DNA of 64,000 nt from a virus (Duplodnaviria > Caudoviricetes). The notes under the pieces were generated by a model, which was not told the DNA's origin, made no database searches, and was given only the letters and a program-made list of their open reading frames with translations. Location: positions 2,997 through 66,996 of IMG/VR virus record IMGVR_UViG_3300037722_000435. The stretch is one strand, 5' to 3'. Shown piece by piece: positions 1 through 64,000 of this stretch. A program made the translations under genes and the position numbers. Every line of letters starts with the position of its first letter. Within the stretch, counting starts at the first letter, position 1.

Positions 1-1
1 A

Positions 2-874
2 GTAGAACCAGGAGATTTGATTACATTACTTATGAATAAAAAAGGATGGTATTCTAAAGTGTATGCTGCGTTATTAGACAAAGACGGAAAACCAGCAGTT
101 GCATCATATACCAAAGAAAAGGCATTTGCTATTTGGACAGAGAGACATTCTTTTGAAACTTTAATGAGAATCAGAGACGAACAAGGTGACGAAATCTTCG
201 AGAGAAATTATCAATGTGATCCAAGAGCAAGTGTTGCTAAGGCGATATACAACGTTAAAGATATTACTTTTGGTTATGATGAAAAGAGAGATTTCACTAG
301 TAAAAATTATGGTGGTTTAGTATTTATGGGGTGTGACTTTGCAATGAGTGAACACAAAGATGCTGATAAAGATGCTTTTGTTGTGGTTGAAAGAATATTA
401 GACACAGTGTATATTAAATATATCGAAGTACCATATCGGGGTGTTGCCATGGAAGAAAAAGTAGATATAATTGAAAAAATAGCTAGAGTTCACCAACCAT
501 ACCAAATACTTTGTGACTCTTCAAACATAGGGAAAGATGTTGTCAAAGCATTAATCGCAAGAGGATTACCCGGAGTAGAGGTTCCATTTGGTCCTGCAAA
601 TAGAAAGAAATTATTATCTACAATGAAGATTGTGATTAGTAATAAAAATTTAGTTATTCCCTACAATAAAGAAAATTATGAAACAATTAAATTTGCAGAA
701 GAGTTAACTCTGCAATTATCTGGATTCAAAGAAGAAAAATCAATGAAAACCAGATTACCTTTATTAGTTAGTACTTCAGCACACGATGACTTAGCGATGG
801 CTCTAGCTTTGGCAATTAGTGGAGCAATGGAGCAAGATGTATCTGGAGGAGGTTTTGCAAGTGGCAATTTTTAA
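2..874 (+). CDS. terL: Terminase large subunit, C-terminal nuclease domain (5'-truncated by the window edge)
   Basis: Frame is open from base 2. Motifs FERNYQCDP, GCDFA and HDDLAMALALA match the terminase RNase H-like domain. Lies upstream of portal and capsid genes. Confidence 0.9.
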   Translation, partial: VEPGDLITLLMNKKGWYSKVYAALLDKDGKPAVASYTKEKAFAIWTERHSFETLMRIRDEQGDEIFERNYQCDPRASVAKAIYNVKDITFGYDEKRDFTSKNYGGLVFMGCDFAMSEHKDADKDAFVVVERILDTVYIKYIEVPYRGVAMEEKVDIIEKIARVHQPYQILCDSSNIGKDVVKALIARGLPGVEVPFGPANRKKLLSTMKIVISNKNLVIPYNKENYETIKFAEELTLQLSGFKEEKSMKTRLPLLVSTSAHDDLAMALALAISGAMEQDVSGGGFASGNF

Positions 875-875
875 A

Positions 876-1055
876 ATGACAATAAAAAATCCACATATAA
901 TTCACTATGTAAAAAATGGAAGGTATTTATGTATTCGTGCTTGTAGTATAACAAAGTCTAAATCAACTAAAAAAACAAATAAAGTAACTTGCAAGAATTG
1001 TCTTGAACAATTGGGTTGGAAAGTAAAAAAATATAGGAATAGAAAAAATGTATAA
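876..1055 (+). CDS. Small basic Cys/His protein, possible Zn finger
   Basis: ATG at 876, just after the terL stop. H..C..C and CKNC motifs. Confidence 0.55.
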   Translation: MTIKNPHIIHYVKNGRYLCIRACSITKSKSTKKTNKVTCKNCLEQLGWKVKKYRNRKNV

Positions 1056-1167
1056 AATAGAAGATATAACTAATAAAATCCTAAATGGAGATGCACTTTT
1101 AGAACTTAGAAAAATCCCAGATGAATCTATTTCTTGCGTGATGACCTCTCCACCATACTGGGCATTA
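1048..1167 (+). pseudogene. N-terminal remnant of a beta-class N4C/N6A DNA methyltransferase
   Basis: ILNGDALLELRKIPDESISCVMTSPPYWAL parallels the start of the intact MTase at 50758-51516. No downstream MTase motifs follow. Confidence 0.75.
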
Positions 1168-1203
1168 GAAATATTTATAAACCAAGAAGGATATACTATT
1201 GTT

Positions 1204-1770
1204 ATGAGGGATAAACGAAATGGTAGATTCTTGAAAGGATATACCTATAGAAAAGAAAAACCATTCTGGAATAAAGAATGGTTATTTATTGAATATATCT
1301 CAAAAGGAAAGTCTGCTCAAGAGATAGCAGATGAAAATAATTGTATAAATAATAATATTTTGTTTTGGTTGAATAAACACAATATTAAAAGAAGAAATAT
1401 ATCTGAATCAAGAAAACTAAAATATTGGGGGCAGAAAGGAGAGGATAATCCAATGTGGAACAAAAAAGGAGAATTGAATCATAATTGGAAGGGAGGAATT
1501 ACACCAGAGAGACAAGGATTCTATCAATCACAGGAATGGAAGGATACTTGTAGATTTGTTTGGAATAGGGATAAAGGAATTTGTCAAAGATGTAAAATTA
1601 AAAACAATGAAGGAGTACCATTTCATATTCACCATATCATCTCATTCAAAAATAAAGAAACAAGATCCAATCCAGATAATTTTATTCTTCTTTGTAAAAT
1701 CTGTCATAACTATGTTCATTCTAAATCAAATAAAAACCGAGAATTTATCGGGGGAGGTGAAAAAATATGA
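1204..1770 (+). CDS. HNH homing endonuclease, in frame with the MTase remnant
   Basis: CQRC...HIHHIISF...NFILLCKICHNYVH. Own TATA box TTTATAAA at 1174-1181, 30 nt before ATG 1204. Confidence 0.85.
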   Translation: MRDKRNGRFLKGYTYRKEKPFWNKEWLFIEYISKGKSAQEIADENNCINNNILFWLNKHNIKRRNISESRKLKYWGQKGEDNPMWNKKGELNHNWKGGITPERQGFYQSQEWKDTCRFVWNRDKGICQRCKIKNNEGVPFHIHHIISFKNKETRSNPDNFILLCKICHNYVHSKSNKNREFIGGGEKI

Positions 1771-1898
1771 AAGTTGGAAAAATTTTAGGATATGATATAG
1801 TTGAAGATAATGAAATCCAAGAAATAAGATTGCCTAAGAAGATAATTGATATGATTGAAAGTAGTTTTACATTCATAGACGCAAAAGAATTTGGATGA
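1767..1898 (+). CDS. 43-aa hypothetical protein
   Basis: ATGA overlap with the HNH stop and a GGAGGTG RBS. Reads MKVGKILGYDIVEDNEIQEIRLP... Confidence 0.5.
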   Translation: MKVGKILGYDIVEDNEIQEIRLPKKIIDMIESSFTFIDAKEFG

Positions 1899-1947
1899 TT
1901 TATTAAAAGCAAAAGAATTAAATACTTTAAATTACATTAATTAATAT

Positions 1948-2217
1948 ATGGCTAGGAAAAAATCATTAAAAACAAAATTTAAGGAATTATTAGAAAGAAA
2001 TAGTCTGAAGAAGTGGCTAATTAGGTTCAAATCAATAGGTTTTTATGGTTTATTCTATGGATTATTAATTAATTATACTTTGTGGGCGGTTTGGAATATT
2101 AAATTTAAATGGTATTCTTTTCCAGCGTATGGAATAATACTATTCTTTTTAAAGTCGGAGTTTATCTACATATTTAGATGGTGTTTTCATAAAATACCTG
2201 GAGTGGAACCAGAATGA
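1948..2217 (+). CDS. Small membrane protein with two hydrophobic segments
   Basis: Hydrophobic FYGLFYGLLINYTLWAVW and AYGIILFFL stretches. Confidence 0.65.
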   Translation: MARKKSLKTKFKELLERNSLKKWLIRFKSIGFYGLFYGLLINYTLWAVWNIKFKWYSFPAYGIILFFLKSEFIYIFRWCFHKIPGVEPE

Positions 2218-2549
2218 GAATGAGTGAAATAGAACGCAGATTTATTGAGATAGAAAAGAGATTAAAAATTATAGAAGAATCTCAGAAGTCTGGTTTCAAC
2301 TCTGAACAAGTTGTCTCAGACATTAATGATAAAAAATCAGATGAATCTGAAATACAACATCCGGATAATACTCTGCTTGGAAAAGAAGAGGGGGCAAGTC
2401 TATCGGCGGATGAACCTCTGGAGACACGAAGTACTATTTGGGAAGAAAAGTTCGCCGATGTAAGCCAATCAGGTATGGATACTCAACCCCATGCAGAGGT
2501 TAAAGTTAAAAAGAAAGGCCGGCCTAAAAAAGAATTAACAAATGATTAA
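2214..2549 (+). CDS. Hypothetical protein with a KKKGRPKK basic tail
   Basis: ATGA-coupled ORF between the membrane protein and the portal. Confidence 0.65.
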   Translation: MRMSEIERRFIEIEKRLKIIEESQKSGFNSEQVVSDINDKKSDESEIQHPDNTLLGKEEGASLSADEPLETRSTIWEEKFADVSQSGMDTQPHAEVKVKKKGRPKKELTND

Positions 2550-5034
2550 GACATTAGCATCTGAATTTAAATCGAATAATCAAGTAAAAGAGTTAGGGAG
2601 CTTCTCATTTGGAAGTTTCAAAGAGGGTGGAATAATTAGACCATTCGCAGATAATGTTGGAAGTAAATTGGGAAGAGTTCCTAAAGAAGAATTAGAAAGA
2701 TTATTTTTTGAGAATGGGATTATTAGAAACTCTGTGAGCAGAATGGTTCAGATGATAGAATCTGCGGGGTATCGTGTTTTATATACTAACCAAAATGAAC
2801 AAAACACATTTGAAGAATTTTTTAAGGATATTGGTATGATTGGTGATGAATGTGACTTTGAAGAAATTTATTTAAAAATTCCCAAAAACCAAATAATCTT
2901 CGGAGCAGGATGGAATGAATTACTCTGGGATGAAAACGAGACAGAAATTCTAGACATGAATAGTCTAGACCCTAAAAAAATGGATTATGCCAGAAATGCT
3001 AAGAAAGAAATAGTATTGGGCAAGGACTTAAAACCTATTGGGTACACGAAAAAGATACCAGAAGGGTATACATTTGGAAAACAAACCAATAAAGACTTAG
3101 GAGATTTCGGTTCACTTCCTAAAGAATTCAGGGGGATGGTAGATTTGGGTTCTGATAAAATCTTCTTGTTGCCAAAAAGAATTGCGTTGATTCGATATGA
3201 AACTGAAGGTGATGGTTTGGAGTTCTGGGGATTAATTGAAACTATTTATAAAGATTCTATAAGAAAAGGTAAATTAGAAGAAGCGGGATTTAATTCTGCA
3301 TTCCAAAGATGGATGAGCCCCCTAATTGCATACGCAGGAGATGATACACATCCACCAACTCCCCAATTAGCAAAGCAAACTCTAGAAACAATGCAGAAGA
3401 TGAAGCATGACTTGTTATCGGTGTATCCTTATTATGTAAAATTAGATACTGTCCAAGGAAACGAAATGGATAGTTATGTTCAGATGTTAAAATCATTTAG
3501 AGAGAACGAAGCCAGCGGTTTACAAACACCGATGCCCTTTGCTATGAGTTCTGGTGAGACTACAAACAGGGCATGTTATTCTGAAGACACCCAAGTATTG
3601 ACAAAGAATGGATGGTTAAATTACAAAGACGTTGGAGATAAAGAAATTGCTATTTACGATAAAGAAAAAGATGAAATAAGATTTGAGAAACATGGTGGAT
3701 TGTACGAATACGATTATGATGGTGAGATGATTAACTTCAAAGGAAAGTCAACGGATATTTTGGTTACTCCTGACCACAAAATGTTATTTAGAAAGAATAG
3801 TCCAAGTAGAAAAGACCTAACTAATAATAAAGAATGGATAGTTGATAAAGCCGAAGATATAGATACTTACTACTATTCATTTAAGAAAAATGCCCGATGG
3901 GATGATAAAGAAAAATATCCTGCGGAATTTTCTGAAATAGTTGTTATACCTTCAATAGATGGTGAAAAAAGATATTCTAAAGAGATTACTATGGGGCAAG
4001 GTTTGTTTAACGAATTTTTAGGATATTTCTTATCTGAAGGAGGAATATCTCACAAAGGAAAGTCTTATACAATTACCTTCGCACAAAAAGAACCAAAAGT
4101 AGAGAAAATGAGAAAATGTTTCAATGAAATGCCATTTCACTTTACCGAATATTTCGATGAAAAAGATCAGATATGGAGATTTAGTGTATCTGATAAAAGA
4201 CTTTGGAACTTCATGAAAAAATTTGGTAATTATTGTAATGACAAACATTTGGGAGACTTTATCTACGATTATAGAGAATATTCACAAAGATTATTTGACG
4301 CCATGATGTTGGGCGATGGTACTTGGGAAAGAGAGAATGAAAAAGGATGCTATTATACTACTAGCGAAAAAATGGCAGGAGATTTTGTTGCCTTGGCAAT
4401 GAGATTGGGTTACTCTGCCAACATCTCCACAGGATATGAAGAAACAGAAATAAGATCTAAAATGTATAGAGTACATTTGATAAAAGATAGGACAGAAATT
4501 ACCCATACACAAAAAAGTATTAGTAAAATAAATTACGATGGGAAAGTTTATTGTTTTAATACATCTACAGGGTTCTTTTTGACTATGAGAAATGGGAAGG
4601 TTGCCATACAGGGTAATACGTTGAACAACCAGCAAGCCATGATGGAGTTCGGACTAAACGCACTAGCAAAATTAAATGCGAGATTAATTACTAAAAAAAT
4701 ATTTATGCCAATAGCATTATCTAAAGGAATGACTACATGGCCAACATTAGTTCCCAATAGAGTGAAAGTAGAAGAGATAGATGATTTAGCCGTTAGATAT
4801 AGCATGTATGTTAGAGACAAAATATTCACTGCAAATGAAGTTAGACAGAAATTAGCAGAGGCGGAAGGATTTATTTTACCTGAACAAAAAATGCCTGAGA
4901 TGGAAAAAGAAGAATCCGAGGAAGAAAATGGCAGTGTGAAAGAAGATGAAGGTTCTGAAAAAGAAAAGGAAGAAGACCTTTATGATAAAACCTATGAGGA
5001 ACCATGGAACAAAATAACAACAGCAATAGCATAA
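2542..5034 (+). CDS. Portal protein containing an intein
   Basis: Position between terL and protease/MCP. About 480 aa after intein removal. Portal-like segments (FGAGWNELLW, MSPLIAYAG, acidic tail). Confidence 0.8.
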   Translation: MIKTLASEFKSNNQVKELGSFSFGSFKEGGIIRPFADNVGSKLGRVPKEELERLFFENGIIRNSVSRMVQMIESAGYRVLYTNQNEQNTFEEFFKDIGMIGDECDFEEIYLKIPKNQIIFGAGWNELLWDENETEILDMNSLDPKKMDYARNAKKEIVLGKDLKPIGYTKKIPEGYTFGKQTNKDLGDFGSLPKEFRGMVDLGSDKIFLLPKRIALIRYETEGDGLEFWGLIETIYKDSIRKGKLEEAGFNSAFQRWMSPLIAYAGDDTHPPTPQLAKQTLETMQKMKHDLLSVYPYYVKLDTVQGNEMDSYVQMLKSFRENEASGLQTPMPFAMSSGETTNRACYSEDTQVLTKNGWLNYKDVGDKEIAIYDKEKDEIRFEKHGGLYEYDYDGEMINFKGKSTDILVTPDHKMLFRKNSPSRKDLTNNKEWIVDKAEDIDTYYYSFKKNARWDDKEKYPAEFSEIVVIPSIDGEKRYSKEITMGQGLFNEFLGYFLSEGGISHKGKSYTITFAQKEPKVEKMRKCFNEMPFHFTEYFDEKDQIWRFSVSDKRLWNFMKKFGNYCNDKHLGDFIYDYREYSQRLFDAMMLGDGTWERENEKGCYYTTSEKMAGDFVALAMRLGYSANISTGYEETEIRSKMYRVHLIKDRTEITHTQKSISKINYDGKVYCFNTSTGFFLTMRNGKVAIQGNTLNNQQAMMEFGLNALAKLNARLITKKIFMPIALSKGMTTWPTLVPNRVKVEEIDDLAVRYSMYVRDKIFTANEVRQKLAEAEGFILPEQKMPEMEKEESEEENGSVKEDEGSEKEKEEDLYDKTYEEPWNKITTAIA
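3574..4617 (+). mobile_element. Intein (348 aa) with a LAGLIDADG-type endonuclease, in the portal
   Basis: Starts RA|CYSEDTQVLTKNGW and ends GKVAIQGN|T. Contains VTPDHKM (block B) and the endonuclease blocks FLGYFLSEGG and LFDAMMLGDG. Confidence 0.92.
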
Positions 5035-5393
5035 AGGAATTAGCATTTGTAGTACCGAATGAAGTCAGATATGAGAAAGATCCGAAAGAATTAGATAATA
5101 TCCAGTTAGTCAGATGGCACGATTTAATGCATGTGTTTTTCAAAAAGTTAGAAGATGGATTAGGTGAATATGCAGAATTCAGGTGGAACTTTTTTATGGT
5201 GACAGAAAAACATTCCGAGATAGTTCACGAGATGTTAATGAGGGGGATACATCATTATTCTCCTATAAATAATTTAGATAAAATTCAATCCAACTTGATA
5301 GTTAATAATGTGTATGAAAAATCTGAAGTCATATCTAATGAGGTAAAATTATCTTTTGAACCACCTAAAAACATCGAGAAAAAAATAGTATAG
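5004..5393 (+). CDS. Hypothetical His-containing protein in the head module
   Basis: ORF fills the gap between portal and protease. Confidence 0.6.
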   Translation: MEQNNNSNSIKELAFVVPNEVRYEKDPKELDNIQLVRWHDLMHVFFKKLEDGLGEYAEFRWNFFMVTEKHSEIVHEMLMRGIHHYSPINNLDKIQSNLIVNNVYEKSEVISNEVKLSFEPPKNIEKKIV

Positions 5394-5426
5394 ATTACAA
5401 ATTTGTATTTTTATAAAATAGTAAAA

Positions 5427-5455
5427 TTTATATACTTACTATCTTATAATAAACC
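5427..5455 (+). promoter_or_regulatory. Archaeal-type TATA promoter (representative of at least 12 similarly spaced sites)
   Basis: T/A 8-mers 28-31 nt before start codons at 1174, 5427, 8598, 8953, 9439, 17483, 30433, 31517, 40520, 43392, 63928 (+) and 49136, 54278, 57429 (-). Confidence 0.8.
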
Positions 5456-6562
5456 ATGCCTAAAGACATAAGCCTACCTTATTTGGTAAAAGATGTTACT
5501 CTAATGTCCCCTGGAAAGTGGAATGGTTGGGAGTATAAAGTTGAAGATTTGAAAAACGCATTTGTAAATACCGACTGGGCGAGTCCTTATATTAGTTCTC
5601 TATTTCTAGACCATCCAAAGGACCCAAACAACGCAGCTAGTTCATGGATGGGTAAAGTAAAAAATCCTAAACAGTTAAATGATGGTACAATTAAGGGAGA
5701 TTTAGAGTTATGGGATGAGGACTTAGTTTACAAGTTAACAGTGGCAAAGGCAGGTTTTGGTGTGTCACCAAGAGTATTTGGAGATGAAGACACAGCTAAC
5801 CAAGTATTTATGGCTAAATCTTTTGATAATTTTTCTATAGTTTCTAAACCAGCCCAAGACACCGCAGTGTTAAATCTATCAGAAGTTCTCCCAATTCTTG
5901 ATGTGAGAACATTAAGTTCGTCAAATGAAAAAATTAAAGAAGAGATGAAGAAAAAAATGAAAGAAAAGATGGAAGAAGAGGACATGGAATATTCAGATTC
6001 ACCGAAAGGTAAAAAAAAGATGAAAGGAGGCAAAAAAGAAATGAGCGAAGAAGAAACATCGCAAGAAGTTGAGACAACTGAAGAAGACAAGGTAACTGAG
6101 TCTACAGCAGAACTCTCTGATGCGGATGTACTTAACATAATGAATTCTGACCTTGAAGGTTTTAATTCTTATGCTAAGGAAGCAAGAGTTTCCAATCCTA
6201 GTATTTCTCTACAGGTTCTAGCAAAGAACTTTCAATCCCACAAGGAAAGAATGAACTTTGTAGAAGAGCTTTCTGACTCTGAAGCAAATTCTCTAATAAA
6301 GAAATTGTTAGGAAGAATGGGAGTAAGTGAACCAACACAGAAGAATATTATGGTTTCTGACCCTGCTGTATCTGAATTGGCTAAAAAACTTACAAGTCTT
6401 GAGAAATCAATAAAAGACTTGGCAAGTCAGAAGAAAGAAAAAGTACCTGTCTCCAAGACAGCCGTACCACAAACTTCACAGCCAACTGCAAAAAATATGT
6501 TTGCTAGGAACAGCATAAGCGAAGGAACACAGGAACTCGCCAAAATGCTCAGAGGATATTAA
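5456..6562 (+). CDS. Capsid maturation protease fused to a scaffold-like coiled coil
   Basis: LFLDH and GVSP candidate catalytic His/Ser motifs. Charged helical C-terminus. Directly upstream of the MCP. TATA at 5427. Confidence 0.75.
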   Translation: MPKDISLPYLVKDVTLMSPGKWNGWEYKVEDLKNAFVNTDWASPYISSLFLDHPKDPNNAASSWMGKVKNPKQLNDGTIKGDLELWDEDLVYKLTVAKAGFGVSPRVFGDEDTANQVFMAKSFDNFSIVSKPAQDTAVLNLSEVLPILDVRTLSSSNEKIKEEMKKKMKEKMEEEDMEYSDSPKGKKKMKGGKKEMSEEETSQEVETTEEDKVTESTAELSDADVLNIMNSDLEGFNSYAKEARVSNPSISLQVLAKNFQSHKERMNFVEELSDSEANSLIKKLLGRMGVSEPTQKNIMVSDPAVSELAKKLTSLEKSIKDLASQKKEKVPVSKTAVPQTSQPTAKNMFARNSISEGTQELAKMLRGY

Positions 6563-6563
6563 A

Positions 6564-7757
6564 ATGAATATTCAAGAATTTAATCCAAATCAGTTTAGAG
6601 AATTAGCTGCTGCTACAGATACAGCAATGGATGATGTTAAGGGTGCGTCTGTTACCTCTACTGGACTTCAACCAATTAAGTATGTTCAGGAAGTAGTTGA
6701 TGCTGCAAAACAACAGTTTTACTTTGCCAACTTTGTCAGAGAACTAACTGTTGAACCTGGGCAACACCAGATTTCAATTCCAATCAAACAAGTTATGATG
6801 GAAAACTCGCATAGTTTAACAAGTGATATGACTTGGAACTCTGCTGGTGCAAGTACATCAGGAGGTGGTTTGCAAGGAGGTTCTGGAGCTGGAACAGGTC
6901 CTTACGCTAACACAGTAGCAGATATTTCCTTCACAGACTATGACCCATTTACGAGTCGTAGTGCAATTCCATTACCTCATGGTGCTGGATTTACATTTAG
7001 GAGATATATACTACATACGAACATGCTAAACTTGCTTGAACAATCAAAAGAGGATTTGTCATATGCTATTGGAGCAAGAATCGACAAGACAATCGCATTG
7101 GCTTTCGGTTCTAATGATAAACTGACTTTTGCACAGGTAAACACACGAGGAGCAACACAACTTTATGGTGGTGATGCACTTGGAGATGACGACCTAACTA
7201 CTGGAGATGTCTTTACGACAGACTTAATTGCAGATGCTTCAAGATACTTAAAGGGTATTGACCTATGGTACAGAGATGGTACTGTTGGAAGAGAGGGAAC
7301 ACTAACTCTCGATTCAGACACATTCAAGAACGGTTGGATGCCAACACCTGATGACCCATTTGTACTTTTCATTGGTGTAGCCCAAGAAGCAACACTTAGA
7401 AAAGACTCTCAGTTTGTTAACGCAAGTGAGTATGGTTCTGATACTGTTGTCCAAAACGGAGAAATAGGTAAATATCTTGATACTAGAATAGTAGTTACTA
7501 ATCATGTAGAACAAGTCGCTGCAAGCGGAACTGGTCCTGACAATACAACTGTCGCGGCTGGATTGGCTGGTGGGATGACTAGATGTGTTATGATGAAAGG
7601 TAAACAGGCATTGGCTCTTGTTTGGGGTAAACAACCTGAAATAAGAGTAGTTGACTGGGCTATCTCGGATCAGATGTTAGTTATCTTGTGGGCATACTAC
7701 GACGTAGTTGTCTTGCATAGTGATGCTGTTGTTTGTATTGACGTAGCAAATAACTAA
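6564..7757 (+). CDS. Major capsid protein (HK97 fold)
   Basis: 397 aa, after the protease. GEIGKYLDTRIVVTN and YYDVVVLHSDAVV are typical HK97-fold segments. Followed by an oligo-T tract. Confidence 0.88.
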   Translation: MNIQEFNPNQFRELAAATDTAMDDVKGASVTSTGLQPIKYVQEVVDAAKQQFYFANFVRELTVEPGQHQISIPIKQVMMENSHSLTSDMTWNSAGASTSGGGLQGGSGAGTGPYANTVADISFTDYDPFTSRSAIPLPHGAGFTFRRYILHTNMLNLLEQSKEDLSYAIGARIDKTIALAFGSNDKLTFAQVNTRGATQLYGGDALGDDDLTTGDVFTTDLIADASRYLKGIDLWYRDGTVGREGTLTLDSDTFKNGWMPTPDDPFVLFIGVAQEATLRKDSQFVNASEYGSDTVVQNGEIGKYLDTRIVVTNHVEQVAASGTGPDNTTVAAGLAGGMTRCVMMKGKQALALVWGKQPEIRVVDWAISDQMLVILWAYYDVVVLHSDAVVCIDVANN

Positions 7758-7810
7758 GAACAAATTTATTTTTTTTATTTTTCTTCATTTATTATTTTGA
7801 AGAAAATCAT

Positions 7811-7898
7811 ACTCATAGAACTGAGGTTCAAAGAGATAGGAAGTCCCGTACTAAACGGTGAGTCGCCGAAAGGTTGAGTTCCTATTAATTCTGACTCA
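7811..7898 (+). ncRNA. Candidate structured leader RNA (three-way junction with a GAAA tetraloop)
   Basis: ATAGGAA(7836-42) pairs with TTCCTAT(7879-85), enclosing CCGT-ACTAA-ACGG and GCC-GAAA-GGT hairpins. Confidence 0.4.
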
Positions 7899-7932
7899 AA
7901 TTTAGAAACATTGTAAGGAGGAAAAGAAAATA

Positions 7933-8556
7933 ATGGCAAACAGAAAATGGGGATTTCACAGTGGAAAAGGAATAATGAGACAAATCGAAGTTGGAGATGG
8001 AACTACTAATCCAATCGACTTACCATTAACCAAGAAACACTTTGCAATCTATACCGTAAGTAATACCACGAATGCATCTACAAGCTATGAGCCGGGTTTG
8101 TTCTACACTACAATGAGTGGTGCTGGACAAGTCGGTGGAAGATATAGATTCTTCATGACGACAAACGTGGCACTGGGTGGATGGTCAAATGCTCTAAAGG
8201 CGGAAGTAACTTATGGGGCAAGTGGGAGTACAACTGGACTTGGTTCTGCATTTGTAGCTGAAATGACTTTGTCTGCAGGTACAAGTTCTGGAACTTATGC
8301 ACCAGTCGAAGTAGAATTGAATCTTGGGGCAAGTGCGTCTACAGGAACAGCAACATCTTTGTTCTACTGTTCTGTAAATGGGACAGCAGCAGATACATTC
8401 CAAGATAATGGTTATTTGTTTAATCTACAAGGATTAGGTTCTGCAACAACTGGAGAGATATTCCAAGCAAATACTGCTGCAGATGCTACACATGCATTGA
8501 AGATATTGATAGGTGCAACACCCTACTACATAATGCTTACTAATCAAGGAGCATAA
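7933..8556 (+). CDS. Gly/Ser/Thr-rich beta protein, probable capsid decoration or fibre
   Basis: First gene after the MCP. GGAGG RBS. Composition is typical of structural proteins. Confidence 0.55.
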   Translation: MANRKWGFHSGKGIMRQIEVGDGTTNPIDLPLTKKHFAIYTVSNTTNASTSYEPGLFYTTMSGAGQVGGRYRFFMTTNVALGGWSNALKAEVTYGASGSTTGLGSAFVAEMTLSAGTSSGTYAPVEVELNLGASASTGTATSLFYCSVNGTAADTFQDNGYLFNLQGLGSATTGEIFQANTAADATHALKILIGATPYYIMLTNQGA

Positions 8557-8626
8557 GTAGATATTTTATTTTTTTATTTTTTTATTTTTTGAAAAGATTT
8601 AAATAGTTGGGCAAGTAGTATATCTT

Positions 8627-8947
8627 ATGAGGAAAATTCAGATTAAAAAATGGAAATCTAAGATAGATGAAAAGAATGAAGTAGAGGAAGACTTACTAAG
8701 TGTATTTAATGTTTTACTGGGTAATAAAAAACCTGAAGAGATACCAAAGGGTATTGATAAAATGCGACTCTTTAACCGTATTAGAAAAGCATTTGACAGA
8801 GCTGACGAAACTGGAGAACTTGTTTTAGAAGAGGCCGAGTACGAATTTTTAAAGAAATCTATTGAGAACGACATTCCAAGTACATGGGGAATGAATGATA
8901 AAATATTTCAGGCAGTAGATGAATTTCTTAACCTAAAATCAGAATAG
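8627..8947 (+). CDS. Hypothetical protein
   Basis: TATA TTTAAATA at 8598, 29 nt before ATG. Confidence 0.7.
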   Translation: MRKIQIKKWKSKIDEKNEVEEDLLSVFNVLLGNKKPEEIPKGIDKMRLFNRIRKAFDRADETGELVLEEAEYEFLKKSIENDIPSTWGMNDKIFQAVDEFLNLKSE

Positions 8948-8980
8948 AAACTTTTATAAACTTAAAAGATATGTAATTTT

Positions 8981-9211
8981 ATGACAGAAATAAATTATGA
9001 GCAATTAAGGGCTAAGAAATTACTTGGTGAATCAGAAGAAAAGTTTGAAGACGAAAGTTTAGATAAAGGATTAGTTGCGGGGGATATACCTACAGTTGAT
9101 ATGGATTTAAACAACGATGGGGTGTTTGATGAGAAAGATAAGTCTATTGCTGGCAAGGTTTTGAGGGCTAAGAAACTGAAGAAAGCTAAATCTACTAAAG
9201 GAAAGAAGTAA
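8981..9211 (+). CDS. Small protein with a Ca-binding-like loop (DLNNDGVFDEKD)
   Basis: DxNxDG motif. TATA at 8953. Confidence 0.6.
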   Translation: MTEINYEQLRAKKLLGESEEKFEDESLDKGLVAGDIPTVDMDLNNDGVFDEKDKSIAGKVLRAKKLKKAKSTKGKK

Positions 9212-9430
9212 ATGGCAGTTACAGTCACAGTTTCAACAAAGGGTGGTTTTAAGGTATTTAGTTCTGTAAATGCTACACTATCTACTGCAATTGCTGAAGT
9301 AATCAACGAAGTAGAAGACCAAAAATTAAGTGGAAGAAAAGTTCAATTTAACACTACTTTTGACGACACTGGACAAGAATATATTGTTTTGGCTTATGTA
9401 TCTACTGGTTCTGGAACTGCTAATGCTTAA
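9212..9430 (+). CDS. Small hypothetical structural protein
   Basis: Abuts the previous stop codon in the head-neck module. Confidence 0.6.
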   Translation: MAVTVTVSTKGGFKVFSSVNATLSTAIAEVINEVEDQKLSGRKVQFNTTFDDTGQEYIVLAYVSTGSGTANA

Positions 9431-9467
9431 TAGTAAAGTATAAAAACTTATTTATTCTCTTATTTGA

Positions 9468-10115
9468 ATGGCTTTTACAACCTACACAGATGTTAGACTA
9501 ATGAGTAACCTCTCTACATCAGATATTTCTAATACAGATATAACTTCTATAATTACCGAAGCAACAAGCCAACTTAATAATGATATTAATATAGGTGTAA
9601 CTAGAGAGTTTGTTAGCCCGATTGATTCGACAAGAGAAAATAAAATAGACGGAAGTAATACTGCCTATTATGTGCAAAATTGGTATGGTAAATACTTAGC
9701 AGACAGAAATAATGACGGTTCTGTAACTACTGCTGATGTGATTGTTTATCAAGTGGATTCAAATGGAACTGAAACTGTTTTAACTGTTAGTGCAGTAGAC
9801 GACGACGATTGTAAAATTACATTGAGTTCTGCTCCCAGTTCTGGTGTTCAGCTGTACATAACTTATTCATATTCATTCGTAAGACAAGGCACAGTAGATT
9901 CAAGAGTGAAATTAGCTACTACATTTTTAACTATTGCTTATTGTTATGCAAAAATAAATTGGGGAAGATCACCAAGTTTACAATTTGGTTCGACTAAAAT
10001 ATTAAGACACATGGACTCATTTAAGTTATATTATGACAGATATTTAGAAGTGATTAAACAGATACAATCCATTGGAGGTATAGTTCAGTCTGGAAGTAAT
10101 GTATGGACATTCTAA
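9468..10115 (+). CDS. Head-tail adaptor (gp6/gp15-like)
   Basis: N-terminal helical YTDVR...IITEATSQLN and C-terminal helix typical of adaptors. Gene position fits. TATA at 9439. Confidence 0.65.
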   Translation: MAFTTYTDVRLMSNLSTSDISNTDITSIITEATSQLNNDINIGVTREFVSPIDSTRENKIDGSNTAYYVQNWYGKYLADRNNDGSVTTADVIVYQVDSNGTETVLTVSAVDDDDCKITLSSAPSSGVQLYITYSYSFVRQGTVDSRVKLATTFLTIAYCYAKINWGRSPSLQFGSTKILRHMDSFKLYYDRYLEVIKQIQSIGGIVQSGSNVWTF

Positions 10116-10116
10116 A

Positions 10117-10785
10117 ATGGCTAAAGTAATGGTGGGTTTACCCATATTTAATTTTCAGGATTTGACTGTTAGAAAAACACAGCAAGAGATATTTAAAAAT
10201 TCTCCACATCAAGTGATTACCCATGAGATAGTTGGTTTTATCACAGAAAAGGCAAGACAAATAATGATTGACAATTTTTTGAAAAGCGATTGTGATTACT
10301 TTTTGAACATGGATGCAGATATTATTCCACTTAGGGATATTTCGATGGGAGATCCTTGCCCGATAGATACTTTAATCAAAGCAGACAAAGATATAGTTGG
10401 TGGAATTTATTATTTTAAGACTCCTCCCTGCCAACCAGTATATAGACCATTAAAACTACAGGAGATTTATGAATCAGAAGGAAAATTTCCTGACAAATGG
10501 GATTGGAAAGAGGAGTTAAATAAAAAAGAATTATTTAAAGTTAAGTACCTGGGGAATGGGTTTAAGTTAGTAAAAAGAGAGGTTATCAAAAAAGTTAGAG
10601 AAAAACACCAATGCCCAAACATGACAATGATTTATAATGGAGAATACTTATCCGAAGATTTTGCTTTCGATTTAAGGGTGGGCGAGTTAGGATTCACGGT
10701 GTGGGCTGATCCCTCTATTAAACTCGGACATGAGGGTAAGTATATATATACACGAGATGATTTTGAAAAGTACTATGGTAAATAA
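10117..10785 (+). CDS. GT-A/GT2-like glycosyltransferase
   Basis: VMVGLP, FLNMDADI (DxD), DIVGGIY, LGNGFKLVKREV, SEDFAF, WADPSIKLGH. Confidence 0.8.
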   Translation: MAKVMVGLPIFNFQDLTVRKTQQEIFKNSPHQVITHEIVGFITEKARQIMIDNFLKSDCDYFLNMDADIIPLRDISMGDPCPIDTLIKADKDIVGGIYYFKTPPCQPVYRPLKLQEIYESEGKFPDKWDWKEELNKKELFKVKYLGNGFKLVKREVIKKVREKHQCPNMTMIYNGEYLSEDFAFDLRVGELGFTVWADPSIKLGHEGKYIYTRDDFEKYYGK

Positions 10786-13700
10786 ACTAATTTTAGGTGT
10801 AATTTGTATGATTTTATTAGTTGTGCTTGTTTCTGGAGCAGAGTTTACTCCCCAAGGAGACATTAATCTCAGGGGGGTATATGCAATTAAAAATGCTACC
10901 AATGTAACAACTGGATATTTATGTAGTTCAACTCAGTGTTATGATGTAGACTTGTTAGGTGGAAATTTGAGTTATTACGCCGGCGGGAATTATCTTTATT
11001 TAAATGGGTCTAATTTTTTTATATTAAATGAAACCCAACTAAACACAACGATAGACAGTAGGGCAGGAGATAATTCTTCGTGGAATCAATCTCTCGCTGA
11101 CACCTTGTATGCCAAATATCAGTTTGGTTCTAATAACTTCAACGGCTCTGGGTCATTCACCACTACTAATCAAGTGGAGTCTAATCTATTTTTAGGTCCT
11201 TACTTAATAATTAATAAATCCCTAGATTTTGATTTATTAACTTCTGTAGACTTCTTGGGTAGGGTGCTTTATAGTTCAGACACGGAGGAAAACCTGACAT
11301 CAGTAGATTGGAATAATAGAAGACTTTACTCATATGATGGTGGAGCAATAGTCTTGCAATGGTCAGACCCTAATAAACTAAATATTACTACATCTCTGAT
11401 TGTCGCAGGGTATATCAATGCCACAGGGAAGATATGTTCTGACGTTGATGGGTGTATTGGAGATTCTCTGGGCACAACATATACTCACTTGAGTAACTTT
11501 ACAAACGACTTAGGATTTTATAATGAGTCTGCTATTAATTCATCTGAATTAGAACATCAATCTGATAGTAAACTTGGAATTTTAGATAGTTTTATTAATT
11601 TACTGATTGATAATAGAGTTACTCAATCATTTGTTAAGACTCTGGGTTTTTATGACAATACTGAAGTTTATAATAAAACAGAGGTTTATAACAAGACTGA
11701 AATTACAGATTTTGGTTATTTGACTACTGTAGCAAACGACTCGGTAATTATCAAGTACCAAAATGTTAGTAATCTACCTACTTGTACAGGAACACAGAAA
11801 CTGACTTTTGACGGAACAACACTTTCTTGTGCCGATGACGAAATAGGTGAACCGGGCACTGGAGATATTACTTCTGTTAATGGAAGCGGAAATTATATTT
11901 ATGGTTATACTGCCTCTGGAGATGCAATTCTTTATTTCAATGAGACATTTAATAATCAAACAATAGACTCAAGAATAGGATTGAATCCAGAAGGATTTTT
12001 AACAAGTGTAGAAGATGATAGTGTGATAATTAAATATCAAAACATTTCAAATATTCCAACTTGTGGTGGTACGGATAAACTAACATTTGATGGTACTACT
12101 CTATCTTGTGATACTGATGTTGATACAGACACCGATACTCAAAAAGGCACAAGTGGGATTTATTTATACAACGATACAAGTTTGATTTACTTCAATGAAA
12201 CACAGTTGAATATTACTATTGACAATCGTGATTCCGATACAGAATATACGGCAGGTTCTAACCTCTCGCTGGATGGCACTGTTTTCTCTTTAGATACTAC
12301 ATCAGTAAAGTCTTGGTTGGATACAATTTATGCAGGGATTGGAGATGTTTTCTCTGGAAGTTGGAATGATTTATCAGATATTCCAGCAGATATTGCAGAT
12401 GGGGATAATGACACAACTTACTCCTCTTTAAGTGAATTTAATGATGATTTGGGAAACAGGGGATATACTCATTTGACTAATTTCACAGATGATTTAGATT
12501 ACTATAATACATCTGAAGTCTACAACAAAACAGAGATAATTGCATTTGGGTATTACAATTCCACAGATTTTGTGATTACAGACTATTTCACTAAAACAGA
12601 AATACTCAACTTTAATTATTATAATTCTTCTGACTTCGATATTGATAATTACTTTACAAGCGCAGAAGTGTTAGCATTTAATTATTATAACTCAAGTGAC
12701 TTTGACATATCTGATTATTTTACATCTGCCGAGATACTAGGGTTTAATTACTACAATAGTTCAGACTTTGATATTAATGATTACTTTACCAGTACTGAAG
12801 TAATCAACTTAGGATATTTCAATTCAACAAATTTCCCATACACACATTTATCTAACTTTACAGATGACTTAGGCAATCGTGGTTATACCCATCTATCAAA
12901 CTTTACTAATGATGAAGGATTTATAACAGAAACAACCAATTTATTTAATCAAGTACTAAATACTACGAGTAATGTAACCTTCAATCGAATTAATGCCACA
13001 GATTGGACAAACGTATCTATCACAGAATCACAGATAAGTGATTTAAGTCATTTAACAGATGTTTTCATTAACGACAGTGAGTTACCTTTAGAAAACAGAA
13101 CCATAGTTTATTGTGGGAATATCACCGGAAGTACATCAGACTTATGCACAATAACAGATACAGATACAGACACACAAAAAACAACTTCTGGAAGATATAT
13201 CTACAACGACACTACTACAATTTATATTAATGAAACAGAATTAAATGAAACCATAGACTTGAGGGATGATGATACCACTTATACTGCTGGAAGTAATTTA
13301 TCTTTGGATGGCACAGTATTTAGTTTAGACACGACTTCAGTTAAAACATGGTTAGATACAATCTATCAGGCGGTTGGGAATTATTTGACTACTTCATCTA
13401 ATTTTGGTGGGGAGGTTTCAGGTACTTATGATAATATTGTTATTGGAAATGACGTTTTAGATGACCAGTATGTAGAATTAACAGACTTGCCCCTAGAAAA
13501 TCAGACTCTTTCTTACTGTGGGAACATCACTGGAGCAACTTCAGATTTATGTACTTTAGTCGATACCGACACAGACACTCAAAAAGGTACAAGTGGAAGG
13601 TATGTTTATAATGATTCTTCAACGATATATATTAATGAGTCCCAATTAAATGAAACTTATGTTACTTATACTGGAGCAGTTAATAACATTCAAATGTCTA

Positions 13701-14275
13701 GTAACTACATATACGCTCAAGATTTCTTTGCTAATGATGGATCGAGTGGTGGTTATTCTTGGTTTGGTGACACCAATACTGGAATATTCAGACCTTTAGC
13801 CGATACATTGAGATTTCAGACTGGCACTGGAGTATATCCCTTGATATTAAATAGTAGTGGATCTTATATGGAAGGTAATCTCACAGTTCAAGACAAAATT
13901 ACTTTTAGTAATGGAGAAATAATTGATAATTTAGTAGATGGATGGATTAAGATTACTGGAGGACTGAATACAACTGGTTCAGTGGAAGTTGGTGGGGATT
14001 TATTATTAAACGAACAAATTGCTTACACTTATGATCCTGCACAAGCATATATAGATTTTAGCGGTGGTGAAATAATAACAACTGTACTGTCTGAGGTTAA
14101 TGGATTCTGGAGTCTAAAAGAATCTGACATATGGTTTGATAGTGGTTTAGTTGGGGCAAGACAGGGTTTAAACGTAACTGGAAACACTTACCAAGGGCAA
14201 TTCAGAACCGAAGACAACGGAACCTGTTTAAACACATACAAGGGGGCTACGCTGATACAGTCTATCGGCTGTTGA
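10775..14275 (+). CDS. Large signal-peptide-bearing, N-x-S/T-rich repetitive fibre- or surface-like protein
   Basis: N-terminus MVNKLILGVICMILLVVLVSGA. Many sequons and internal duplicated modules. Confidence 0.75.
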   Translation: MVNKLILGVICMILLVVLVSGAEFTPQGDINLRGVYAIKNATNVTTGYLCSSTQCYDVDLLGGNLSYYAGGNYLYLNGSNFFILNETQLNTTIDSRAGDNSSWNQSLADTLYAKYQFGSNNFNGSGSFTTTNQVESNLFLGPYLIINKSLDFDLLTSVDFLGRVLYSSDTEENLTSVDWNNRRLYSYDGGAIVLQWSDPNKLNITTSLIVAGYINATGKICSDVDGCIGDSLGTTYTHLSNFTNDLGFYNESAINSSELEHQSDSKLGILDSFINLLIDNRVTQSFVKTLGFYDNTEVYNKTEVYNKTEITDFGYLTTVANDSVIIKYQNVSNLPTCTGTQKLTFDGTTLSCADDEIGEPGTGDITSVNGSGNYIYGYTASGDAILYFNETFNNQTIDSRIGLNPEGFLTSVEDDSVIIKYQNISNIPTCGGTDKLTFDGTTLSCDTDVDTDTDTQKGTSGIYLYNDTSLIYFNETQLNITIDNRDSDTEYTAGSNLSLDGTVFSLDTTSVKSWLDTIYAGIGDVFSGSWNDLSDIPADIADGDNDTTYSSLSEFNDDLGNRGYTHLTNFTDDLDYYNTSEVYNKTEIIAFGYYNSTDFVITDYFTKTEILNFNYYNSSDFDIDNYFTSAEVLAFNYYNSSDFDISDYFTSAEILGFNYYNSSDFDINDYFTSTEVINLGYFNSTNFPYTHLSNFTDDLGNRGYTHLSNFTNDEGFITETTNLFNQVLNTTSNVTFNRINATDWTNVSITESQISDLSHLTDVFINDSELPLENRTIVYCGNITGSTSDLCTITDTDTDTQKTTSGRYIYNDTTTIYINETELNETIDLRDDDTTYTAGSNLSLDGTVFSLDTTSVKTWLDTIYQAVGNYLTTSSNFGGEVSGTYDNIVIGNDVLDDQYVELTDLPLENQTLSYCGNITGATSDLCTLVDTDTDTQKGTSGRYVYNDSSTIYINESQLNETYVTYTGAVNNIQMSSNYIYAQDFFANDGSSGGYSWFGDTNTGIFRPLADTLRFQTGTGVYPLILNSSGSYMEGNLTVQDKITFSNGEIIDNLVDGWIKITGGLNTTGSVEVGGDLLLNEQIAYTYDPAQAYIDFSGGEIITTVLSEVNGFWSLKESDIWFDSGLVGARQGLNVTGNTYQGQFRTEDNGTCLNTYKGATLIQSIGC
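12530..12840 (+). repeat. About five tandem 22-aa (66-nt) repeats, FNYYNSSDFDIxDYFTSAEIL
   Basis: Visible in the translation. Copies are diverged at synonymous sites. Confidence 0.85.
13512..13578 (+). repeat. 67-bp exact repeat, copy 1 (copy 2 at 36119-36185)
   Basis: cttactgtgggaacatcactgg...gataccgacacagacac is identical in both genes. Confidence 0.92.
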
Positions 14276-14277
14276 TA

Positions 14278-17200
14278 ATGGAAAGGCGATGGTTAAAAAT
14301 TGGTGCTGGGGTTGCTGGGGGTGTAACAACAATAATAGGTTTGTTTGCTCTTTTTTCAGTTCTTTATAATTTTCAGATAATTGATTTAACTGGAAATATT
14401 ATCTGTGAAGGGACTTATGAAAACCCATGTATTTCAGAATTTGAAGTAAGAAATCCCAATGCTTATGTAGTAGATATTTATTCTAAAGACCAAGTGAAAT
14501 TAGACTTCAGCCCAGAAATTTATGATTATGCCTTATTTGTTCCTGACGGCAGATGTTCAGCAACTGGCTCATGTGCTTGTATCCTTAAAGACGACAGGAA
14601 GTTAGGATTTGAAGATTGGAGATGTATTGACTTTACTAATAAAACAAAACCAAGAAGTGATAAGGTGTATAACTTTAGATTCCCCGCTTATTCCACTACT
14701 AAATTCAGACTTGTAGGGATTAAAGAAAAACCACAAGATACTATTAAGTGGAGTTTTAGTACTAATGACAAAGAATTAGATCCTATTTGGATTGGAAAAA
14801 AGAGTAACATCAATAACAATGCTCAGATTACTTCACATCCACTATTTAATGTATCTTTTTCAAATGGGATTTTTTTTATATACGACACAGAAATAGATGT
14901 AGTAATTAATTATAGTAACCAAGTGAAACATATATCAAATGATTCATTTTCATCTCAAATCAATTTTCAAACAAATCTGATGCAAGAGTCCATTGGTAGG
15001 ATTAGGTATAACCACACCATAAATCCTGTTGAAAAATCAAATATCTACGATGTTAGATATATTTTCCCAGAAGAATGTAAATCAAGAGAACATTTGGTTG
15101 TTTGCCCTAAATTTTATTTCAATTTCTCAGAGGCAGTTATTTTACAAGACATGAACACCAGTTATCTTAATCAGACTTTAAAAATTACTGGAAATGACCT
15201 AACATTTATCGACCCAGTAATCCAAGACACTGGATCTCCAGACAACCCAAGTGGTGGTGGGCAGCCCCATATAATAAGAAATTCTACTGGTAGTCTTTTT
15301 GTTTTGTACTCCAAGGATCCTGATACATATGTTGCAATCTCGGATGATGATGGACAAACATGGCGAGATTCAGCAGACACAGGATTAGACTGTGATTTTG
15401 ATGGAAGTGAAGGTGAAGGGCAGGGTGCAGGTACAATATTAATTGATTCTAACAATACTTTACATATTATTTGTTTTAATGATGTGAATCTTGATACGCG
15501 ATCAGTATTCTCTAACGATTCAGGAGATAGTTGGTCTATCTCAGTTTTAATTTCTGATGAACACAATGCTTTAACACTCTCGGGTGCTGTGGGCCCAGAT
15601 AATGAATTAGTAGTTGCGTCATGTCCAGACTCTGACCCATCTATATTCAATTCATCTAATAATGGGCAATCTTGGTCAATCACAGACACGACCTCAGGTA
15701 GGATGGGAGAATGTAATATCAAGATCGATTCGGATGGTATGTATCATCTATCTGGATTCAGTTCTGGGGCTGATGACCTTTTTTACGCAAACACAACTAA
15801 TCCCACATCTTGGGGGGCGAGTACCACTGTAAAAAATGGGAATTTTTTGACAAATAATGGCGAGATGTCTATGGCTATAAATCCAAATGATAATGATATT
15901 TACATAATTACGCAAGAAGATGGAGATTTGGATGATATATCCTTTTTCAATTCTTCAGATGGTGTGACTTGGACAGAAACAGTAGTACCATTCTTAGCAA
16001 ACAGAGTTGCCCCAGGAGAAATAGTGTTAGGTAATGATGGAACTTTACATATAATTGCACAAGAAGGTTACACTGGTAATGTAACTTATTCTAACTCCAC
16101 AGATGGTGGGGTGACTTGGTCAAGTGCCACTTACCTGCATAACCAGAGTAATGCCATGTTCGTCGCAGTGCGGGGAGGTTTGTTGCCTACTTTTGACATT
16201 ATTGATGGGAGAATAGATTATATTTACAAGAACTCAACTGGAGAGGATATTTATTACCAAAGTTTTGTAGTCCCGTCTTATTCAGATCCAACCCAAGTTA
16301 CAGAATGTGGAAATCTCACAATAACCAATACTAATTACTACATCCAAAATGATTTAATATCGGATGGCACATGTATTTATGTAAAAGCAAATAACATTAC
16401 TCTCGAGGGAAATGGATACAATATAGACTTTTCACAAGGAGATAATGGTGTGACACTAACATCAGGTATTAATGTTGCAGGTGTGAATGATACTTTAATT
16501 AGAAATTTAACAATCAACTCATCAGATGTAGATGGAGATTCTACATTAGGGATATGGTCAGATAGTTCAGTTAATCCACCAAATAATGGTGTATGGGAAG
16601 AGATTAATATCACTGGTACAGTCATCGGATTAGATGTCGAAGGACAAAATATTACTTTGAGAAATGTTTATCTATCTAGTATAACTGATAGTGATATGGT
16701 AGTTTTTGATGGAGTAAATATAACATTCGAGAATATTACATCTACTGGTGATTTACAAACACAAAAATTTAGTTTCACCCCTGCTGAAAATGTAATAGTT
16801 AAAAATTATCATGCTAGTGGGAACAATCTAGTTTATGCTAATTTTGGGGGAGATTCAGCAGATAATATCACTATTATAGACTCGGTTCTAAATGGAGGAT
16901 TGATACTAGACGCAGATAGTATATTTACTCTAATCAACTCTACTTATTCAAGTGAAGAAGTAAACGGGGGAACTCTCACAAGGCAATGGTATTTAACTAC
17001 AAATGTCACTGATACATCTTTTAGTCCAATAAATTTAGCAAATGTCAATATCTCAAACGTTTCACAAACACCCATACTCACAGGGCAGACTACCGGCGCA
17101 GATGGGACGACAGATAAATTTACACTAATCTCGTATGTTAATAATTCTGGCACAACCACTAATCACTATCCTTACAACATAACTGGATGGAAGACAGGAT

Positions 17201-17481
17201 ATGCTACTAATTCAACAACGGAATCGCTCACAACTAATTTAATAACTCTCTTGATACTAGAAGGTACAGATACTTGTGCTTATTCAAGTGGGGATTGGAA
17301 TATAGACGCAAGCGATAATTGTGTTATCTCCTCTAGCGTAGATGTTGGTGGTAATGACATATTTTGCACAGGAAACGGCAGTTTTACAGTAAATAATAAT
17401 GTGTATATAAGTAACTGGGCGTATCGGATGTTTGAAGATGGATGTTACTATCAGTCTTTCGGAGATGGAGGGTTTAGATAG
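14278..17481 (+). CDS. Membrane-anchored protein with an Asp-box (BNR) beta-propeller and a parallel beta-helix
   Basis: N-terminal TM. About six S-x-D-x-G-x-T/S-W boxes (SDDDGQTW, SNDSGDSW, SSNNGQSW, SSDGVTW, STDGGVTW). ECGNL...NNITLEGNG beta-helix start. Confidence 0.75.
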   Translation: MERRWLKIGAGVAGGVTTIIGLFALFSVLYNFQIIDLTGNIICEGTYENPCISEFEVRNPNAYVVDIYSKDQVKLDFSPEIYDYALFVPDGRCSATGSCACILKDDRKLGFEDWRCIDFTNKTKPRSDKVYNFRFPAYSTTKFRLVGIKEKPQDTIKWSFSTNDKELDPIWIGKKSNINNNAQITSHPLFNVSFSNGIFFIYDTEIDVVINYSNQVKHISNDSFSSQINFQTNLMQESIGRIRYNHTINPVEKSNIYDVRYIFPEECKSREHLVVCPKFYFNFSEAVILQDMNTSYLNQTLKITGNDLTFIDPVIQDTGSPDNPSGGGQPHIIRNSTGSLFVLYSKDPDTYVAISDDDGQTWRDSADTGLDCDFDGSEGEGQGAGTILIDSNNTLHIICFNDVNLDTRSVFSNDSGDSWSISVLISDEHNALTLSGAVGPDNELVVASCPDSDPSIFNSSNNGQSWSITDTTSGRMGECNIKIDSDGMYHLSGFSSGADDLFYANTTNPTSWGASTTVKNGNFLTNNGEMSMAINPNDNDIYIITQEDGDLDDISFFNSSDGVTWTETVVPFLANRVAPGEIVLGNDGTLHIIAQEGYTGNVTYSNSTDGGVTWSSATYLHNQSNAMFVAVRGGLLPTFDIIDGRIDYIYKNSTGEDIYYQSFVVPSYSDPTQVTECGNLTITNTNYYIQNDLISDGTCIYVKANNITLEGNGYNIDFSQGDNGVTLTSGINVAGVNDTLIRNLTINSSDVDGDSTLGIWSDSSVNPPNNGVWEEINITGTVIGLDVEGQNITLRNVYLSSITDSDMVVFDGVNITFENITSTGDLQTQKFSFTPAENVIVKNYHASGNNLVYANFGGDSADNITIIDSVLNGGLILDADSIFTLINSTYSSEEVNGGTLTRQWYLTTNVTDTSFSPINLANVNISNVSQTPILTGQTTGADGTTDKFTLISYVNNSGTTTNHYPYNITGWKTGYATNSTTESLTTNLITLLILEGTDTCAYSSGDWNIDASDNCVISSSVDVGGNDIFCTGNGSFTVNNNVYISNWAYRMFEDGCYYQSFGDGGFR

Positions 17482-17510
17482 ATTTAAATAAATTCAAAAT
17501 ATACAATATT

Positions 17511-18143
17511 ATGGCAACTACAGAGAGTTACACAGGAGATGATTGCACAGGAAATGATGGTGGTACAAATAGAACTCTAACTCTTGATAATGATATAATT
17601 ACATTAGATAATGGACTTGCTGTTCATGTAGATGGTTATTTCTTACATCCAACTAGTGATTTCACAATCGACCATAATTCTCAAAATTCTATTATTACTT
17701 TTTTAAATGCTATATTCGATAGTCAGAAAATAACAGTTTCTTACGTGACTTCTGGAACTGCAGAAGGTACATCTGGGGAATCTGGTGTTTTACCTTTCGA
17801 TAGTCAATTATGGAATAATGAAATAGATTATTCTGGGGAAACTGTAACAATAACAGTGGTAGTTGACGACTCTTATTCTGACTATGGAGATGCAACTGAA
17901 TCTACAAGTAACACTACTAACGTAAAGGCAATGGTGAATGATTTAACTGCTGAAGAAATAAAACAAACCGAAGGTATCTTAACTGGTGGGGATAAAATAT
18001 TTTTCTTTAAAGGAAATCAAGGTAATATAACTGATGGAAACAGAGTTGTTCATGACTCAGTAACTTATGAAATAGTAAGGGTTCTAAAAAGGCAAACTGC
18101 GGGAATTACCTTTGTGCAAGAAGCATGGGGAAAGAAAACATGA
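17511..18143 (+). CDS. Head-closure (stopper)-like protein with an extra N-terminal beta domain
   Basis: C-terminal half (GDKIFFFKG...GNRVVHDSVTYEIVRV) resembles head-closure proteins. TATA at 17483. Confidence 0.6.
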   Translation: MATTESYTGDDCTGNDGGTNRTLTLDNDIITLDNGLAVHVDGYFLHPTSDFTIDHNSQNSIITFLNAIFDSQKITVSYVTSGTAEGTSGESGVLPFDSQLWNNEIDYSGETVTITVVVDDSYSDYGDATESTSNTTNVKAMVNDLTAEEIKQTEGILTGGDKIFFFKGNQGNITDGNRVVHDSVTYEIVRVLKRQTAGITFVQEAWGKKT

Positions 18144-18520
18144 GAGATGACATAATTTATATATCTGGCGCTTATACTGCACCAACTCGAGAAGAAAGAG
18201 TAAAGAATATCCAAATGGCTAGAGAGACTGCAACTAAGGTTTGGGAAGCAGGATACACAGCAATATGCCCGCACCTAAATACTGCTAATTTTGAAGATGA
18301 TTGCCAATGCACCTACCAAGATTATTTAGATGGTGATTTAGAAATTATCCGAAGATTAGACCCTAAAAAAGATGGGCTATTAATGTTAAGTAACTGGCAC
18401 CATTCTAATGGGTCAATTATTGAAAGAGATGAAGCAACTAAACTAGGTTTAAGAATTTATTATGGTATTGAAGATTTATTAAGTCAAGATAAACGTCAAT
18501 TAAGTTTATTCGAATCTTAG
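18140..18520 (+). CDS. DUF4406/DUF1937-like protein (nucleoside deoxyribosyltransferase-like fold)
   Basis: IYISGAYT...AICPHLN...YLDGDLEII...LSNWHHSNGSIIERDEA pattern. Confidence 0.7.
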   Translation: MRDDIIYISGAYTAPTREERVKNIQMARETATKVWEAGYTAICPHLNTANFEDDCQCTYQDYLDGDLEIIRRLDPKKDGLLMLSNWHHSNGSIIERDEATKLGLRIYYGIEDLLSQDKRQLSLFES

Positions 18521-18578
18521 GATACTACTCGACCTCTGCTTGCTAAGGTAGTAGCGATTTGGTTAGTAGTATCCTGAG
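18516..18578 (+). other. Long imperfect hairpin
   Basis: CTTAGGATACTACT(18516-29) pairs with AGTAGTATCCTGAG(18565-78). Inner stems are GACC/GGTT and TTGCTA/TAGCGA. Confidence 0.7.
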
Positions 18579-18712
18579 TTCCCATAGTTTTATATACTTT
18601 ATTAGTTTATAAACTTTTCCTTTTTTATAGAAAACTATATAAACTTACACTTTTATAATATTATAGATTCGGGTGAATCTACGTGCCTAAAGACACATCA
18701 CAGGAGTGAAAA

Positions 18713-19177
18713 TTGACCATTTCGAAAGCAACAATAGCTACAGATAGTTGGCAAACAATCTTTGATAGATTGGAAAGTGAAGTAACTACAGTAACAACTG
18801 ACGCAAGCGTTGTCTTTACAATTCAAACCAGATCAAGTTCTTTTCCAGATTCTCAAATTGATACTAAGTCTTCTTATCCTATTTTAATTTTAGAACCACT
18901 ATCATTAACTTGGGAAAACTTTACATTAACTAAAAAAAGTGCAAAAGGTAGATTTACTATAGATGTCTATTGTACTAATTCAGAAGCCACAGACCTATTT
19001 TTAGATAAGGTTATTAATGCAATAGAAACCCATAGGACAACTTTATTTGGTTTAGGTATGTATATAGTCCAATTAGAAGATACTAGTTATGATTCAGTAA
19101 TGAGAAATGGTTTTAAAGTACACAGGAGGGGTGCCACGTTTTCGTTCAGAATAGATTGGACTAAGACATCACCATAA
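18713..19177 (+). CDS. Tail terminator-like protein
   Basis: SSYPILILEP...FTIDVYC...LFLDKVINAIE pattern and position. GGAG RBS before TTG. Confidence 0.6.
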   Translation: MTISKATIATDSWQTIFDRLESEVTTVTTDASVVFTIQTRSSSFPDSQIDTKSSYPILILEPLSLTWENFTLTKKSAKGRFTIDVYCTNSEATDLFLDKVINAIETHRTTLFGLGMYIVQLEDTSYDSVMRNGFKVHRRGATFSFRIDWTKTSP

Positions 19178-19178
19178 A

Positions 19179-19637
19179 ATGATACAAATACAAATTAAAG
19201 GTTTAGAAAAAATTAATAACTTCTTAATAGGATTACCGAAAAATGTAGAAAAAGAGATTAATTTTACAATGAATGATTTTGCTAAATTTGTTCAAAAATC
19301 AGCTAAGTTAAGGGCCCCAAGGTTCACAGGACAATTAGCAGAGAGTATAATGGTCAAACCTAAGAAAAATCAAATAATTATTTCAGTAGAATCTCCATAT
19401 GGGGTATTTCAAGAAACCGGTTTCACCCCCCATATTATTCATAGAAATATGAATAGTCGTGCTGGATATAGAACCGGTGATTGGATGGATGCCTACGGAG
19501 TAAGAGGTAACTTTATGAAAGTTAGTAAGTTCACTCCTTTTGTATCTCCCGCTTTAGAGTCAGGATTAACTCAATTTTCAAATAAATGGGGAAATGCTGT
19601 TATGAGGGCAATAAAAAACTCTGGAGGTAAAGTCTAA
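19179..19637 (+). CDS. HK97 gp10-like neck protein
   Basis: IKGLEKI...AKLRAPRFTGQLAESI...YGVFQETG...PFVSPALE. Confidence 0.8.
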   Translation: MIQIQIKGLEKINNFLIGLPKNVEKEINFTMNDFAKFVQKSAKLRAPRFTGQLAESIMVKPKKNQIIISVESPYGVFQETGFTPHIIHRNMNSRAGYRTGDWMDAYGVRGNFMKVSKFTPFVSPALESGLTQFSNKWGNAVMRAIKNSGGKV

Positions 19638-19792
19638 TGCCTCTCCCAACGCCCATCCAAAAAGAATCAGAAACAGATTTCGTAAAGAGATTTATGAATA
19701 ATCCTGTAATGAAGGAAGAATACAAAGATGTTAAACAACGAGTAGCCGTAGCATATTCTACTTACAGAAAAGCAAAAGGAGGTAAAAAATGA
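19637..19792 (+). CDS. 51-aa phage protein (MPLPTP...FVKRFM...QRVAVAYS type)
   Basis: Read manually; not in the ORF track. TAATG overlap. The motif is typical of small phage head-associated proteins. Confidence 0.65.
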   Translation: MPLPTPIQKESETDFVKRFMNNPVMKEEYKDVKQRVAVAYSTYRKAKGGKK

Positions 19793-19956
19793 AATATAAA
19801 ATAACTAACAAATTGGAATCAAATGTTCGCTTTAATGGTATTACTTTTGGACCAAAAGAAACTAAGATACTTGAAGTAAAACCTACCTCTGATAAATTTA
19901 ATGTTGAACAGCTTGAAGAGACAGAAAAGAAGAAAACTGAAAGGAGGGATAAATAA
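19789..19956 (+). CDS. 55-aa hypothetical protein
   Basis: ATGA overlap and GGAGGT RBS. Read manually. Confidence 0.6.
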   Translation: MKYKITNKLESNVRFNGITFGPKETKILEVKPTSDKFNVEQLEETEKKKTERRDK

Positions 19957-19962
19957 TAGAAT

Positions 19963-20556
19963 ATGGTAAGTACATGGTCAGAAACAGCATTACTAGATAT
20001 AGCTGCACAAGGTGGTGGAGAGGTTGAGTTTAGAACTATTACTGAAACAGTAGATATTGATATTGGAGATAAAGACTTCGATGTCATTGCTACTCTAAAA
20101 GGAGGTAGATTAGTTAAATTCAATCCGCAAGAGCCAACTACGATTACGCTTGAAGCATATCCACTTGAAGCCGGAACGGACTCTGGAACAGAAGGAAAAG
20201 GATTCTTCGATTTGATGCATACAGCAGATGCTTCACAACCGGTGAAAGTGCCTGTAGACAGAACAAGAACACCTTATAGAATGTGTGTAATGTGGACAGA
20301 TGCAGGAACAATTAGTGCGACAGGTCAAGTAATTGCACCAACAAATTCAGCTCTTCGAGTTATAGCTGCAGACGGATACTTTACGAGTGTTAAGCCTAGC
20401 TTTACAGATGGAGTTTTGAAGTTCACAGTAGCTTTCAAAGTTCCCCCATTTAACAAGGCAGGAACAGCATTAGTCCAAGTAGAGTCTATTGGTGGAAGTG
20501 CAACGGCTACTCTCACAGCAGTGGCGAGTTACACCTCGACTGTTACAGGAATATAA
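19963..20556 (+). CDS. Tail tube (major tail) protein
   Basis: 197-aa beta-rich protein after the neck genes. GGAGG RBS. Followed by an oligo-T terminator. Confidence 0.65.
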   Translation: MVSTWSETALLDIAAQGGGEVEFRTITETVDIDIGDKDFDVIATLKGGRLVKFNPQEPTTITLEAYPLEAGTDSGTEGKGFFDLMHTADASQPVKVPVDRTRTPYRMCVMWTDAGTISATGQVIAPTNSALRVIAADGYFTSVKPSFTDGVLKFTVAFKVPPFNKAGTALVQVESIGGSATATLTAVASYTSTVTGI

Positions 20557-20630
20557 CTATATGATAGATAAGTTTAATTTTTTTAATTTGTTTTTATTTG
20601 AGGCAAAGGAAGAATAGGGAGAAAAGAGAA

Positions 20631-21554
20631 ATGAACATAAGGATACCTAAGATATTGATAGCATGCCCAACTAGTCAGAGACATAGTCATTTACTGGATG
20701 GGCGGTTAGAACATTTGAATAAATTGAATTATCCGAACTTTGACTTGATGATGGTAGATACTACTTTAGAGAATAATAAATATTTTAACATATTAAAGAA
20801 AAAGAAATTAGATTTTATTAAAATACAAACAGAAACAGAGACCTTTAAGTTTGAGAGAAACGTTATTGTAGAAAGACATGAATGGAATCCAGACAAACAA
20901 CATCCCGTTCAGATGTTAGCTGACGCAAGAGAGAAAATCAGACAGTATTTTTTAAAGAATGAATATCAATATTTGTTCTTTCTAGATGATGATATTTTTA
21001 TCCCTAAAAATGGTATACAAAGATTGATTTCCCATAATAAAGATTTAGTTGGATTTTATGTTCATGTATTTCCTAAAGGCATGCACAAACCGTGTGTGTT
21101 TAAATCAGGAGGAATTACTCTAGGCAAAGGATTAGATTATTATTCATTTAAAGAAATTGAATCCTATAAACGATTTGTAAATAGATTCAAAACAAATAAA
21201 TTAAATTCTTATGAAAAAGGATTAGTGCCTTTTTTGATTAGAGATTTAAACAAACCTGAATTATTTAAGACTTATGCGGTAGGAATTGGTTGTTTGATGA
21301 TAAAACGCAAAGTCTTAGAACAAGTTGCCTTTAGAACCCATCCAACATTCATAAATGGCGAAGACCTATGGTTCTTTGCAGAAGCTAATGAGAAAAACTT
21401 TGAATTCTGGTGTGATCCAATTAGATGTCGCCACGAGAACACAGAATGGAATACTATAATAAAAAAGTCAAAGAAACAAATGAAGTTCTGGGTTGCCAAA
21501 GGTTATGTTAACGCAAATGAAATTGTTATGGTCGATAGGAGTAAGAAAAAATGA
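20631..21554 (+). CDS. GT-A/GT2-like glycosyltransferase
   Basis: ILIACPT, MMVDT, LFFLDDDI, VGIGCLMIKRKV, GEDLWF. Confidence 0.8.
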   Translation: MNIRIPKILIACPTSQRHSHLLDGRLEHLNKLNYPNFDLMMVDTTLENNKYFNILKKKKLDFIKIQTETETFKFERNVIVERHEWNPDKQHPVQMLADAREKIRQYFLKNEYQYLFFLDDDIFIPKNGIQRLISHNKDLVGFYVHVFPKGMHKPCVFKSGGITLGKGLDYYSFKEIESYKRFVNRFKTNKLNSYEKGLVPFLIRDLNKPELFKTYAVGIGCLMIKRKVLEQVAFRTHPTFINGEDLWFFAEANEKNFEFWCDPIRCRHENTEWNTIIKKSKKQMKFWVAKGYVNANEIVMVDRSKKK

Positions 21555-22249
21555 AAACTAGTATAATAATTTTAAACTTCAATACTTTAGAGCACCTAAA
21601 GAGATGTGTTGAGTCAGTTAAAGTTAACACGACAGAATATGAATTAATTATAGTAGATAATGGTTCTACGGAAAAAGGCACTAAAGAATTTATTAAACAG
21701 AATTCAGACAAGCACATATTCAATAAACAAAATAATGGATTTCCCAAGGGGAATAATCAAGGTGCAGAAATTGCTAGTGGGGACTTCTTATGTTTTCTTA
21801 ATTCAGACACAATAGTAAGTCCTCATTGGTTAGATGAAATGTTTGGCATTTACACCAGAAATAGAAGAGTAGGCATGGTGGGGCCACTTGGTAATCCACA
21901 AGTTAGAGTAATTAATAAAGAGTTCATTTTATTTCAACAATACATCGGGCAGTATAGTAAAGATGCTAAAGTAAACAAATTAGTTGGGTTTTGTTTGTTG
22001 ATCAAGAAAGATTTATTTAATGAGATTAAATTTGATGAAGATTTTGGATTAGGGCAGTTTGAAGACAATTTACTATGTGATAAAATAAGAGAGATGGGTT
22101 ATAATCTATGGGTGGCTAGTAATTCTTATGTCTTTCATCCTTTTCCAAGTAGAACTTTTCAAACTAATAATATAAATCAAGAAGATTTATTAAGATGTAA
22201 CGGCAAATTATACAGAGAAAAATCTGGAGTACCCTATGGCAGAATTTGA
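21551..22249 (+). CDS. GT2 glycosyltransferase
   Basis: SIIILNFN, LIIVDNGS, NNGFPKGNNQG, FLNSDT, FEDNLLC. Confidence 0.9.
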   Translation: MKTSIIILNFNTLEHLKRCVESVKVNTTEYELIIVDNGSTEKGTKEFIKQNSDKHIFNKQNNGFPKGNNQGAEIASGDFLCFLNSDTIVSPHWLDEMFGIYTRNRRVGMVGPLGNPQVRVINKEFILFQQYIGQYSKDAKVNKLVGFCLLIKKDLFNEIKFDEDFGLGQFEDNLLCDKIREMGYNLWVASNSYVFHPFPSRTFQTNNINQEDLLRCNGKLYREKSGVPYGRI

Positions 22250-22556
22250 TGATATAGTATTGAGAGAAAAGGAAAGAAGTTTTTACATTAGTAGGATACC
22301 TAAGAAAACTAAAGAAGAATTAATAAAATTTGCACAAGAAGAATTTGCAGATGATTATGGTGCGTGTATTTCTGCTGTGTGGAATAAGTTTAAAGAAATG
22401 ATTAACTATCAAGATAACTTCGACATCAAGTTGAATTATATCATTCAGTTATTGGAGAATTCCAAACCTGAAATTGAAAAGAAAGAAGAGAAACCAGATA
22501 ACGAGATAAAAATGTTATCAGGAAGAAAAGTGACAAAGGAGGTAAAAAATGGATAA
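22236..22556 (+). CDS. Possible ribbon-helix-helix DNA-binding protein
   Basis: SFYISRIPKKTKEELIKFAQE strand-helix pattern. Confidence 0.45.
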   Translation: MAEFDDIVLREKERSFYISRIPKKTKEELIKFAQEEFADDYGACISAVWNKFKEMINYQDNFDIKLNYIIQLLENSKPEIEKKEEKPDNEIKMLSGRKVTKEVKNG

Positions 22557-22974
22557 TTTAGAAAAGGTAAAAAGACACTTGGCTAAACAGATTCCTGTCA
22601 AAATAACTAACCCAGATGGAGAAGAAGATGTATTCCAATTTAATCCTTTGAATGTCGAACAACAGGCAATTTTAATGGAACTAAGCAGAAGAATGCAAGG
22701 CAGAGAGAAGATAATGGTGGAAGGTGTTGAAATTCCTAGTGTAAATAAAGAGGATATGAAAGAAATGTTTGACTTACTGTTAGATATTACTCGAAAGTCA
22801 ATAAGCGGGATAGACGAAGAAACACTGATAAAATTTGTAAATGATAACTTCGACCAACTATCTGAAAAGATAAGTGACTTAATTCCTAAGACAACTAATC
22901 AAAGTGCTTTAGATAAAATTAAGAAAGCACAGGAGGAACACCGTGTCAAGTCAGGAAATAAGCCAACTGCGTAA
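22549..22974 (+). CDS. Tail assembly chaperone
   Basis: Lies just upstream of the tape measure gene. Contains FQFNPLNVEQ. GGAGGT RBS. Confidence 0.6.
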   Translation: MDNLEKVKRHLAKQIPVKITNPDGEEDVFQFNPLNVEQQAILMELSRRMQGREKIMVEGVEIPSVNKEDMKEMFDLLLDITRKSISGIDEETLIKFVNDNFDQLSEKISDLIPKTTNQSALDKIKKAQEEHRVKSGNKPTA

Positions 22975-23170
22975 TCGTATATTCGGAAAAGAGAAGGAAT
23001 ATAATTTGATAGATGTATATCACTATTTGATGATGCACTATGGTTATATTCCTTTTGAAGATTTTAAGAGCATGGATGCTCATTTAGTAGACGAGCTAGT
23101 GAAACGTCTAAACGATTATAACAAAGAACAATCTAAAGGTTTGCCTAAGGGTAGAAGAGGTAAAAGATAA
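22943..23170 (+). CDS. Second tail chaperone-like small protein
   Basis: GTG start with an AGGAGG RBS. YHYLMMHYGYIPFEDF resembles pre-tape-measure peptides. Confidence 0.6.
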   Translation: MSSQEISQLRNRIFGKEKEYNLIDVYHYLMMHYGYIPFEDFKSMDAHLVDELVKRLNDYNKEQSKGLPKGRRGKR

Positions 23171-25173
23171 TGGCGTTAGGAAGCACAAGACAGAGTATAG
23201 ATATTGAGATTAATTTATTTGAGAAGAATTTTGGAAAAAAGATAAATAAGATAGCGAGCGATTTAAATAAAAATATATCTCAAATTCAGAATACTGCATC
23301 TAATTTTAATTTAACTACTGACGCACTGAATCAAACTCAGAAACAATTTGGTTTAAATTTAACAAAAACGGGAAAATCTTTGAGGACTATGGGTGGTGGA
23401 CTTTTGTCTAATAGTAACGCACTAAACAAATACATCGCCCAAAATGCAGGAATGTTTGATATGTTCCGTATGAATGATGAACAATTTAAGAATTTCAATA
23501 GGAGCGGTGCAAAATTAAACCACACTTCGGCAAAAATGGCTAATTCATTTAGAAAAGGAACACAAGGATTAAAGGGATTTAGAATGGAGTTTTTATCTGT
23601 TATGTTCCTGGGAATGTTTATTCAGAGAGTCTTTACAGGGTTACTTAAAACAAGTATGGAATGGGTTGGAGTTACAGAAGTAATGTCTACTGCTTTAGGT
23701 ATTTTATTCTTGCCTGTAGCTATGTTATTGCTCGATTGGGCATTAATGTTTTTAGATTGGGTTGGTCAATTATCAGACAATGAAAAGAGATTAATCGGAA
23801 CTTTTGTTCTGGCTGCGATTGCTGTTGGAGGATTATTATTTGTAATTGGAACATTAATTTTAGGAATAGGTGGATTGATTGCCGCATTTGGATTTATTTT
23901 ATCTCCATTAGGACTATTTGTTGCTGGACTGACCGCATTAATTGGATTTAGTGTATTAAGAGGATTATTTCAAGATTTAACTGATGATACAAGTAATCTA
24001 AATATGAAATTGAATAATTTTGGTGTTTCTGATGAAATGATTAATGGAATGATTGATAAATTTACAGAATTAGCCGAAGTTATGATGGAGAAATTAGGTA
24101 TTGCTTTAGATTGGATAAAAAGAAAGATGAAAGAAACAGTTGATGATTTACTTAATAAAACAGATGATTGGGTTGAAATAGGAGAGACAAGTATGAGCAA
24201 ATGGTTGGAAGGAGTAAGAAGATTTGCAGAAAATCATCCTCAAGCGATTGCCTTCGCCATCATAGGATTCATGCTGGGCGGTCCATTTGGAGCTACGATT
24301 GGTGCGGCATTTGGATTTGCAGGTACGGATGCTATTCTTAATTTTGTAGATGGATTAGCAAATTGGATTGTAGATAATACTGGAGAATTAGTTTATTTGG
24401 GTATAACCATCGCATTAAAAATAGCAAAGGGTTTAGTTCTAGGTCTAGCAAAGATGGGTGTTGGTATTATAGGTGGATTGTTGGGAATTGATGTGGATGA
24501 GAACTTAAAAGAAATTGATAGATTAAATCAAAATATTCAGTTTGGTTCTGGTTCTTTAGCTGAGAAAATGCTCCGTAATAATAAAAAAATAGAAGACGGA
24601 ACTAAAAGTAATTATAATCAGATGTCGTTAGCCGCTAATCAAAGTTTTCTAAATCAAGAAATTAGTTCTGGGAATGCTTTTATGAGTATGGAATCTACTC
24701 AAAGTAGTGCTGTAATGGATATGCAAAATAACTGGTCAAAGATGGTTAATAAGAATAGTTCTGAATCTGCCAAAATGGCTGGAAATATAAATTCTGCATT
24801 AGATTCTATTCCAACTGAAATTACCACAATTCATAGAATAATAGAAGTCAAAGGTTCTGGTGGGGGAGGAGGTGGTAAGTTGTTTGCACCAAAGGGAGCC
24901 ACTGCAAATGAAATAGCCGCTCAAATGAGTTTATTACCTCAATATAGACAGCATGGCGGTCCAGTTAGTCCAAATAGACCCTATGTGGTTGGAGAAGCAG
25001 GACCGGAATTATTTGTGCCAGGGAGAGGTGGAAATATTGTACCAAATGGTGGGGGAATTGTAGTGAACTATACAATAAACGCTTCTGGATCAAATACCAA
25101 AGAATTCGAAATGTTAATAAAGGAAAATAACTCTAAATTGGTATCGGATCTTCGACGTTTAATTCAGGACTAG
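23170..25173 (+). CDS. Tape measure protein
   Basis: 667 aa, helical and Ala/Gly-rich with hydrophobic segments. C-terminal HGGPV...YVVGEAGPELFVP motif. Confidence 0.88.
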   Translation: MALGSTRQSIDIEINLFEKNFGKKINKIASDLNKNISQIQNTASNFNLTTDALNQTQKQFGLNLTKTGKSLRTMGGGLLSNSNALNKYIAQNAGMFDMFRMNDEQFKNFNRSGAKLNHTSAKMANSFRKGTQGLKGFRMEFLSVMFLGMFIQRVFTGLLKTSMEWVGVTEVMSTALGILFLPVAMLLLDWALMFLDWVGQLSDNEKRLIGTFVLAAIAVGGLLFVIGTLILGIGGLIAAFGFILSPLGLFVAGLTALIGFSVLRGLFQDLTDDTSNLNMKLNNFGVSDEMINGMIDKFTELAEVMMEKLGIALDWIKRKMKETVDDLLNKTDDWVEIGETSMSKWLEGVRRFAENHPQAIAFAIIGFMLGGPFGATIGAAFGFAGTDAILNFVDGLANWIVDNTGELVYLGITIALKIAKGLVLGLAKMGVGIIGGLLGIDVDENLKEIDRLNQNIQFGSGSLAEKMLRNNKKIEDGTKSNYNQMSLAANQSFLNQEISSGNAFMSMESTQSSAVMDMQNNWSKMVNKNSSESAKMAGNINSALDSIPTEITTIHRIIEVKGSGGGGGGKLFAPKGATANEIAAQMSLLPQYRQHGGPVSPNRPYVVGEAGPELFVPGRGGNIVPNGGGIVVNYTINASGSNTKEFEMLIKENNSKLVSDLRRLIQD

Positions 25174-25178
25174 CTAAA

Positions 25179-25844
25179 ATGATAAAGGGAAATAAAATCG
25201 CAAGAGGGCAAAAGAAAGGATTTAGGCATAGTGAGGAAACTAAACGACAGATAAGTCTTTCTTCCAAAGGTAAAAATAATTGGAGTAAAGACAGAAAACT
25301 CACGGAAGAACACAAAAAGAAAATCAGTTCATCTCTCAAAGGGATAATTTTTTCAGAAGAACGTAAAAAGAACATTAGTGATGCTCTTGCTGGAAAACAT
25401 TTATCAGAAGAAACAAAAGAAAAATTAAGAATGATTAATCTAGGTAGAAAAGTATCCGAAGACACAATAATAAAAATGAGAGATTCTATGAAAAAAGCTA
25501 ATAAAGAAGGAAGATTAAGAACTCTTTTTAGAAGGGGAATGATTCCTTGGAGTTATATTGATGGCAGAAGTAAAACGAGAAGACCCAATAGATATAATGA
25601 TGACTGGGAAAAGATAAGAGTTCTAGTATGGAGAAGAGATAATTATGAATGTCAACATTGTGGTATTAATATGTCTGAATGTTATCAAAAATTTAAATGT
25701 GCCTTGCATACTCACCATATTATTCCATTTTTAACATCATTTGATAATTCATTAAATAATCTAATTGCTCTCTGTCCTTCTTGCCATAGAAAAGAAGAAG
25801 TAAAGATAACTAAAGAATTAAAATTACAAATGGTGGAGGCATAG
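25179..25844 (+). CDS. NUMOD3-repeat HNH endonuclease
   Basis: HSEETKRQIS/LSEETKEKL repeats and CQHCG...HTHHII...LIALCPSCH. Confidence 0.9.
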   Translation: MIKGNKIARGQKKGFRHSEETKRQISLSSKGKNNWSKDRKLTEEHKKKISSSLKGIIFSEERKKNISDALAGKHLSEETKEKLRMINLGRKVSEDTIIKMRDSMKKANKEGRLRTLFRRGMIPWSYIDGRSKTRRPNRYNDDWEKIRVLVWRRDNYECQHCGINMSECYQKFKCALHTHHIIPFLTSFDNSLNNLIALCPSCHRKEEVKITKELKLQMVEA

Positions 25845-25847
25845 ATT

Positions 25848-26381
25848 TTGTCAGAAATCACACTCCAAGCGTTGGATTCAAGTAGTAGTGTTACAGGAAC
25901 TGCTATAACTGTTTATGCTGTAGAAGTAGATGATGCGTTGAGTAATAAAACATTTATTTTAACTCCCCCCAGAAATGTTCAGACTCAATCTTTAGGACCA
26001 CAAACTAATCAAATAGTAGACTTATTGAGGATTACTCAGACTATTGTAATCACAGGGGAAATAACTGGGACATCAAGTAAAACTGCTAAACAAATAAAAG
26101 ATGATTTAAAAAATATTTATAAGGGAGTGACTGGGGGAGATTTAAACAAAGGAGTTAGATTAGTTTATGACGGTGAAAATATCGATGGGATAATTGAAAA
26201 ATTAGCCTTTAATGAAAAACCCCATGATATAGATGGCATAGAGGAAACACATGGAACTTGCTCAGATACTCAATATACGACAAAAACAACTTGTGAAGGA
26301 GGAGGCGGAACTTGGGCATATAGTTCAGATTATGCTAAATACACAGTACAAATAACGTTTGTAGTAGGAGCAAAACGATAA
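25848..26381 (+). CDS. Distal-tail (Dit)-like protein
   Basis: First structural gene after the tape measure. Beta-rich. Confidence 0.5.
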   Translation: MSEITLQALDSSSSVTGTAITVYAVEVDDALSNKTFILTPPRNVQTQSLGPQTNQIVDLLRITQTIVITGEITGTSSKTAKQIKDDLKNIYKGVTGGDLNKGVRLVYDGENIDGIIEKLAFNEKPHDIDGIEETHGTCSDTQYTTKTTCEGGGGTWAYSSDYAKYTVQITFVVGAKR

Positions 26382-28930
26382 TGGCTAACATGAGAATTAA
26401 CTTAGGCAGTTTAACTGGAAAATATGCGAAGTTAATTGGAATACCTTTAGTTACTTTAACTTCTCTATTTTTAGTTTTAATTGCAGTAGGTTTTCAAATA
26501 ACTGGTTCTGATGATATTTGTTTAGGTAACTCTGATGACCCCTGTGTTTCGTTTGGAACTATTTGTAATCCTACTCCGAATAATTATGATATTTACAATT
26601 CAGAAGAAATTAAATTAGATTTTAGTCCAGAGATTAAAGACTATTGGATATTTTTTAAAGATGGTAGGGTAAAAAGAGAGTTTTTATACAATTTAGGTAT
26701 TAATCATTCTACATCTGGTTGGAGATATGAGAACTTTACTAATTCTACTAAACCAAGAGCTGATAGACTTTATGTTCATAGGTTTGGTGCTTACTCTTGT
26801 CAAAATTATATGTTAGTTGCACTAAAGAATAATCCAGAAGACACAATTAAATGGGGATTTTTTTCAGATAAATTTAATTTAGACCCATTTTTTTATGGAA
26901 TTGATTCTCCAGATACAGAAGCAACTGAAATTACAATGGAATTAGGAAGTCAAATTAATATTACTGCTAATTTAACTGGATATTCTGGAGAAGTTTGTGT
27001 AGATATTGACCATCCAGATTATGGAGATAATTATACTTGTGGGACACCCTCAGCTAATTTTTTATTTAATATTACTTATTTCAGAGAAACTGAATTTAAT
27101 GATAGTTCAAACGAGGTTAGTCTGGCTTTAGTTGCTGGAGGATATAATACAACTTATATCAGAAGCCACCAATATGATGAAATAATAAATTTAACTCTCA
27201 ATCTAACGGGGGGGCTTTCGGGTTCTACTTACCCCGATGATGTCATTATCTATATTAATAACACGCAAGAAAAAGTAATTGGTCCACTAAGACCTTTAGG
27301 AAACTCAGTTTATTTAAATCAAACAAATTCAAGCACATTACCAGAGATTATACTTTCTGGGACAAACGGCACTGCTACCAGATATTTAAGGTTGCCTAAA
27401 TTATCAAATGTAAGTTCTGCTTATTTCAATTGGACACCATATAGCACTTTCACTTCAGAGGCAGATTGTGGTGCTTCAGGATATTGTAGTAATGCAAGCC
27501 AAAATTGGACAACATGCGGAGAAACAGATAGTATTAATCCCCCCGCATGCGATGACGATGCGTATGCTTACGATAGTAATGCAACCAGTTATGCACAGTC
27601 TTTAACACTCGGAGCCGATGCCTCAAGTGGTTATACATTACATGAATTAAATTATACGTGGGATGTTAATAATCCTGCGTTTATTACATGGGGAGTAAGA
27701 TATGGTGGAACTGTGTCAAACGGGGGGGATGGAAGTGCGGCAGTTAGATATTTCTATTTTCAATGTTATGACCATAATTATGAAGTTTGGAGAACTTTAC
27801 AAACTAGACAATGTGTTACAGGGAGTGGGTCAGGTTGGTGTCAGGGAACATCTAGTCCTTATTATGAAGTTTTAACTATCAGAGATGATTTAATTTCACC
27901 TCCAGGGGGGTGTTTGGTAAGAAACCCAATTCAACTAAGGTTGAATACGACTGCGAGTTTACCTGAGGCGGATGATTCTGCCTATGCTTATATTTATGAA
28001 TTAGACACATTGGCCACATCTTTAGGAGTAAGGTGGTGGAATACATCTACACACAGTAATTTATCTATTGAGGTTGGAATAGTAGATGGGATATATGAAG
28101 GAAATTGGACTGGAGAATTGCCCTTTGCTAATTCGACGCAAACATCGAATTTCTCTGGGGCTGTCAATACTTATTTATCTACATGTACTGACACGGGAGG
28201 ATATTGTTTAGTACCTATTTATATAACTACAAACGACGGGCATGGAAAAATATGGCTTTCTGATTTGAATGTCACATATACTTATAATCCTAATCCAATT
28301 ACTTTGGGAATTAGTTTGGTACAATCATTTTTAGGTAACTCGACTAATTTTGCAGATATTCCAATTAAATTCTATTCATCCACGGATGGTATTATTAACG
28401 TTTCAGATTTAAAGTTAGATTATACTGGAGGAAATGATACTATAAATGTAAGGGTTTATAACAGTACTGATGAGGAAAATCTTAGTTTGATTAATTATTA
28501 TTCTAAATGGAATTATAACTTTCCAAGTTTTGTAGACTATTTCGAATTTATACCAAAGAGTGCAATTGCTAAAAATGTAACTCCTTATGGGCAAACAAGC
28601 AACACTCCAATATTTAATTTAACCACTTATAACTATGGTGGAAAGAATATGAATTTAAGTATTTATCTAAACGAATCAAATCCCAATTCTTGCGTAGATA
28701 TTTCTATTAATACGAACTCTACTAAACCTACTTCAGGAAGTCTGTTTAATATAACTAATCAAACATGGATAGACTTTAGTACCAATCTAACATATCTAAA
28801 TAACACGAAATTATGGTTATGGGCAGACTTTTCCTGTTCACCGAATAACTGGTCTTATTCTTGGTTCCCAGATTTATATATAAGAGGTTGCGGGATTGAT
28901 GTTGATGTTTGTGATGAGAGGTTTGACTAA
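26381..28930 (+). CDS. Membrane-anchored, sequon-rich tail-tip- or surface-like protein
   Basis: N-terminal TM, then a domain homologous to the N-terminal domain of 14278-17481 (IKLDFSPEI..., FTNSTKPR, EDTIKWGF). Confidence 0.7.
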   Translation: MANMRINLGSLTGKYAKLIGIPLVTLTSLFLVLIAVGFQITGSDDICLGNSDDPCVSFGTICNPTPNNYDIYNSEEIKLDFSPEIKDYWIFFKDGRVKREFLYNLGINHSTSGWRYENFTNSTKPRADRLYVHRFGAYSCQNYMLVALKNNPEDTIKWGFFSDKFNLDPFFYGIDSPDTEATEITMELGSQINITANLTGYSGEVCVDIDHPDYGDNYTCGTPSANFLFNITYFRETEFNDSSNEVSLALVAGGYNTTYIRSHQYDEIINLTLNLTGGLSGSTYPDDVIIYINNTQEKVIGPLRPLGNSVYLNQTNSSTLPEIILSGTNGTATRYLRLPKLSNVSSAYFNWTPYSTFTSEADCGASGYCSNASQNWTTCGETDSINPPACDDDAYAYDSNATSYAQSLTLGADASSGYTLHELNYTWDVNNPAFITWGVRYGGTVSNGGDGSAAVRYFYFQCYDHNYEVWRTLQTRQCVTGSGSGWCQGTSSPYYEVLTIRDDLISPPGGCLVRNPIQLRLNTTASLPEADDSAYAYIYELDTLATSLGVRWWNTSTHSNLSIEVGIVDGIYEGNWTGELPFANSTQTSNFSGAVNTYLSTCTDTGGYCLVPIYITTNDGHGKIWLSDLNVTYTYNPNPITLGISLVQSFLGNSTNFADIPIKFYSSTDGIINVSDLKLDYTGGNDTINVRVYNSTDEENLSLINYYSKWNYNFPSFVDYFEFIPKSAIAKNVTPYGQTSNTPIFNLTTYNYGGKNMNLSIYLNESNPNSCVDISINTNSTKPTSGSLFNITNQTWIDFSTNLTYLNNTKLWLWADFSCSPNNWSYSWFPDLYIRGCGIDVDVCDERFD

Positions 28931-30420
28931 TGGCGACAAAAGTAGTTAGTGGGCAAAGAATTCCCATAAATGTTTGGGTACCTCCAGTTTATTCACCAGT
29001 TTATAAAACAGAAGTAGTTTCAAACGGGACAACTTATGACTTAACTGATATAATTATATCTGGTGAATATACCGATGGTGTTACTGAAACAATAGGTGCG
29101 TTTGATTTTACTATTTCAAATGCTCTTCAAGAATACACAGATTTATTCTCTCCATATGACACATTAAATATTTATTTAGATTACGCCACGAGTGCTACGA
29201 CCCTTAGATTCTCTGGTAAAATTGAAAAAATTAGTAAATCTAATGAAACATTGAGAATCTCTGGGAGGTCTGGAGCAGTGCAAGTTTTAGGTATCACTGT
29301 CACTAAATCATACCCTAATGATGACGTTTTAAATGGCTACACGAATGAGATTTTATTAGATTTAGTTTCTAAATATTGCAATTACATCACCACCACCAAT
29401 GTAGACACCACGACTGCCACTGACACAACAATAGCAGTAAATTGGAATAATAAAACCTTTTGGGAATGTGTCCAAGAATTAACTAGTAGATCTGGTTATG
29501 ACTGCTTTATTGACCAAGATGGCGACATGAATTATTTTGTAAGCGGAACAAGAAGTAACACAACAGAAGCAGTGGTACATGAGTCTAACTTAATTGAAAC
29601 TGGGGATTTCTCTCCAGATAGTTCAGTTGTTCGAAATCGAGTTATTGTTTATGGTGCAGTTGTAGAAGAACAACAAATAATATGGACAAGTGAAGATTCT
29701 GATTCTATTGCCACATACAAAGTAAAAGAATTAATCATTAATGACTCTAATATAAAGACAGTCGCGCAAGCACAAGCTAGAGCAGATTATGAATTAAGTT
29801 TAAACAAAGATGCCCCAATCGTAGGGGAAGTGACGAGTTTAGGATTACCTACACTTAAACCTGGAGAAAAAGTAAGAATCTCTGACCCAATGAATGGGAT
29901 TGCACCAGATTTTTATACGATTCAGAAATTTACCCATAAGTTTTCAAATGATGAACCAATGCAGACCGTCTTGACTGTGCAGAAAGAAATCAGCACATTG
30001 CCTAAAATACTTAAAAAACGTATTACTTTCGAAAGCGAGGCAATTGATAAAACTAATCCAAACGAAATGAGATATTCTATTTTAGAAACCTTTGCACAAG
30101 ACACAGGATACCACCAGACGCCTGCAAAAACCGAAATCGTTGATGGGGTTCTGAAATTAAAGACAGGGGAAACAACAGGACAATGGTTCAGTGATACTAC
30201 TGAGGCCGATGCAAATGCAACTTATGCAGAATTGAGAGTCAAAGGGGGTGCTTTATCTGGGACTACATACAAAATTTATGCAGACGGGGGAGCGACACCG
30301 CAAACAATTATTCCAAATACGTTATATCCTTTAAGTCCACCAGGTACACTAATTAGACTTAAAATTATAATCAATTCGGCAGATACCCAAGTTGATAGCT
30401 ATGCCATTCTATACAAATGA
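28930..30420 (+). CDS. Baseplate hub / tail-tip protein
   Basis: LRFSGKI, WECVQEL...GYDCFIDQDG, VRNRVIVYG, GLPTLKPGEKVRI are typical of hub proteins. Confidence 0.75.
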   Translation: MATKVVSGQRIPINVWVPPVYSPVYKTEVVSNGTTYDLTDIIISGEYTDGVTETIGAFDFTISNALQEYTDLFSPYDTLNIYLDYATSATTLRFSGKIEKISKSNETLRISGRSGAVQVLGITVTKSYPNDDVLNGYTNEILLDLVSKYCNYITTTNVDTTTATDTTIAVNWNNKTFWECVQELTSRSGYDCFIDQDGDMNYFVSGTRSNTTEAVVHESNLIETGDFSPDSSVVRNRVIVYGAVVEEQQIIWTSEDSDSIATYKVKELIINDSNIKTVAQAQARADYELSLNKDAPIVGEVTSLGLPTLKPGEKVRISDPMNGIAPDFYTIQKFTHKFSNDEPMQTVLTVQKEISTLPKILKKRITFESEAIDKTNPNEMRYSILETFAQDTGYHQTPAKTEIVDGVLKLKTGETTGQWFSDTTEADANATYAELRVKGGALSGTTYKIYADGGATPQTIIPNTLYPLSPPGTLIRLKIIINSADTQVDSYAILYK

Positions 30421-30460
30421 AAGGAGAAAGAATTATAAACTTACAATATTATAAAATAAC

Positions 30461-30673
30461 ATGGCAGGGAACGGAAATAAAATGAATATAGCATTGTTAA
30501 AGAAAGACATAGACTATATTAAAACAGAAGTTCAATCTATCAATTATAAATTAGATAATATATATATTACTAAAATAGAATTTGAACCTATCAAGAAATT
30601 GGTTTATGGGTTAATTGGTGTGATACTTTCAGGATTAGTTGGTGGAGCTATTTTGCTCTTGTTTAATTCGTGA
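30461..30673 (+). CDS. Coiled coil plus C-terminal TM protein
   Basis: IALLKKDIDYIK followed by a hydrophobic C-terminus. TATA at 30433. Confidence 0.65.
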   Translation: MAGNGNKMNIALLKKDIDYIKTEVQSINYKLDNIYITKIEFEPIKKLVYGLIGVILSGLVGGAILLLFNS

Positions 30674-30689
30674 AAGGAGGTAAAATAAC

Positions 30690-30899
30690 ATGGTACTAGA
30701 AAATAAAACTGGAGGATGGAGTAAGACAAAGATAGGGACACTTTTAGTTGGTATTGGTGCAGTTGCAGGGACTCTCGGAGGATGGCTTACAGGAAGTCTT
30801 GAACCTATGTCTGCATTTCAAGCACTACTAACTGAAGTAGGGGTAGTTTTAGGAATCTTCGGAATTAGGGACATCCCTATTCTGCAGGGCAGGAAGTAA
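30690..30899 (+). CDS. Holin-like two-TM protein
   Basis: Two hydrophobic helices, GIFGIRD tail, GGAGGT RBS. Confidence 0.5.
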   Translation: MVLENKTGGWSKTKIGTLLVGIGAVAGTLGGWLTGSLEPMSAFQALLTEVGVVLGIFGIRDIPILQGRK

Positions 30900-30914
30900 T
30901 TTTATCTTGGGATA

Positions 30915-31511
30915 ATGAGAATAACATTTGAATGTCTTACTTGTGGAAAGATAGTTACAGACTACCCCCACAATAAGTCTCGTTATTGTTCTTCAGGATG
31001 CTATCATCAGTCTAGACTGGGCAAACCTACATGGAACAAGGGAATTAAGGGTTTATTTCATCATTCTGAAAAGCATAAGAGGTATATGAGTAAGAAACTT
31101 AGTGGAAGAAAGGTATTTGCTAATTCAGGTTCTTTTAAGAAGGGAGAGGTGAGAATTTCTGGAAAAAACTCACATCTTTGGAAAGGGGGTATTACTCCAT
31201 TAAATATGCAAATCAGAAGTTCTTCGGTATACAAAGAATGGAGAAAATCAGTTTTTAAACGTGATAATTTTACTTGCCAGCATTGCGGGAGAGTTGGAGG
31301 CCCTCTTCACGCAGACCATATCAAACCATTTGCCTATCTGATTCAGCAAGTTAAGGATATTTATGGTAAGATAGTTTATGAACAGATAGAAGAATATTCA
31401 GAATTGTGGGAAATAAAAAATGGTAGAACTCTCTGTTTAGAGTGTCATAAAAAAACAAAGAGTTATTTAAATAGACATTATGTTTCAAATCTGTGTCAAA
31501 ATCCCAAATAG
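30915..31511 (+). CDS. HNH endonuclease (Zn finger plus NUMOD-like)
   Basis: CLTCG, YCSSGC, WKGGIT, CQHCG...HADHIKPF...GRTLCLECH. Confidence 0.9.
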   Translation: MRITFECLTCGKIVTDYPHNKSRYCSSGCYHQSRLGKPTWNKGIKGLFHHSEKHKRYMSKKLSGRKVFANSGSFKKGEVRISGKNSHLWKGGITPLNMQIRSSSVYKEWRKSVFKRDNFTCQHCGRVGGPLHADHIKPFAYLIQQVKDIYGKIVYEQIEEYSELWEIKNGRTLCLECHKKTKSYLNRHYVSNLCQNPK

Positions 31512-31545
31512 ATAGATTTATTTAGTATTTCTACATAAATAGAAT

Positions 31546-31869
31546 ATGACTAGAGGATTAGTTACTCGTAGTAGTGATGGGAAAACCATCGACATAGACA
31601 AAGCAGACGCCGAACAAATGGAAGTCAATCACAATGCTAAAAAAACCATAGGTGTGACAGATTTTCTTATTCAGAAATTAGCTTATAATGCAAATGGTTT
31701 AGTCGAATATCAAGGTTATGCAAAACCTGGAACTACAACTAGTACCTCTGGATGGTTAATCAAAAAGTTAATTTATGATGGATTTAATGTTACAGATATT
31801 CTATTTGAGGGGGGGAATTTAGAATTTGATGCAATCTGGGATAACCGTGCGTCTCTCGACTATTCATGA
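31546..31869 (+). CDS. Hypothetical phage structural protein
   Basis: YQGYAKPG...WLIKKL...IWDNRASLDYS motif, common in tail regions. TATA at 31517. Confidence 0.65.
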   Translation: MTRGLVTRSSDGKTIDIDKADAEQMEVNHNAKKTIGVTDFLIQKLAYNANGLVEYQGYAKPGTTTSTSGWLIKKLIYDGFNVTDILFEGGNLEFDAIWDNRASLDYS

Positions 31870-32420
31870 TAAACAAAAAGATTTATTTGATTCTTGCATG
31901 CGTTTTTTGTTTTAGCATGGTATCTGCTTATGAGTTTAGAACTATCATGAATCCTTTTACTGGGAAGTTAGATTATTATACGGGTTCGAACTTCACTGGG
32001 CATAATATAACGGGAGATTACTTATTTGGGGATGGTTCGAATTTAATTAATGTTCAATCAGGAAATTTTACCCAAACAGAAGCTGACCCACTTTATGTCA
32101 ATATCGACGGAGATACTATGACTGGAAATTTAGATATGGATGGAAATAGTATAACAAATTTAGGAGAATTAGTCATGATTGGAGTGATAACTAGCCAGAA
32201 TATTTTACCGACATCAACTAATCTCTACACGATAGGAAATTCAACTAATTGGTTTGCAGAGATTTATGTACAAAGAATCCATTCTACTAACATAACCGCA
32301 GAGTATTTAAACTCTAGTAGCGTAGATTCTGATACTGTGGAAATACAAAATAACTTAACAATCGCAGGATATGAAATTAAGGAGGAAGAAGGATGGCTAA
32401 CTTTCAGATTGACAAGTTAA
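31866..32420 (+). CDS. Signal-peptide fibre-like protein
   Basis: MINKKIYLILACVFCFSMVSA. FGDGSNL and YVNIDGDTMTGNL fibre motifs. Confidence 0.7.
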   Translation: MINKKIYLILACVFCFSMVSAYEFRTIMNPFTGKLDYYTGSNFTGHNITGDYLFGDGSNLINVQSGNFTQTEADPLYVNIDGDTMTGNLDMDGNSITNLGELVMIGVITSQNILPTSTNLYTIGNSTNWFAEIYVQRIHSTNITAEYLNSSSVDSDTVEIQNNLTIAGYEIKEEEGWLTFRLTS

Positions 32421-32722
32421 AGTGGATTCCATATGTTTTAGGAGTGATTCTTGTAGTCTTACTTATCTTATCAGCATATAATTACTTTACAATTAAAGAC
32501 GGAGAATGGGCTTGTATTGCACAAAGATGTACTGAATTTGCCAAAGGAGATGAATGGGTAAATTCAAATTGTCAGATTACTTCAGGTGAACCTCTGTGTA
32601 AATTTACATATAATAATCAAGAATATGAACTACCACTGAGTGAGATTAACGTTGAACAAATGACCTCGTGCAAACAATATGAATGTGCTGTGGAGGTATA
32701 TGTAAAAAAATATGGTAATTAA
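32393..32722 (+). CDS. Membrane-anchored Cys-rich small protein
   Basis: N-terminal TM followed by six Cys. Confidence 0.65.
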   Translation: MANFQIDKLKWIPYVLGVILVVLLILSAYNYFTIKDGEWACIAQRCTEFAKGDEWVNSNCQITSGEPLCKFTYNNQEYELPLSEINVEQMTSCKQYECAVEVYVKKYGN

Positions 32723-32743
32723 AATGAAAGGAGGTATCTATAA

Positions 32744-33358
32744 ATGAAGAAATTAATTTTAGGGTTAATTATACTATCTTTGATGATTGTTTCAGTTAAT
32801 GCCGCGTCTTCAGGATTTAGATTTACTAACTCCACAGATGATGTAATCTTCACAGTTAGTCCGATTGGAGCAGGAAACTTCACTAGTACTATTGCTGAAA
32901 ATGGAATATTACTTTCAGACATTTACTGCGCTTTAGCTGGATGTACTTTCGAAGGGAATATAGCAACTGATACCGGGTTTAACATCACTGCGGGTTCTAC
33001 AGGTTATTTTGTTGGAGATGGTACATATCTTACTGGAGTCACCATTCCTGATAATTCTACACAGATTACTTATCAAAATGTCACTACATGGCCTGTTTGT
33101 GGGGTTGGTGAACATTTGGACTCTGATGGGAGTACATTGACTTGTACAACTGATGAAACTGGAAGTGCAGATTTTACCAACGTAGCATATGTGAACGAAA
33201 CAAATACATTTGAATTAGACCAGATATTCCAAGGAAATATTAACTTAACCTCTGGAAATGTAGTGATTAACGATACATTCTCTGTACTGTGGGATGCTTC
33301 TGGTTCTAGTATAACCTCTGATTCAGATGGTACTGTAACCTTTAAACTGGGGGCATAA
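32744..33358 (+). CDS. Signal-peptide fibre-like protein
   Basis: MKKLILGLIILSLMIVSVNA. VGDGTYL motif. YQNVTTWPVC...LTC module shared with 10775-14275. Confidence 0.7.
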   Translation: MKKLILGLIILSLMIVSVNAASSGFRFTNSTDDVIFTVSPIGAGNFTSTIAENGILLSDIYCALAGCTFEGNIATDTGFNITAGSTGYFVGDGTYLTGVTIPDNSTQITYQNVTTWPVCGVGEHLDSDGSTLTCTTDETGSADFTNVAYVNETNTFELDQIFQGNINLTSGNVVINDTFSVLWDASGSSITSDSDGTVTFKLGA

Positions 33359-33922
33359 ATGAATAGAACAATTATATCTATTCTTGTTGTCTTGTTGTTA
33401 GCGTTAGTTGTATCTGCCAATTCTTTTGAATTTGTAGATAATTCCCTAAACAGACTTTTAAATATTACTTCTGATGGTAACGCTAATTTAGTGGGTAACT
33501 TAACTGCTGACCATTTCATAGGAGACGGATCACAACTAACGGGGATTGACACGATTGGCTTCTTTTTAGATTATACCCCAATTACTACCACTGGTAATAT
33601 CACTAATGGTTCTCTAAATGGTTATCCTGCTGGAAATGCAATTTGTAATGCTTACTATACTGGAAGCCATATGTGCCAGACAAACGAAATAATAAACTCT
33701 ATAAATAGAAACCAAAGCAATGAAAACTTCACAGCCACAGTATGGATTAGCAATGGTCCTCCTGGGTATCTTAGTGAAAGTTATGACTGTTCTGGTTGGA
33801 CAACACCATCTGGGACATCATTGGGAAGTATATGGGTGGGAAGTACGTCTCACGTTAATAGTTACGGAACAGGAGGGTTAGTCAACTGCGGAGCATCTCG
33901 GGCAATATCATGTTGTATATAA
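33359..33922 (+). CDS. Signal-peptide protein with a C-type-lectin-like (DUF1554-like) C-terminal domain
   Basis: GNAICN...SHMC...W...DCSGWT...CGASRAISCC. Confidence 0.65.
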   Translation: MNRTIISILVVLLLALVVSANSFEFVDNSLNRLLNITSDGNANLVGNLTADHFIGDGSQLTGIDTIGFFLDYTPITTTGNITNGSLNGYPAGNAICNAYYTGSHMCQTNEIINSINRNQSNENFTATVWISNGPPGYLSESYDCSGWTTPSGTSLGSIWVGSTSHVNSYGTGGLVNCGASRAISCCI

Positions 33923-33923
33923 A

Positions 33924-34679
33924 ATGGAAATAAATGATAAAAGACAATTTTTGAGAACAAAAGAAAAGTTGGAACAGAAAAAATCAATTTGTAGTTGTGG
34001 TTGTAACCAAGAAATGGATTATTTAGACAGCTATGGAAGACCAAGAAAGTTTATACATGGTCATAATTCTAATACTATTGAGCATAAACAGAAGGTTAGT
34101 AAATTAAACAGAGGTAAGACTCCTTGGAATAAGGGAAGAAAAGAAAGGAGATTAGAAGTATTATCGAGAATATCTGTAAGTCACAAAGACTTACATCCAT
34201 GGAATAAAGGGCTGAAAGGTTCTCAAGAAGGATGGAACAAAGGATTAACCAAAGAAACATCAGACTCAGTAAAAAAAATATCTGACAGCAAATTAGGACA
34301 CGAAGTTTCAGAAACTACTAGGTTAAAGATAAGAAAAACATTATTATCCAAACAAGAAGAATGCTTTGTTACTCGTAGGGGATATAAAAACTTTACAAGA
34401 TATATAAAAAATTTAGTTAGGAAAAGAGATAATCAGATATGTATGTTATGTGGGATTCATAGAGAAAAATTAAAATACTCTTTAGATGTGCACCATATTA
34501 ATTATGATAAACATCTTTCTATTGAACAAAACCTTATAACTTTGTGCAAACCTTGTCATGGGAAAATTGGATTTAACAAAAAGCAATGGCTGAGTTTTTT
34601 TCACTCTTTACTTGTAGAAAGATATAATTATAAATATGAAGAAGATGGAGATATAATATTGGAGATAAAAAATGAATAA
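33924..34679 (+). CDS. NUMOD3-repeat HNH endonuclease
   Basis: CSCGC, PWNKG repeats, CMLCG...LDVHHINYDK...LITLCKPCH. Confidence 0.9.
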   Translation: MEINDKRQFLRTKEKLEQKKSICSCGCNQEMDYLDSYGRPRKFIHGHNSNTIEHKQKVSKLNRGKTPWNKGRKERRLEVLSRISVSHKDLHPWNKGLKGSQEGWNKGLTKETSDSVKKISDSKLGHEVSETTRLKIRKTLLSKQEECFVTRRGYKNFTRYIKNLVRKRDNQICMLCGIHREKLKYSLDVHHINYDKHLSIEQNLITLCKPCHGKIGFNKKQWLSFFHSLLVERYNYKYEEDGDIILEIKNE

Positions 34680-36648
34680 GATAATAATTTTGCTGATGGT
34701 TGTTTTCTCGGTTTCCTTAGTCAGTGGAGCAAACTATTGGGTGGGTGACCCTGTAAATTGTCCAAGTTCAGACGGGACAAATTTTCCAGGACAAAACTGT
34801 GCTCCAGACGATATATTTGGAGATTCAGGTGGAACAGCCCAGTGTTATGATACTTCTTTATTAAATGCACCAGCTGGAAATGCCACATCTACAACAGACC
34901 AAGATAGTTCAACTTGCCAAGATGGAACTTGCAACGGAGGATATATTGCTAATTGTTATGCAACAGCAGACGGTTCAGAACCATTTGCAGATAATTCTGG
35001 TGCTTACTGGTGCGATAGAAACTCTACAATTTATGGAACATTATTTAGAAATACGGTTTGTGTAGGCACTGATTCTGGTGGAACTTTTGGAACTAACTCG
35101 CCAGGAACTTGTAGAACTAATTATTTTCAATGTGATGGTGGAGATAGTTTAGATGACTGTGAAATTTTGGCAGGTTTGAGCTGTGGCTCAGGAACTGGGA
35201 CAATAGTATACAACCAATGTTTTTCTTCATCAGCAGGAAACTGTACAAGGTCTAGTGATTTTCTGGATTGTAATGATGGAGACGGGGACTCGAATCAGCT
35301 AACCTGCAATCCTGGAAGCCCAAACGATGGTTGTGAAATTAATCCTGGGACTACGACAAATAATTCACAATCAACATATGTAACATGCACGACATTCACT
35401 TGTAATTCTGGATATTTAGATTTAGACGGTGATGGTACTGGTGGAGATACTGAAAACGGATGCGAAATCCAAATAGGGGGCTCATGTACAGCAGGTTCTT
35501 TGTCTGGGACTTATGATGATTCTGGTGTCTGTGTAGTTCCTAAAAAATCATTTGCAACAGGAAACTTTACAGAGTATGCAACAAATTCCTCAGAACATTT
35601 TTTATGGGGAAAAGACTATGGGCTCGGAGCATTAATCAACTTTAGCGATGTAAACAATAATACATTTATAGTCGGACAAGGAGCAAACGTAACTCTAGGA
35701 AATAGAATAACATTTGCATTAGGAAATATACTTGAATCAATAACTTCGACCCTATTAAAGATAACTGGAAACTTAAATGTCAGTGGGAATATTACTTCTT
35801 CTTATTATTTCGGAGATGGTAGCCAATTAACTAATTTACCCTCAAGTGATAATAGTTCTTGGAATGAGTCTTATGCAAATACCCTTTATATTTCTCAATC
35901 AGATGAAGGAAACTTAAATGTTAATTATTCTTTACTGTCAAATTCTTCTGATTACTGGGATGAATTAAACACAACAAATTCCACACAATTTGAAAACAAT
36001 GGAGGAATATTAAACATTTTAGAGTCATGGCTCACAACATTCATTAATTCGTTTGGATTTTTAGATGATGATGTGTATATTGATGACAGTGAATTACCTT
36101 TAGCTAATAGAACGTTACCTTACTGTGGGAACATCACTGGAGCAACTTCAGATTTATGTACTTTAGTCGATACCGACACAGACACAAACTATTGGGCAAT
36201 TCAAAATGGATACTTAACAAACGATACAACTTCCGGAGTGAATACAACTAATTTAATTTTAGATGGTTTATTAACATTCACTGGAGACAGGACAATAGCA
36301 ACAACAAATGCAGGTGACGACCTAACAATCAACCCACAATCTCATTTATATTTGGGAACTGCAAACAGCGACAGTATAACAATAGGGAGAACCACAGGAG
36401 CAGTGCCAATAGTGGTTCAAGGTGGAACTCAAATTAATGTTAGAGATTCAAATACTTACATCAATTCACCTGTTTCTGGAGAATTACACTTAAATTCAAC
36501 TACCAATATAACAATAGAATCACCATTAACAGTTATTAACGGGAATATTTCAAGAACAAACTCAACAGGAGGAGCTGTTATGAACGAATACTATAATGGG
36601 ACTTGTTGGATAAAAACATTTGGTAGCAGTAGTATGGTTTGGTGTTAG
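34672..36648 (+). CDS. Signal-peptide, Cys-rich, sequon-rich protein
   Basis: MNKIIILLMVVFSVSLVSGA. C...D.DG...NGCEI repeats, then fibre modules. Confidence 0.75.
   Translation: MNKIIILLMVVFSVSLVSGANYWVGDPVNCPSSDGTNFPGQNCAPDDIFGDSGGTAQCYDTSLLNAPAGNATSTTDQDSSTCQDGTCNGGYIANCYATADGSEPFADNSGAYWCDRNSTIYGTLFRNTVCVGTDSGGTFGTNSPGTCRTNYFQCDGGDSLDDCEILAGLSCGSGTGTIVYNQCFSSSAGNCTRSSDFLDCNDGDGDSNQLTCNPGSPNDGCEINPGTTTNNSQSTYVTCTTFTCNSGYLDLDGDGTGGDTENGCEIQIGGSCTAGSLSGTYDDSGVCVVPKKSFATGNFTEYATNSSEHFLWGKDYGLGALINFSDVNNNTFIVGQGANVTLGNRITFALGNILESITSTLLKITGNLNVSGNITSSYYFGDGSQLTNLPSSDNSSWNESYANTLYISQSDEGNLNVNYSLLSNSSDYWDELNTTNSTQFENNGGILNILESWLTTFINSFGFLDDDVYIDDSELPLANRTLPYCGNITGATSDLCTLVDTDTDTNYWAIQNGYLTNDTTSGVNTTNLILDGLLTFTGDRTIATTNAGDDLTINPQSHLYLGTANSDSITIGRTTGAVPIVVQGGTQINVRDSNTYINSPVSGELHLNSTTNITIESPLTVINGNISRTNSTGGAVMNEYYNGTCWIKTFGSSSMVWC
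36119..36185 (+). repeat. 67-bp exact repeat, copy 2
   Basis: Identical to 13512-13578. Confidence 0.92.
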
Positions 36649-39600
36649 TGAAATTAAGTAAAAAAGCAGTAGTAAAACAAATAGGTGTGGTGTTATTAAT
36701 TGTTGTGGGCGCATTGGCTGTTTTTATGGTGAGTAAATGGAACCAAGATTCCACATTAAGATTTGATTCTACATACGATAAATATGGATTCTATCCTGAA
36801 GAAAAGACATTTATTAATTATGACGGATTACGTTATCAACTTAGAGATGATGGTGGAGTAAATGTAAAAGACCAAGCAGGAAGGACTCAAGTCGTTTATG
36901 GATTTGGAATGTCTGGAAATTATAATGGAAAACCTATAATCAGAACAGAATTAGATTACGAGTGGACTTGGGAACATACAACTGAAGAAGTTTATTTCTC
37001 TCAGATAGAATACAATGAAACTGGAGATGCAAATAATATTTCTTATGTAATGACTAAGCATATTTTTACTGGAAAGAATAATGATAAAGATTTCCCATTA
37101 ATTCAAAAGTATGAATTCACACCAAAAGACCCAGCTAAAATTACTACAATCTTAGAAAATAATTGGCATGACCTAACAGATACAAAGTTTTGGTATATAT
37201 TAAGAGATGGAGAAACGATAAGATATAATGGGCAAATGTATGCGAAAACTGAAACAATAGATGTAAAGGTAGGTAAAACGAGAAGTGACTTAAATGCAAT
37301 AACACCAAGAGTAGAATTCTTTGATGGTGGGTTTGATTACGAAGATATGTTAAAAGAAGATTTCAAATTAATAGAAGTATCTTCAAAAAGGGATTTCGGT
37401 AGAAGATTAGAAGAAAAGTCGATAGGTTTAGGATTTACAAAGGGCGCAGGTAATTTTAATGTCGGGCAGACAATCATACTTGACCCAACTTCTACTGGAT
37501 TCACAGACCCTGTTGGACACTCAGACCCACAAAACCAATGGACTAATCCTGCTTATATTCTTGCCTTAGACACTTCGAGAGCAACAGAAACTACAAATGG
37601 AGATAACTTCACATTAGATTGGGATGGATTTAGTTTAGACCCAGATGCAGTTGTATTAGGTATAGAAATTCAATCTACTGGTTACGGTAGTCATTTTACT
37701 TGTCCTGTTAAAGCGTATGGTACATATAACGCATATTTAAGTATAAACAATGGAACATTAGAGGGGACTGAGAGTGATGAGTTTAAGGGATTTTTTCATG
37801 GATGCCAGACAACTCCCCCATTCTTTGACGATGTTCAAACACAAGGTAGTTCAACGTTTTTGTGGGGTTTAGATGATTATGGAACTTTATACGGGGCAAA
37901 CATGACTGCAGACAGCTTTAGAATGAGAGGTTCTGAAACTGGTGCGGTAACAATGAATTTAAATCATGTTCAGGCAAACATATACTGGGAATTACCCCAG
38001 CCAGTTCTTACTTCAATAAGCCCAACACCAGCAAATGATTCAATAATTGGCTCTACTTATTATGTAAATGTGAGCTCAGATATTACTTTAGCAACCTGTA
38101 CTTTAGAAACAAACGCAAATGGAACAAATGTAAATTACACAATGGAATTATATAACAGTTCTAAAAATGCGCAAATAACAAGAAGTGGATTAAATTATGG
38201 AGTAGATGACGGTACAAACTTTAATTTCACTGTATGGTGTGAATCTGGAGGAGATTACGGAACTTTGGCAATAACAAATGTAACATCTGATAGCGTAGTC
38301 CCCCAAATGATTATTAATACTCCGCCAAGCAATTTTAACACTTACCCAGATGAAGATGTAGTGTTTAATTTAACTAATAACGATACAGAAGAAGACATCA
38401 TAGACGCTTTTTTAGTAACCAATTTCGGAAGTGGATACAATGTTAGAAATTATGTTCATTTTGGATATGATATAGACCACGCCGAAGATTTTATAAAAAA
38501 CAGAACAATCGGAGAAATTGACGCAACATCTAATGATACATTTAGATATTTCAAATTAGATGGATATTCAGAATTTGGGGAGGCAGATGGAGTTACAGTT
38601 AGAGACTTCTCTAATAATTATTCAACCTATTCACAAGGAAGTTTTGGTGTTCCAGTGTTCAGTTCTACAGATGGAAGATGTGGTAATGCACCATGTCTTT
38701 TCCTTGACGGAACAAATGATAATATTTTATTAGAAAGTGGAAGCTCTGGAGAAACTACAAGTGTAATTAATGATATGAATTTCTCCGTAGGTGCATGGTT
38801 ATATGACACAAGTATAGGAAATAATGTATGGTTTGGAAAGGGAAGTAATACCGCAGGTGCTAAGTTCTTAGAACTATCTAAAGACAATGCCATAAATTAC
38901 TTTAAGATGTATAATTCTGATGGAGTTGCTATCTGTAATTCAACTTATTCTGGGGGGAGCACAAATGTTTTGTATCATATTGCTTACGTTGGAGATGGAA
39001 CTAATTTACTTACTTATTACAATGGACAACACGTGCAAACTGATGATTGTTCTGGGTTTGTAGCTAACGATACATATTGGAATACTGGCATAGGCGCAGT
39101 CTATGAGTATTATCTGGGGGCTTTCGGAGTGGGTGGGCAGGATAATGAATGGTTTGGATGGATAGATGAGTTCTTTATTGTAAATAGAACATTATCTGCA
39201 AGAGAAATTGCAAATATTCACAGACCAATTAGAACCCAGTATAATTGGATACTAAGAGCATATCAATCTCCAAATAATTATTCAGACACAAGTGGTAATT
39301 TTGTTCATTTATTAGATATATTAACTGTAGATTATGAAACGACTCTACAGGGATTATATACTGATGTGCAGGAAGAATTGCCCGAAGACCCATCTATAAT
39401 AAATTTCTCTGATGTAGACAGACCATGTAGATATGTTGTATCAAGAACTATTAATGTGACTAGTGGGGGGAATTTGGTTATGGATGGCTGTACGCTGGAG
39501 ATGAATAACTCTGAAGAGGATGGGGAGTATGATTTAATTATTTCTGGAACTGGAATGTTAACTGCGAATTATTCTAATTTTACGAAAGCGAGTACTGCCA

Positions 39601-40505
39601 GATATGAGTTTAAATTATTAGAGAATAGCAGTTTGGTTTTGAATAATTCTTATGTTAGTTATACTGGGAGGGGAGTTACTAATTTAATTAGGGGATTGGC
39701 AATTAACACAACGAACGTTGTTTTTGAGAATAACACTTTATCTAATGGTTATCGAGCCGATTTAGAAATTTTAAGTTCAAATATTTCTTTTGTTAATTCA
39801 AGGTTTTTAGGCAATAATGGTCTTGGAACTATTACTGAAAATAATATTTATTGTGTTCTTTGTGATAATGTTAAAATTGTAGATTCTAGTCTTACTGGTG
39901 CTTCTCTTGCTGAGGTTATCGTTTTGGAAAACCAAACTGTTTACTTACTAAACACAACACATTCATCGCACGACATGGATGATGGGGGGAACTTATACAA
40001 GCAATGGTATGTGGATGGAATAGTCCAAAACGATACAGACCCTTTAAATGACAGTGAAGTAACATTTTATAACACAACAGGAGATACAATTATAGTAACA
40101 TCAACAAACGAATCAGGACATATACCAAGACAAAATCTAACAGAATATATAGTAAATGGTAGTAATGTTAAAATTTATCAAACAAATTACTCAATAAAAG
40201 CCACAAAATCAGGATATGACGATAATACAATATCATTCAACTTCACAACAAACTCTGATTTTACAATAAATTTAACTATTGCAAGTGCAGACACGTGTAC
40301 ATATACTTCGGGAACTTGGAATGTTTTATGTTCAGATAATTGTAATATTGATTCAAATGTGGATTTAGGGGGGAATAATTTTGTATTAGAAGGTACTGGA
40401 ACTTTCGATTTAGACGGGGCAAATATGACTAATATAGGGAACTTTACATTCGGCGGGAGTTGTACATTTACTAGGAAGAATGGGGCTTGGTTTCCTTTCT
40501 GGTGA
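36639..40505 (+). CDS. Membrane-anchored protein with a LamG/concanavalin-like domain and a beta-helix
   Basis: N-terminal TM. YFKLDG...FSVGAW...YHIAYV...IDEFFIVNRTLSAREI. C-terminal DTCTY..G.W domain shared with 14278-17481. Confidence 0.75.
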   Translation: MVLVKLSKKAVVKQIGVVLLIVVGALAVFMVSKWNQDSTLRFDSTYDKYGFYPEEKTFINYDGLRYQLRDDGGVNVKDQAGRTQVVYGFGMSGNYNGKPIIRTELDYEWTWEHTTEEVYFSQIEYNETGDANNISYVMTKHIFTGKNNDKDFPLIQKYEFTPKDPAKITTILENNWHDLTDTKFWYILRDGETIRYNGQMYAKTETIDVKVGKTRSDLNAITPRVEFFDGGFDYEDMLKEDFKLIEVSSKRDFGRRLEEKSIGLGFTKGAGNFNVGQTIILDPTSTGFTDPVGHSDPQNQWTNPAYILALDTSRATETTNGDNFTLDWDGFSLDPDAVVLGIEIQSTGYGSHFTCPVKAYGTYNAYLSINNGTLEGTESDEFKGFFHGCQTTPPFFDDVQTQGSSTFLWGLDDYGTLYGANMTADSFRMRGSETGAVTMNLNHVQANIYWELPQPVLTSISPTPANDSIIGSTYYVNVSSDITLATCTLETNANGTNVNYTMELYNSSKNAQITRSGLNYGVDDGTNFNFTVWCESGGDYGTLAITNVTSDSVVPQMIINTPPSNFNTYPDEDVVFNLTNNDTEEDIIDAFLVTNFGSGYNVRNYVHFGYDIDHAEDFIKNRTIGEIDATSNDTFRYFKLDGYSEFGEADGVTVRDFSNNYSTYSQGSFGVPVFSSTDGRCGNAPCLFLDGTNDNILLESGSSGETTSVINDMNFSVGAWLYDTSIGNNVWFGKGSNTAGAKFLELSKDNAINYFKMYNSDGVAICNSTYSGGSTNVLYHIAYVGDGTNLLTYYNGQHVQTDDCSGFVANDTYWNTGIGAVYEYYLGAFGVGGQDNEWFGWIDEFFIVNRTLSAREIANIHRPIRTQYNWILRAYQSPNNYSDTSGNFVHLLDILTVDYETTLQGLYTDVQEELPEDPSIINFSDVDRPCRYVVSRTINVTSGGNLVMDGCTLEMNNSEEDGEYDLIISGTGMLTANYSNFTKASTARYEFKLLENSSLVLNNSYVSYTGRGVTNLIRGLAINTTNVVFENNTLSNGYRADLEILSSNISFVNSRFLGNNGLGTITENNIYCVLCDNVKIVDSSLTGASLAEVIVLENQTVYLLNTTHSSHDMDDGGNLYKQWYVDGIVQNDTDPLNDSEVTFYNTTGDTIIVTSTNESGHIPRQNLTEYIVNGSNVKIYQTNYSIKATKSGYDDNTISFNFTTNSDFTINLTIASADTCTYTSGTWNVLCSDNCNIDSNVDLGGNNFVLEGTGTFDLDGANMTNIGNFTFGGSCTFTRKNGAWFPFW

Positions 40506-40547
40506 TGATAATCCATAAATTTATATAGTTTATAATCCAACAAAATT

Positions 40548-42851
40548 GTGTCAAGCAGAAGATTTTTAGTAACGGCTGCCCAATCGGCATCTTCACACCA
40601 TAGAAATTTTCTTAATGGATTAAAAAATTACGCAAATATAAACGATTCTGAGATTATTATTCTCCCTTGTATAGGTAAAGACGCCTCTGAAGATATTGAC
40701 CAAATATCTCCCGAATTAATGAATATGGGCATTGAAACAAGAAGAAGAAAACTTAATTCCAATATCCAAATTGAACAATTCAATGTAAGACCTTATCAGA
40801 TTGATCCTTTGGTTGGTTTAGAAAGATTTGCACAGAGAGGAACTTCTACAGTTTTTGCTAGCCCAAAACAAAGACTAAAAGCCATACCACACTCTAATTT
40901 TAAGTTACCTAAGTTCTTGATTACCACTGGGGCAGTGACTAGACCGAATTATGCCACTGGACTTAATGTAAGCGCAGAACGTAGAAGATTAGGTAATATT
41001 GCTACGAGAGACCATGTATACGGAGGAGTCGTAATTGAGATAGAAGATGATTTTATCTTTCATCTTAGAAATATAAGGGCTAATTCTAGGGGGAGTTTTG
41101 TTGATTTAGGAGAGAAATTTGATGGAGACAAGACATCCAAAACTAAATTAGAGGCTTTGGTTTTGGGTGATTGGCACACAGGATACACTGATGAAACTGT
41201 CGCTGGAGGAACATATGACATGATAGAAACTTTAGAACCATCCAGATTAGTTATACATGATTTATTTGATGGACATTCTGTTTCACACCACAGAGATAAA
41301 CAATTCATACACCAACATATTCGCGAAGGAGTAGATAAAGGATTTACTAATTTAGCAAAAGAATTAGAATCTTGTAGAAATCAACTATTATTATTTCATG
41401 ATTTAATGAAGGGTAGAGAAGTCTATTTAGTAGCTTGCAATCATCATGAGTTCTTAAATCGTTACTTAGATGAAAGCAGATACACACAAGACGCAGAAAA
41501 CGCTAGAATGGCATTTCGATTGGCTAGTTCTTATGCAGATGGTAAGGATCCTGTAGAAGAGGGGATTAACTTGTTTGGGAAATTACCTAATTCTATTAGA
41601 TTTTTAAAAAGAGATGAAGATTTAAAGATAAGAGGTTATCAATTGTCAAGTCATGGGGATAGAGGACCCGGAGGATGTAGAGGAAGTATTAAATCAAAAG
41701 AAAATGACTTTGGAAGAAGTATTACTGGCCATTGTTTTTCTCAAGATACCGAAATACTAACCAAAGTGGGTTGGAAGTTCTTTGAAGAATTGACTAATGA
41801 AGACTTGGTGGCAACAATGAATCAAGAAGATTTTAAACTAGAGTGGCAATCGATTATCAAATTCTTCAAATATACTGATTATAATGAATTATACAAAATA
41901 AAAGGGAGGTATATAAATCTCTTAGTAACTGGAGATCACAATCTGTTTTACTTAACTGAACCATCGAAAAGATTAATGCGGTTTAAGGCAAAGGATTTTA
42001 ATAAATTATCACAAAGAACCTTCATAAAAGCGATAGAATCTGAAAATATACCAAAATTTGATAAAAACTTTCTGAAATTTATTGTGTGGATATTAGCTGA
42101 TGGTTCGATCGAAGAAGGAAGTTCAATCAGGTGGCATTTTAGAAAAGAAAGAAAAATAATAAGGCTAATTCAACTCCTGAATGATTTAAAGTTAAATTTT
42201 ACAAAAATAAAACAATCAGGTGGTACCACAAAGATAAGACTATGCAATAAAGATTCAAAGAGTTGGATAAATTTATTAACAGAAAAGAAGATTATGCCTG
42301 AATGGTTTAGGGACTTATCCAAAGAGGAGGCCAATATAATCCTAGAAGAATATTCTCATACTGATGGCACCAAATACAGGGACGTAATACAAATATCTAC
42401 GTCAAAAAAATTAGAAGCAGACATCATCCAGCAATTATGTGTTACTAATGGTATCAAATGTTCATTTACTATAAGAAAAAGAAAGAATATTAATCATAAA
42501 CCAAATTACGTTTTATGTGTTGATCCTAAAAGAAGTTGTACACACATACACAAAAAAAGTGTATCATTCAAAAAAGTTAAATATGATGGGTATGTATGGT
42601 GTATTGAGGTTCCAAATCATACATTATTAGTAAGAAGGCAAGGAAATGTTATCCTAGTTGGCAATAGCCATTCTGCTATGGTCATGAGAGATACTTATGT
42701 TGTGGGATGTTCTATGCCCCCAGTAATTTTTTATAATAAAGGGAGTCCTACGAATTGGACACCGACCCACATGGCTTTATGGGAAACTGGCACGGTACAA
42801 TATTTAAATGTCATAAACAAAAAATGGAGGTTAGATGGAACAAAAACATAA
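40548..42851 (+). CDS. Calcineurin-like metallophosphoesterase containing an intein
   Basis: LGDWH, HDLFDG, CNHHE, HGD and GH|SH motifs. TATA at 40520. Confidence 0.75.
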   Translation: MSSRRFLVTAAQSASSHHRNFLNGLKNYANINDSEIIILPCIGKDASEDIDQISPELMNMGIETRRRKLNSNIQIEQFNVRPYQIDPLVGLERFAQRGTSTVFASPKQRLKAIPHSNFKLPKFLITTGAVTRPNYATGLNVSAERRRLGNIATRDHVYGGVVIEIEDDFIFHLRNIRANSRGSFVDLGEKFDGDKTSKTKLEALVLGDWHTGYTDETVAGGTYDMIETLEPSRLVIHDLFDGHSVSHHRDKQFIHQHIREGVDKGFTNLAKELESCRNQLLLFHDLMKGREVYLVACNHHEFLNRYLDESRYTQDAENARMAFRLASSYADGKDPVEEGINLFGKLPNSIRFLKRDEDLKIRGYQLSSHGDRGPGGCRGSIKSKENDFGRSITGHCFSQDTEILTKVGWKFFEELTNEDLVATMNQEDFKLEWQSIIKFFKYTDYNELYKIKGRYINLLVTGDHNLFYLTEPSKRLMRFKAKDFNKLSQRTFIKAIESENIPKFDKNFLKFIVWILADGSIEEGSSIRWHFRKERKIIRLIQLLNDLKLNFTKIKQSGGTTKIRLCNKDSKSWINLLTEKKIMPEWFRDLSKEEANIILEEYSHTDGTKYRDVIQISTSKKLEADIIQQLCVTNGIKCSFTIRKRKNINHKPNYVLCVDPKRSCTHIHKKSVSFKKVKYDGYVWCIEVPNHTLLVRRQGNVILVGNSHSAMVMRDTYVVGCSMPPVIFYNKGSPTNWTPTHMALWETGTVQYLNVINKKWRLDGTKT
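41733..42665 (+). mobile_element. Intein (311 aa) with a LAGLIDADG-type endonuclease
   Basis: TGH|CFSQDTEILTKVGW...VTGDHN...WILADGS...HTDG...VILVGN|SHS. Confidence 0.92.
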
Positions 42852-43104
42852 ATTAGCTTCTCTACTTGAAACTCTTTCTACTTATGAAGTAAATCAGAGT
42901 TTTCTTAGGGCTTACTATGGTAAATGTTGGATGGAGTCTAGGTTGATTCAAATAAGAGTTGGTTTAACTCCAAGACAAGGAGCAGACACTTTAATTCACG
43001 AGTCCTTGCATGCCTACTATTATGATTTAGGCATAGACGCAAGTGAAACCAGAGTAAGAAAAGAAACTAGAGAAATAATGGGGTGGTTATATGGCAAAAA
43101 CTAA
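42835..43104 (+). CDS. Small zincin-like metallopeptidase (HExxH)
   Basis: DTLIHESLHA. Confidence 0.65.
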   Translation: MEQKHKLASLLETLSTYEVNQSFLRAYYGKCWMESRLIQIRVGLTPRQGADTLIHESLHAYYYDLGIDASETRVRKETREIMGWLYGKN

Positions 43105-43342
43105 GATACTTGAAGATAAGTTTGGTAATCCCTACATCTTACTAGACAAAACTGCGAGGAGTATTTTTCCAGATAATATTACACTAACTGTTGACGGACA
43201 AGAGTATCATTTCTTTTTAGAACCTCGAGTTTATTTCCCTAAAGTTGGTGATGGTGTTGTTGTTAATGAACTAATTGCGATTAAGTATTTAACTGCTAGT
43301 AACATGGCAGACCACCTTGATGACTTAATAGATAGAGAATAA
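43091..43342 (+). CDS. Hypothetical protein
   Basis: Coupled ORF at the end of the phosphoesterase unit. Confidence 0.6.
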   Translation: MAKTKILEDKFGNPYILLDKTARSIFPDNITLTVDGQEYHFFLEPRVYFPKVGDGVVVNELIAIKYLTASNMADHLDDLIDRE

Positions 43343-43474
43343 TTATACATTTTAGATATATCTATTTGGGAATAACATATATATAGAAACCTTTAAAAAG
43401 ATGTTTATCCCATAGCTTACATGGGAAAAACTCCTAATTCCAAAAGGAATAAGTTGAAAGGAGGTAAAGAACAA

Positions 43475-44149
43475 ATGGCCGAAAATAATGGATTACTTTG
43501 GGCTATTCTGGCATTAGCAGTAGTCAGTATATTAGTTAGTTCTATAATGGTATTTGGAAATAAAGAGGTAACTGTTCCTCCAATTCCAGCCCCAGAAATA
43601 ACTGACCAAGACAAAGCTGATATTGCGAGTGCGGCTGCACAATTAGTAGTTGCTAATATACCTGCACCAGCACCAACTCCACAACCTATCATTACAGACG
43701 CTTCTGATGGTTCTGAACCTTTAGACAATGATAAAATTGATGCTTTGTATAAAGATTCTAAAATCGATGATGAATTGAAAGCTGAAGAAATTGCTATGGC
43801 TGAATTAAACAGCAAGGATTTCAAGAAACAACTAAAAGATGTTTTGAATGCTGAAATTCTACTATTGAGTAATGATAATCATGACCAATATGGACTTCAG
43901 ATAGACTCTTACAAAGATATTGAAGATGTCTATAATGTGAACACAGAAGAGGTAAAGGTTTGGCATGGGAAGGGATACGTGGAAATAGAATTCAAAGTAA
44001 GTTATATTTTAGATGATGACGAAGACGAAGTCGCAAAGGCAAGATTGACTATTAAATACACAATAGAAGACCTTGATGAAGACGAAGAATTCGTTGACGC
44101 TGAAATTACTGAAGACTTCGAAGTCTTAGCTATCAAACTATACGGATAA
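43475..44149 (+). CDS. Membrane-anchored acidic protein with a Pro-rich linker
   Basis: GGAGGT RBS, N-terminal TM, PAPAPTPQP linker, acidic ectodomain. TATA at 43392. Confidence 0.75.
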   Translation: MAENNGLLWAILALAVVSILVSSIMVFGNKEVTVPPIPAPEITDQDKADIASAAAQLVVANIPAPAPTPQPIITDASDGSEPLDNDKIDALYKDSKIDDELKAEEIAMAELNSKDFKKQLKDVLNAEILLLSNDNHDQYGLQIDSYKDIEDVYNVNTEEVKVWHGKGYVEIEFKVSYILDDDEDEVAKARLTIKYTIEDLDEDEEFVDAEITEDFEVLAIKLYG

Positions 44150-44156
44150 ACCGTAT

Positions 44157-44183
44157 GATTTTTATTTTTTTTCTTTTTATTTA
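44157..44183. terminator. Oligo-T tract at the convergence of the two gene blocks
   Basis: T-run between convergent stop codons. Similar tracts follow the MCP (about 7765), 8556 and the tail tube gene (about 20575). Confidence 0.6.
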
Positions 44184-44630
44184 AATTATATATTCTTCTA
44201 GAACTATTCTTAAATCTTCTATTGGATTAATCTTTTTATTGACCGCGAGATTATTAAGTAATCTATCTCCCCAGTTAGACAATACTTTCTTTAATGGGAC
44301 TTCGATCCATACACAATCTTTAAATCTCTCATTCATTTTGTCTCTCCATTTTTTGTCCACTTTTTCTTGTATTTCATAGACTATTCTATTTGGTCCCTTA
44401 TTATACTTCTCAAAAAGCCAAATTTCGATGTCCGGATAATGAGAATTTGGTTCTTCTTGTGCGAACTCTGTATAAATTATACACTTGTTTCTATTCTTAT
44501 GTTTTCTTCTTAATAAACGAACTAATAGTGTTTTTACAACATCATGTAAATCTACAGATTCATTAGCATTTCTTATTTTTATACTATCTAAGCGTTTGTA
44601 ATCGAGTTTCATCTGACACATTTCCAGCAT
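44181..44630 (-). CDS. Possible PD-(D/E)xK-fold protein
   Basis: YPDIEI...VYEIQ. Confidence 0.45.
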   Translation of the reverse strand: MLEMCQMKLDYKRLDSIKIRNANESVDLHDVVKTLLVRLLRRKHKNRNKCIIYTEFAQEEPNSHYPDIEIWLFEKYNKGPNRIVYEIQEKVDKKWRDKMNERFKDCVWIEVPLKKVLSNWGDRLLNNLAVNKKINPIEDLRIVLEEYII

Positions 44631-44866
44631 ATAACATTACGCCCAGTGTATTTAGATTTACCTATTTTACTAACGCCCACTAACTTCTTGGACCTCAATT
44701 CTTGGCAGCGAGGTGTAATCGAATTAATCGGTAAACCGAGAAACTTACTGATTGTTAGATTATCTGCTTCTCCTAATTGTTTAATCGCTAAATAAACATC
44801 CATCTGTCTTTTGCCTAACTCTTTCTTTATGCTTTCAAATGCTTCTAAAGATGTTTGGGCTATCAT
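44609..44866 (-). CDS. Winged-helix DNA-binding protein
   Basis: VYLAIKQLG...ISKFLGLPINSITPRCQEL...TGR pattern. Confidence 0.75.
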   Translation of the reverse strand: MIAQTSLEAFESIKKELGKRQMDVYLAIKQLGEADNLTISKFLGLPINSITPRCQELRSKKLVGVSKIGKSKYTGRNVICWKCVR

Positions 44867-45653
44867 TTAATCCTCTCTCCATCATAGTATTCATATAATT
44901 GATGCCTAACTTCTCCGTTATATGCTTGATAAGAAAACTGAGCAGTTAATCTGTCTTTTCCTTTACCTAAGTAATTTTTATCTAAACCTATGTCAAATCC
45001 CATAAATCCAACTCTGTGTTCTTCTCTCTTAATTAATTCCTTCACTAAATTAGCCAGACTCTTCTTTTGTTTCCCCATTTTTCTCATCCAATTGAGTAAT
45101 TAAATACTTGATTACTGATTCAAAGGTATCACAATTGTTTGACCCGCGCATTGAGTTAATCTTCCTCCATGTTTCCAAGTCTATTCTAATTGTTTTAAAT
45201 GATTCCTTTTCCATCTTCTTTCTCCTTTATATCTTTATTTCTATCTATCTCTCTTTCTTTTAATCCAATTAATTCGGCTACTGTGTCATCTTGGATTTTA
45301 TTCCTTTTCTTGTGAACAGCACGCATAAGTGCATTACGTGTTTCCTCAAATCTTTCAATATTTGTTTTTAAATCTTGAAATTCAATATCGTGGATCAACA
45401 TAAGAGCATCAATTTGTCCATCTATATAAGCCCCTTCTAATACTCTCTCTTCTATATCTCTTTGCTTTTGAAATTCTTTTATCCATTCAATCACTATTTG
45501 TCTTAAATCTTCTTCCTTAATTACTTTTTTGATATTTACACTTGGAGTATTTGAACATTCAGGACACCATCCGTCTTCATAAGTTGTATTATCACATTTT
45601 ATACAGAATGTATCTATATATCCCAAATCTTTAATTGTTTTTAATTCACTCAT
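44863..45653 (-). other. Small hypothetical early genes (44863-45087, 45195-45653)
   Basis: Co-oriented, RBS-preceded ORFs with no recognisable motifs. Confidence 0.55.
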
Positions 45654-45789
45654 TTTTCCATAACCTCCACTTTAATTAATGTGCCTTTTTCTTCACTCTC
45701 AATAAAGAACCCTTCACAAATTACTCCATTTTCGTCTGAATCTATATACTTTACAAGTGCTACTTCTCCATACCCTTTTATTTTCTTAT

Positions 45790-45990
45790 TCATTCTCTTT
45801 TCTCCTTAGCTTTAGCTATACTATCAATAGCAGAATACTTAATATACACATCTTCACCATCCCTGTCTATAAGATGTAGTGAATCTTCTCCGAATTCTAC
45901 AACTTCACCACTATAAACTCTTTTATTCTCTAATGTAATGAATACTTTTCCGTATTTTTCGCATATATCTTTTATAAATCCGATGTCCAT
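45790..45990 (-). CDS. Sm/LSm/Hfq-like fold protein
   Basis: 66 aa: a helix, then VFITLENKRVYSGEVVEFGEDSLHLID and VYIKYSAIDSI. Confidence 0.6.
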   Translation of the reverse strand: MDIGFIKDICEKYGKVFITLENKRVYSGEVVEFGEDSLHLIDRDGEDVYIKYSAIDSIAKAKEKRE

Positions 45991-46098
45991 ATTACTCTCT
46001 TCTCCTTCTTTCTAAAAATGGAATGATTATCCCCCAAGAGAATATTACCCCAATTAAGATGCCAATTCCTCCAGAAAGTAACTGATTTATTATTTCCA

Positions 46099-47632
46099 TT
46101 ATTTTTTCTCCCATTTATCAAAATCTAACCATAGAAGGATATTTTCCCTGTTCTTAGTTAATCTCATTAGAGATCGAATAACTCTTTTTATTTCCCTACT
46201 ATCTAAATCTATTTCTATATCTAATAATTCATTCATAACATCTTCATCAAAATTTAGAAAATAAATTAAGGTTTCTGATGTTTTTGGAGTGATTTTGTAC
46301 TTCCCCAATCTTTTTTTTATGAAATTTATGTCTTTATGCTTCAAGGATCCATAATTAAATCTTTTAATCTGTGCGTACATACTAAAATAAGAGTCATAAT
46401 CTCCTGAATTTTGAGTTTCTCCTTTATTCATTTTTATTCTCCAAGTTTGAATCTAATTGTTTTATTGATTTGATTACAATCGCCCTATCAATCTCCTCAT
46501 CAATCTCCTCAATATCCCCTCTACATAAATAGTCACTATTGAATCCCAAACACATAATTTCTTTTAAATTGAGTTCATTTATACTCTTATTTCCAAATCG
46601 CTTATATGCTAAATACACCAGAGGGTTCTTTTTAATATCACAAGGGAAAAATTGTCTTTTAAAGTTCTCAATATCTATTTCTAAATTCATTTTCCTTAAA
46701 CTATTTTTTAACTCATCTACCTCTAAAGATTTTAACCTTCTAATTTTCTCTAATCCCTTTAAATCACAATCCGAACACATTGTAATACCAAACATTCTTT
46801 TTAATAAAGATATTCTTTTGTTACATTTATAGCAGTATTTACTTTTCATTTAAAACCTCTATACCAATTTAATTTTTTAATAAATATATAACTCCAGCCT
46901 AAAGTAATTAATAACCAGATACTTCCAATTATCCAAGATTTATTAACAAATTGTTCAATCGCAAATAATATTCCTAAAAGAACTATTACTCCTTTATTCC
47001 ATAATCCTTCATAAACTTCTCTCTTCAATAAATTGTCTTTCATTCTCTCCACAAATTCTTGACATATAACCTTATTGGTTAAACTCTCTTTCTTCCATTT
47101 CATAAGTTCTATTTGCCTTTTTCTTACTTCTGGATTTTTATATTTCATTCTTCATACTCCTCTTTTTCTAAATTAACCCAGAAAACACTAATCGGATTAA
47201 TCCAGTGTCCATTTTGAGTGTCTGAGTTAATTCCATCTAAATTAGGTATCCAGTAAAATTCTCTCTTTTTAAGTGCATTTGTTAAGTTAATTAAAATCTT
47301 TTGAGCTTCTTTTTCAGCTTTTTTCTTATCTTCAAACACATAATAAATACTATCAGGCGAACCATGAACAGTTAATACATATCTTACTTTTATGACTTCT
47401 GGCTTTTCTATTTCAATCTTTTCTACTTTTTTCTTAAATAAACTCATTTTTCACTCCTATTTACTGAAATTTTAACACGATTGCTAGAACTTTGTACAAC
47501 GATTAATTCATTAGTCTGTGGTTCTACATAAATTCCGATGTCCAAGTCCACATTTTTAACATTTTTTGGAACTTTCTCCAATACTTTAGAGATATAATCA
47601 GACAAGTTTAAGTGGTTTGCCATTAAATCCAA
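46099..47632 (-). other. Five coupled hypothetical early genes (46099-46431, 46424-46849, 46846-47148, 47145-47447, 47444-47632)
   Basis: ATGA-type overlaps. One has CxxC pairs and one has two TM segments. Confidence 0.6.
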
Positions 47633-47798
47633 TCTCCTTGTCGGTCTCCAGAACCATTTAAATCGAGATGTTCTTCTAAAACAATCTCATCTCCACATTC
47701 ACATTGCCTAATCAAATCTCCATCTTCATCTGTGAATTCTATAAATCTCTCTATTTGTTTACACATACTACATTGTCTGAAATCAGTGATTTGTGTTG

Positions 47799-48137
47799 TC
47801 ATTTCTTCCCATCCTTAACGAAAACTACCCGACCATTCCCGATCGAGTGAGCGAGACTCCCGCTGCCCGAGTCGAGATCGAGGTCCCTGCCCAGGCACAA
47901 CCCCGAAGCGTAGTTATTTCTCTTAGCCCACTTAGTCTGTTCACACCAAAACCAATTAGATTTTCCTTTATATTCTCCTAAGAAATCTTCGGATTTATCA
48001 CTCTCAAGCAAATCCCACAGTTCTTGAACTTTTATTTTTCTGAATCCCTTGGGAACTTTTATTTTATAATATGGTTTAGTCCATGTCTTTATAGGAGTTA
48101 TTTCTAAGTCTTTGAATTTGAATAGTTTCGTTGTCAT
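47799..48137 (-). CDS. Small protein ending in a DGR-type variable region (C-type-lectin-like)
   Basis: WFWC...YASGLCLGRDLDLDSGSGSLAHSIGNGRVVFV. The 3' end is 63% GC against about 30% background, with an NNC/NNT codon pattern. Confidence 0.7.
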   Translation of the reverse strand: MTTKLFKFKDLEITPIKTWTKPYYKIKVPKGFRKIKVQELWDLLESDKSEDFLGEYKGKSNWFWCEQTKWAKRNNYASGLCLGRDLDLDSGSGSLAHSIGNGRVVFVKDGKK

Positions 48138-48328
48138 CTTTTCGCTCCCTCGTCTAGATCCCCCTCGTTGAAACTTGTGTAAATCATCTTACAATTAAAG
48201 CAAATCTGAGTGATTGCATCGTGATAAGTACTATATGCCACTTGTTGCACATGCCCTTCTTTTTGGCAGTATTTTATTGATTCTCTGACTTGTTTCTCAC
48301 CCTCATGGATTATCTCAAATTTATTCAT
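48134..48328 (-). CDS. Small Cys/His protein
   Basis: CQKEGH...HDAITQICFNC. Confidence 0.55.
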   Translation of the reverse strand: MNKFEIIHEGEKQVRESIKYCQKEGHVQQVAYSTYHDAITQICFNCKMIYTSFNEGDLDEGAKR

Positions 48329-48623
48329 TTTGATACTCCCATCCTTCTAGTGGTTTTATTTCTTTCAAAAATATTAATGTATCAATTCCTAACTGAATAT
48401 GTTTGCACACTTTCTTTTGTTCTTTATTAGACTCAGTTTGAGACCAATTCTGAGAAAATTCACAGCTACAACACGACATAGGATTAATTTGGGCAATACC
48501 ATTTTTAGTAGGAATTCTAACAGAATATAACTTACTACTTAATATTTCAAAGTAATAAATAGGATTATCCAAATTATCTACCGTTCTTTCAAATTTTATT
48601 ACTCTACATTGGCTGCTCTTCAA
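48321..48623 (-). CDS. SWIM Zn-finger protein
   Basis: CSC...CKH. Confidence 0.7.
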   Translation of the reverse strand: MKSSQCRVIKFERTVDNLDNPIYYFEILSSKLYSVRIPTKNGIAQINPMSCCSCEFSQNWSQTESNKEQKKVCKHIQLGIDTLIFLKEIKPLEGWEYQNE

Positions 48624-49107
48624 TTTCTTTCTCCTGTATTTCTTTATGTTCTATCTGTCTTGCTTTCCACACCCATTGTTCCATACTTTCTGCCCAGGCA
48701 TAAACATCATCTATTTTGATCTTGTCTGCAATTACTAATTCAACTCCCCGATTCAAAGTGTTTTGTCTTATTATCCTTGCATCCTTGCTCATCCAATCAT
48801 CTTTACTCATTCTATCAGAAATAACCTTGTCAGCAGTCTGAAATTGAGTATTTTGGGTATTTATTGGGATAGATGATGGTGTAATAGTCAGTAAGGTATT
48901 ATATTTACCATCTGTCTTGTAATCAATTTCTACATTCATATCTTTCTTTATTCTTCCGTTGAATATATCTTCTGCGAGATCCTTATCAAAAGAACTAAAT
49001 GTTTTTCCACTTACTTTAATAACTGACCTCTTCCAGGGTTTATTATTTGTTTCTCCAGATTTGACAACGGCCTCTTCAATTATTCCAGTGTGTTTTTGTT
49101 CTGTCAT
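48604..49107 (-). CDS. Probable OB-fold ssDNA-binding protein
   Basis: Beta-rich N-terminus (KPWKRSVIKV, VEIDYKTDGKY) and acidic tail. TATA 29 nt upstream. Confidence 0.5.
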   Translation of the reverse strand: MTEQKHTGIIEEAVVKSGETNNKPWKRSVIKVSGKTFSSFDKDLAEDIFNGRIKKDMNVEIDYKTDGKYNTLLTITPSSIPINTQNTQFQTADKVISDRMSKDDWMSKDARIIRQNTLNRGVELVIADKIKIDDVYAWAESMEQWVWKARQIEHKEIQEKEIEEQPM

Positions 49108-49159
49108 GGTTTATTTAAGATTATCTACTTTATAAACTTTTCTTACGACTACAGAGTAA

Positions 49160-49987
49160 CTAAGCCATCTTTGTGTTCAACTGTCGTAATTTATGTTTTA
49201 AATCTATAACCTCCATTCTGTTTATCTCATTCTCCCATATCCTCATTACTTTATAACCTTTTGCATTAAGTTGTTTGGTTCTTAATTTATCTCGCCTCTT
49301 CTGATTCTTTTGTTTATCAGTTAGTTCGTCTGCTCCAAATATCTCAGTGTTACCATGCCAGTAATCTCCATCACATTCAATAATTAAGTTCATAGTAGGG
49401 ATATAAATATCACAGTGATAAGCATTATCTATCTCCATATATTTGTGTGGCACATAGAATATACCTAATATATTTAACAATTTCTGAATTTTCAATTCTA
49501 TAGAACTGTCTTGTTTTGGTATAATTATATGAGACATTCTCTCTTTAAATTTTTTTATATTAGATGGGGAGTTACTAATTGTAATCATCTTTTTTCGGAT
49601 TTTTTCTCTATGGTCATTAGACAAATTCCTTCCCTTTAATGCTAATGAAACTTTGTGATTATGCTCTCTCGTCTTAGGTTTGCCCTTCAAAGATTTAGAT
49701 ATATTATTCTTATGAGATACAGATAACTTTTTGCCTTTATGTACATCACTCAGCTTTAATCTGTGATCTGTAGCCCACCTTATACCTTTGTTCCATGAGG
49801 GTTTGCCTTTCTTAGAATTACTCATTTTTTCTCTTGTGTGAATAGACGGACTCCAACCTCTGTGAGATAGTCCATATTTTTCAACCCTTTTATCTTTTTC
49901 TTTTGTTAATCCTTTGTTCCAAGCAACTGCCCCATACCTTTTAAGAAGAGTTGTTCTCCATTTGTTGATGGTTTCTTTAGAACGCAT
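49160..49987 (-). CDS. NUMOD3-repeat endonuclease with a DUF559/Vsr-like domain
   Basis: WNKG and HTREKMS repeats. CDIYIP..NLIIECDGDYWH...D..RT..L...GYKVMRIWE. Confidence 0.88.
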   Translation of the reverse strand: MRSKETINKWRTTLLKRYGAVAWNKGLTKEKDKRVEKYGLSHRGWSPSIHTREKMSNSKKGKPSWNKGIRWATDHRLKLSDVHKGKKLSVSHKNNISKSLKGKPKTREHNHKVSLALKGRNLSNDHREKIRKKMITISNSPSNIKKFKERMSHIIIPKQDSSIELKIQKLLNILGIFYVPHKYMEIDNAYHCDIYIPTMNLIIECDGDYWHGNTEIFGADELTDKQKNQKRRDKLRTKQLNAKGYKVMRIWENEINRMEVIDLKHKLRQLNTKMA

Positions 49988-49999
49988 TTTAAATTAGTA

Positions 50000-50440
50000 T
50001 CAACACATTTTTGTATTTATCTGCCTTCGTAAAACTTTGATATTACTATCTGCTGTTAGTATTTGTTCTTTTACTTTGTTTATAGCGTTCTTAATAGGTT
50101 TATAGTATTTAGCTTCTTTAAAGTCTTCTTCTAATTTAGGAATTATCTTAGATTGTCTTTTAACTTCTAATAATTGTAATTCTGTCTTTAATTTCTGGAT
50201 CTTTAAGAAGTCTTCATCTTCTAATTCTTTTAGTTGGTTCTCGGCGGATTCTTTTTTTGATTCTTCTTCCTTTAACATAACTTCTTTTCTTTTAATTTCT
50301 TCAGGAGATAATTGTAATCTTTTCTTCTCTTGCTTTTTAAGTAATTCTGGAGATTGCTTTTGTTCTATTATTTTAACTTCGCTTTGTAATTGAGTAATTA
50401 AGTCCTTGATTTTGTTTATGTCAGTTTGATTTGTTTCCAT
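50000..50440 (-). CDS. Coiled-coil protein
   Basis: K/E/Q-rich heptad pattern. Confidence 0.7.
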   Translation of the reverse strand: METNQTDINKIKDLITQLQSEVKIIEQKQSPELLKKQEKKRLQLSPEEIKRKEVMLKEEESKKESAENQLKELEDEDFLKIQKLKTELQLLEVKRQSKIIPKLEEDFKEAKYYKPIKNAINKVKEQILTADSNIKVLRRQINTKMC

Positions 50441-50462
50441 TGTATTATGTGATTATTGTTAC

Positions 50463-50726
50463 TTATAAATCTTTTGGTTGGAATCTTTGTCTTACTCTAT
50501 TTAAAAAACTCTGTGGAGTAAAGAAATCTTTACTGTCTTGAGAAACTTTTAAATTATTAGGAATGGATATGTTGTATTTCACTAAGATAATATTATCCAT
50601 TTGAACTAATATATAGTGCTTTTTACATAAGTATTTTGTTCTCAGTATGCCCTCTGCGTTTTTCTTGCATCTGGGGAACTCACATTTTTCTTTCTTTACT
50701 GTGTCATCTCTTTTCTGGTATTTCAT
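50463..50726 (-). CDS. Small Zn-finger-like protein
   Basis: CEFPRC...LCKKH. Confidence 0.6.
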   Translation of the reverse strand: MKYQKRDDTVKKEKCEFPRCKKNAEGILRTKYLCKKHYILVQMDNIILVKYNISIPNNLKVSQDSKDFFTPQSFLNRVRQRFQPKDL

Positions 50727-50781
50727 ATAAATAGTGTTTTTCGGATACCCAATCCTTTTAAGGTTGGGAGGAGAAAAACTT
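50721..50781. repeat. Palindromic element type R, copy 1
   Basis: 57/61 identical to 62213-62273. Hairpin GTTTTTC-GGATA-CCCAA..CCT/AGG..TTGGG-AGGA-GAAAAAC. Confidence 0.9.
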
Positions 50782-51516
50782 GCCCTCCGAGTTTAGTTTA
50801 GATTGGGATAATTCTTTTTGTATTCTTGAATTAGCGACTTCCACAAATTTAGGATTTAATTCTATTCCCACCCAATTCCGATTTAACTTTATTGAGGATA
50901 TTGCAACAGTTCCACTTCCAGCAAAAATATCAAGAACTAAATCCCCTTCAAAGGTTGTTGCTTTTATACATCTGTTTACTAATTCTTCTGGGAATGTTGC
51001 TGGATGTTCCTTATCTATTCTTGGAGGAATAGCCCAAATCTCTTGATATTGAAATGCCTCTTTATTAAATTTAGGAGTTTTTTGTTCTTTTGTAATCCAG
51101 AAAATATATTCTACAATAGGCATAAATCTAATTGGTTCAAGAACAGGACTATTTTTTCTATTCCAAATAATCATCTGCCTTACTATAAATTCGCTTAACC
51201 ATTCGTGAGGAAATATAACTCTATGATTTACTATTCTTGGTTTGTGATTGTAAAATATGCTTCCATCCTTTTTTAAAACTCTTAAACATTCCCTTAATAC
51301 TTTTTTCTGCCATTCCTGATATTCTGCTTCTGGCATATCATCCTTAAATCCCCCATAATCTATATTTGCTTTCTGCCAACTATCTGTCTTTCCACATTTT
51401 CTATTAGCAGAATGTTTGTTATAAGGAGGACTTGTAATTATACAATTTATACTTTCGTCTGGAAAAGTCTTTAAAATTTCTAACACATCGCCCTGATATA
51501 TTTTGTTTGTTTCCAT
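50758..51516 (-). CDS. Beta-class N4C/N6A DNA methyltransferase
   Basis: TSPPY catalytic motif before HPATFP and DIFAGSGT (SAM-binding). Confidence 0.92.
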   Translation of the reverse strand: METNKIYQGDVLEILKTFPDESINCIITSPPYNKHSANRKCGKTDSWQKANIDYGGFKDDMPEAEYQEWQKKVLRECLRVLKKDGSIFYNHKPRIVNHRVIFPHEWLSEFIVRQMIIWNRKNSPVLEPIRFMPIVEYIFWITKEQKTPKFNKEAFQYQEIWAIPPRIDKEHPATFPEELVNRCIKATTFEGDLVLDIFAGSGTVAISSIKLNRNWVGIELNPKFVEVANSRIQKELSQSKLNSEGKFFSSQP

Positions 51517-51522
51517 TTTCTT

Positions 51523-51562
51523 TAAGATACCCTGCCCTTTAGGGTATGGGAGTATGTCATTT
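51523..51562. repeat. Palindromic element type L, copy 1
   Basis: 33/40 identical to 62584-62623. Hairpin CCC-TGCCCT-TT-AGGGTA-T-GGG. Confidence 0.85.
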
Positions 51563-52149
51563 TAACTCACCATATTTGGTTTTTTCTTACTCTTATATTC
51601 ATCTTTTATAATAATAATTCCTTCTTTTTCTAATTCTTCTAACTCTTCTAAAGTCCTTTGGGCATGTTGAACTGTTGAGAAACTAACCTCTGTTTTCTCT
51701 TTGTTGAATAAATCAAGTAATTTACTTTGTGTATTTATTGAATTATCTAATGTCTTAACTAAGTTTTGTATATTGAAAAGTAATTCATTAAATCTTTTTC
51801 TGTCAGTATCTTCTAAAAGAGTATCTTTTCTTAACATATTTAAGAACTCTCTGATTTCATCTCTTAACTCGGTGATTATTTTAATATTTTCTTCGGATGT
51901 ATCTAATAAATTAAACAATGCCGTTTTGAATCTCTCCTTCATGTCTTTATCTTTTTCTAGAAAAATTGAACTAGTTATTGCAAACTGTTTAGTAATGGAT
52001 TCTACTGTGCTTGGTGCTGGTTTAAATCCAAATTTGTTTTCAATCTCTTGAGAGATTTGACTATTAGTTATACCCATAGCAACTAATTCGGCAATCTTGC
52101 CTAATACTTCAGGTTCTCGTATTCTATCAATTTTATCTTGCCTAGACAT
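51562..52149 (-). CDS. HTH plus coiled-coil protein (terminase-small-subunit-like architecture)
   Basis: LVAMGITNSQISQEI HTH-like start followed by long helices. Confidence 0.45.
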   Translation of the reverse strand: MSRQDKIDRIREPEVLGKIAELVAMGITNSQISQEIENKFGFKPAPSTVESITKQFAITSSIFLEKDKDMKERFKTALFNLLDTSEENIKIITELRDEIREFLNMLRKDTLLEDTDRKRFNELLFNIQNLVKTLDNSINTQSKLLDLFNKEKTEVSFSTVQHAQRTLEELEELEKEGIIIIKDEYKSKKKPNMVS

Positions 52150-53359
52150 TTTTTTCCACTAAATAATCCTTTTCATCAAAACTATACAATCTATTCTTTA
52201 TAAATTCTTCCTCTCCTAAATTGAAAAAATAATCTATCCATTTGAGTAAAGGAGTGGTTATACTCTTTCTCTTTGGATTCCGAGATTCTAACTTTTTTAT
52301 GAACTCCTTGTGTTTTTTAACTTCTTCTCTTAGTTTATTTTTATTTTCCGCCTCGTGAATATCGTCTATGAATTCGATTTCATTTAAAGTTTCTAATTTA
52401 TTCATCAATAGTTTCCTCCAATGTTCCTAAATCTTTCCTATATTTAGTCTTACTCTTTAAAAAATAGTGATTGGCTGTCAATTGTTCATAAATATAAATA
52501 GTTGAATACTCTGGACCGATTAATTCTCTGAGATAATGTATACTGCCTCCGCATTCGATTCTAAGGAAACCCATAGAGTCTAATTCTTCTCTAGTTAATA
52601 TTTGTCTATCACTCATTTAGTTTTTTCTCCAGATTTTCATATTCTTCCATTGTTTTCTCTATTTGTTTTATTAATTTTACTGTGTATTTCTCAGCATAAT
52701 ACAATCTAGAATAACCAATCTTACGAATAAATACTTTTCTATTGTAGTCAGTTACTTCATTAGCCATAAAATCTAAATATTTTTTAACCATCCACATAGA
52801 AATCCCTGAAAAGTAAGATACTTGCTTTTCTGTCAGGCCTTCTGGGTGATCCTTTAATACTTCATAAATTAACCTTCTTATTTCATTAGAATGTAACCTA
52901 ACGGCTCTTTTCTTAAATATTCTGTCTATTGTGGAAACTCTAAAAGTTCTGTTATGTAATTGGGGATTTCTTAATGACCATCTTTCAAGTCTTTCCTGAT
53001 TCTTTATTATAAATTCTTTAGGTTTAGCAATAAGAAAATTAAGTTTCTCTGTGTTCATTTGCTTTCCAGTATTAGTAATCTTCATCTATGCCCCTCGCTT
53101 CATCTTCAATCGCTTCTTTTTCTGTTTTTGTCACTACGCTTCCTATTGCATCAATTTGTTTCTTTATAAAATCAATCTTTGAATCTGTATCTTTTAAATA
53201 ATTATAAACATATCCCATGAAAGTAAAAGTCAATCCAATTACAATTCCAAATAAAGCATTGGAAACATCATGATATGTGAAAGTCCATCTTATTGCAGAC
53301 ATAATTGTCCCCGCTATTCCTATGATTATTATTGTTAGTGGTAGTTTGTGGGTTTTCAT
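52142..53359 (-). other. Coupled early genes (52142-52408, 52398-52616, wHTH-like 52609-53085, two-TM 53072-53359)
   Basis: Overlapping start and stop codons. 52609-53085 has IYEVLKDHPEGLTEKQVSYFSGIS. Confidence 0.6.
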
Positions 53360-53699
53360 TTCTTCAACTCCCCGATTATATCTTTCTTCGCCATAACTAT
53401 TTTAGAACCAATTCCCAGATACTTTTCAGTTTTGAAACCATATTTTATTAAAACATTCATTAATTCAGACAGAATATTATCTGTTACATCTGTTGTGGCT
53501 TTAATATTTATTACTGTCATTTTACTCCTTGTCCAGTAATTAAGTCATTCATTCTCTAGCCAACTCCCTTATTTCTTCATCAGTCATCTTAAATCTTTTA
53601 AGTTCAAACCAAGATAAACAATTTCTACATTCAAACTGTATCATTGAATTATCATTCTTCTTTAAGACAATTTCCATTAGTCTGCTACAATCAGGACAT

Positions 53700-55520
53700 T
53701 TAATCATGTTTCTCTCCTTGTTCTGAAACCTTACCGATTGCGAACAATTTACTTGCGATAGCTTGAATTACATTAACAGTCACAGCATTTCCCATCATTT
53801 TGTATCTTTGTGTGTCTGACATTTCTGTTATTGTGTAAATTGTCCTTTCTTGTTTCTCTTCCGATTTATGTGGTTCTCCTTGTTCCAATTGTCCTCTCTT
53901 CTGTGTAATTTCGTATGGCAACTTCTGCAAATTACCTGTAAATTTTCTAAAAAGTTGTTCAATTTGTTCCTGTCTTTGTGGTGAATATCTAAGTTTTCTT
54001 TCTTGCCACATTGAGAACATTCGGTTGCAATAATCAATTGCCTTGCTCTGCGATTCCCTTCTTGTGGTAATACATTTTCCTTCCATTTCCATTTGTATGC
54101 TTTCTTCATACAATCTCGGTTGCAGTATTTCATTCTTGAGAAGTGTAATAAACTCATTAAGTCCCCATTCTTTAATCTGTTCCTCTCCAATTGTTTCTTG
54201 CAATAAAGACAATATTTTAATGGAGTCGGTTTTCTTGGTTGTCCCATTAACCTTGTAATAGGTTTCAAGGTTTATAAAACTTTGTAACCCTCGCCTTGTC
54301 CAGTCTTTAGGAAAAGATTGCAAAAACTCACATTCTATAGGGGTTAATCTACGAATTTTATAATCAAGCTGAACAGCTTGATTATTTCCACTATCTAAAC
54401 AATAAGTTTCATCATATTTACTTATGTGCCCTGAACCACCAGCACTTGGATTCTTCTTTAGACTCGGTCTATCTGGGCTTCTTGTTTGAGTATTGTGAAC
54501 CAAAACTCTCTGAATATCTGTTTTTGTTAAAGTAAAACTCTCTTCTCCATTGTCTTTGAATCTTCTTCCGTTCTGTCTTTTTTCTAATCTATCAGGGGTG
54601 AGAACTGGAATTGCTATTTTTGGTGTGCAATCTCCACTCAACTTACTTGCTCCTGCTAAAGTTGGACTTATTCCCTCTTTCCCATAAATTCTAGAATGTT
54701 GTGACCTTGCTTGTTGTATTAATTCTATTGATTTCATATACTCTTTTGAACTCCCTTGTCTCCCGATTGCTTCTGTGATTGTAGGGTGTGTGATTTGTGT
54801 CTGCCCCCTACTTTCAATATATGTTCCGTTTGAGTCTGCTGTGATTCTTGAGTGGATTGTATTGGTAACCTCTTGGTGTCTTTGTAACTCATTATTCTTC
54901 TCGTTGATTCCTCCGAAAGGTAATATTTCTGGTCTACTTGTTCCTCTAAGACTTCCGATAATGAATACCCTCTCTCGGTTCTGGGGGACTCCATGAAATT
55001 TGCTGTTAAGAACCATCCACTGAACATCATACCCCAATTCTGAAAGCGTTTGAATGATGACTTTGAAAGTTTCCCCTTTTTCGTGATTAAGTAACCCCTT
55101 GACATTTTCAAGGAAAATAATCTTAGGTCTTTTAACTTTAACAATTCGCACAACCTCAAAAAAGAGAGTTCCTCGGGTATCTTGGAAACCTCTCCTCTTT
55201 CCAGCGATTGAGAATGCTTGACAAGGAAAGCCCCCACAGAGAATATCAAAGTCCGGTAATTCTCTCGGATTGATTTTTGTTGCATCTCCATAGTTTTTGA
55301 TGTTTGGGAATTTTGATTTAAGGAGTTCGCTTGCGTATTTATTGTTTTCGCTGAGTCCGACACAAGTAAATTGTTTTGGTGCCAATAGTTCCTGCTTAAA
55401 GTTGGGGCTATTTTTTTCAGACCCCCTTTGTTGTGACCTCTTGGTCTTTGATAAATCATTGGCTCCCTCAAATCCAAGTTCAAATCCTCCAACCCCTGTA
55501 AACATTGAAAAGTATTTCAT
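53700..55520 (-). CDS. C5-cytosine DNA methyltransferase with large insertions
   Basis: FTGVGG (I), GGFPCQAFS (IV), ENVKG (VI), QNRERVF (VIII), RRLTPIEC..LQSFP (IX), YKMMGNAV (X). Confidence 0.93.
   Translation of the reverse strand: MKYFSMFTGVGGFELGFEGANDLSKTKRSQQRGSEKNSPNFKQELLAPKQFTCVGLSENNKYASELLKSKFPNIKNYGDATKINPRELPDFDILCGGFPCQAFSIAGKRRGFQDTRGTLFFEVVRIVKVKRPKIIFLENVKGLLNHEKGETFKVIIQTLSELGYDVQWMVLNSKFHGVPQNRERVFIIGSLRGTSRPEILPFGGINEKNNELQRHQEVTNTIHSRITADSNGTYIESRGQTQITHPTITEAIGRQGSSKEYMKSIELIQQARSQHSRIYGKEGISPTLAGASKLSGDCTPKIAIPVLTPDRLEKRQNGRRFKDNGEESFTLTKTDIQRVLVHNTQTRSPDRPSLKKNPSAGGSGHISKYDETYCLDSGNNQAVQLDYKIRRLTPIECEFLQSFPKDWTRRGLQSFINLETYYKVNGTTKKTDSIKILSLLQETIGEEQIKEWGLNEFITLLKNEILQPRLYEESIQMEMEGKCITTRRESQSKAIDYCNRMFSMWQERKLRYSPQRQEQIEQLFRKFTGNLQKLPYEITQKRGQLEQGEPHKSEEKQERTIYTITEMSDTQRYKMMGNAVTVNVIQAIASKLFAIGKVSEQGEKHD
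53828..54247 (-). CDS. HNH endonuclease nested out of frame inside the C5 MTase gene
   Basis: CLYC, YCNRDC, CSQCG...DIHHKD...NLQVICRSCH. TATA at 54278-54271, 31 nt before ATG 54247. Confidence 0.85.
   Translation of the reverse strand: MGQPRKPTPLKYCLYCKKQLERNRLKNGDLMSLLHFSRMKYCNRDCMKKAYKWKWKENVLPQEGNRRARQLIIATECSQCGKKENLDIHHKDRNKLNNFLENLQVICRSCHTKLHRREDNWNKENHINRKRNKKGQFTQ
54734..55492 (-). CDS. Overlapping +1-frame ORF inside the C5 MTase gene (M.EcoHK31I beta-like)
   Basis: 252 open codons, including QRPRGHNKGG..IAPTL and SFKRFQNWGMMFSG..SLSEVLEEQVDQKYYLSE. Confidence 0.65.
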   Translation of the reverse strand: MEDLNLDLREPMIYQRPRGHNKGGLKKIAPTLSRNYWHQNNLLVSDSAKTINTQANSLNQNSQTSKTMEMQQKSIRENYRTLIFSVGAFLVKHSQSLERGEVSKIPEELSFLRLCELLKLKDLRLFSLKMSRGYLITKKGKLSKSSFKRFQNWGMMFSGWFLTANFMESPRTERGYSLSEVLEEQVDQKYYLSEESTRRIMSYKDTKRLPIQSTQESQQTQTEHILKVGGRHKSHTLQSQKQSGDKGVQKSI

Positions 55521-56203
55521 TTGACATTTCCTTTCTCCGTTACTTTATTCTCATCTTTTGAGTAATCCTTGTCTATAACTCTTTTAATCTCAATACCATT
55601 ATCTAATTTTGTAACTTCAAATTCATCTGGATTGACTACGTTTTCGCTCTGTTTATTGCACTCATCACATAAACCATCTATTCCACAAACCTTAGAATTT
55701 AAATCATACAATTCCCTACATCCTTTGCTCAATACCCCTATTTTTGGAATTGCCCCATTTTTTAATCTACCCTCCAATTTAGCCCAATCTTTTTCACTGA
55801 GTGCTTTCTGGGATGCGTTCTCTTTATGAACTCTTATTTCTCCATATAAGAAGTCAAAAGCATCACTCCAAGCAAGTTTGGTTTCTTCACCTTGTAATCT
55901 TCTTAAACCATCTTCTGCGACCATTCCTCTTAGTTCATCAATAATCTTTAGAACTTCATTTCTACAATTCTCCCATACTTCATAACAATGCTGATTAAAC
56001 CTACCTCTATTAAATTCTAACTTTTCTGGATTATCCCATGTAAAAATATCTTTGGGGTATGGATTTCTCATTCTAGAGAAAGGTGCAGAATTGGTGCTTT
56101 TTGTCTCATTATCTTTCAAAACATCTTTTAATTCCTTTATACATTCTGGAGCAACGCCCTTGTATCCCCATTTATTTGCCCATTCAATTATTCTTTCTTT
56201 CAT
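55517..56203 (-). CDS. Hypothetical early protein
   Basis: Coupled ORF containing RNPYPKDIF and a CxxxxC-x2-C cluster. Confidence 0.65.
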   Translation of the reverse strand: MKERIIEWANKWGYKGVAPECIKELKDVLKDNETKSTNSAPFSRMRNPYPKDIFTWDNPEKLEFNRGRFNQHCYEVWENCRNEVLKIIDELRGMVAEDGLRRLQGEETKLAWSDAFDFLYGEIRVHKENASQKALSEKDWAKLEGRLKNGAIPKIGVLSKGCRELYDLNSKVCGIDGLCDECNKQSENVVNPDEFEVTKLDNGIEIKRVIDKDYSKDENKVTEKGNVK

Positions 56204-56625
56204 TTTGCCCCCTCTGAGATTTCAAATATTTCATAAATCAATTCTTTTGAATTTGGGAATATCTTGATTAATTTCTCAATCTTTTCGTTTATAGAGTTGT
56301 CCGCAGGAGCAGTTTTCTGTGACCCATCTGAAGAGGACTTCAGCATCCTATTTCGGTTATCTGTGACCTGCCCATTTGGACTATGAACATTCTCCGATAT
56401 GATTTGTTTTAACTCTTTTTTAAACATTCTTTCAAATTTATCCCATCTTTCATCAACCCAAACAACCGTTTTATCTCTGCATAATATAAGTTTCTCAAGT
56501 ATCTCTTTCTTTTGGAGTTCAAGGGCTTCTTTAACATGAAGACATGATTTACATAAACCATCCTGCCCACATTTACTATCGTTTGGGTCTCGATAACCAC
56601 ATCCAAAATTTAAAGTGTCTTTCAT
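56200..56625 (-). CDS. Hypothetical protein ending in the shared 35-aa module
   Basis: C-terminus PADNSINEKIEKLIKIFPNSKELIYEIFEISEGAK. Confidence 0.65.
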   Translation of the reverse strand: MKDTLNFGCGYRDPNDSKCGQDGLCKSCLHVKEALELQKKEILEKLILCRDKTVVWVDERWDKFERMFKKELKQIISENVHSPNGQVTDNRNRMLKSSSDGSQKTAPADNSINEKIEKLIKIFPNSKELIYEIFEISEGAK

Positions 56626-56730
56626 TTCTCCCCCTCCGAGATTTCAAATATTTCATAAATCAATTCTTTTGAATTTGGGAATACTTTGATTAATTTCTCA
56701 ATCTTTTCGTTTATAGAGTTGTCCGCAGGA
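56200..56730. repeat. 109-bp direct repeat pair (56200-56308 and 56622-56730)
   Basis: 104/109 identical by manual alignment. Confidence 0.92.
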
Positions 56731-56942
56731 ACATTGGGAACCTCAGAGGACTTATCAAAATCCTGTTCGGCTTTTCTATTTAGTTTTCCTAATTTATCTT
56801 TTAATAATCCCCATTCATTGCCAAAAATTGATTTTTCTCTATTAAAATAATTCTTTCCAATTTTATTTTCCTCTCTGTCTTGTTCTTTTTCAATCTGTTT
56901 TATTCTCTTTTTTATACTATAAATCGTTAAAGTGTTATTCAT
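56622..56942 (-). CDS. Hypothetical protein ending in the shared 35-aa module
   Basis: Likely start MNNTL at 56942 (ATGA overlap). Confidence 0.65.
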   Translation of the reverse strand: MNNTLTIYSIKKRIKQIEKEQDREENKIGKNYFNREKSIFGNEWGLLKDKLGKLNRKAEQDFDKSSEVPNVPADNSINEKIEKLIKVFPNSKELIYEIFEISEGEK

Positions 56943-57097
56943 TTCTTCCCCTCCTCTTCGTTTAGTTTTTGACATTTAGGACATAAAGCTAGACCTTCCC
57001 ATTCTGTATCTTCATAACCACATACTAAGTCTCCTTCCTTTGTAATCTTTCCACATCTGTCACATTGGTTTGAATTTATATCCTGTTCAGTTCTCAT
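56939..57097 (-). CDS. 52-aa Zn-ribbon microprotein
   Basis: CDRCG...LCPKC. ATGA overlaps at both ends. Read manually. Confidence 0.65.
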   Translation of the reverse strand: MRTEQDINSNQCDRCGKITKEGDLVCGYEDTEWEGLALCPKCQKLNEEEGKK

Positions 57098-57255
57098 TTC
57101 TTCCCCCCACATTGACATTTCTCAGCATATTTCTCACTCCTCTTTTTAAGTTTCTCACTCCTCTTTTTAAGTTTCTCACTCCACTTTTTATATTCCTCAC
57201 TCCACTCTTTATTTTTCTCACTCCACTCTTTACATTTCTCACAATTATGTTTCAT
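57094..57255 (-). CDS. 53-aa heptad-repeat microprotein encoded by a 21-bp tandem repeat
   Basis: MKHNCEKCKEWSEKNKEWSEEYKKWSEKLKKRSEKLKKRSEKYAEKCQCGGKK, with a GAGGGG RBS. Confidence 0.7.
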   Translation of the reverse strand: MKHNCEKCKEWSEKNKEWSEEYKKWSEKLKKRSEKLKKRSEKYAEKCQCGGKK

Positions 57256-57654
57256 TTCTTCCCCTCTGATGTTTTTGTTTAATATGAACTCCTAAATTAT
57301 ATTTCACAGCAGACTCACTTCCACCCCTAATCTCTTGTTTACATTTAGGACATCTTTCTGAATATTGCACTCTCTCAATTGTGCTAGTTGTTTTCTTCAT
57401 AGTACTAACAGACAGATAGACTATTTAAATGTTTCTATGTTATTACATTGTTGCATTATCTACTAAAACCTACTAATTTTGTTTGAATTAGTAATCAATA
57501 TATTTATTCTAAATGAAATTCCTTAATAGAGTTAAAATGTTCTATATCTTCTTTACTTAACTCCCTGGTGTGTTTAGATTTTAAATTAATTATTTTCTTT
57601 TTGTCTAAATCAACGAGATGCTCAGATCCTTTAATCAACATTTTAAATTTCATT

Positions 57655-57888
57655 TTAACCTATGGCAACAGAAAGTTTACAACCACAAGCACATATTCCT
57701 TTAGCAAACTTTCGTATATTTCCTTTTCTTATTTGTTTTTCTTCTATAATTGGATTTAAGACTAATACTTTCTTTTTATCCCTCATACAATAGGCAAAAT
57801 ACTCTTTTTCCATTAGTTTATTGAGTAATATGTCTTTAAATAACTTTCTATACCCCTGATTTTTCAATATTTTCCATAGCATCTGCAA
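57655..57888 (-). CDS. Hypothetical Cys-containing protein
   Basis: YCMR...GICACGC. Confidence 0.5.
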   Translation of the reverse strand: MQMLWKILKNQGYRKLFKDILLNKLMEKEYFAYCMRDKKKVLVLNPIIEEKQIRKGNIRKFAKGICACGCKLSVAIG

Positions 57889-58294
57889 TTAATGTAATTG
57901 GGCTCACACCTAAACGCATACCCCATTGTTTAGCTATTCTCTCTACGCTAACATCATCATTTTCTAATATTTTCCTTTGTAATGCGGATATGGCCCCTGG
58001 TTTCTTCTGCTGCTTTTCCTTTAACCATTTTTGATATTTAATTATATTGTTTGCGTATTCTTGGTTTTTCTGTTCCTCTTTTCTTAATTCTTCCCTCATT
58101 TCTTTTATTCTGTTATTACTCTTAGATAACTGATGAATTGGGTTTAAAGTCTCGGCTTGTTGCATAATTAAAAATTCTATATAATTACTATCCTTCAATC
58201 CATAAAAATTCCCACCCTCCTTCAGTTTATCAATTGCTTCTGTACTTAAACTAAATCCTTTCCTTATCCATTCTTCTTTTCTGTATTTGGGCAT
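57848..58294 (-). CDS. RHH-like regulator with a coiled coil
   Basis: RKGFSLSTEAIDKLKE...SNYIEFLI. Confidence 0.55.
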   Translation of the reverse strand: MPKYRKEEWIRKGFSLSTEAIDKLKEGGNFYGLKDSNYIEFLIMQQAETLNPIHQLSKSNNRIKEMREELRKEEQKNQEYANNIIKYQKWLKEKQQKKPGAISALQRKILENDDVSVERIAKQWGMRLGVSPITLIADAMENIEKSGV

Positions 58295-58427
58295 TTTAGG
58301 TTTAAATTAGTATCAAAAGAGTATGTTTAATATTTAAATGTATTGAAATTTATAAAGACATAAAAACATAAAATAAAACATAAAAACATAAAATAAAATA
58401 ATATATCATCTAGAAAAAGAACCAATC

Positions 58428-59072
58428 TCATAATCCAGAAATTTCCACATTATTTGTAACAGTTTTTATCACATCTTTTCTGGACAAAATATTTGGATTA
58501 TCTCTCTTTGAGTCAAATTTAGGTAAATAGGGGATTTTAAACTTATGATAGTGTTTTCCATCAAATAATAACATACTCCCCAAAGGCATATTTAAGACTG
58601 CGCTGCCTAATTCCTCTCCTTTATAATTCAAACAAATTGTCTTATACCTTGATCCATTGATAAAGTCCCCTATTGTTGATTTAGTAAATAAATAAATACT
58701 TATCTTCCCACATAAGAATTTCTTATAGTTTTCAGGAATTCCAGAGAGAATGATAATATTATTATTATGTGCAATTAAACGGAAAGTTCGTTCTATACTT
58801 CTTCTTTTCTTGCGGTCATCCAGGTCCAACAAACTTGCCACCTCATCAATTATTACCACAGAGTCTTTAATTAATTCGGCTTCTTCTAAGGAATATATTT
58901 TAGTTTCCCCTAAATTTGACTTTAAACCATAGGAAAATAGATTAAAATTAAACGATTTCTTTAACTCACTTATAAAATAATATAAAATATTACTCTTTGC
59001 AGTGTTTACATCTCCAGCTAAAGCTATTACCTTAGGATTATTAAACAAATTTTCAATCTTTTTATCCAACAT
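58428..59072 (-). CDS. P-loop ATPase with a degenerate Walker A motif
   Basis: VIALAGDVNTAKS and VVIIDE. Confidence 0.7.
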   Translation of the reverse strand: MLDKKIENLFNNPKVIALAGDVNTAKSNILYYFISELKKSFNFNLFSYGLKSNLGETKIYSLEEAELIKDSVVIIDEVASLLDLDDRKKRRSIERTFRLIAHNNNIIILSGIPENYKKFLCGKISIYLFTKSTIGDFINGSRYKTICLNYKGEELGSAVLNMPLGSMLLFDGKHYHKFKIPYLPKFDSKRDNPNILSRKDVIKTVTNNVEISGL

Positions 59073-60392
59073 AGCTAATCTCCTTTTTACTGGGAATTGT
59101 ATTCATATTTAAAATAGATTCATTTTTTAACAAATTAAATTTGGTTTTCTCTAATATATGAATAGCGTTGGGGTAGGGTAATCTACAATCAGAGATAAAA
59201 GACTGTATAAATACCTCTGTCGTGAAGATCCTGGCTTGTAAACTAGACTTACCTATTTTTTTGAATAATTCAAGATAGTCTGGTTTAATGGATTTTAAAA
59301 GTGCTTCAGTGTCCTTAATTGCCTTGTCAATATTATCTTCAGAAGACTCTGACACATATGCTAACTTTTTAGATTTATCTTTCTTTATCATAAAAGGGCG
59401 GAGGATGAAAGATAAGAGAATCACATCCATCAGGCGTTTTACCTCCCCCTTTATTTTCCTGACTATTAAGAATCTTTAAATTAACTAATTTGTCAAAGTA
59501 TTTTCTCTCGTGTTCGTTTAAATTAACACTTCCATCTGTTTGCAAATTATGTAATAAACCTAGCATAGTATCATAATAAAATGACTCTCCCCTGTCATTC
59601 TTAAATATATAAAGTGGTTTTAAATATAATTTATTCAGTTTTGCCATTTTCCCCCCTTAAATTAAAGTAACAAGTAGAACACACATTAATTTCTCTCTGG
59701 GTTTCTTTATCTATAATAATCAAATTTCCAGAGGACTTACCGTCGCATCCTTCAATATTACAATTTTCAGCTTTCATAAGTCCTCCTCCGAACTCAAAAT
59801 AATATACTTTCCTGGATCTATTCTTGTACTCGGAGGCAATACCTCATGCTCTCCAGTTTCTTTATTAAATACAACTAATTCACCCATTTAAACCTCCAAA
59901 CAGATGGGGGAAGACCCCCCACCCAAAAAATCTCCTCAACACATCTGCCTAAAGACACATAAGGAGTTAATATTGTTTTCATAATTCTATTAAACATCTC
60001 TACTTTATATACTTTTCTTACCCTTTAAGAGTTACGAAAAGTCTTATTCTTCCCCCCTTTAAATTTAAATGGCAAACTTCTTAATCTGTTTTCCTCTTCT
60101 AATCTGTTAATTCTCTTTCTCAGTCTTAATATTTCTATCTTGGTCTCCAGGAGACTTAATTTAATTAGCTGAATAACATCATTTGCGTTTAAAACTTTAA
60201 CATTTCTCATCTAATTCTCTGCCTCCCATCTTCTTGACCATAAATTGATTTATTCTTTTTCTTTATTCGTAGTTTAAGATAATTCATTTTATTAGTTAAA
60301 TATTTATGATGCAGTGCACAAGAAGAACAGTATCTATTTAATCCATAGTTCTTTATTACTTGATCACAACATAAACACTTTTTAATCTTCAT
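59062..60392 (-). other. Small hypothetical early genes (59062-59430, 59375-59647, 60025-60210, 60207-60392 and sub-60-aa ORFs)
   Basis: Co-oriented ORFs with GGAGG/GGGGG RBS and ATGA overlaps. Confidence 0.55.
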
Positions 60393-60530
60393 AAGTAACC
60401 CCCCTTAAACTCCCTTTTTCTAAGTTTAAAATAAAGACTCTTAATAAAAAACTTCCCATTATCCAACCGATTAATTGATAAAGGGAATAAAGGAAAATGT
60501 TTAAAAAACCCCTATTCCCAAATATTAAAC

Positions 60531-60863
60531 TCATCTTTCCCCCCCTAAATAAATAAGAAAACTTAAAAGCGCGACAATGACAATCAAAAAGGAAATTGAA
60601 TAAGCTTTATATTCTGTCCATTTTTCTATATTATTTATTATTTCTTTATTTTCTGAATGCTTATAAGTGTACATCCCTCCAGAATTTAGAAAATTAACTT
60701 TATCTAAACCGACAATACATATATAATCATCATCCACATATTTTTTTAAATCTTCTTTATGGCTTAATTCGTGCATAACTATTGAAGTAATTAAAACGCC
60801 GTTAAATAGAAATACAACTAAGATAAACTTACTTACTATTTGTGTTATTTTCTTTATATTCAT
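60531..60863 (-). CDS. Small membrane protein with HExxH (possible metallopeptidase)
   Basis: TM followed by VMHELSH, then EYKAY and a second TM. Confidence 0.55.
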   Translation of the reverse strand: MNIKKITQIVSKFILVVFLFNGVLITSIVMHELSHKEDLKKYVDDDYICIVGLDKVNFLNSGGMYTYKHSENKEIINNIEKWTEYKAYSISFLIVIVALLSFLIYLGGER

Positions 60864-60929
60864 CTGTTTTCCTGCGTTTACAGTTCGCCAACTTTGAATA
60901 TAAAACCCAAAAAAAATAAATTGGGTTCG

Positions 60930-61971
60930 TTAAATTCCTATTTGTTTAAGTCGTCTGTTTATCTCTGGCTTTTCTTCGTCTGGTAAGCTATCCCAATACT
61001 CCATTAAGATATTAAACCCTTTTTGATAGTCTGGGTTTGGTTCTTTATATGCTTTAAAGTCTTTTATCATCTCTTTAACTATCTCTGCTTTTTCTCTGTC
61101 TAAAATTGGAAGTTCTATATATCCCCTTCTTAATTCGTTACTTATTAACATTTTTTTCTCAATAAGGCGATTTAAAAAACTTTCAATTACACTTAAAACT
61201 TCTTCTTCGTTTTCTTTGGTTATAAATTGTTTATCTATTATCATTAGTAATTTAAGAGTTTTCTCACTGTTTCCCTTCTGACAGATTTAAACCCATGTTC
61301 GTTTAACAACTGATTAAAACCTTTTATATCAGTAATTGGTAGAATGTAGTGCCACGCATAAGATTTTATTTCTTGCGATTCTTTTTTTGTTTTCATTTGT
61401 AACCATCTAAAGAATAATTAAAACCTGCTTCTTCGTTAAGTGCTTTAAATATATCTCTCTTCTCCTGGTCTGTTCGATCCTCCCATAAAGATTTATTTCT
61501 TAAAAGCACGTCAAAAGCTCTTTTATAGTTTTTTATCATCTTTAACTCTTCCCCCTTTCAATTCTTTAATATGATTCCGCCTTAATTTGTTAAATTCTTT
61601 TCTAACTAAAATTAAATACTCTTTGTGATATTTGCGGCTTAAAGTATGTTTGGCTTTACTTCTTGCCTTGCTTCTTATTTTCTCCTGTTCTTCTCTGCTT
61701 AATTCTTTTCTATATTTTTTAATATGTTTCATCTTTTCACCTGTTCCACTTTCCAAATAAAAAAAGGAAAGAAAAAAAATAAATTTATTTATAAAATCTT
61801 TGTACTCTTCGCACCAGTTAAATAAATCACTATTTGGCTTGTGTCGCTTTGGTCATAACCTAAACTCTCGAAAGCATCTTTAAGCTCTTCTATACCTCGT
61901 TCTGTATAACCTTGTTTATCTTTTTTGTTGTATTTATTTAAAATCTCCTTTGCTCGTTCTTTTGTTATCAT
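60930..61971 (-). other. Small hypothetical early genes (60930-61244, 61523-61756, 61789-61971)
   Basis: Co-oriented short ORFs. Confidence 0.55.
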
Positions 61972-62212
61972 TTTACCCCTCCTTTCATTTTTAAAATATC
62001 AATTTCTAAACTATTAATTATAAAATCACAAAATAATATCTTTTGATCTGTGTCCATAGTATTAATTAACTCTAGTTTAATCTTCTCAGTTTGTTTAATT
62101 AGTTCGTTTAATTTAATCATTCCAAACCCCCAAATATAATTAACTTAAGTTCTTTCATTCTTTCAAATTCAGAATCGCTTAAAGGCCTTTCTAAAGAAAC
62201 ATTACTTAATGC

Positions 62213-62273
62213 TTTCATATAAATCGTGTTTTTCGGATACCCAAGCCATTTATGGTTGGGAGGAGAAAAACTT
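62213..62273. repeat. Palindromic element type R, copy 2
   Basis: 57/61 identical to 50721-50781, with a compensatory pair change. Confidence 0.9.
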
Positions 62274-62297
62274 CCTCGTTGTATTTAGTTGTGAACA

Positions 62298-62567
62298 TTA
62301 TGAACACCTCTTCAACTTTTGAATTTCTTTATGAGCTATCTTTAGTGCTTCTTGCTTAGATTTAAACTCACCCAAGTTAAACCCTCTTCCTTCATCGGAT
62401 GAAAAAACAACATAATCTACTTTTTTCTCTCCAGCCATTTGCCTTTTTGAAACACTTACTGATTTTTGTTCATAAAAAGGTTTATCTAAATCTGTTTGAA
62501 AATATATATCTCCGTTTCTTCTTACTACTTTTCTCCAACATTTGTTTTCTTGTGTTACTTTTGCCAT
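62298..62567 (-). CDS. 89-aa hypothetical protein (cargo between the L and R palindromes)
   Basis: GGAG RBS directly after element L. Confidence 0.7.
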   Translation of the reverse strand: MAKVTQENKCWRKVVRRNGDIYFQTDLDKPFYEQKSVSVSKRQMAGEKKVDYVVFSSDEGRGFNLGEFKSKQEALKIAHKEIQKLKRCS

Positions 62568-62583
62568 ATTAGTTTTTCTCCGT

Positions 62584-62623
62584 TAGGATACTCCACCCTT
62601 TAGGGTGTGAGAGGATGTCATTT
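62584..62623. repeat. Palindromic element type L, copy 2
   Basis: CTC-CACCCT-TT-AGGGTG-T-GAG, covarying with 51523-51562. Confidence 0.85.
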
Positions 62624-62668
62624 CCGCCAGGTTTCTCATATACTCAAATTCTTTTATTAAATCATTTA

Positions 62669-63381
62669 TCATTTTAAAAACTCCTTTGTTCTTTTTTTAT
62701 ATAACTCTAAAGATTCTTTATTACTCAACCCCTCATAAATACTATTATGATAACTTAAACTTTTACACGTTGTACAAGTAGGATCATTATAATTTAATTC
62801 TATATGATTCTTACATTTTATTAAACTAGTTGTCATAATTATTAAACTCCTCTTTAAAGACAATAAGATAACTACTTTCTAAAGGAATAACCGAACTTAT
62901 AATTAAATTATCTTTTAACATTAATTTTAAAGTATCCTTTAAAGAAATCATTTTAAACCATTCCTCTTAATTAAATTAAGTATATTATTATCAATTTCCT
63001 CAGTTTTTAAACGTATAATAGACTGAATTTGATTATTTAATAAATTAATCCTTTTATCTATTTCTTCCATAGTGTAACAATTTGTAACAGGTCTGTAACA
63101 GCTAAATTTATATCCTTATTGATCTCTTGCAACTTTATTATTAACTCCTCGTTTAGTCTTATTACTTTACTCATTTTAACCTCGAATTTCTTACAATTAC
63201 AACTAATCTTATTTTGAATACCCGAAGTTTTTCCTCTTAAACAACACTCATAACCCTTATAGGTAATATGAAATCTTTTTTCATGCCCACATTTGCAAAT
63301 ATAACCAGGTGCGGATTTCTGTTGCGACATATTTATACGTTGCAGAGGTCTTGGCTCCGTTCCGACCTGGTTATTATTCAT
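62669..63381 (-). other. First early genes (62669-62863 and Zn-finger-like 63058-63381)
   Basis: CKNH..CTTC in the first. CKCGH..H..C..C.C in the second. Confidence 0.55.
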
Positions 63382-63399
63382 AGTGTCTTATTTTGATTA

Positions 63400-63760
63400 T
63401 ATAGGTAGACACATAATAACATAAATTAATATATCTTATGTGCCTACTCTACTTTTATTTATTGTATTCTTATTACACATAGTTTCTTTATAAATGTTTC
63501 TATGTTTATAAGTAGTATAATAAAGTATATAAATATTTATATACCTATTGATTGCAGCACATTTTTAGAACATTTTTAAGAACGTTTTTTCCACTTTTTT
63601 AAGAACGTTTTCACGGACATTTTTTAAGGGAATGGTATAAGTGGTACTTGTTTCTAATAGTTATAAAATTTAGACACTACTAAAAAGTATATAAAGGGTT
63701 TCACGAGATTTGATTTGATTACCTGTCTGTATTGTAAAAATAAATAAATTTAGGGAAGAA
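63400..63760. promoter_or_regulatory. Divergent promoter / candidate origin region
   Basis: Non-coding and very AT-rich. Inverted repeat 63405-16/63436-47. Direct repeat TTTTTAAGAACGTTTT at 63573 and 63596. Confidence 0.5.
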
Positions 63761-63956
63761 TGAAAAAGTATACAAACTATGATTATCTTTAGTTATTATG
63801 GTTATGTTGAAAAAGAGTTGTGAACGATATAAGTTTGAAATGAATCAATTATATGTCTAATGGATTTTATTATTGTTGGAATTGTTGGAAATGTTATAAA
63901 ATTAGAATGAAACAGAAAAGAGAAAGGTTTATAAATAAGGAGAGTTTGAATATACA

Positions 63957-64000
63957 ATGAAATGTTTGAAATGCGATACTGAATTTCCAGAAACTAATTT
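63957..64000 (+). CDS. Start of a CxxC protein running off the window
   Basis: MKCLKCDTEFPET. TATA TTTATAAA at 63928, 29 nt upstream. Confidence 0.5.
   Translation, partial: MKCLKCDTEFPETN

Follow-up and report, generated by a model that had tools for sequence, protein, structure and literature searches.

Hairpin elements bracketing two unrelated genes

In the 64,000-nt stretch of viral DNA analysed here (the window), a DNA methyltransferase gene and an unrelated gene for an 89-aa protein are bracketed by the same two hairpin elements, L and R, in the same order. Why should unrelated genes share such borders? A sequence-only reading had proposed that L and R are IS200/IS605-type transposon ends that mobilise passenger genes in trans, and our analysis supports this. 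L and R are very probably the right end (RE) and left end (LE), respectively, of a single-strand transposon lineage of the IS200/IS605 family (IS200 group, with a Y1/HUH TnpA) that occurs in DPANN archaea and their viruses. The units at 50727-51560 (cassette 1) and 62219-62621 (cassette 2, 403 bp) and a third L-methyltransferase-R unit (cassette 3), which lies outside the window near the start of the 67-kb record, within its first 850 bases (contig positions 234-842), would then be non-autonomous, lacking tnpA and carrying their passenger on the bottom strand. The earlier left/right naming was inverted with respect to IS convention, under which the top strand, presumably the active one, is the + strand of the window.

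Cassette 1
50721-50726, + strand: target motif T-TTCAT flanking LE; the bottom strand reads ATGAAA, the start of a displaced 87-aa gene (50463-50726)
50727-50792, + strand: LE (earlier R); LE covariance model 59.4 bits, E = 1.3e-12
50758-51516, - strand: cargo 1, 252-aa N6/N4 DNA methyltransferase (PF01555, E = 2.5e-45)
51522-51560, + strand: RE (earlier L); RE covariance model 78.3 bits, E = 1.3e-11
51561-51575, - strand: right flank, with the stop codon of a 195-aa gene and GGTGAG (direct reading)

Cassette 2
62213-62218, + strand: target motif T-TTCAT flanking LE; the bottom strand reads ATGAAA, the start of a 33-codon ORF (62117-62218)
62219-62284, + strand: LE (earlier R); LE covariance model 58.8 bits, E = 1.8e-12
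62298-62567, - strand: cargo 2, 89-aa protein of unknown function, no Pfam or PHROG match
62583-62621, + strand: RE (earlier L); RE covariance model 65.7 bits, E = 1.9e-9

A pattern scan and a repeat search both confirmed the positions of the four elements. The pattern GATACYC-N12-26-GAGKA, which captures the GATAC-stem-GAGKA frame common to L and R, occurs four times in the whole window (50744-50772, 51526-51554, 62236-62264 and 62587-62615), always on the + strand; 0.28 matches were expected, and four were reached in none of 100 shuffled sequences. The R pair forms a 78-nt repeat (86% identity) and the L pair a 41-nt repeat (83% identity), and covariance models detected no further LE or RE copies in the window. 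Direct reading bore out the compensatory changes described earlier. The R copies differ at four positions in their first 61 nt, namely one flank base, the bulge base (T/G) and a compensatory T-A to A-T pair, and the L copies differ by the pair changes C-G/T-A, T-A/C-G and G.T/A-T. Also present are the 12-codon mini-ORFs read in L (MTYSHTLKGRVS / MTSSHTLKGGVS) and, immediately following R, the ATGAAA. Fold energies of the single copies are unexceptional (z -0.7 to -1.7).

The LE of cassette 1 has an outer helix (GTTTTTC 50736-50742 / GAAAAAC 50773-50779), a conserved loop (GGATAC / GAGGA) and an inner hairpin with a bulged T (50748-50768), followed by CCCTCC at 50783-50788, which is GGAGGG on the bottom strand. 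It also encodes the last ~13 codons and the stop of the methyltransferase, with the stop codon (50758-50760) in the hairpin loop. The resulting tail, KLNSEGKFFSSQP, is found in an unrelated Dam-family cargo as well. The RE of cassette 1 reads GATAC-stem-TTTA-stem-GAGTATGTCAT and ends at 51560, with a 12-codon mini-ORF on its bottom strand; that of cassette 2 ends in GAGGATGTCAT at 62621. For neither cassette did we find a close homologue elsewhere, their ends alone having matches. The closest relatives of cargo 1 (55% identity) lack the transposon ends, and an atlas search with cargo 2 returned nothing above threshold and sub-threshold leads only.

Association with Y1/HUH transposases

The search proposed earlier for the same hairpins beside tnpA was successful, both in genomes of DPANN archaea and in contigs of related viruses. 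Rather than occurring independently of each other and of HUH transposase ends, the two hairpin types together bound Y1_Tnp (PF01797) genes in archaeon AR20 (complete genome), a Nanoarchaeota MAG and a viral-type element of 1444 bp. The Y1_Tnp E-values are 5.7e-33 (AR20), 6.8e-28 (locus L038) and 1.9e-33 (viral locus L012). The AR20 and L038 elements read TCAT/...GGATAC-hairpin-GAGGAAT...tnpA...GATAC-hairpin-GAGTATCAT/, with slashes at the element boundaries. The autonomous 1444-bp element in locus L071 consists of an RE, four small ORFs, tnpA and an LE. Units of tnpA, methyltransferase and LE are present in loci L051 and L082, a C-terminal remnant of tnpA lies between RE and methyltransferase in L014, and TnpB is present in L039.

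Recurrence and cargo of the cassettes

Other cargo between L and R, which the sequence-only reading had also suggested looking for, was found: at least 18 RE...LE cassettes of 282-1444 bp carry unrelated genes, and DNA similarity across the 18 is limited to ~60 nt of the RE and ~75 nt of the LE. The framed genes encode 70-299 aa and include N6_N4, Dam, C5 and Eco57I-like methyltransferases as well as small unknown proteins. A radical SAM gene is the cargo of one cassette (L019), and in L018, a locus that ends before the RE side, a PAPS reductase gene adjoins an LE.

Whole cassettes recur between unrelated flanks. Loci L013 and L061 share a single block of 586 bp (88% identity; 5716-6290, predicted cassette 5720-6286), L076 and L092 share 292 bp (4607-4896, predicted 4609-4890), and cassette 3 of the window virus aligns with L064 at 231-848 (predicted 234-842). 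In all three pairs similarity stops 2-6 bases from the predicted ends. The element is also multi-copy and breaks assemblies, with tnpA fragments accumulating at contig ends: in three MAGs, identical LE copies lie at 9, 6 and 5 contig ends, and 11 tnpA fragments, mostly at contig ends, come from one of these MAGs. The cassettes apparently serve to ferry DNA-modification genes between viruses whose hosts are tiny DPANN archaea.

Target site and predicted transposition

Repeat identity within single MAGs stops exactly at the LE target motif. ATGAA, the complement of TTCAT (a start codon and two bases), adjoins 63 of 83 distinct LE copies, and ATGA adjoins 80 of the 83. An ORF of at least 40 codons follows 62 of 84 LE copies, compared with 31% for random ATGAA. 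As the complement of TTCAT is ATGAA, an insertion that remains viable falls exactly between the ribosome-binding site of a gene and its start codon, antisense to the gene, and this antisense insertion puts bottom-strand cargo in operon sense. The RE terminus is (G/A)TCAT and the target TTCAT, so that TCAT at both boundaries fits a 4-bp target duplication or similar left and right cleavage motifs alike. The hairpins at both ends are imperfect, subterminal and in the same orientation, without terminal inverted repeats; ~21 nt separate the target from the LE hairpin and ~9 nt the RE hairpin from the element end.

That the cassettes still move today, and where their transposase comes from, are inferences. 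By analogy with IS608, TnpA supplied in trans by a host IS, a provirus or a co-infecting virus would bind the top-strand hairpins and cut after TTCAT and after (G/A)TCAT. The single-stranded circle thus freed, with a predicted junction of ...GTATGTCAT/ATAAAT..., would be pasted 3' of another TTCAT. Joining the right flank of cassette 1 to position 50726 would reconstruct an empty site, GGTGAGTTAAA/ATGAAA, with a normal SD-spacer-start junction. A search for relatives of the flanks found none, and no natural empty allele, circle junction or presence/absence polymorphism was seen for either window cassette; the flanking 195-aa gene has no relatives among 5.8 billion proteins, and a scan for the RE-LE junction pattern gave one chance match.

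Expression signals in the ends

Both ends carry candidate translation signals. The LE outer stem is 4-8 bp long in 58 of 60 copies, and GGAGG usually lies beside the outer helix. An SD-like motif abuts the outer stem in 36 of the 60 copies (14 have no SD-like motif), with a median SD-to-AUG spacing of 8 nt once the hairpin is removed. At the other end, the RE mini-ORF has 12-13 codons in 13 of 19 cassettes, and its stop codon lies 3-15 nt ahead of the cargo start, a spacing suggestive of translational coupling of mini-ORF and cargo. Conservation of the mini-ORF ATG may mainly reflect its complementarity to TCAT, the RE cleavage motif.

Judging by conservation, the SD orphaned by an insertion could now drive the mini-ORF encoded by the RE, and the LE could provide a new GGAGG for the displaced gene, its covarying hairpin looping out to leave the SD ~8 nt from the displaced start codon. 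The combined signals would leave the insertion nearly harmless and the cargo expressed. It is quite possible, and we put it forward tentatively, that an IS200 lineage has become a plug-in gene cassette system: it would target the complement of start codons, reuse the orphaned ribosome-binding site through a leader mini-ORF in the RE, restore translation of the displaced gene through an SD and hairpin borne by the LE, and so insert almost silently while a transposase acting in trans shuttles anti-restriction DNA-modification genes between DPANN archaea and their viruses. The roles given to SD bridging and mini-ORF coupling are inferred from conservation only.

Fold, strand and alternative explanations

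One alternative, which we consider unlikely, is that the units arrived by IS200-type transposition and are now immobile, their ends being kept only as translation signals of the cargo and the downstream gene. We found no TnpA or TnpB in the virus's 67-kb record (estimated to be 65% complete), which extends the absence noted earlier for the window; both ends are deeply interwoven with start, stop and SD signals; and decayed ends are known elsewhere, with half an RE in L011 and an RE without LE in L023. These observations would suit immobile ends, but all three units retain the hairpins, bulge, GATAC/GAGKA frames and terminal TCAT intact, and their ends match those of the autonomous L071 element except for compensatory changes (in the RE of cassette 2, compensatory pairs are the only differences). 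The LE of cassette 1 is 97.5% identical over 81 nt to that of an unrelated Dam cassette in another virus (L013). Top-strand wobble pairs may also point to selection on single-stranded DNA over sense RNA: the G.T pair in the RE of cassette 1 is possible on the + strand only. Inner hairpins fold better on the top strand in 34 of 35 LE and 8 of 11 RE copies (RNA energy parameters applied to DNA elements).

In T4-type phages, promoter-stem-loop (PeSL) cassettes flank shuffled genes, and the hairpin modules might similarly be portable expression signals whose genes are exchanged by homologous recombination, with no transposase. The ends are indeed much more conserved than the cargo, and the C-terminal codons encoded by the LE are common to unrelated cargo genes. 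We nevertheless regard this explanation as improbable: the same ends bound tnpA and act as a multi-copy IS in cellular genomes, a fixed pentanucleotide is present at one element end only, and whole cassettes recur with sharp boundaries in unrelated flanks.

Still less probable is that L and R are purely RNA elements without DNA mobility, such as a UTR hairpin, processing site, translational operator or leader peptide for DNA-modification genes. Their orientation is always sense to the flanking genes, and they contain stop codons in loops, SD-like GGAGG, anti-SD-like CCUCC and the mini-ORF. The tie to tnpA and the boundary-exact homology in unrelated contexts largely refute this explanation, which accounts for neither of them nor for the pile-ups at contig ends; moreover, the G.T pair and the better folding belong to the antisense (top) strand. 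Rfam gave no match in the window at gathering thresholds, and around cassette 1 chance-level matches only, at E up to 10.

Covariation is pronounced at both ends. The LE helices covary to a degree reached in none of 500 shuffles (pair 17-54 is CG in 25, GC in 16 and UA in 11 copies), and in the RE seven of eight pairs show double changes. Integron-like attC sites or CRISPR-repeat mimics, which the single-strand-type hairpins with a bulged base and internal loop and the R1/R2 sequences starting GTTTTTC and ending GAAAAAC bring to mind, can be dismissed almost entirely: the variable outer helix and conserved internal loop of the LE are the reverse of attC, whose conserved outer-helix R'/R'' boxes are absent, no integrase occurs among the neighbours examined, there is no regular repeat-spacer array or Rfam CRISPR match, and the hairpins flank tnpA instead.

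Comparison with known systems

We conclude that the cassettes very probably belong to an IS200-type lineage. IS608 has its hairpins ~19 nt from the target at LE and ~10 nt from the end at RE, a geometry similar to that of the window elements. Like other members of the IS200 group (IS200, IS608, ISDra2; Y1/HUH TnpA, "peel-and-paste"), the present element has imperfect subterminal hairpins in the same orientation, no terminal inverted repeats, an LE abutting a specific pentanucleotide, ends that bound Y1_Tnp genes, and multiple copies. Insertion of the left end of IS200/IS605 elements is always on the 3' side of a four- or five-nucleotide sequence, which for IS608 is TTAC (PMC5027513). The window units differ from the group in lacking tnpA and tnpB and carrying passengers on the bottom strand. 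Their target is the complement of a start codon, the LE has an extra covarying outer helix and an outward-facing SD, LE and RE share a 5' frame, and TCAT stands at both boundaries.

Most descriptions portray IS200/IS605 elements as minimal, with tnpA and sometimes tnpB, and regard the non-autonomous relatives as free of genes. The ends described here enclose no fewer than eight kinds of passenger gene, for the most part DNA methyltransferases of unrelated families, which points to a simple route for anti-restriction gene exchange among viruses of DPANN archaea. The shared ends also offer an independent host-virus link for an uncultured virus with almost no protein relatives, and operon engineering could borrow the cassette as a compact natural design for gene insertion.

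Palindrome-associated transposable elements (PATEs) of Haloquadratum are short and are not known to carry genes, whereas the ends described here frame functional genes of 70-299 aa, in viruses. Like the present cassettes, PATEs are non-autonomous IS200/IS605 derivatives that retain nothing but the ends of such elements, and mobilisation in trans is presumed (PMC3119063; also mentioned in PMC10055086). REP/REPIN sequences with RAYT (TnpA-REP) likewise have hairpins recognised by a Y1 HUH enzyme, high-copy dispersal and species-specific stems (PMC8266576). They carry no cargo and have no fixed target and, whether single or paired, their hairpins show no LE/RE asymmetry; in the present system the associated TnpA is of IS200 type and is encoded within the element itself.

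IStrons are IS200/IS605-type elements with a device that spares the interrupted gene (PMC4227781). They use group I intron self-splicing, whereas the device proposed here is a replacement SD with a looped-out hairpin, inserted upstream of the start codon and not within the gene. Phage T4 genes 38 and 25 have split ribosome-binding sites in which a hairpin between SD and AUG gives functional spacing; these are single native genes, whereas the present arrangement travels with the end of a transposon and is repeated at dozens of genes unrelated to one another. If the proposal is true, targeting start codons while bringing along a replacement ribosome-binding site would give transposons a new means of sparing their targets, akin in spirit to that of the IStrons.

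Paired hairpins and cassettes in the window virus

The source record is a 66,996-bp linear IMG/VR virus with a completeness estimate of 65%, and the window covers its positions 2997-66996. Genes at 44-64 kb of the window are on the minus strand, small and tightly packed. The sequence-only reading had described two unrelated genes in this region, each bracketed by the same two palindromes, L and R, and this pairing is confirmed. The pattern GATACYC-N12-26-GAGKA matches all four elements, all on the + strand (0.28 expected; 0/100 shuffles reach four), and a repeat search recovers both pairs (R: 78 nt, 86%; L: 41 nt, 83%). Direct reading of the sequence also bears out the compensatory changes and altered bulge base, the 12-codon mini-ORFs in L and the ATGAAA right after R. 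A pattern search of the whole record gave two additional matches, on the opposite strand close to the contig start, and covariance models found three copies of each end in the record and none beyond. Named after the transposase-bearing elements described below, R is the left end (LE) and L the right end (RE) of three cassettes.

Cassettes of the window virus
50727-51560 (834 bp), top strand +: cassette 1; RE terminates ...GAGTATGTCAT at 51560, methyltransferase on the bottom strand
50721-50726, +: target motif TTTCAT of cassette 1, adjoining LE
62219-62621 (403 bp), top strand +: cassette 2; 89-aa gene without assigned function
62213-62218, +: target motif TTTCAT of cassette 2, adjoining LE
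234-842 of the virus's contig G000, outside the window (locus L002), other strand: cassette 3; L, 178-aa NPPY (Eco57I-like) methyltransferase, R, ATGAAA of the next gene

At the DNA level, cassette 3 shares 89% identity with a cassette of IMGVR_UViG_3300028581_002462 and 68% with one from a Nanoarchaeota bin. As the earlier reading held, no TnpA or TnpB was found in the window, nor was any transposase found anywhere in the 67-kb record.

Two other features of the window were noted. A 21-nt unit (…TTTCTCACTCC…) is repeated six times in tandem at 57106-57263 (68-100% identity) within the small-gene region, with heptad-repeat coding or iterons as candidate roles. Just downstream of cassette 1, a 275-aa protein (49160-49987, minus) carries NUMOD3, DUF559 and Vsr-like nuclease signatures, which suggest a homing-type endonuclease.

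Link to transposase genes

The same hairpins were found at transposase genes. The R hairpin is 5' of a Y1_Tnp gene in the complete archaeal genome AR20 (tnpA at L089 733-1128) and at locus L038 (E 5.7e-33 and 6.8e-28, respectively), and at L039 it lies immediately 5' of a 382-aa TnpB (OrfB_IS605 and Cas12f1-like TNB). On the transposase strand, the left part of the AR20 element reads TCAT | TACAT... outer arm - GGATAC - hairpin - GAGGAAT - outer arm - CCTCC ... tnpA, and the right part, after tnpA, reads GGATAC - hairpin (loop TTTA) - GAGTATCAT | flank; L038 is organised identically. The proposal that L and R are transposon ends is thus supported, since they bound tnpA, and this layout reverses its left/right naming: in an IS200-group element, R corresponds to the left end and L to the right. 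Hairpin context shared by both ends explains the GATAC...GAGKA frame common to L and R. A MAG with six contig-end LE copies (model search) also contains 11 tnpA fragments, mostly contig-terminal.

A second, virus-type TnpA (185-188 aa) shares 27-31% identity with the cellular TnpA, and is encoded by the bottom strand of elements that have virus-type ends.

Elements with virus-type tnpA or its remnant
L071: 1444-bp element; RE, four small ORFs, tnpA (1979-2533), LE
L051 and L082: tnpA-methyltransferase-LE
L012: tnpA, 171-aa gene, LE
L014: last ~40 tnpA codons kept, between RE and an N6/N4 methyltransferase

The L014 remnant shows how deletion can give rise to non-autonomous cassettes with cargo. 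One 55-aa ORF of the autonomous L071 element (1648-1815) has, by eye, a ribbon-helix-helix (Arc/CopG-like) look, and this putative assignment recalls the IS605 Arc accessory proteins (bioRxiv 10.64898/2026.09.24.754181).

Several further transposase genes were noted. A tnpA copy at L032 (430-861, minus) is interrupted in frame by a TAG and a TGA codon, one of which replaces a conserved Trp; a copy in another MAG (L097), 80% identical, has an open reading frame, so the L032-type gene has probably decayed rather than been recoded. At the contig end of L051, part of the tnpA N-terminus recurs in inverted orientation (4455-4721 vs 3766-4332), possibly as a fold-back artefact of assembly and possibly as a genuine inverted duplication. 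The viral contig L013 has a TnpB-like gene (270-1001, minus) ~5 kb away from its Dam cassette. The tnpA genes in the bin of the three-cassette contig L035 were rejected as partners, being part of other IS605 elements, which lack these ends.

Structure of the ends

The LE outer helix covaries strongly among 53 copies: pair 17-54 is CG in 25, GC in 16 and UA in 11, and pair 18-53 is AU in 19, CG in 15, GC in 9 and UA in 8. This covariation score was reached by 0/500 shuffles, and pairing falls from 85% to 46% or less when the partners are slid. The first five pairs of the LE inner stem were set by the search pattern, and their invariance is hence uninformative. In RE (23 copies), double changes occur at 7/8 pairs and 93% of cells pair.

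A pure split ribosome-binding site or riboswitch-like RNA was retained solely as a secondary function of LE. An attC site and a mimic of a CRISPR repeat (GTTTTTC...GAAAAAC) were both rejected on the variable outer helix and the discovery of tnpA. Rfam gave zero matches at gathering thresholds across the whole window, and only chance-level matches around cassette 1 when E values up to 10 were allowed.

Under RNA energy parameters, 34/35 LE and 8/11 RE inner hairpins fold better on the top strand, and a G.T pair in RE1 is possible on the + strand only. Both are soft evidence, compatible with a top strand that is recognised in single-stranded DNA form. A search by hand for a guide-cleavage pairing rule between GATAC and TCAT found none that was consistent.

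Distribution of the ends

Covariance-model searches and scans of related viruses and DPANN genomes recovered the hairpins in both. Besides the window virus, an exact-pattern scan of IMG/VR found 13 viral contigs with the R-type element and four with the L-type; a blastn search of the phage collection with the region returned zero matches. A scan of one prokaryotic genome per species found ~55 genuine R copies, mostly in MAGs of DPANN archaea (Woesearchaeota, Nanoarchaeota, Pacearchaeota) and the complete AR20 genome, with a minority in Poribacteria and Patescibacteria bins. The Poribacteria loci L028, L040 and L081 (two of them complete chromosomes) carry well-formed LE-type elements with GGAG, outer helix, core hairpin and ATG, and the end family therefore extends beyond archaea. 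From the shared transposon ends we infer that the hosts of the window virus are DPANN archaea; its capsid protein has just one weak match, to an Altiarchaeum virus.

Numerous cellular R copies lie within 40 bases of a contig start or end. Identical copies occur within single MAGs at nine, six and five contig ends (three MAGs), as is typical where a repeat present in many copies breaks the assembly, and in each case identity ends immediately past ATGAA. ORFs of 190 aa and 352 aa that precede cellular copies are not conserved cargo; they result from reading tnpA and tnpB in antisense, and Rfam found no rRNA that would make these regions rRNA flanks.

Evidence for movement of cassettes as units

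Eighteen RE...LE cassettes were delimited (282-1444 bp). All-against-all blastn limits DNA similarity among them to ~60 nt at RE and ~75 nt at LE, with alignments that begin and end at the predicted boundaries and cargo DNA that is unrelated. Where cargo is homologous, the entire cassette is in common and the flanks are not.

Cassettes with homologous cargo
L013 (virus) and L061 (Nanoarchaeota bin): common block of 586 bp, 88%, 5716-6290; predicted cassette 5720-6286
L076 and L092: common block of 292 bp, 4607-4896; predicted cassette 4609-4890
Cassette 3 and L064: alignment 231-848; predicted cassette 234-842
Cassette 3 and L022: 89% identity; predicted cassette 234-842

Clustering shows that cargo families recur, and genes downstream of cassettes hardly ever group together. 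The LE target is ATGAA at 63/83 distinct copies and ATGA at 80/83, and an ORF of at least 40 codons begins there in 62/84, compared with 31% at randomly chosen ATGAA sites of this DNA. At L049 (~7788-7860, minus), an LE stands immediately next to the ATGA in the RE of a second element, as either two elements in tandem or a joint resembling a circle junction. This suggests that TCAT at the RE terminus is itself usable as a target, in which case such an arrangement is expected.

Joining the flanks at the boundaries of cassettes 1 and 3, as reconstructions rather than observed alleles, yields GGTGAGTTAAA|ATGAAA and TGGGAGAAGAAAA|ATGAAA, which are ordinary gene junctions with an SD-like motif 5-8 nt ahead of the start codon; that of cassette 2, CTGGCGGAA|ATGAAA, is less ideal. 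For the flank gene at 51562-52149, searches of IMG/VR and of 5.8 billion proteins returned no relatives. An excised circle would carry the junction ...GTATGTCAT|ATAAAT..., and a scan for direct LE-RE junctions gave a single match, GC-rich and attributable to chance. The proposal that these ends mobilise passenger genes is supported, with left and right exchanged; activity and strand specificity are predictions from sequence.

Cargo genes

Other cargo was found between the ends, including several methyltransferase families, a Radical SAM protein and small proteins.

Cargo families
N6_N4 methyltransferase: window, L014
Eco57I-like NPPY methyltransferase: cassette 3
Dam: L010, L013, L035, L061
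C5 methyltransferase: L020, L024
PAPS reductase: L018, beside LE; the locus end cuts off the RE side
Radical SAM: L019
HNH motif: L008, ORF overlapping LE at the locus end, putative cargo only
Proteins with no assigned family (70-127 aa): several cassettes

The 89-aa cargo received no function from PHROGs or the atlas. Neither LE nor RE was found at relatives of the cassette 1 methyltransferase (L101-L107) or of the 89-aa protein (L108). The nearest methyltransferase relatives (55% identity) are in viruses without these ends, so this gene family is not tied to the cassette.

Putative translation signals in the ends

On the bottom strand, LE comprises in order an SD-like motif, an outer arm, a conserved loop and hairpin, the other outer arm, 5-9 nt and the ATG of the displaced gene. 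The outer stem is 4-8 bp in 58/60 copies and is adjoined by GGAGG, GGAG, GAGG or GGGGG in 36/60; several further copies have TTTTGAGG, scored as AGGA by the script. With the hairpin excluded, the median SD-to-AUG spacing is 8 nt. Cargo ORFs usually extend into LE and end at the TAA of the hairpin loop, and unrelated methyltransferases therefore have a common LE-encoded tail, ...KLNSEGKFFSSQP.

The RE bottom strand opens with ATGA, the complement of TCAT. A mini-ORF of 12-13 codons is present in 13/19 cassettes, its stop 3-15 nt ahead of the cargo start, and some cassettes have an additional SD in this gap. As the complement of the predicted cleavage motif, the mini-ORF ATG would be conserved with or without a role in translation.

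These arrangements suggest translational roles for both ends. Insertion would part the target gene from its own ribosome-binding site; the orphaned site would drive cargo translation via the leader mini-ORF in RE, and LE would supply a substitute site for the displaced gene.

Comparison with known elements

The evidence supports the elements being non-autonomous, cargo-carrying IS200/IS605 derivatives with start codons as their target, and the cassettes appear to carry replacement translation signals. We did not find IS200-type cassettes carrying methyltransferases or other genes in viruses described in the literature; this search was incomplete and priority is uncertain. PATEs and IS605 accessory genes have been described.
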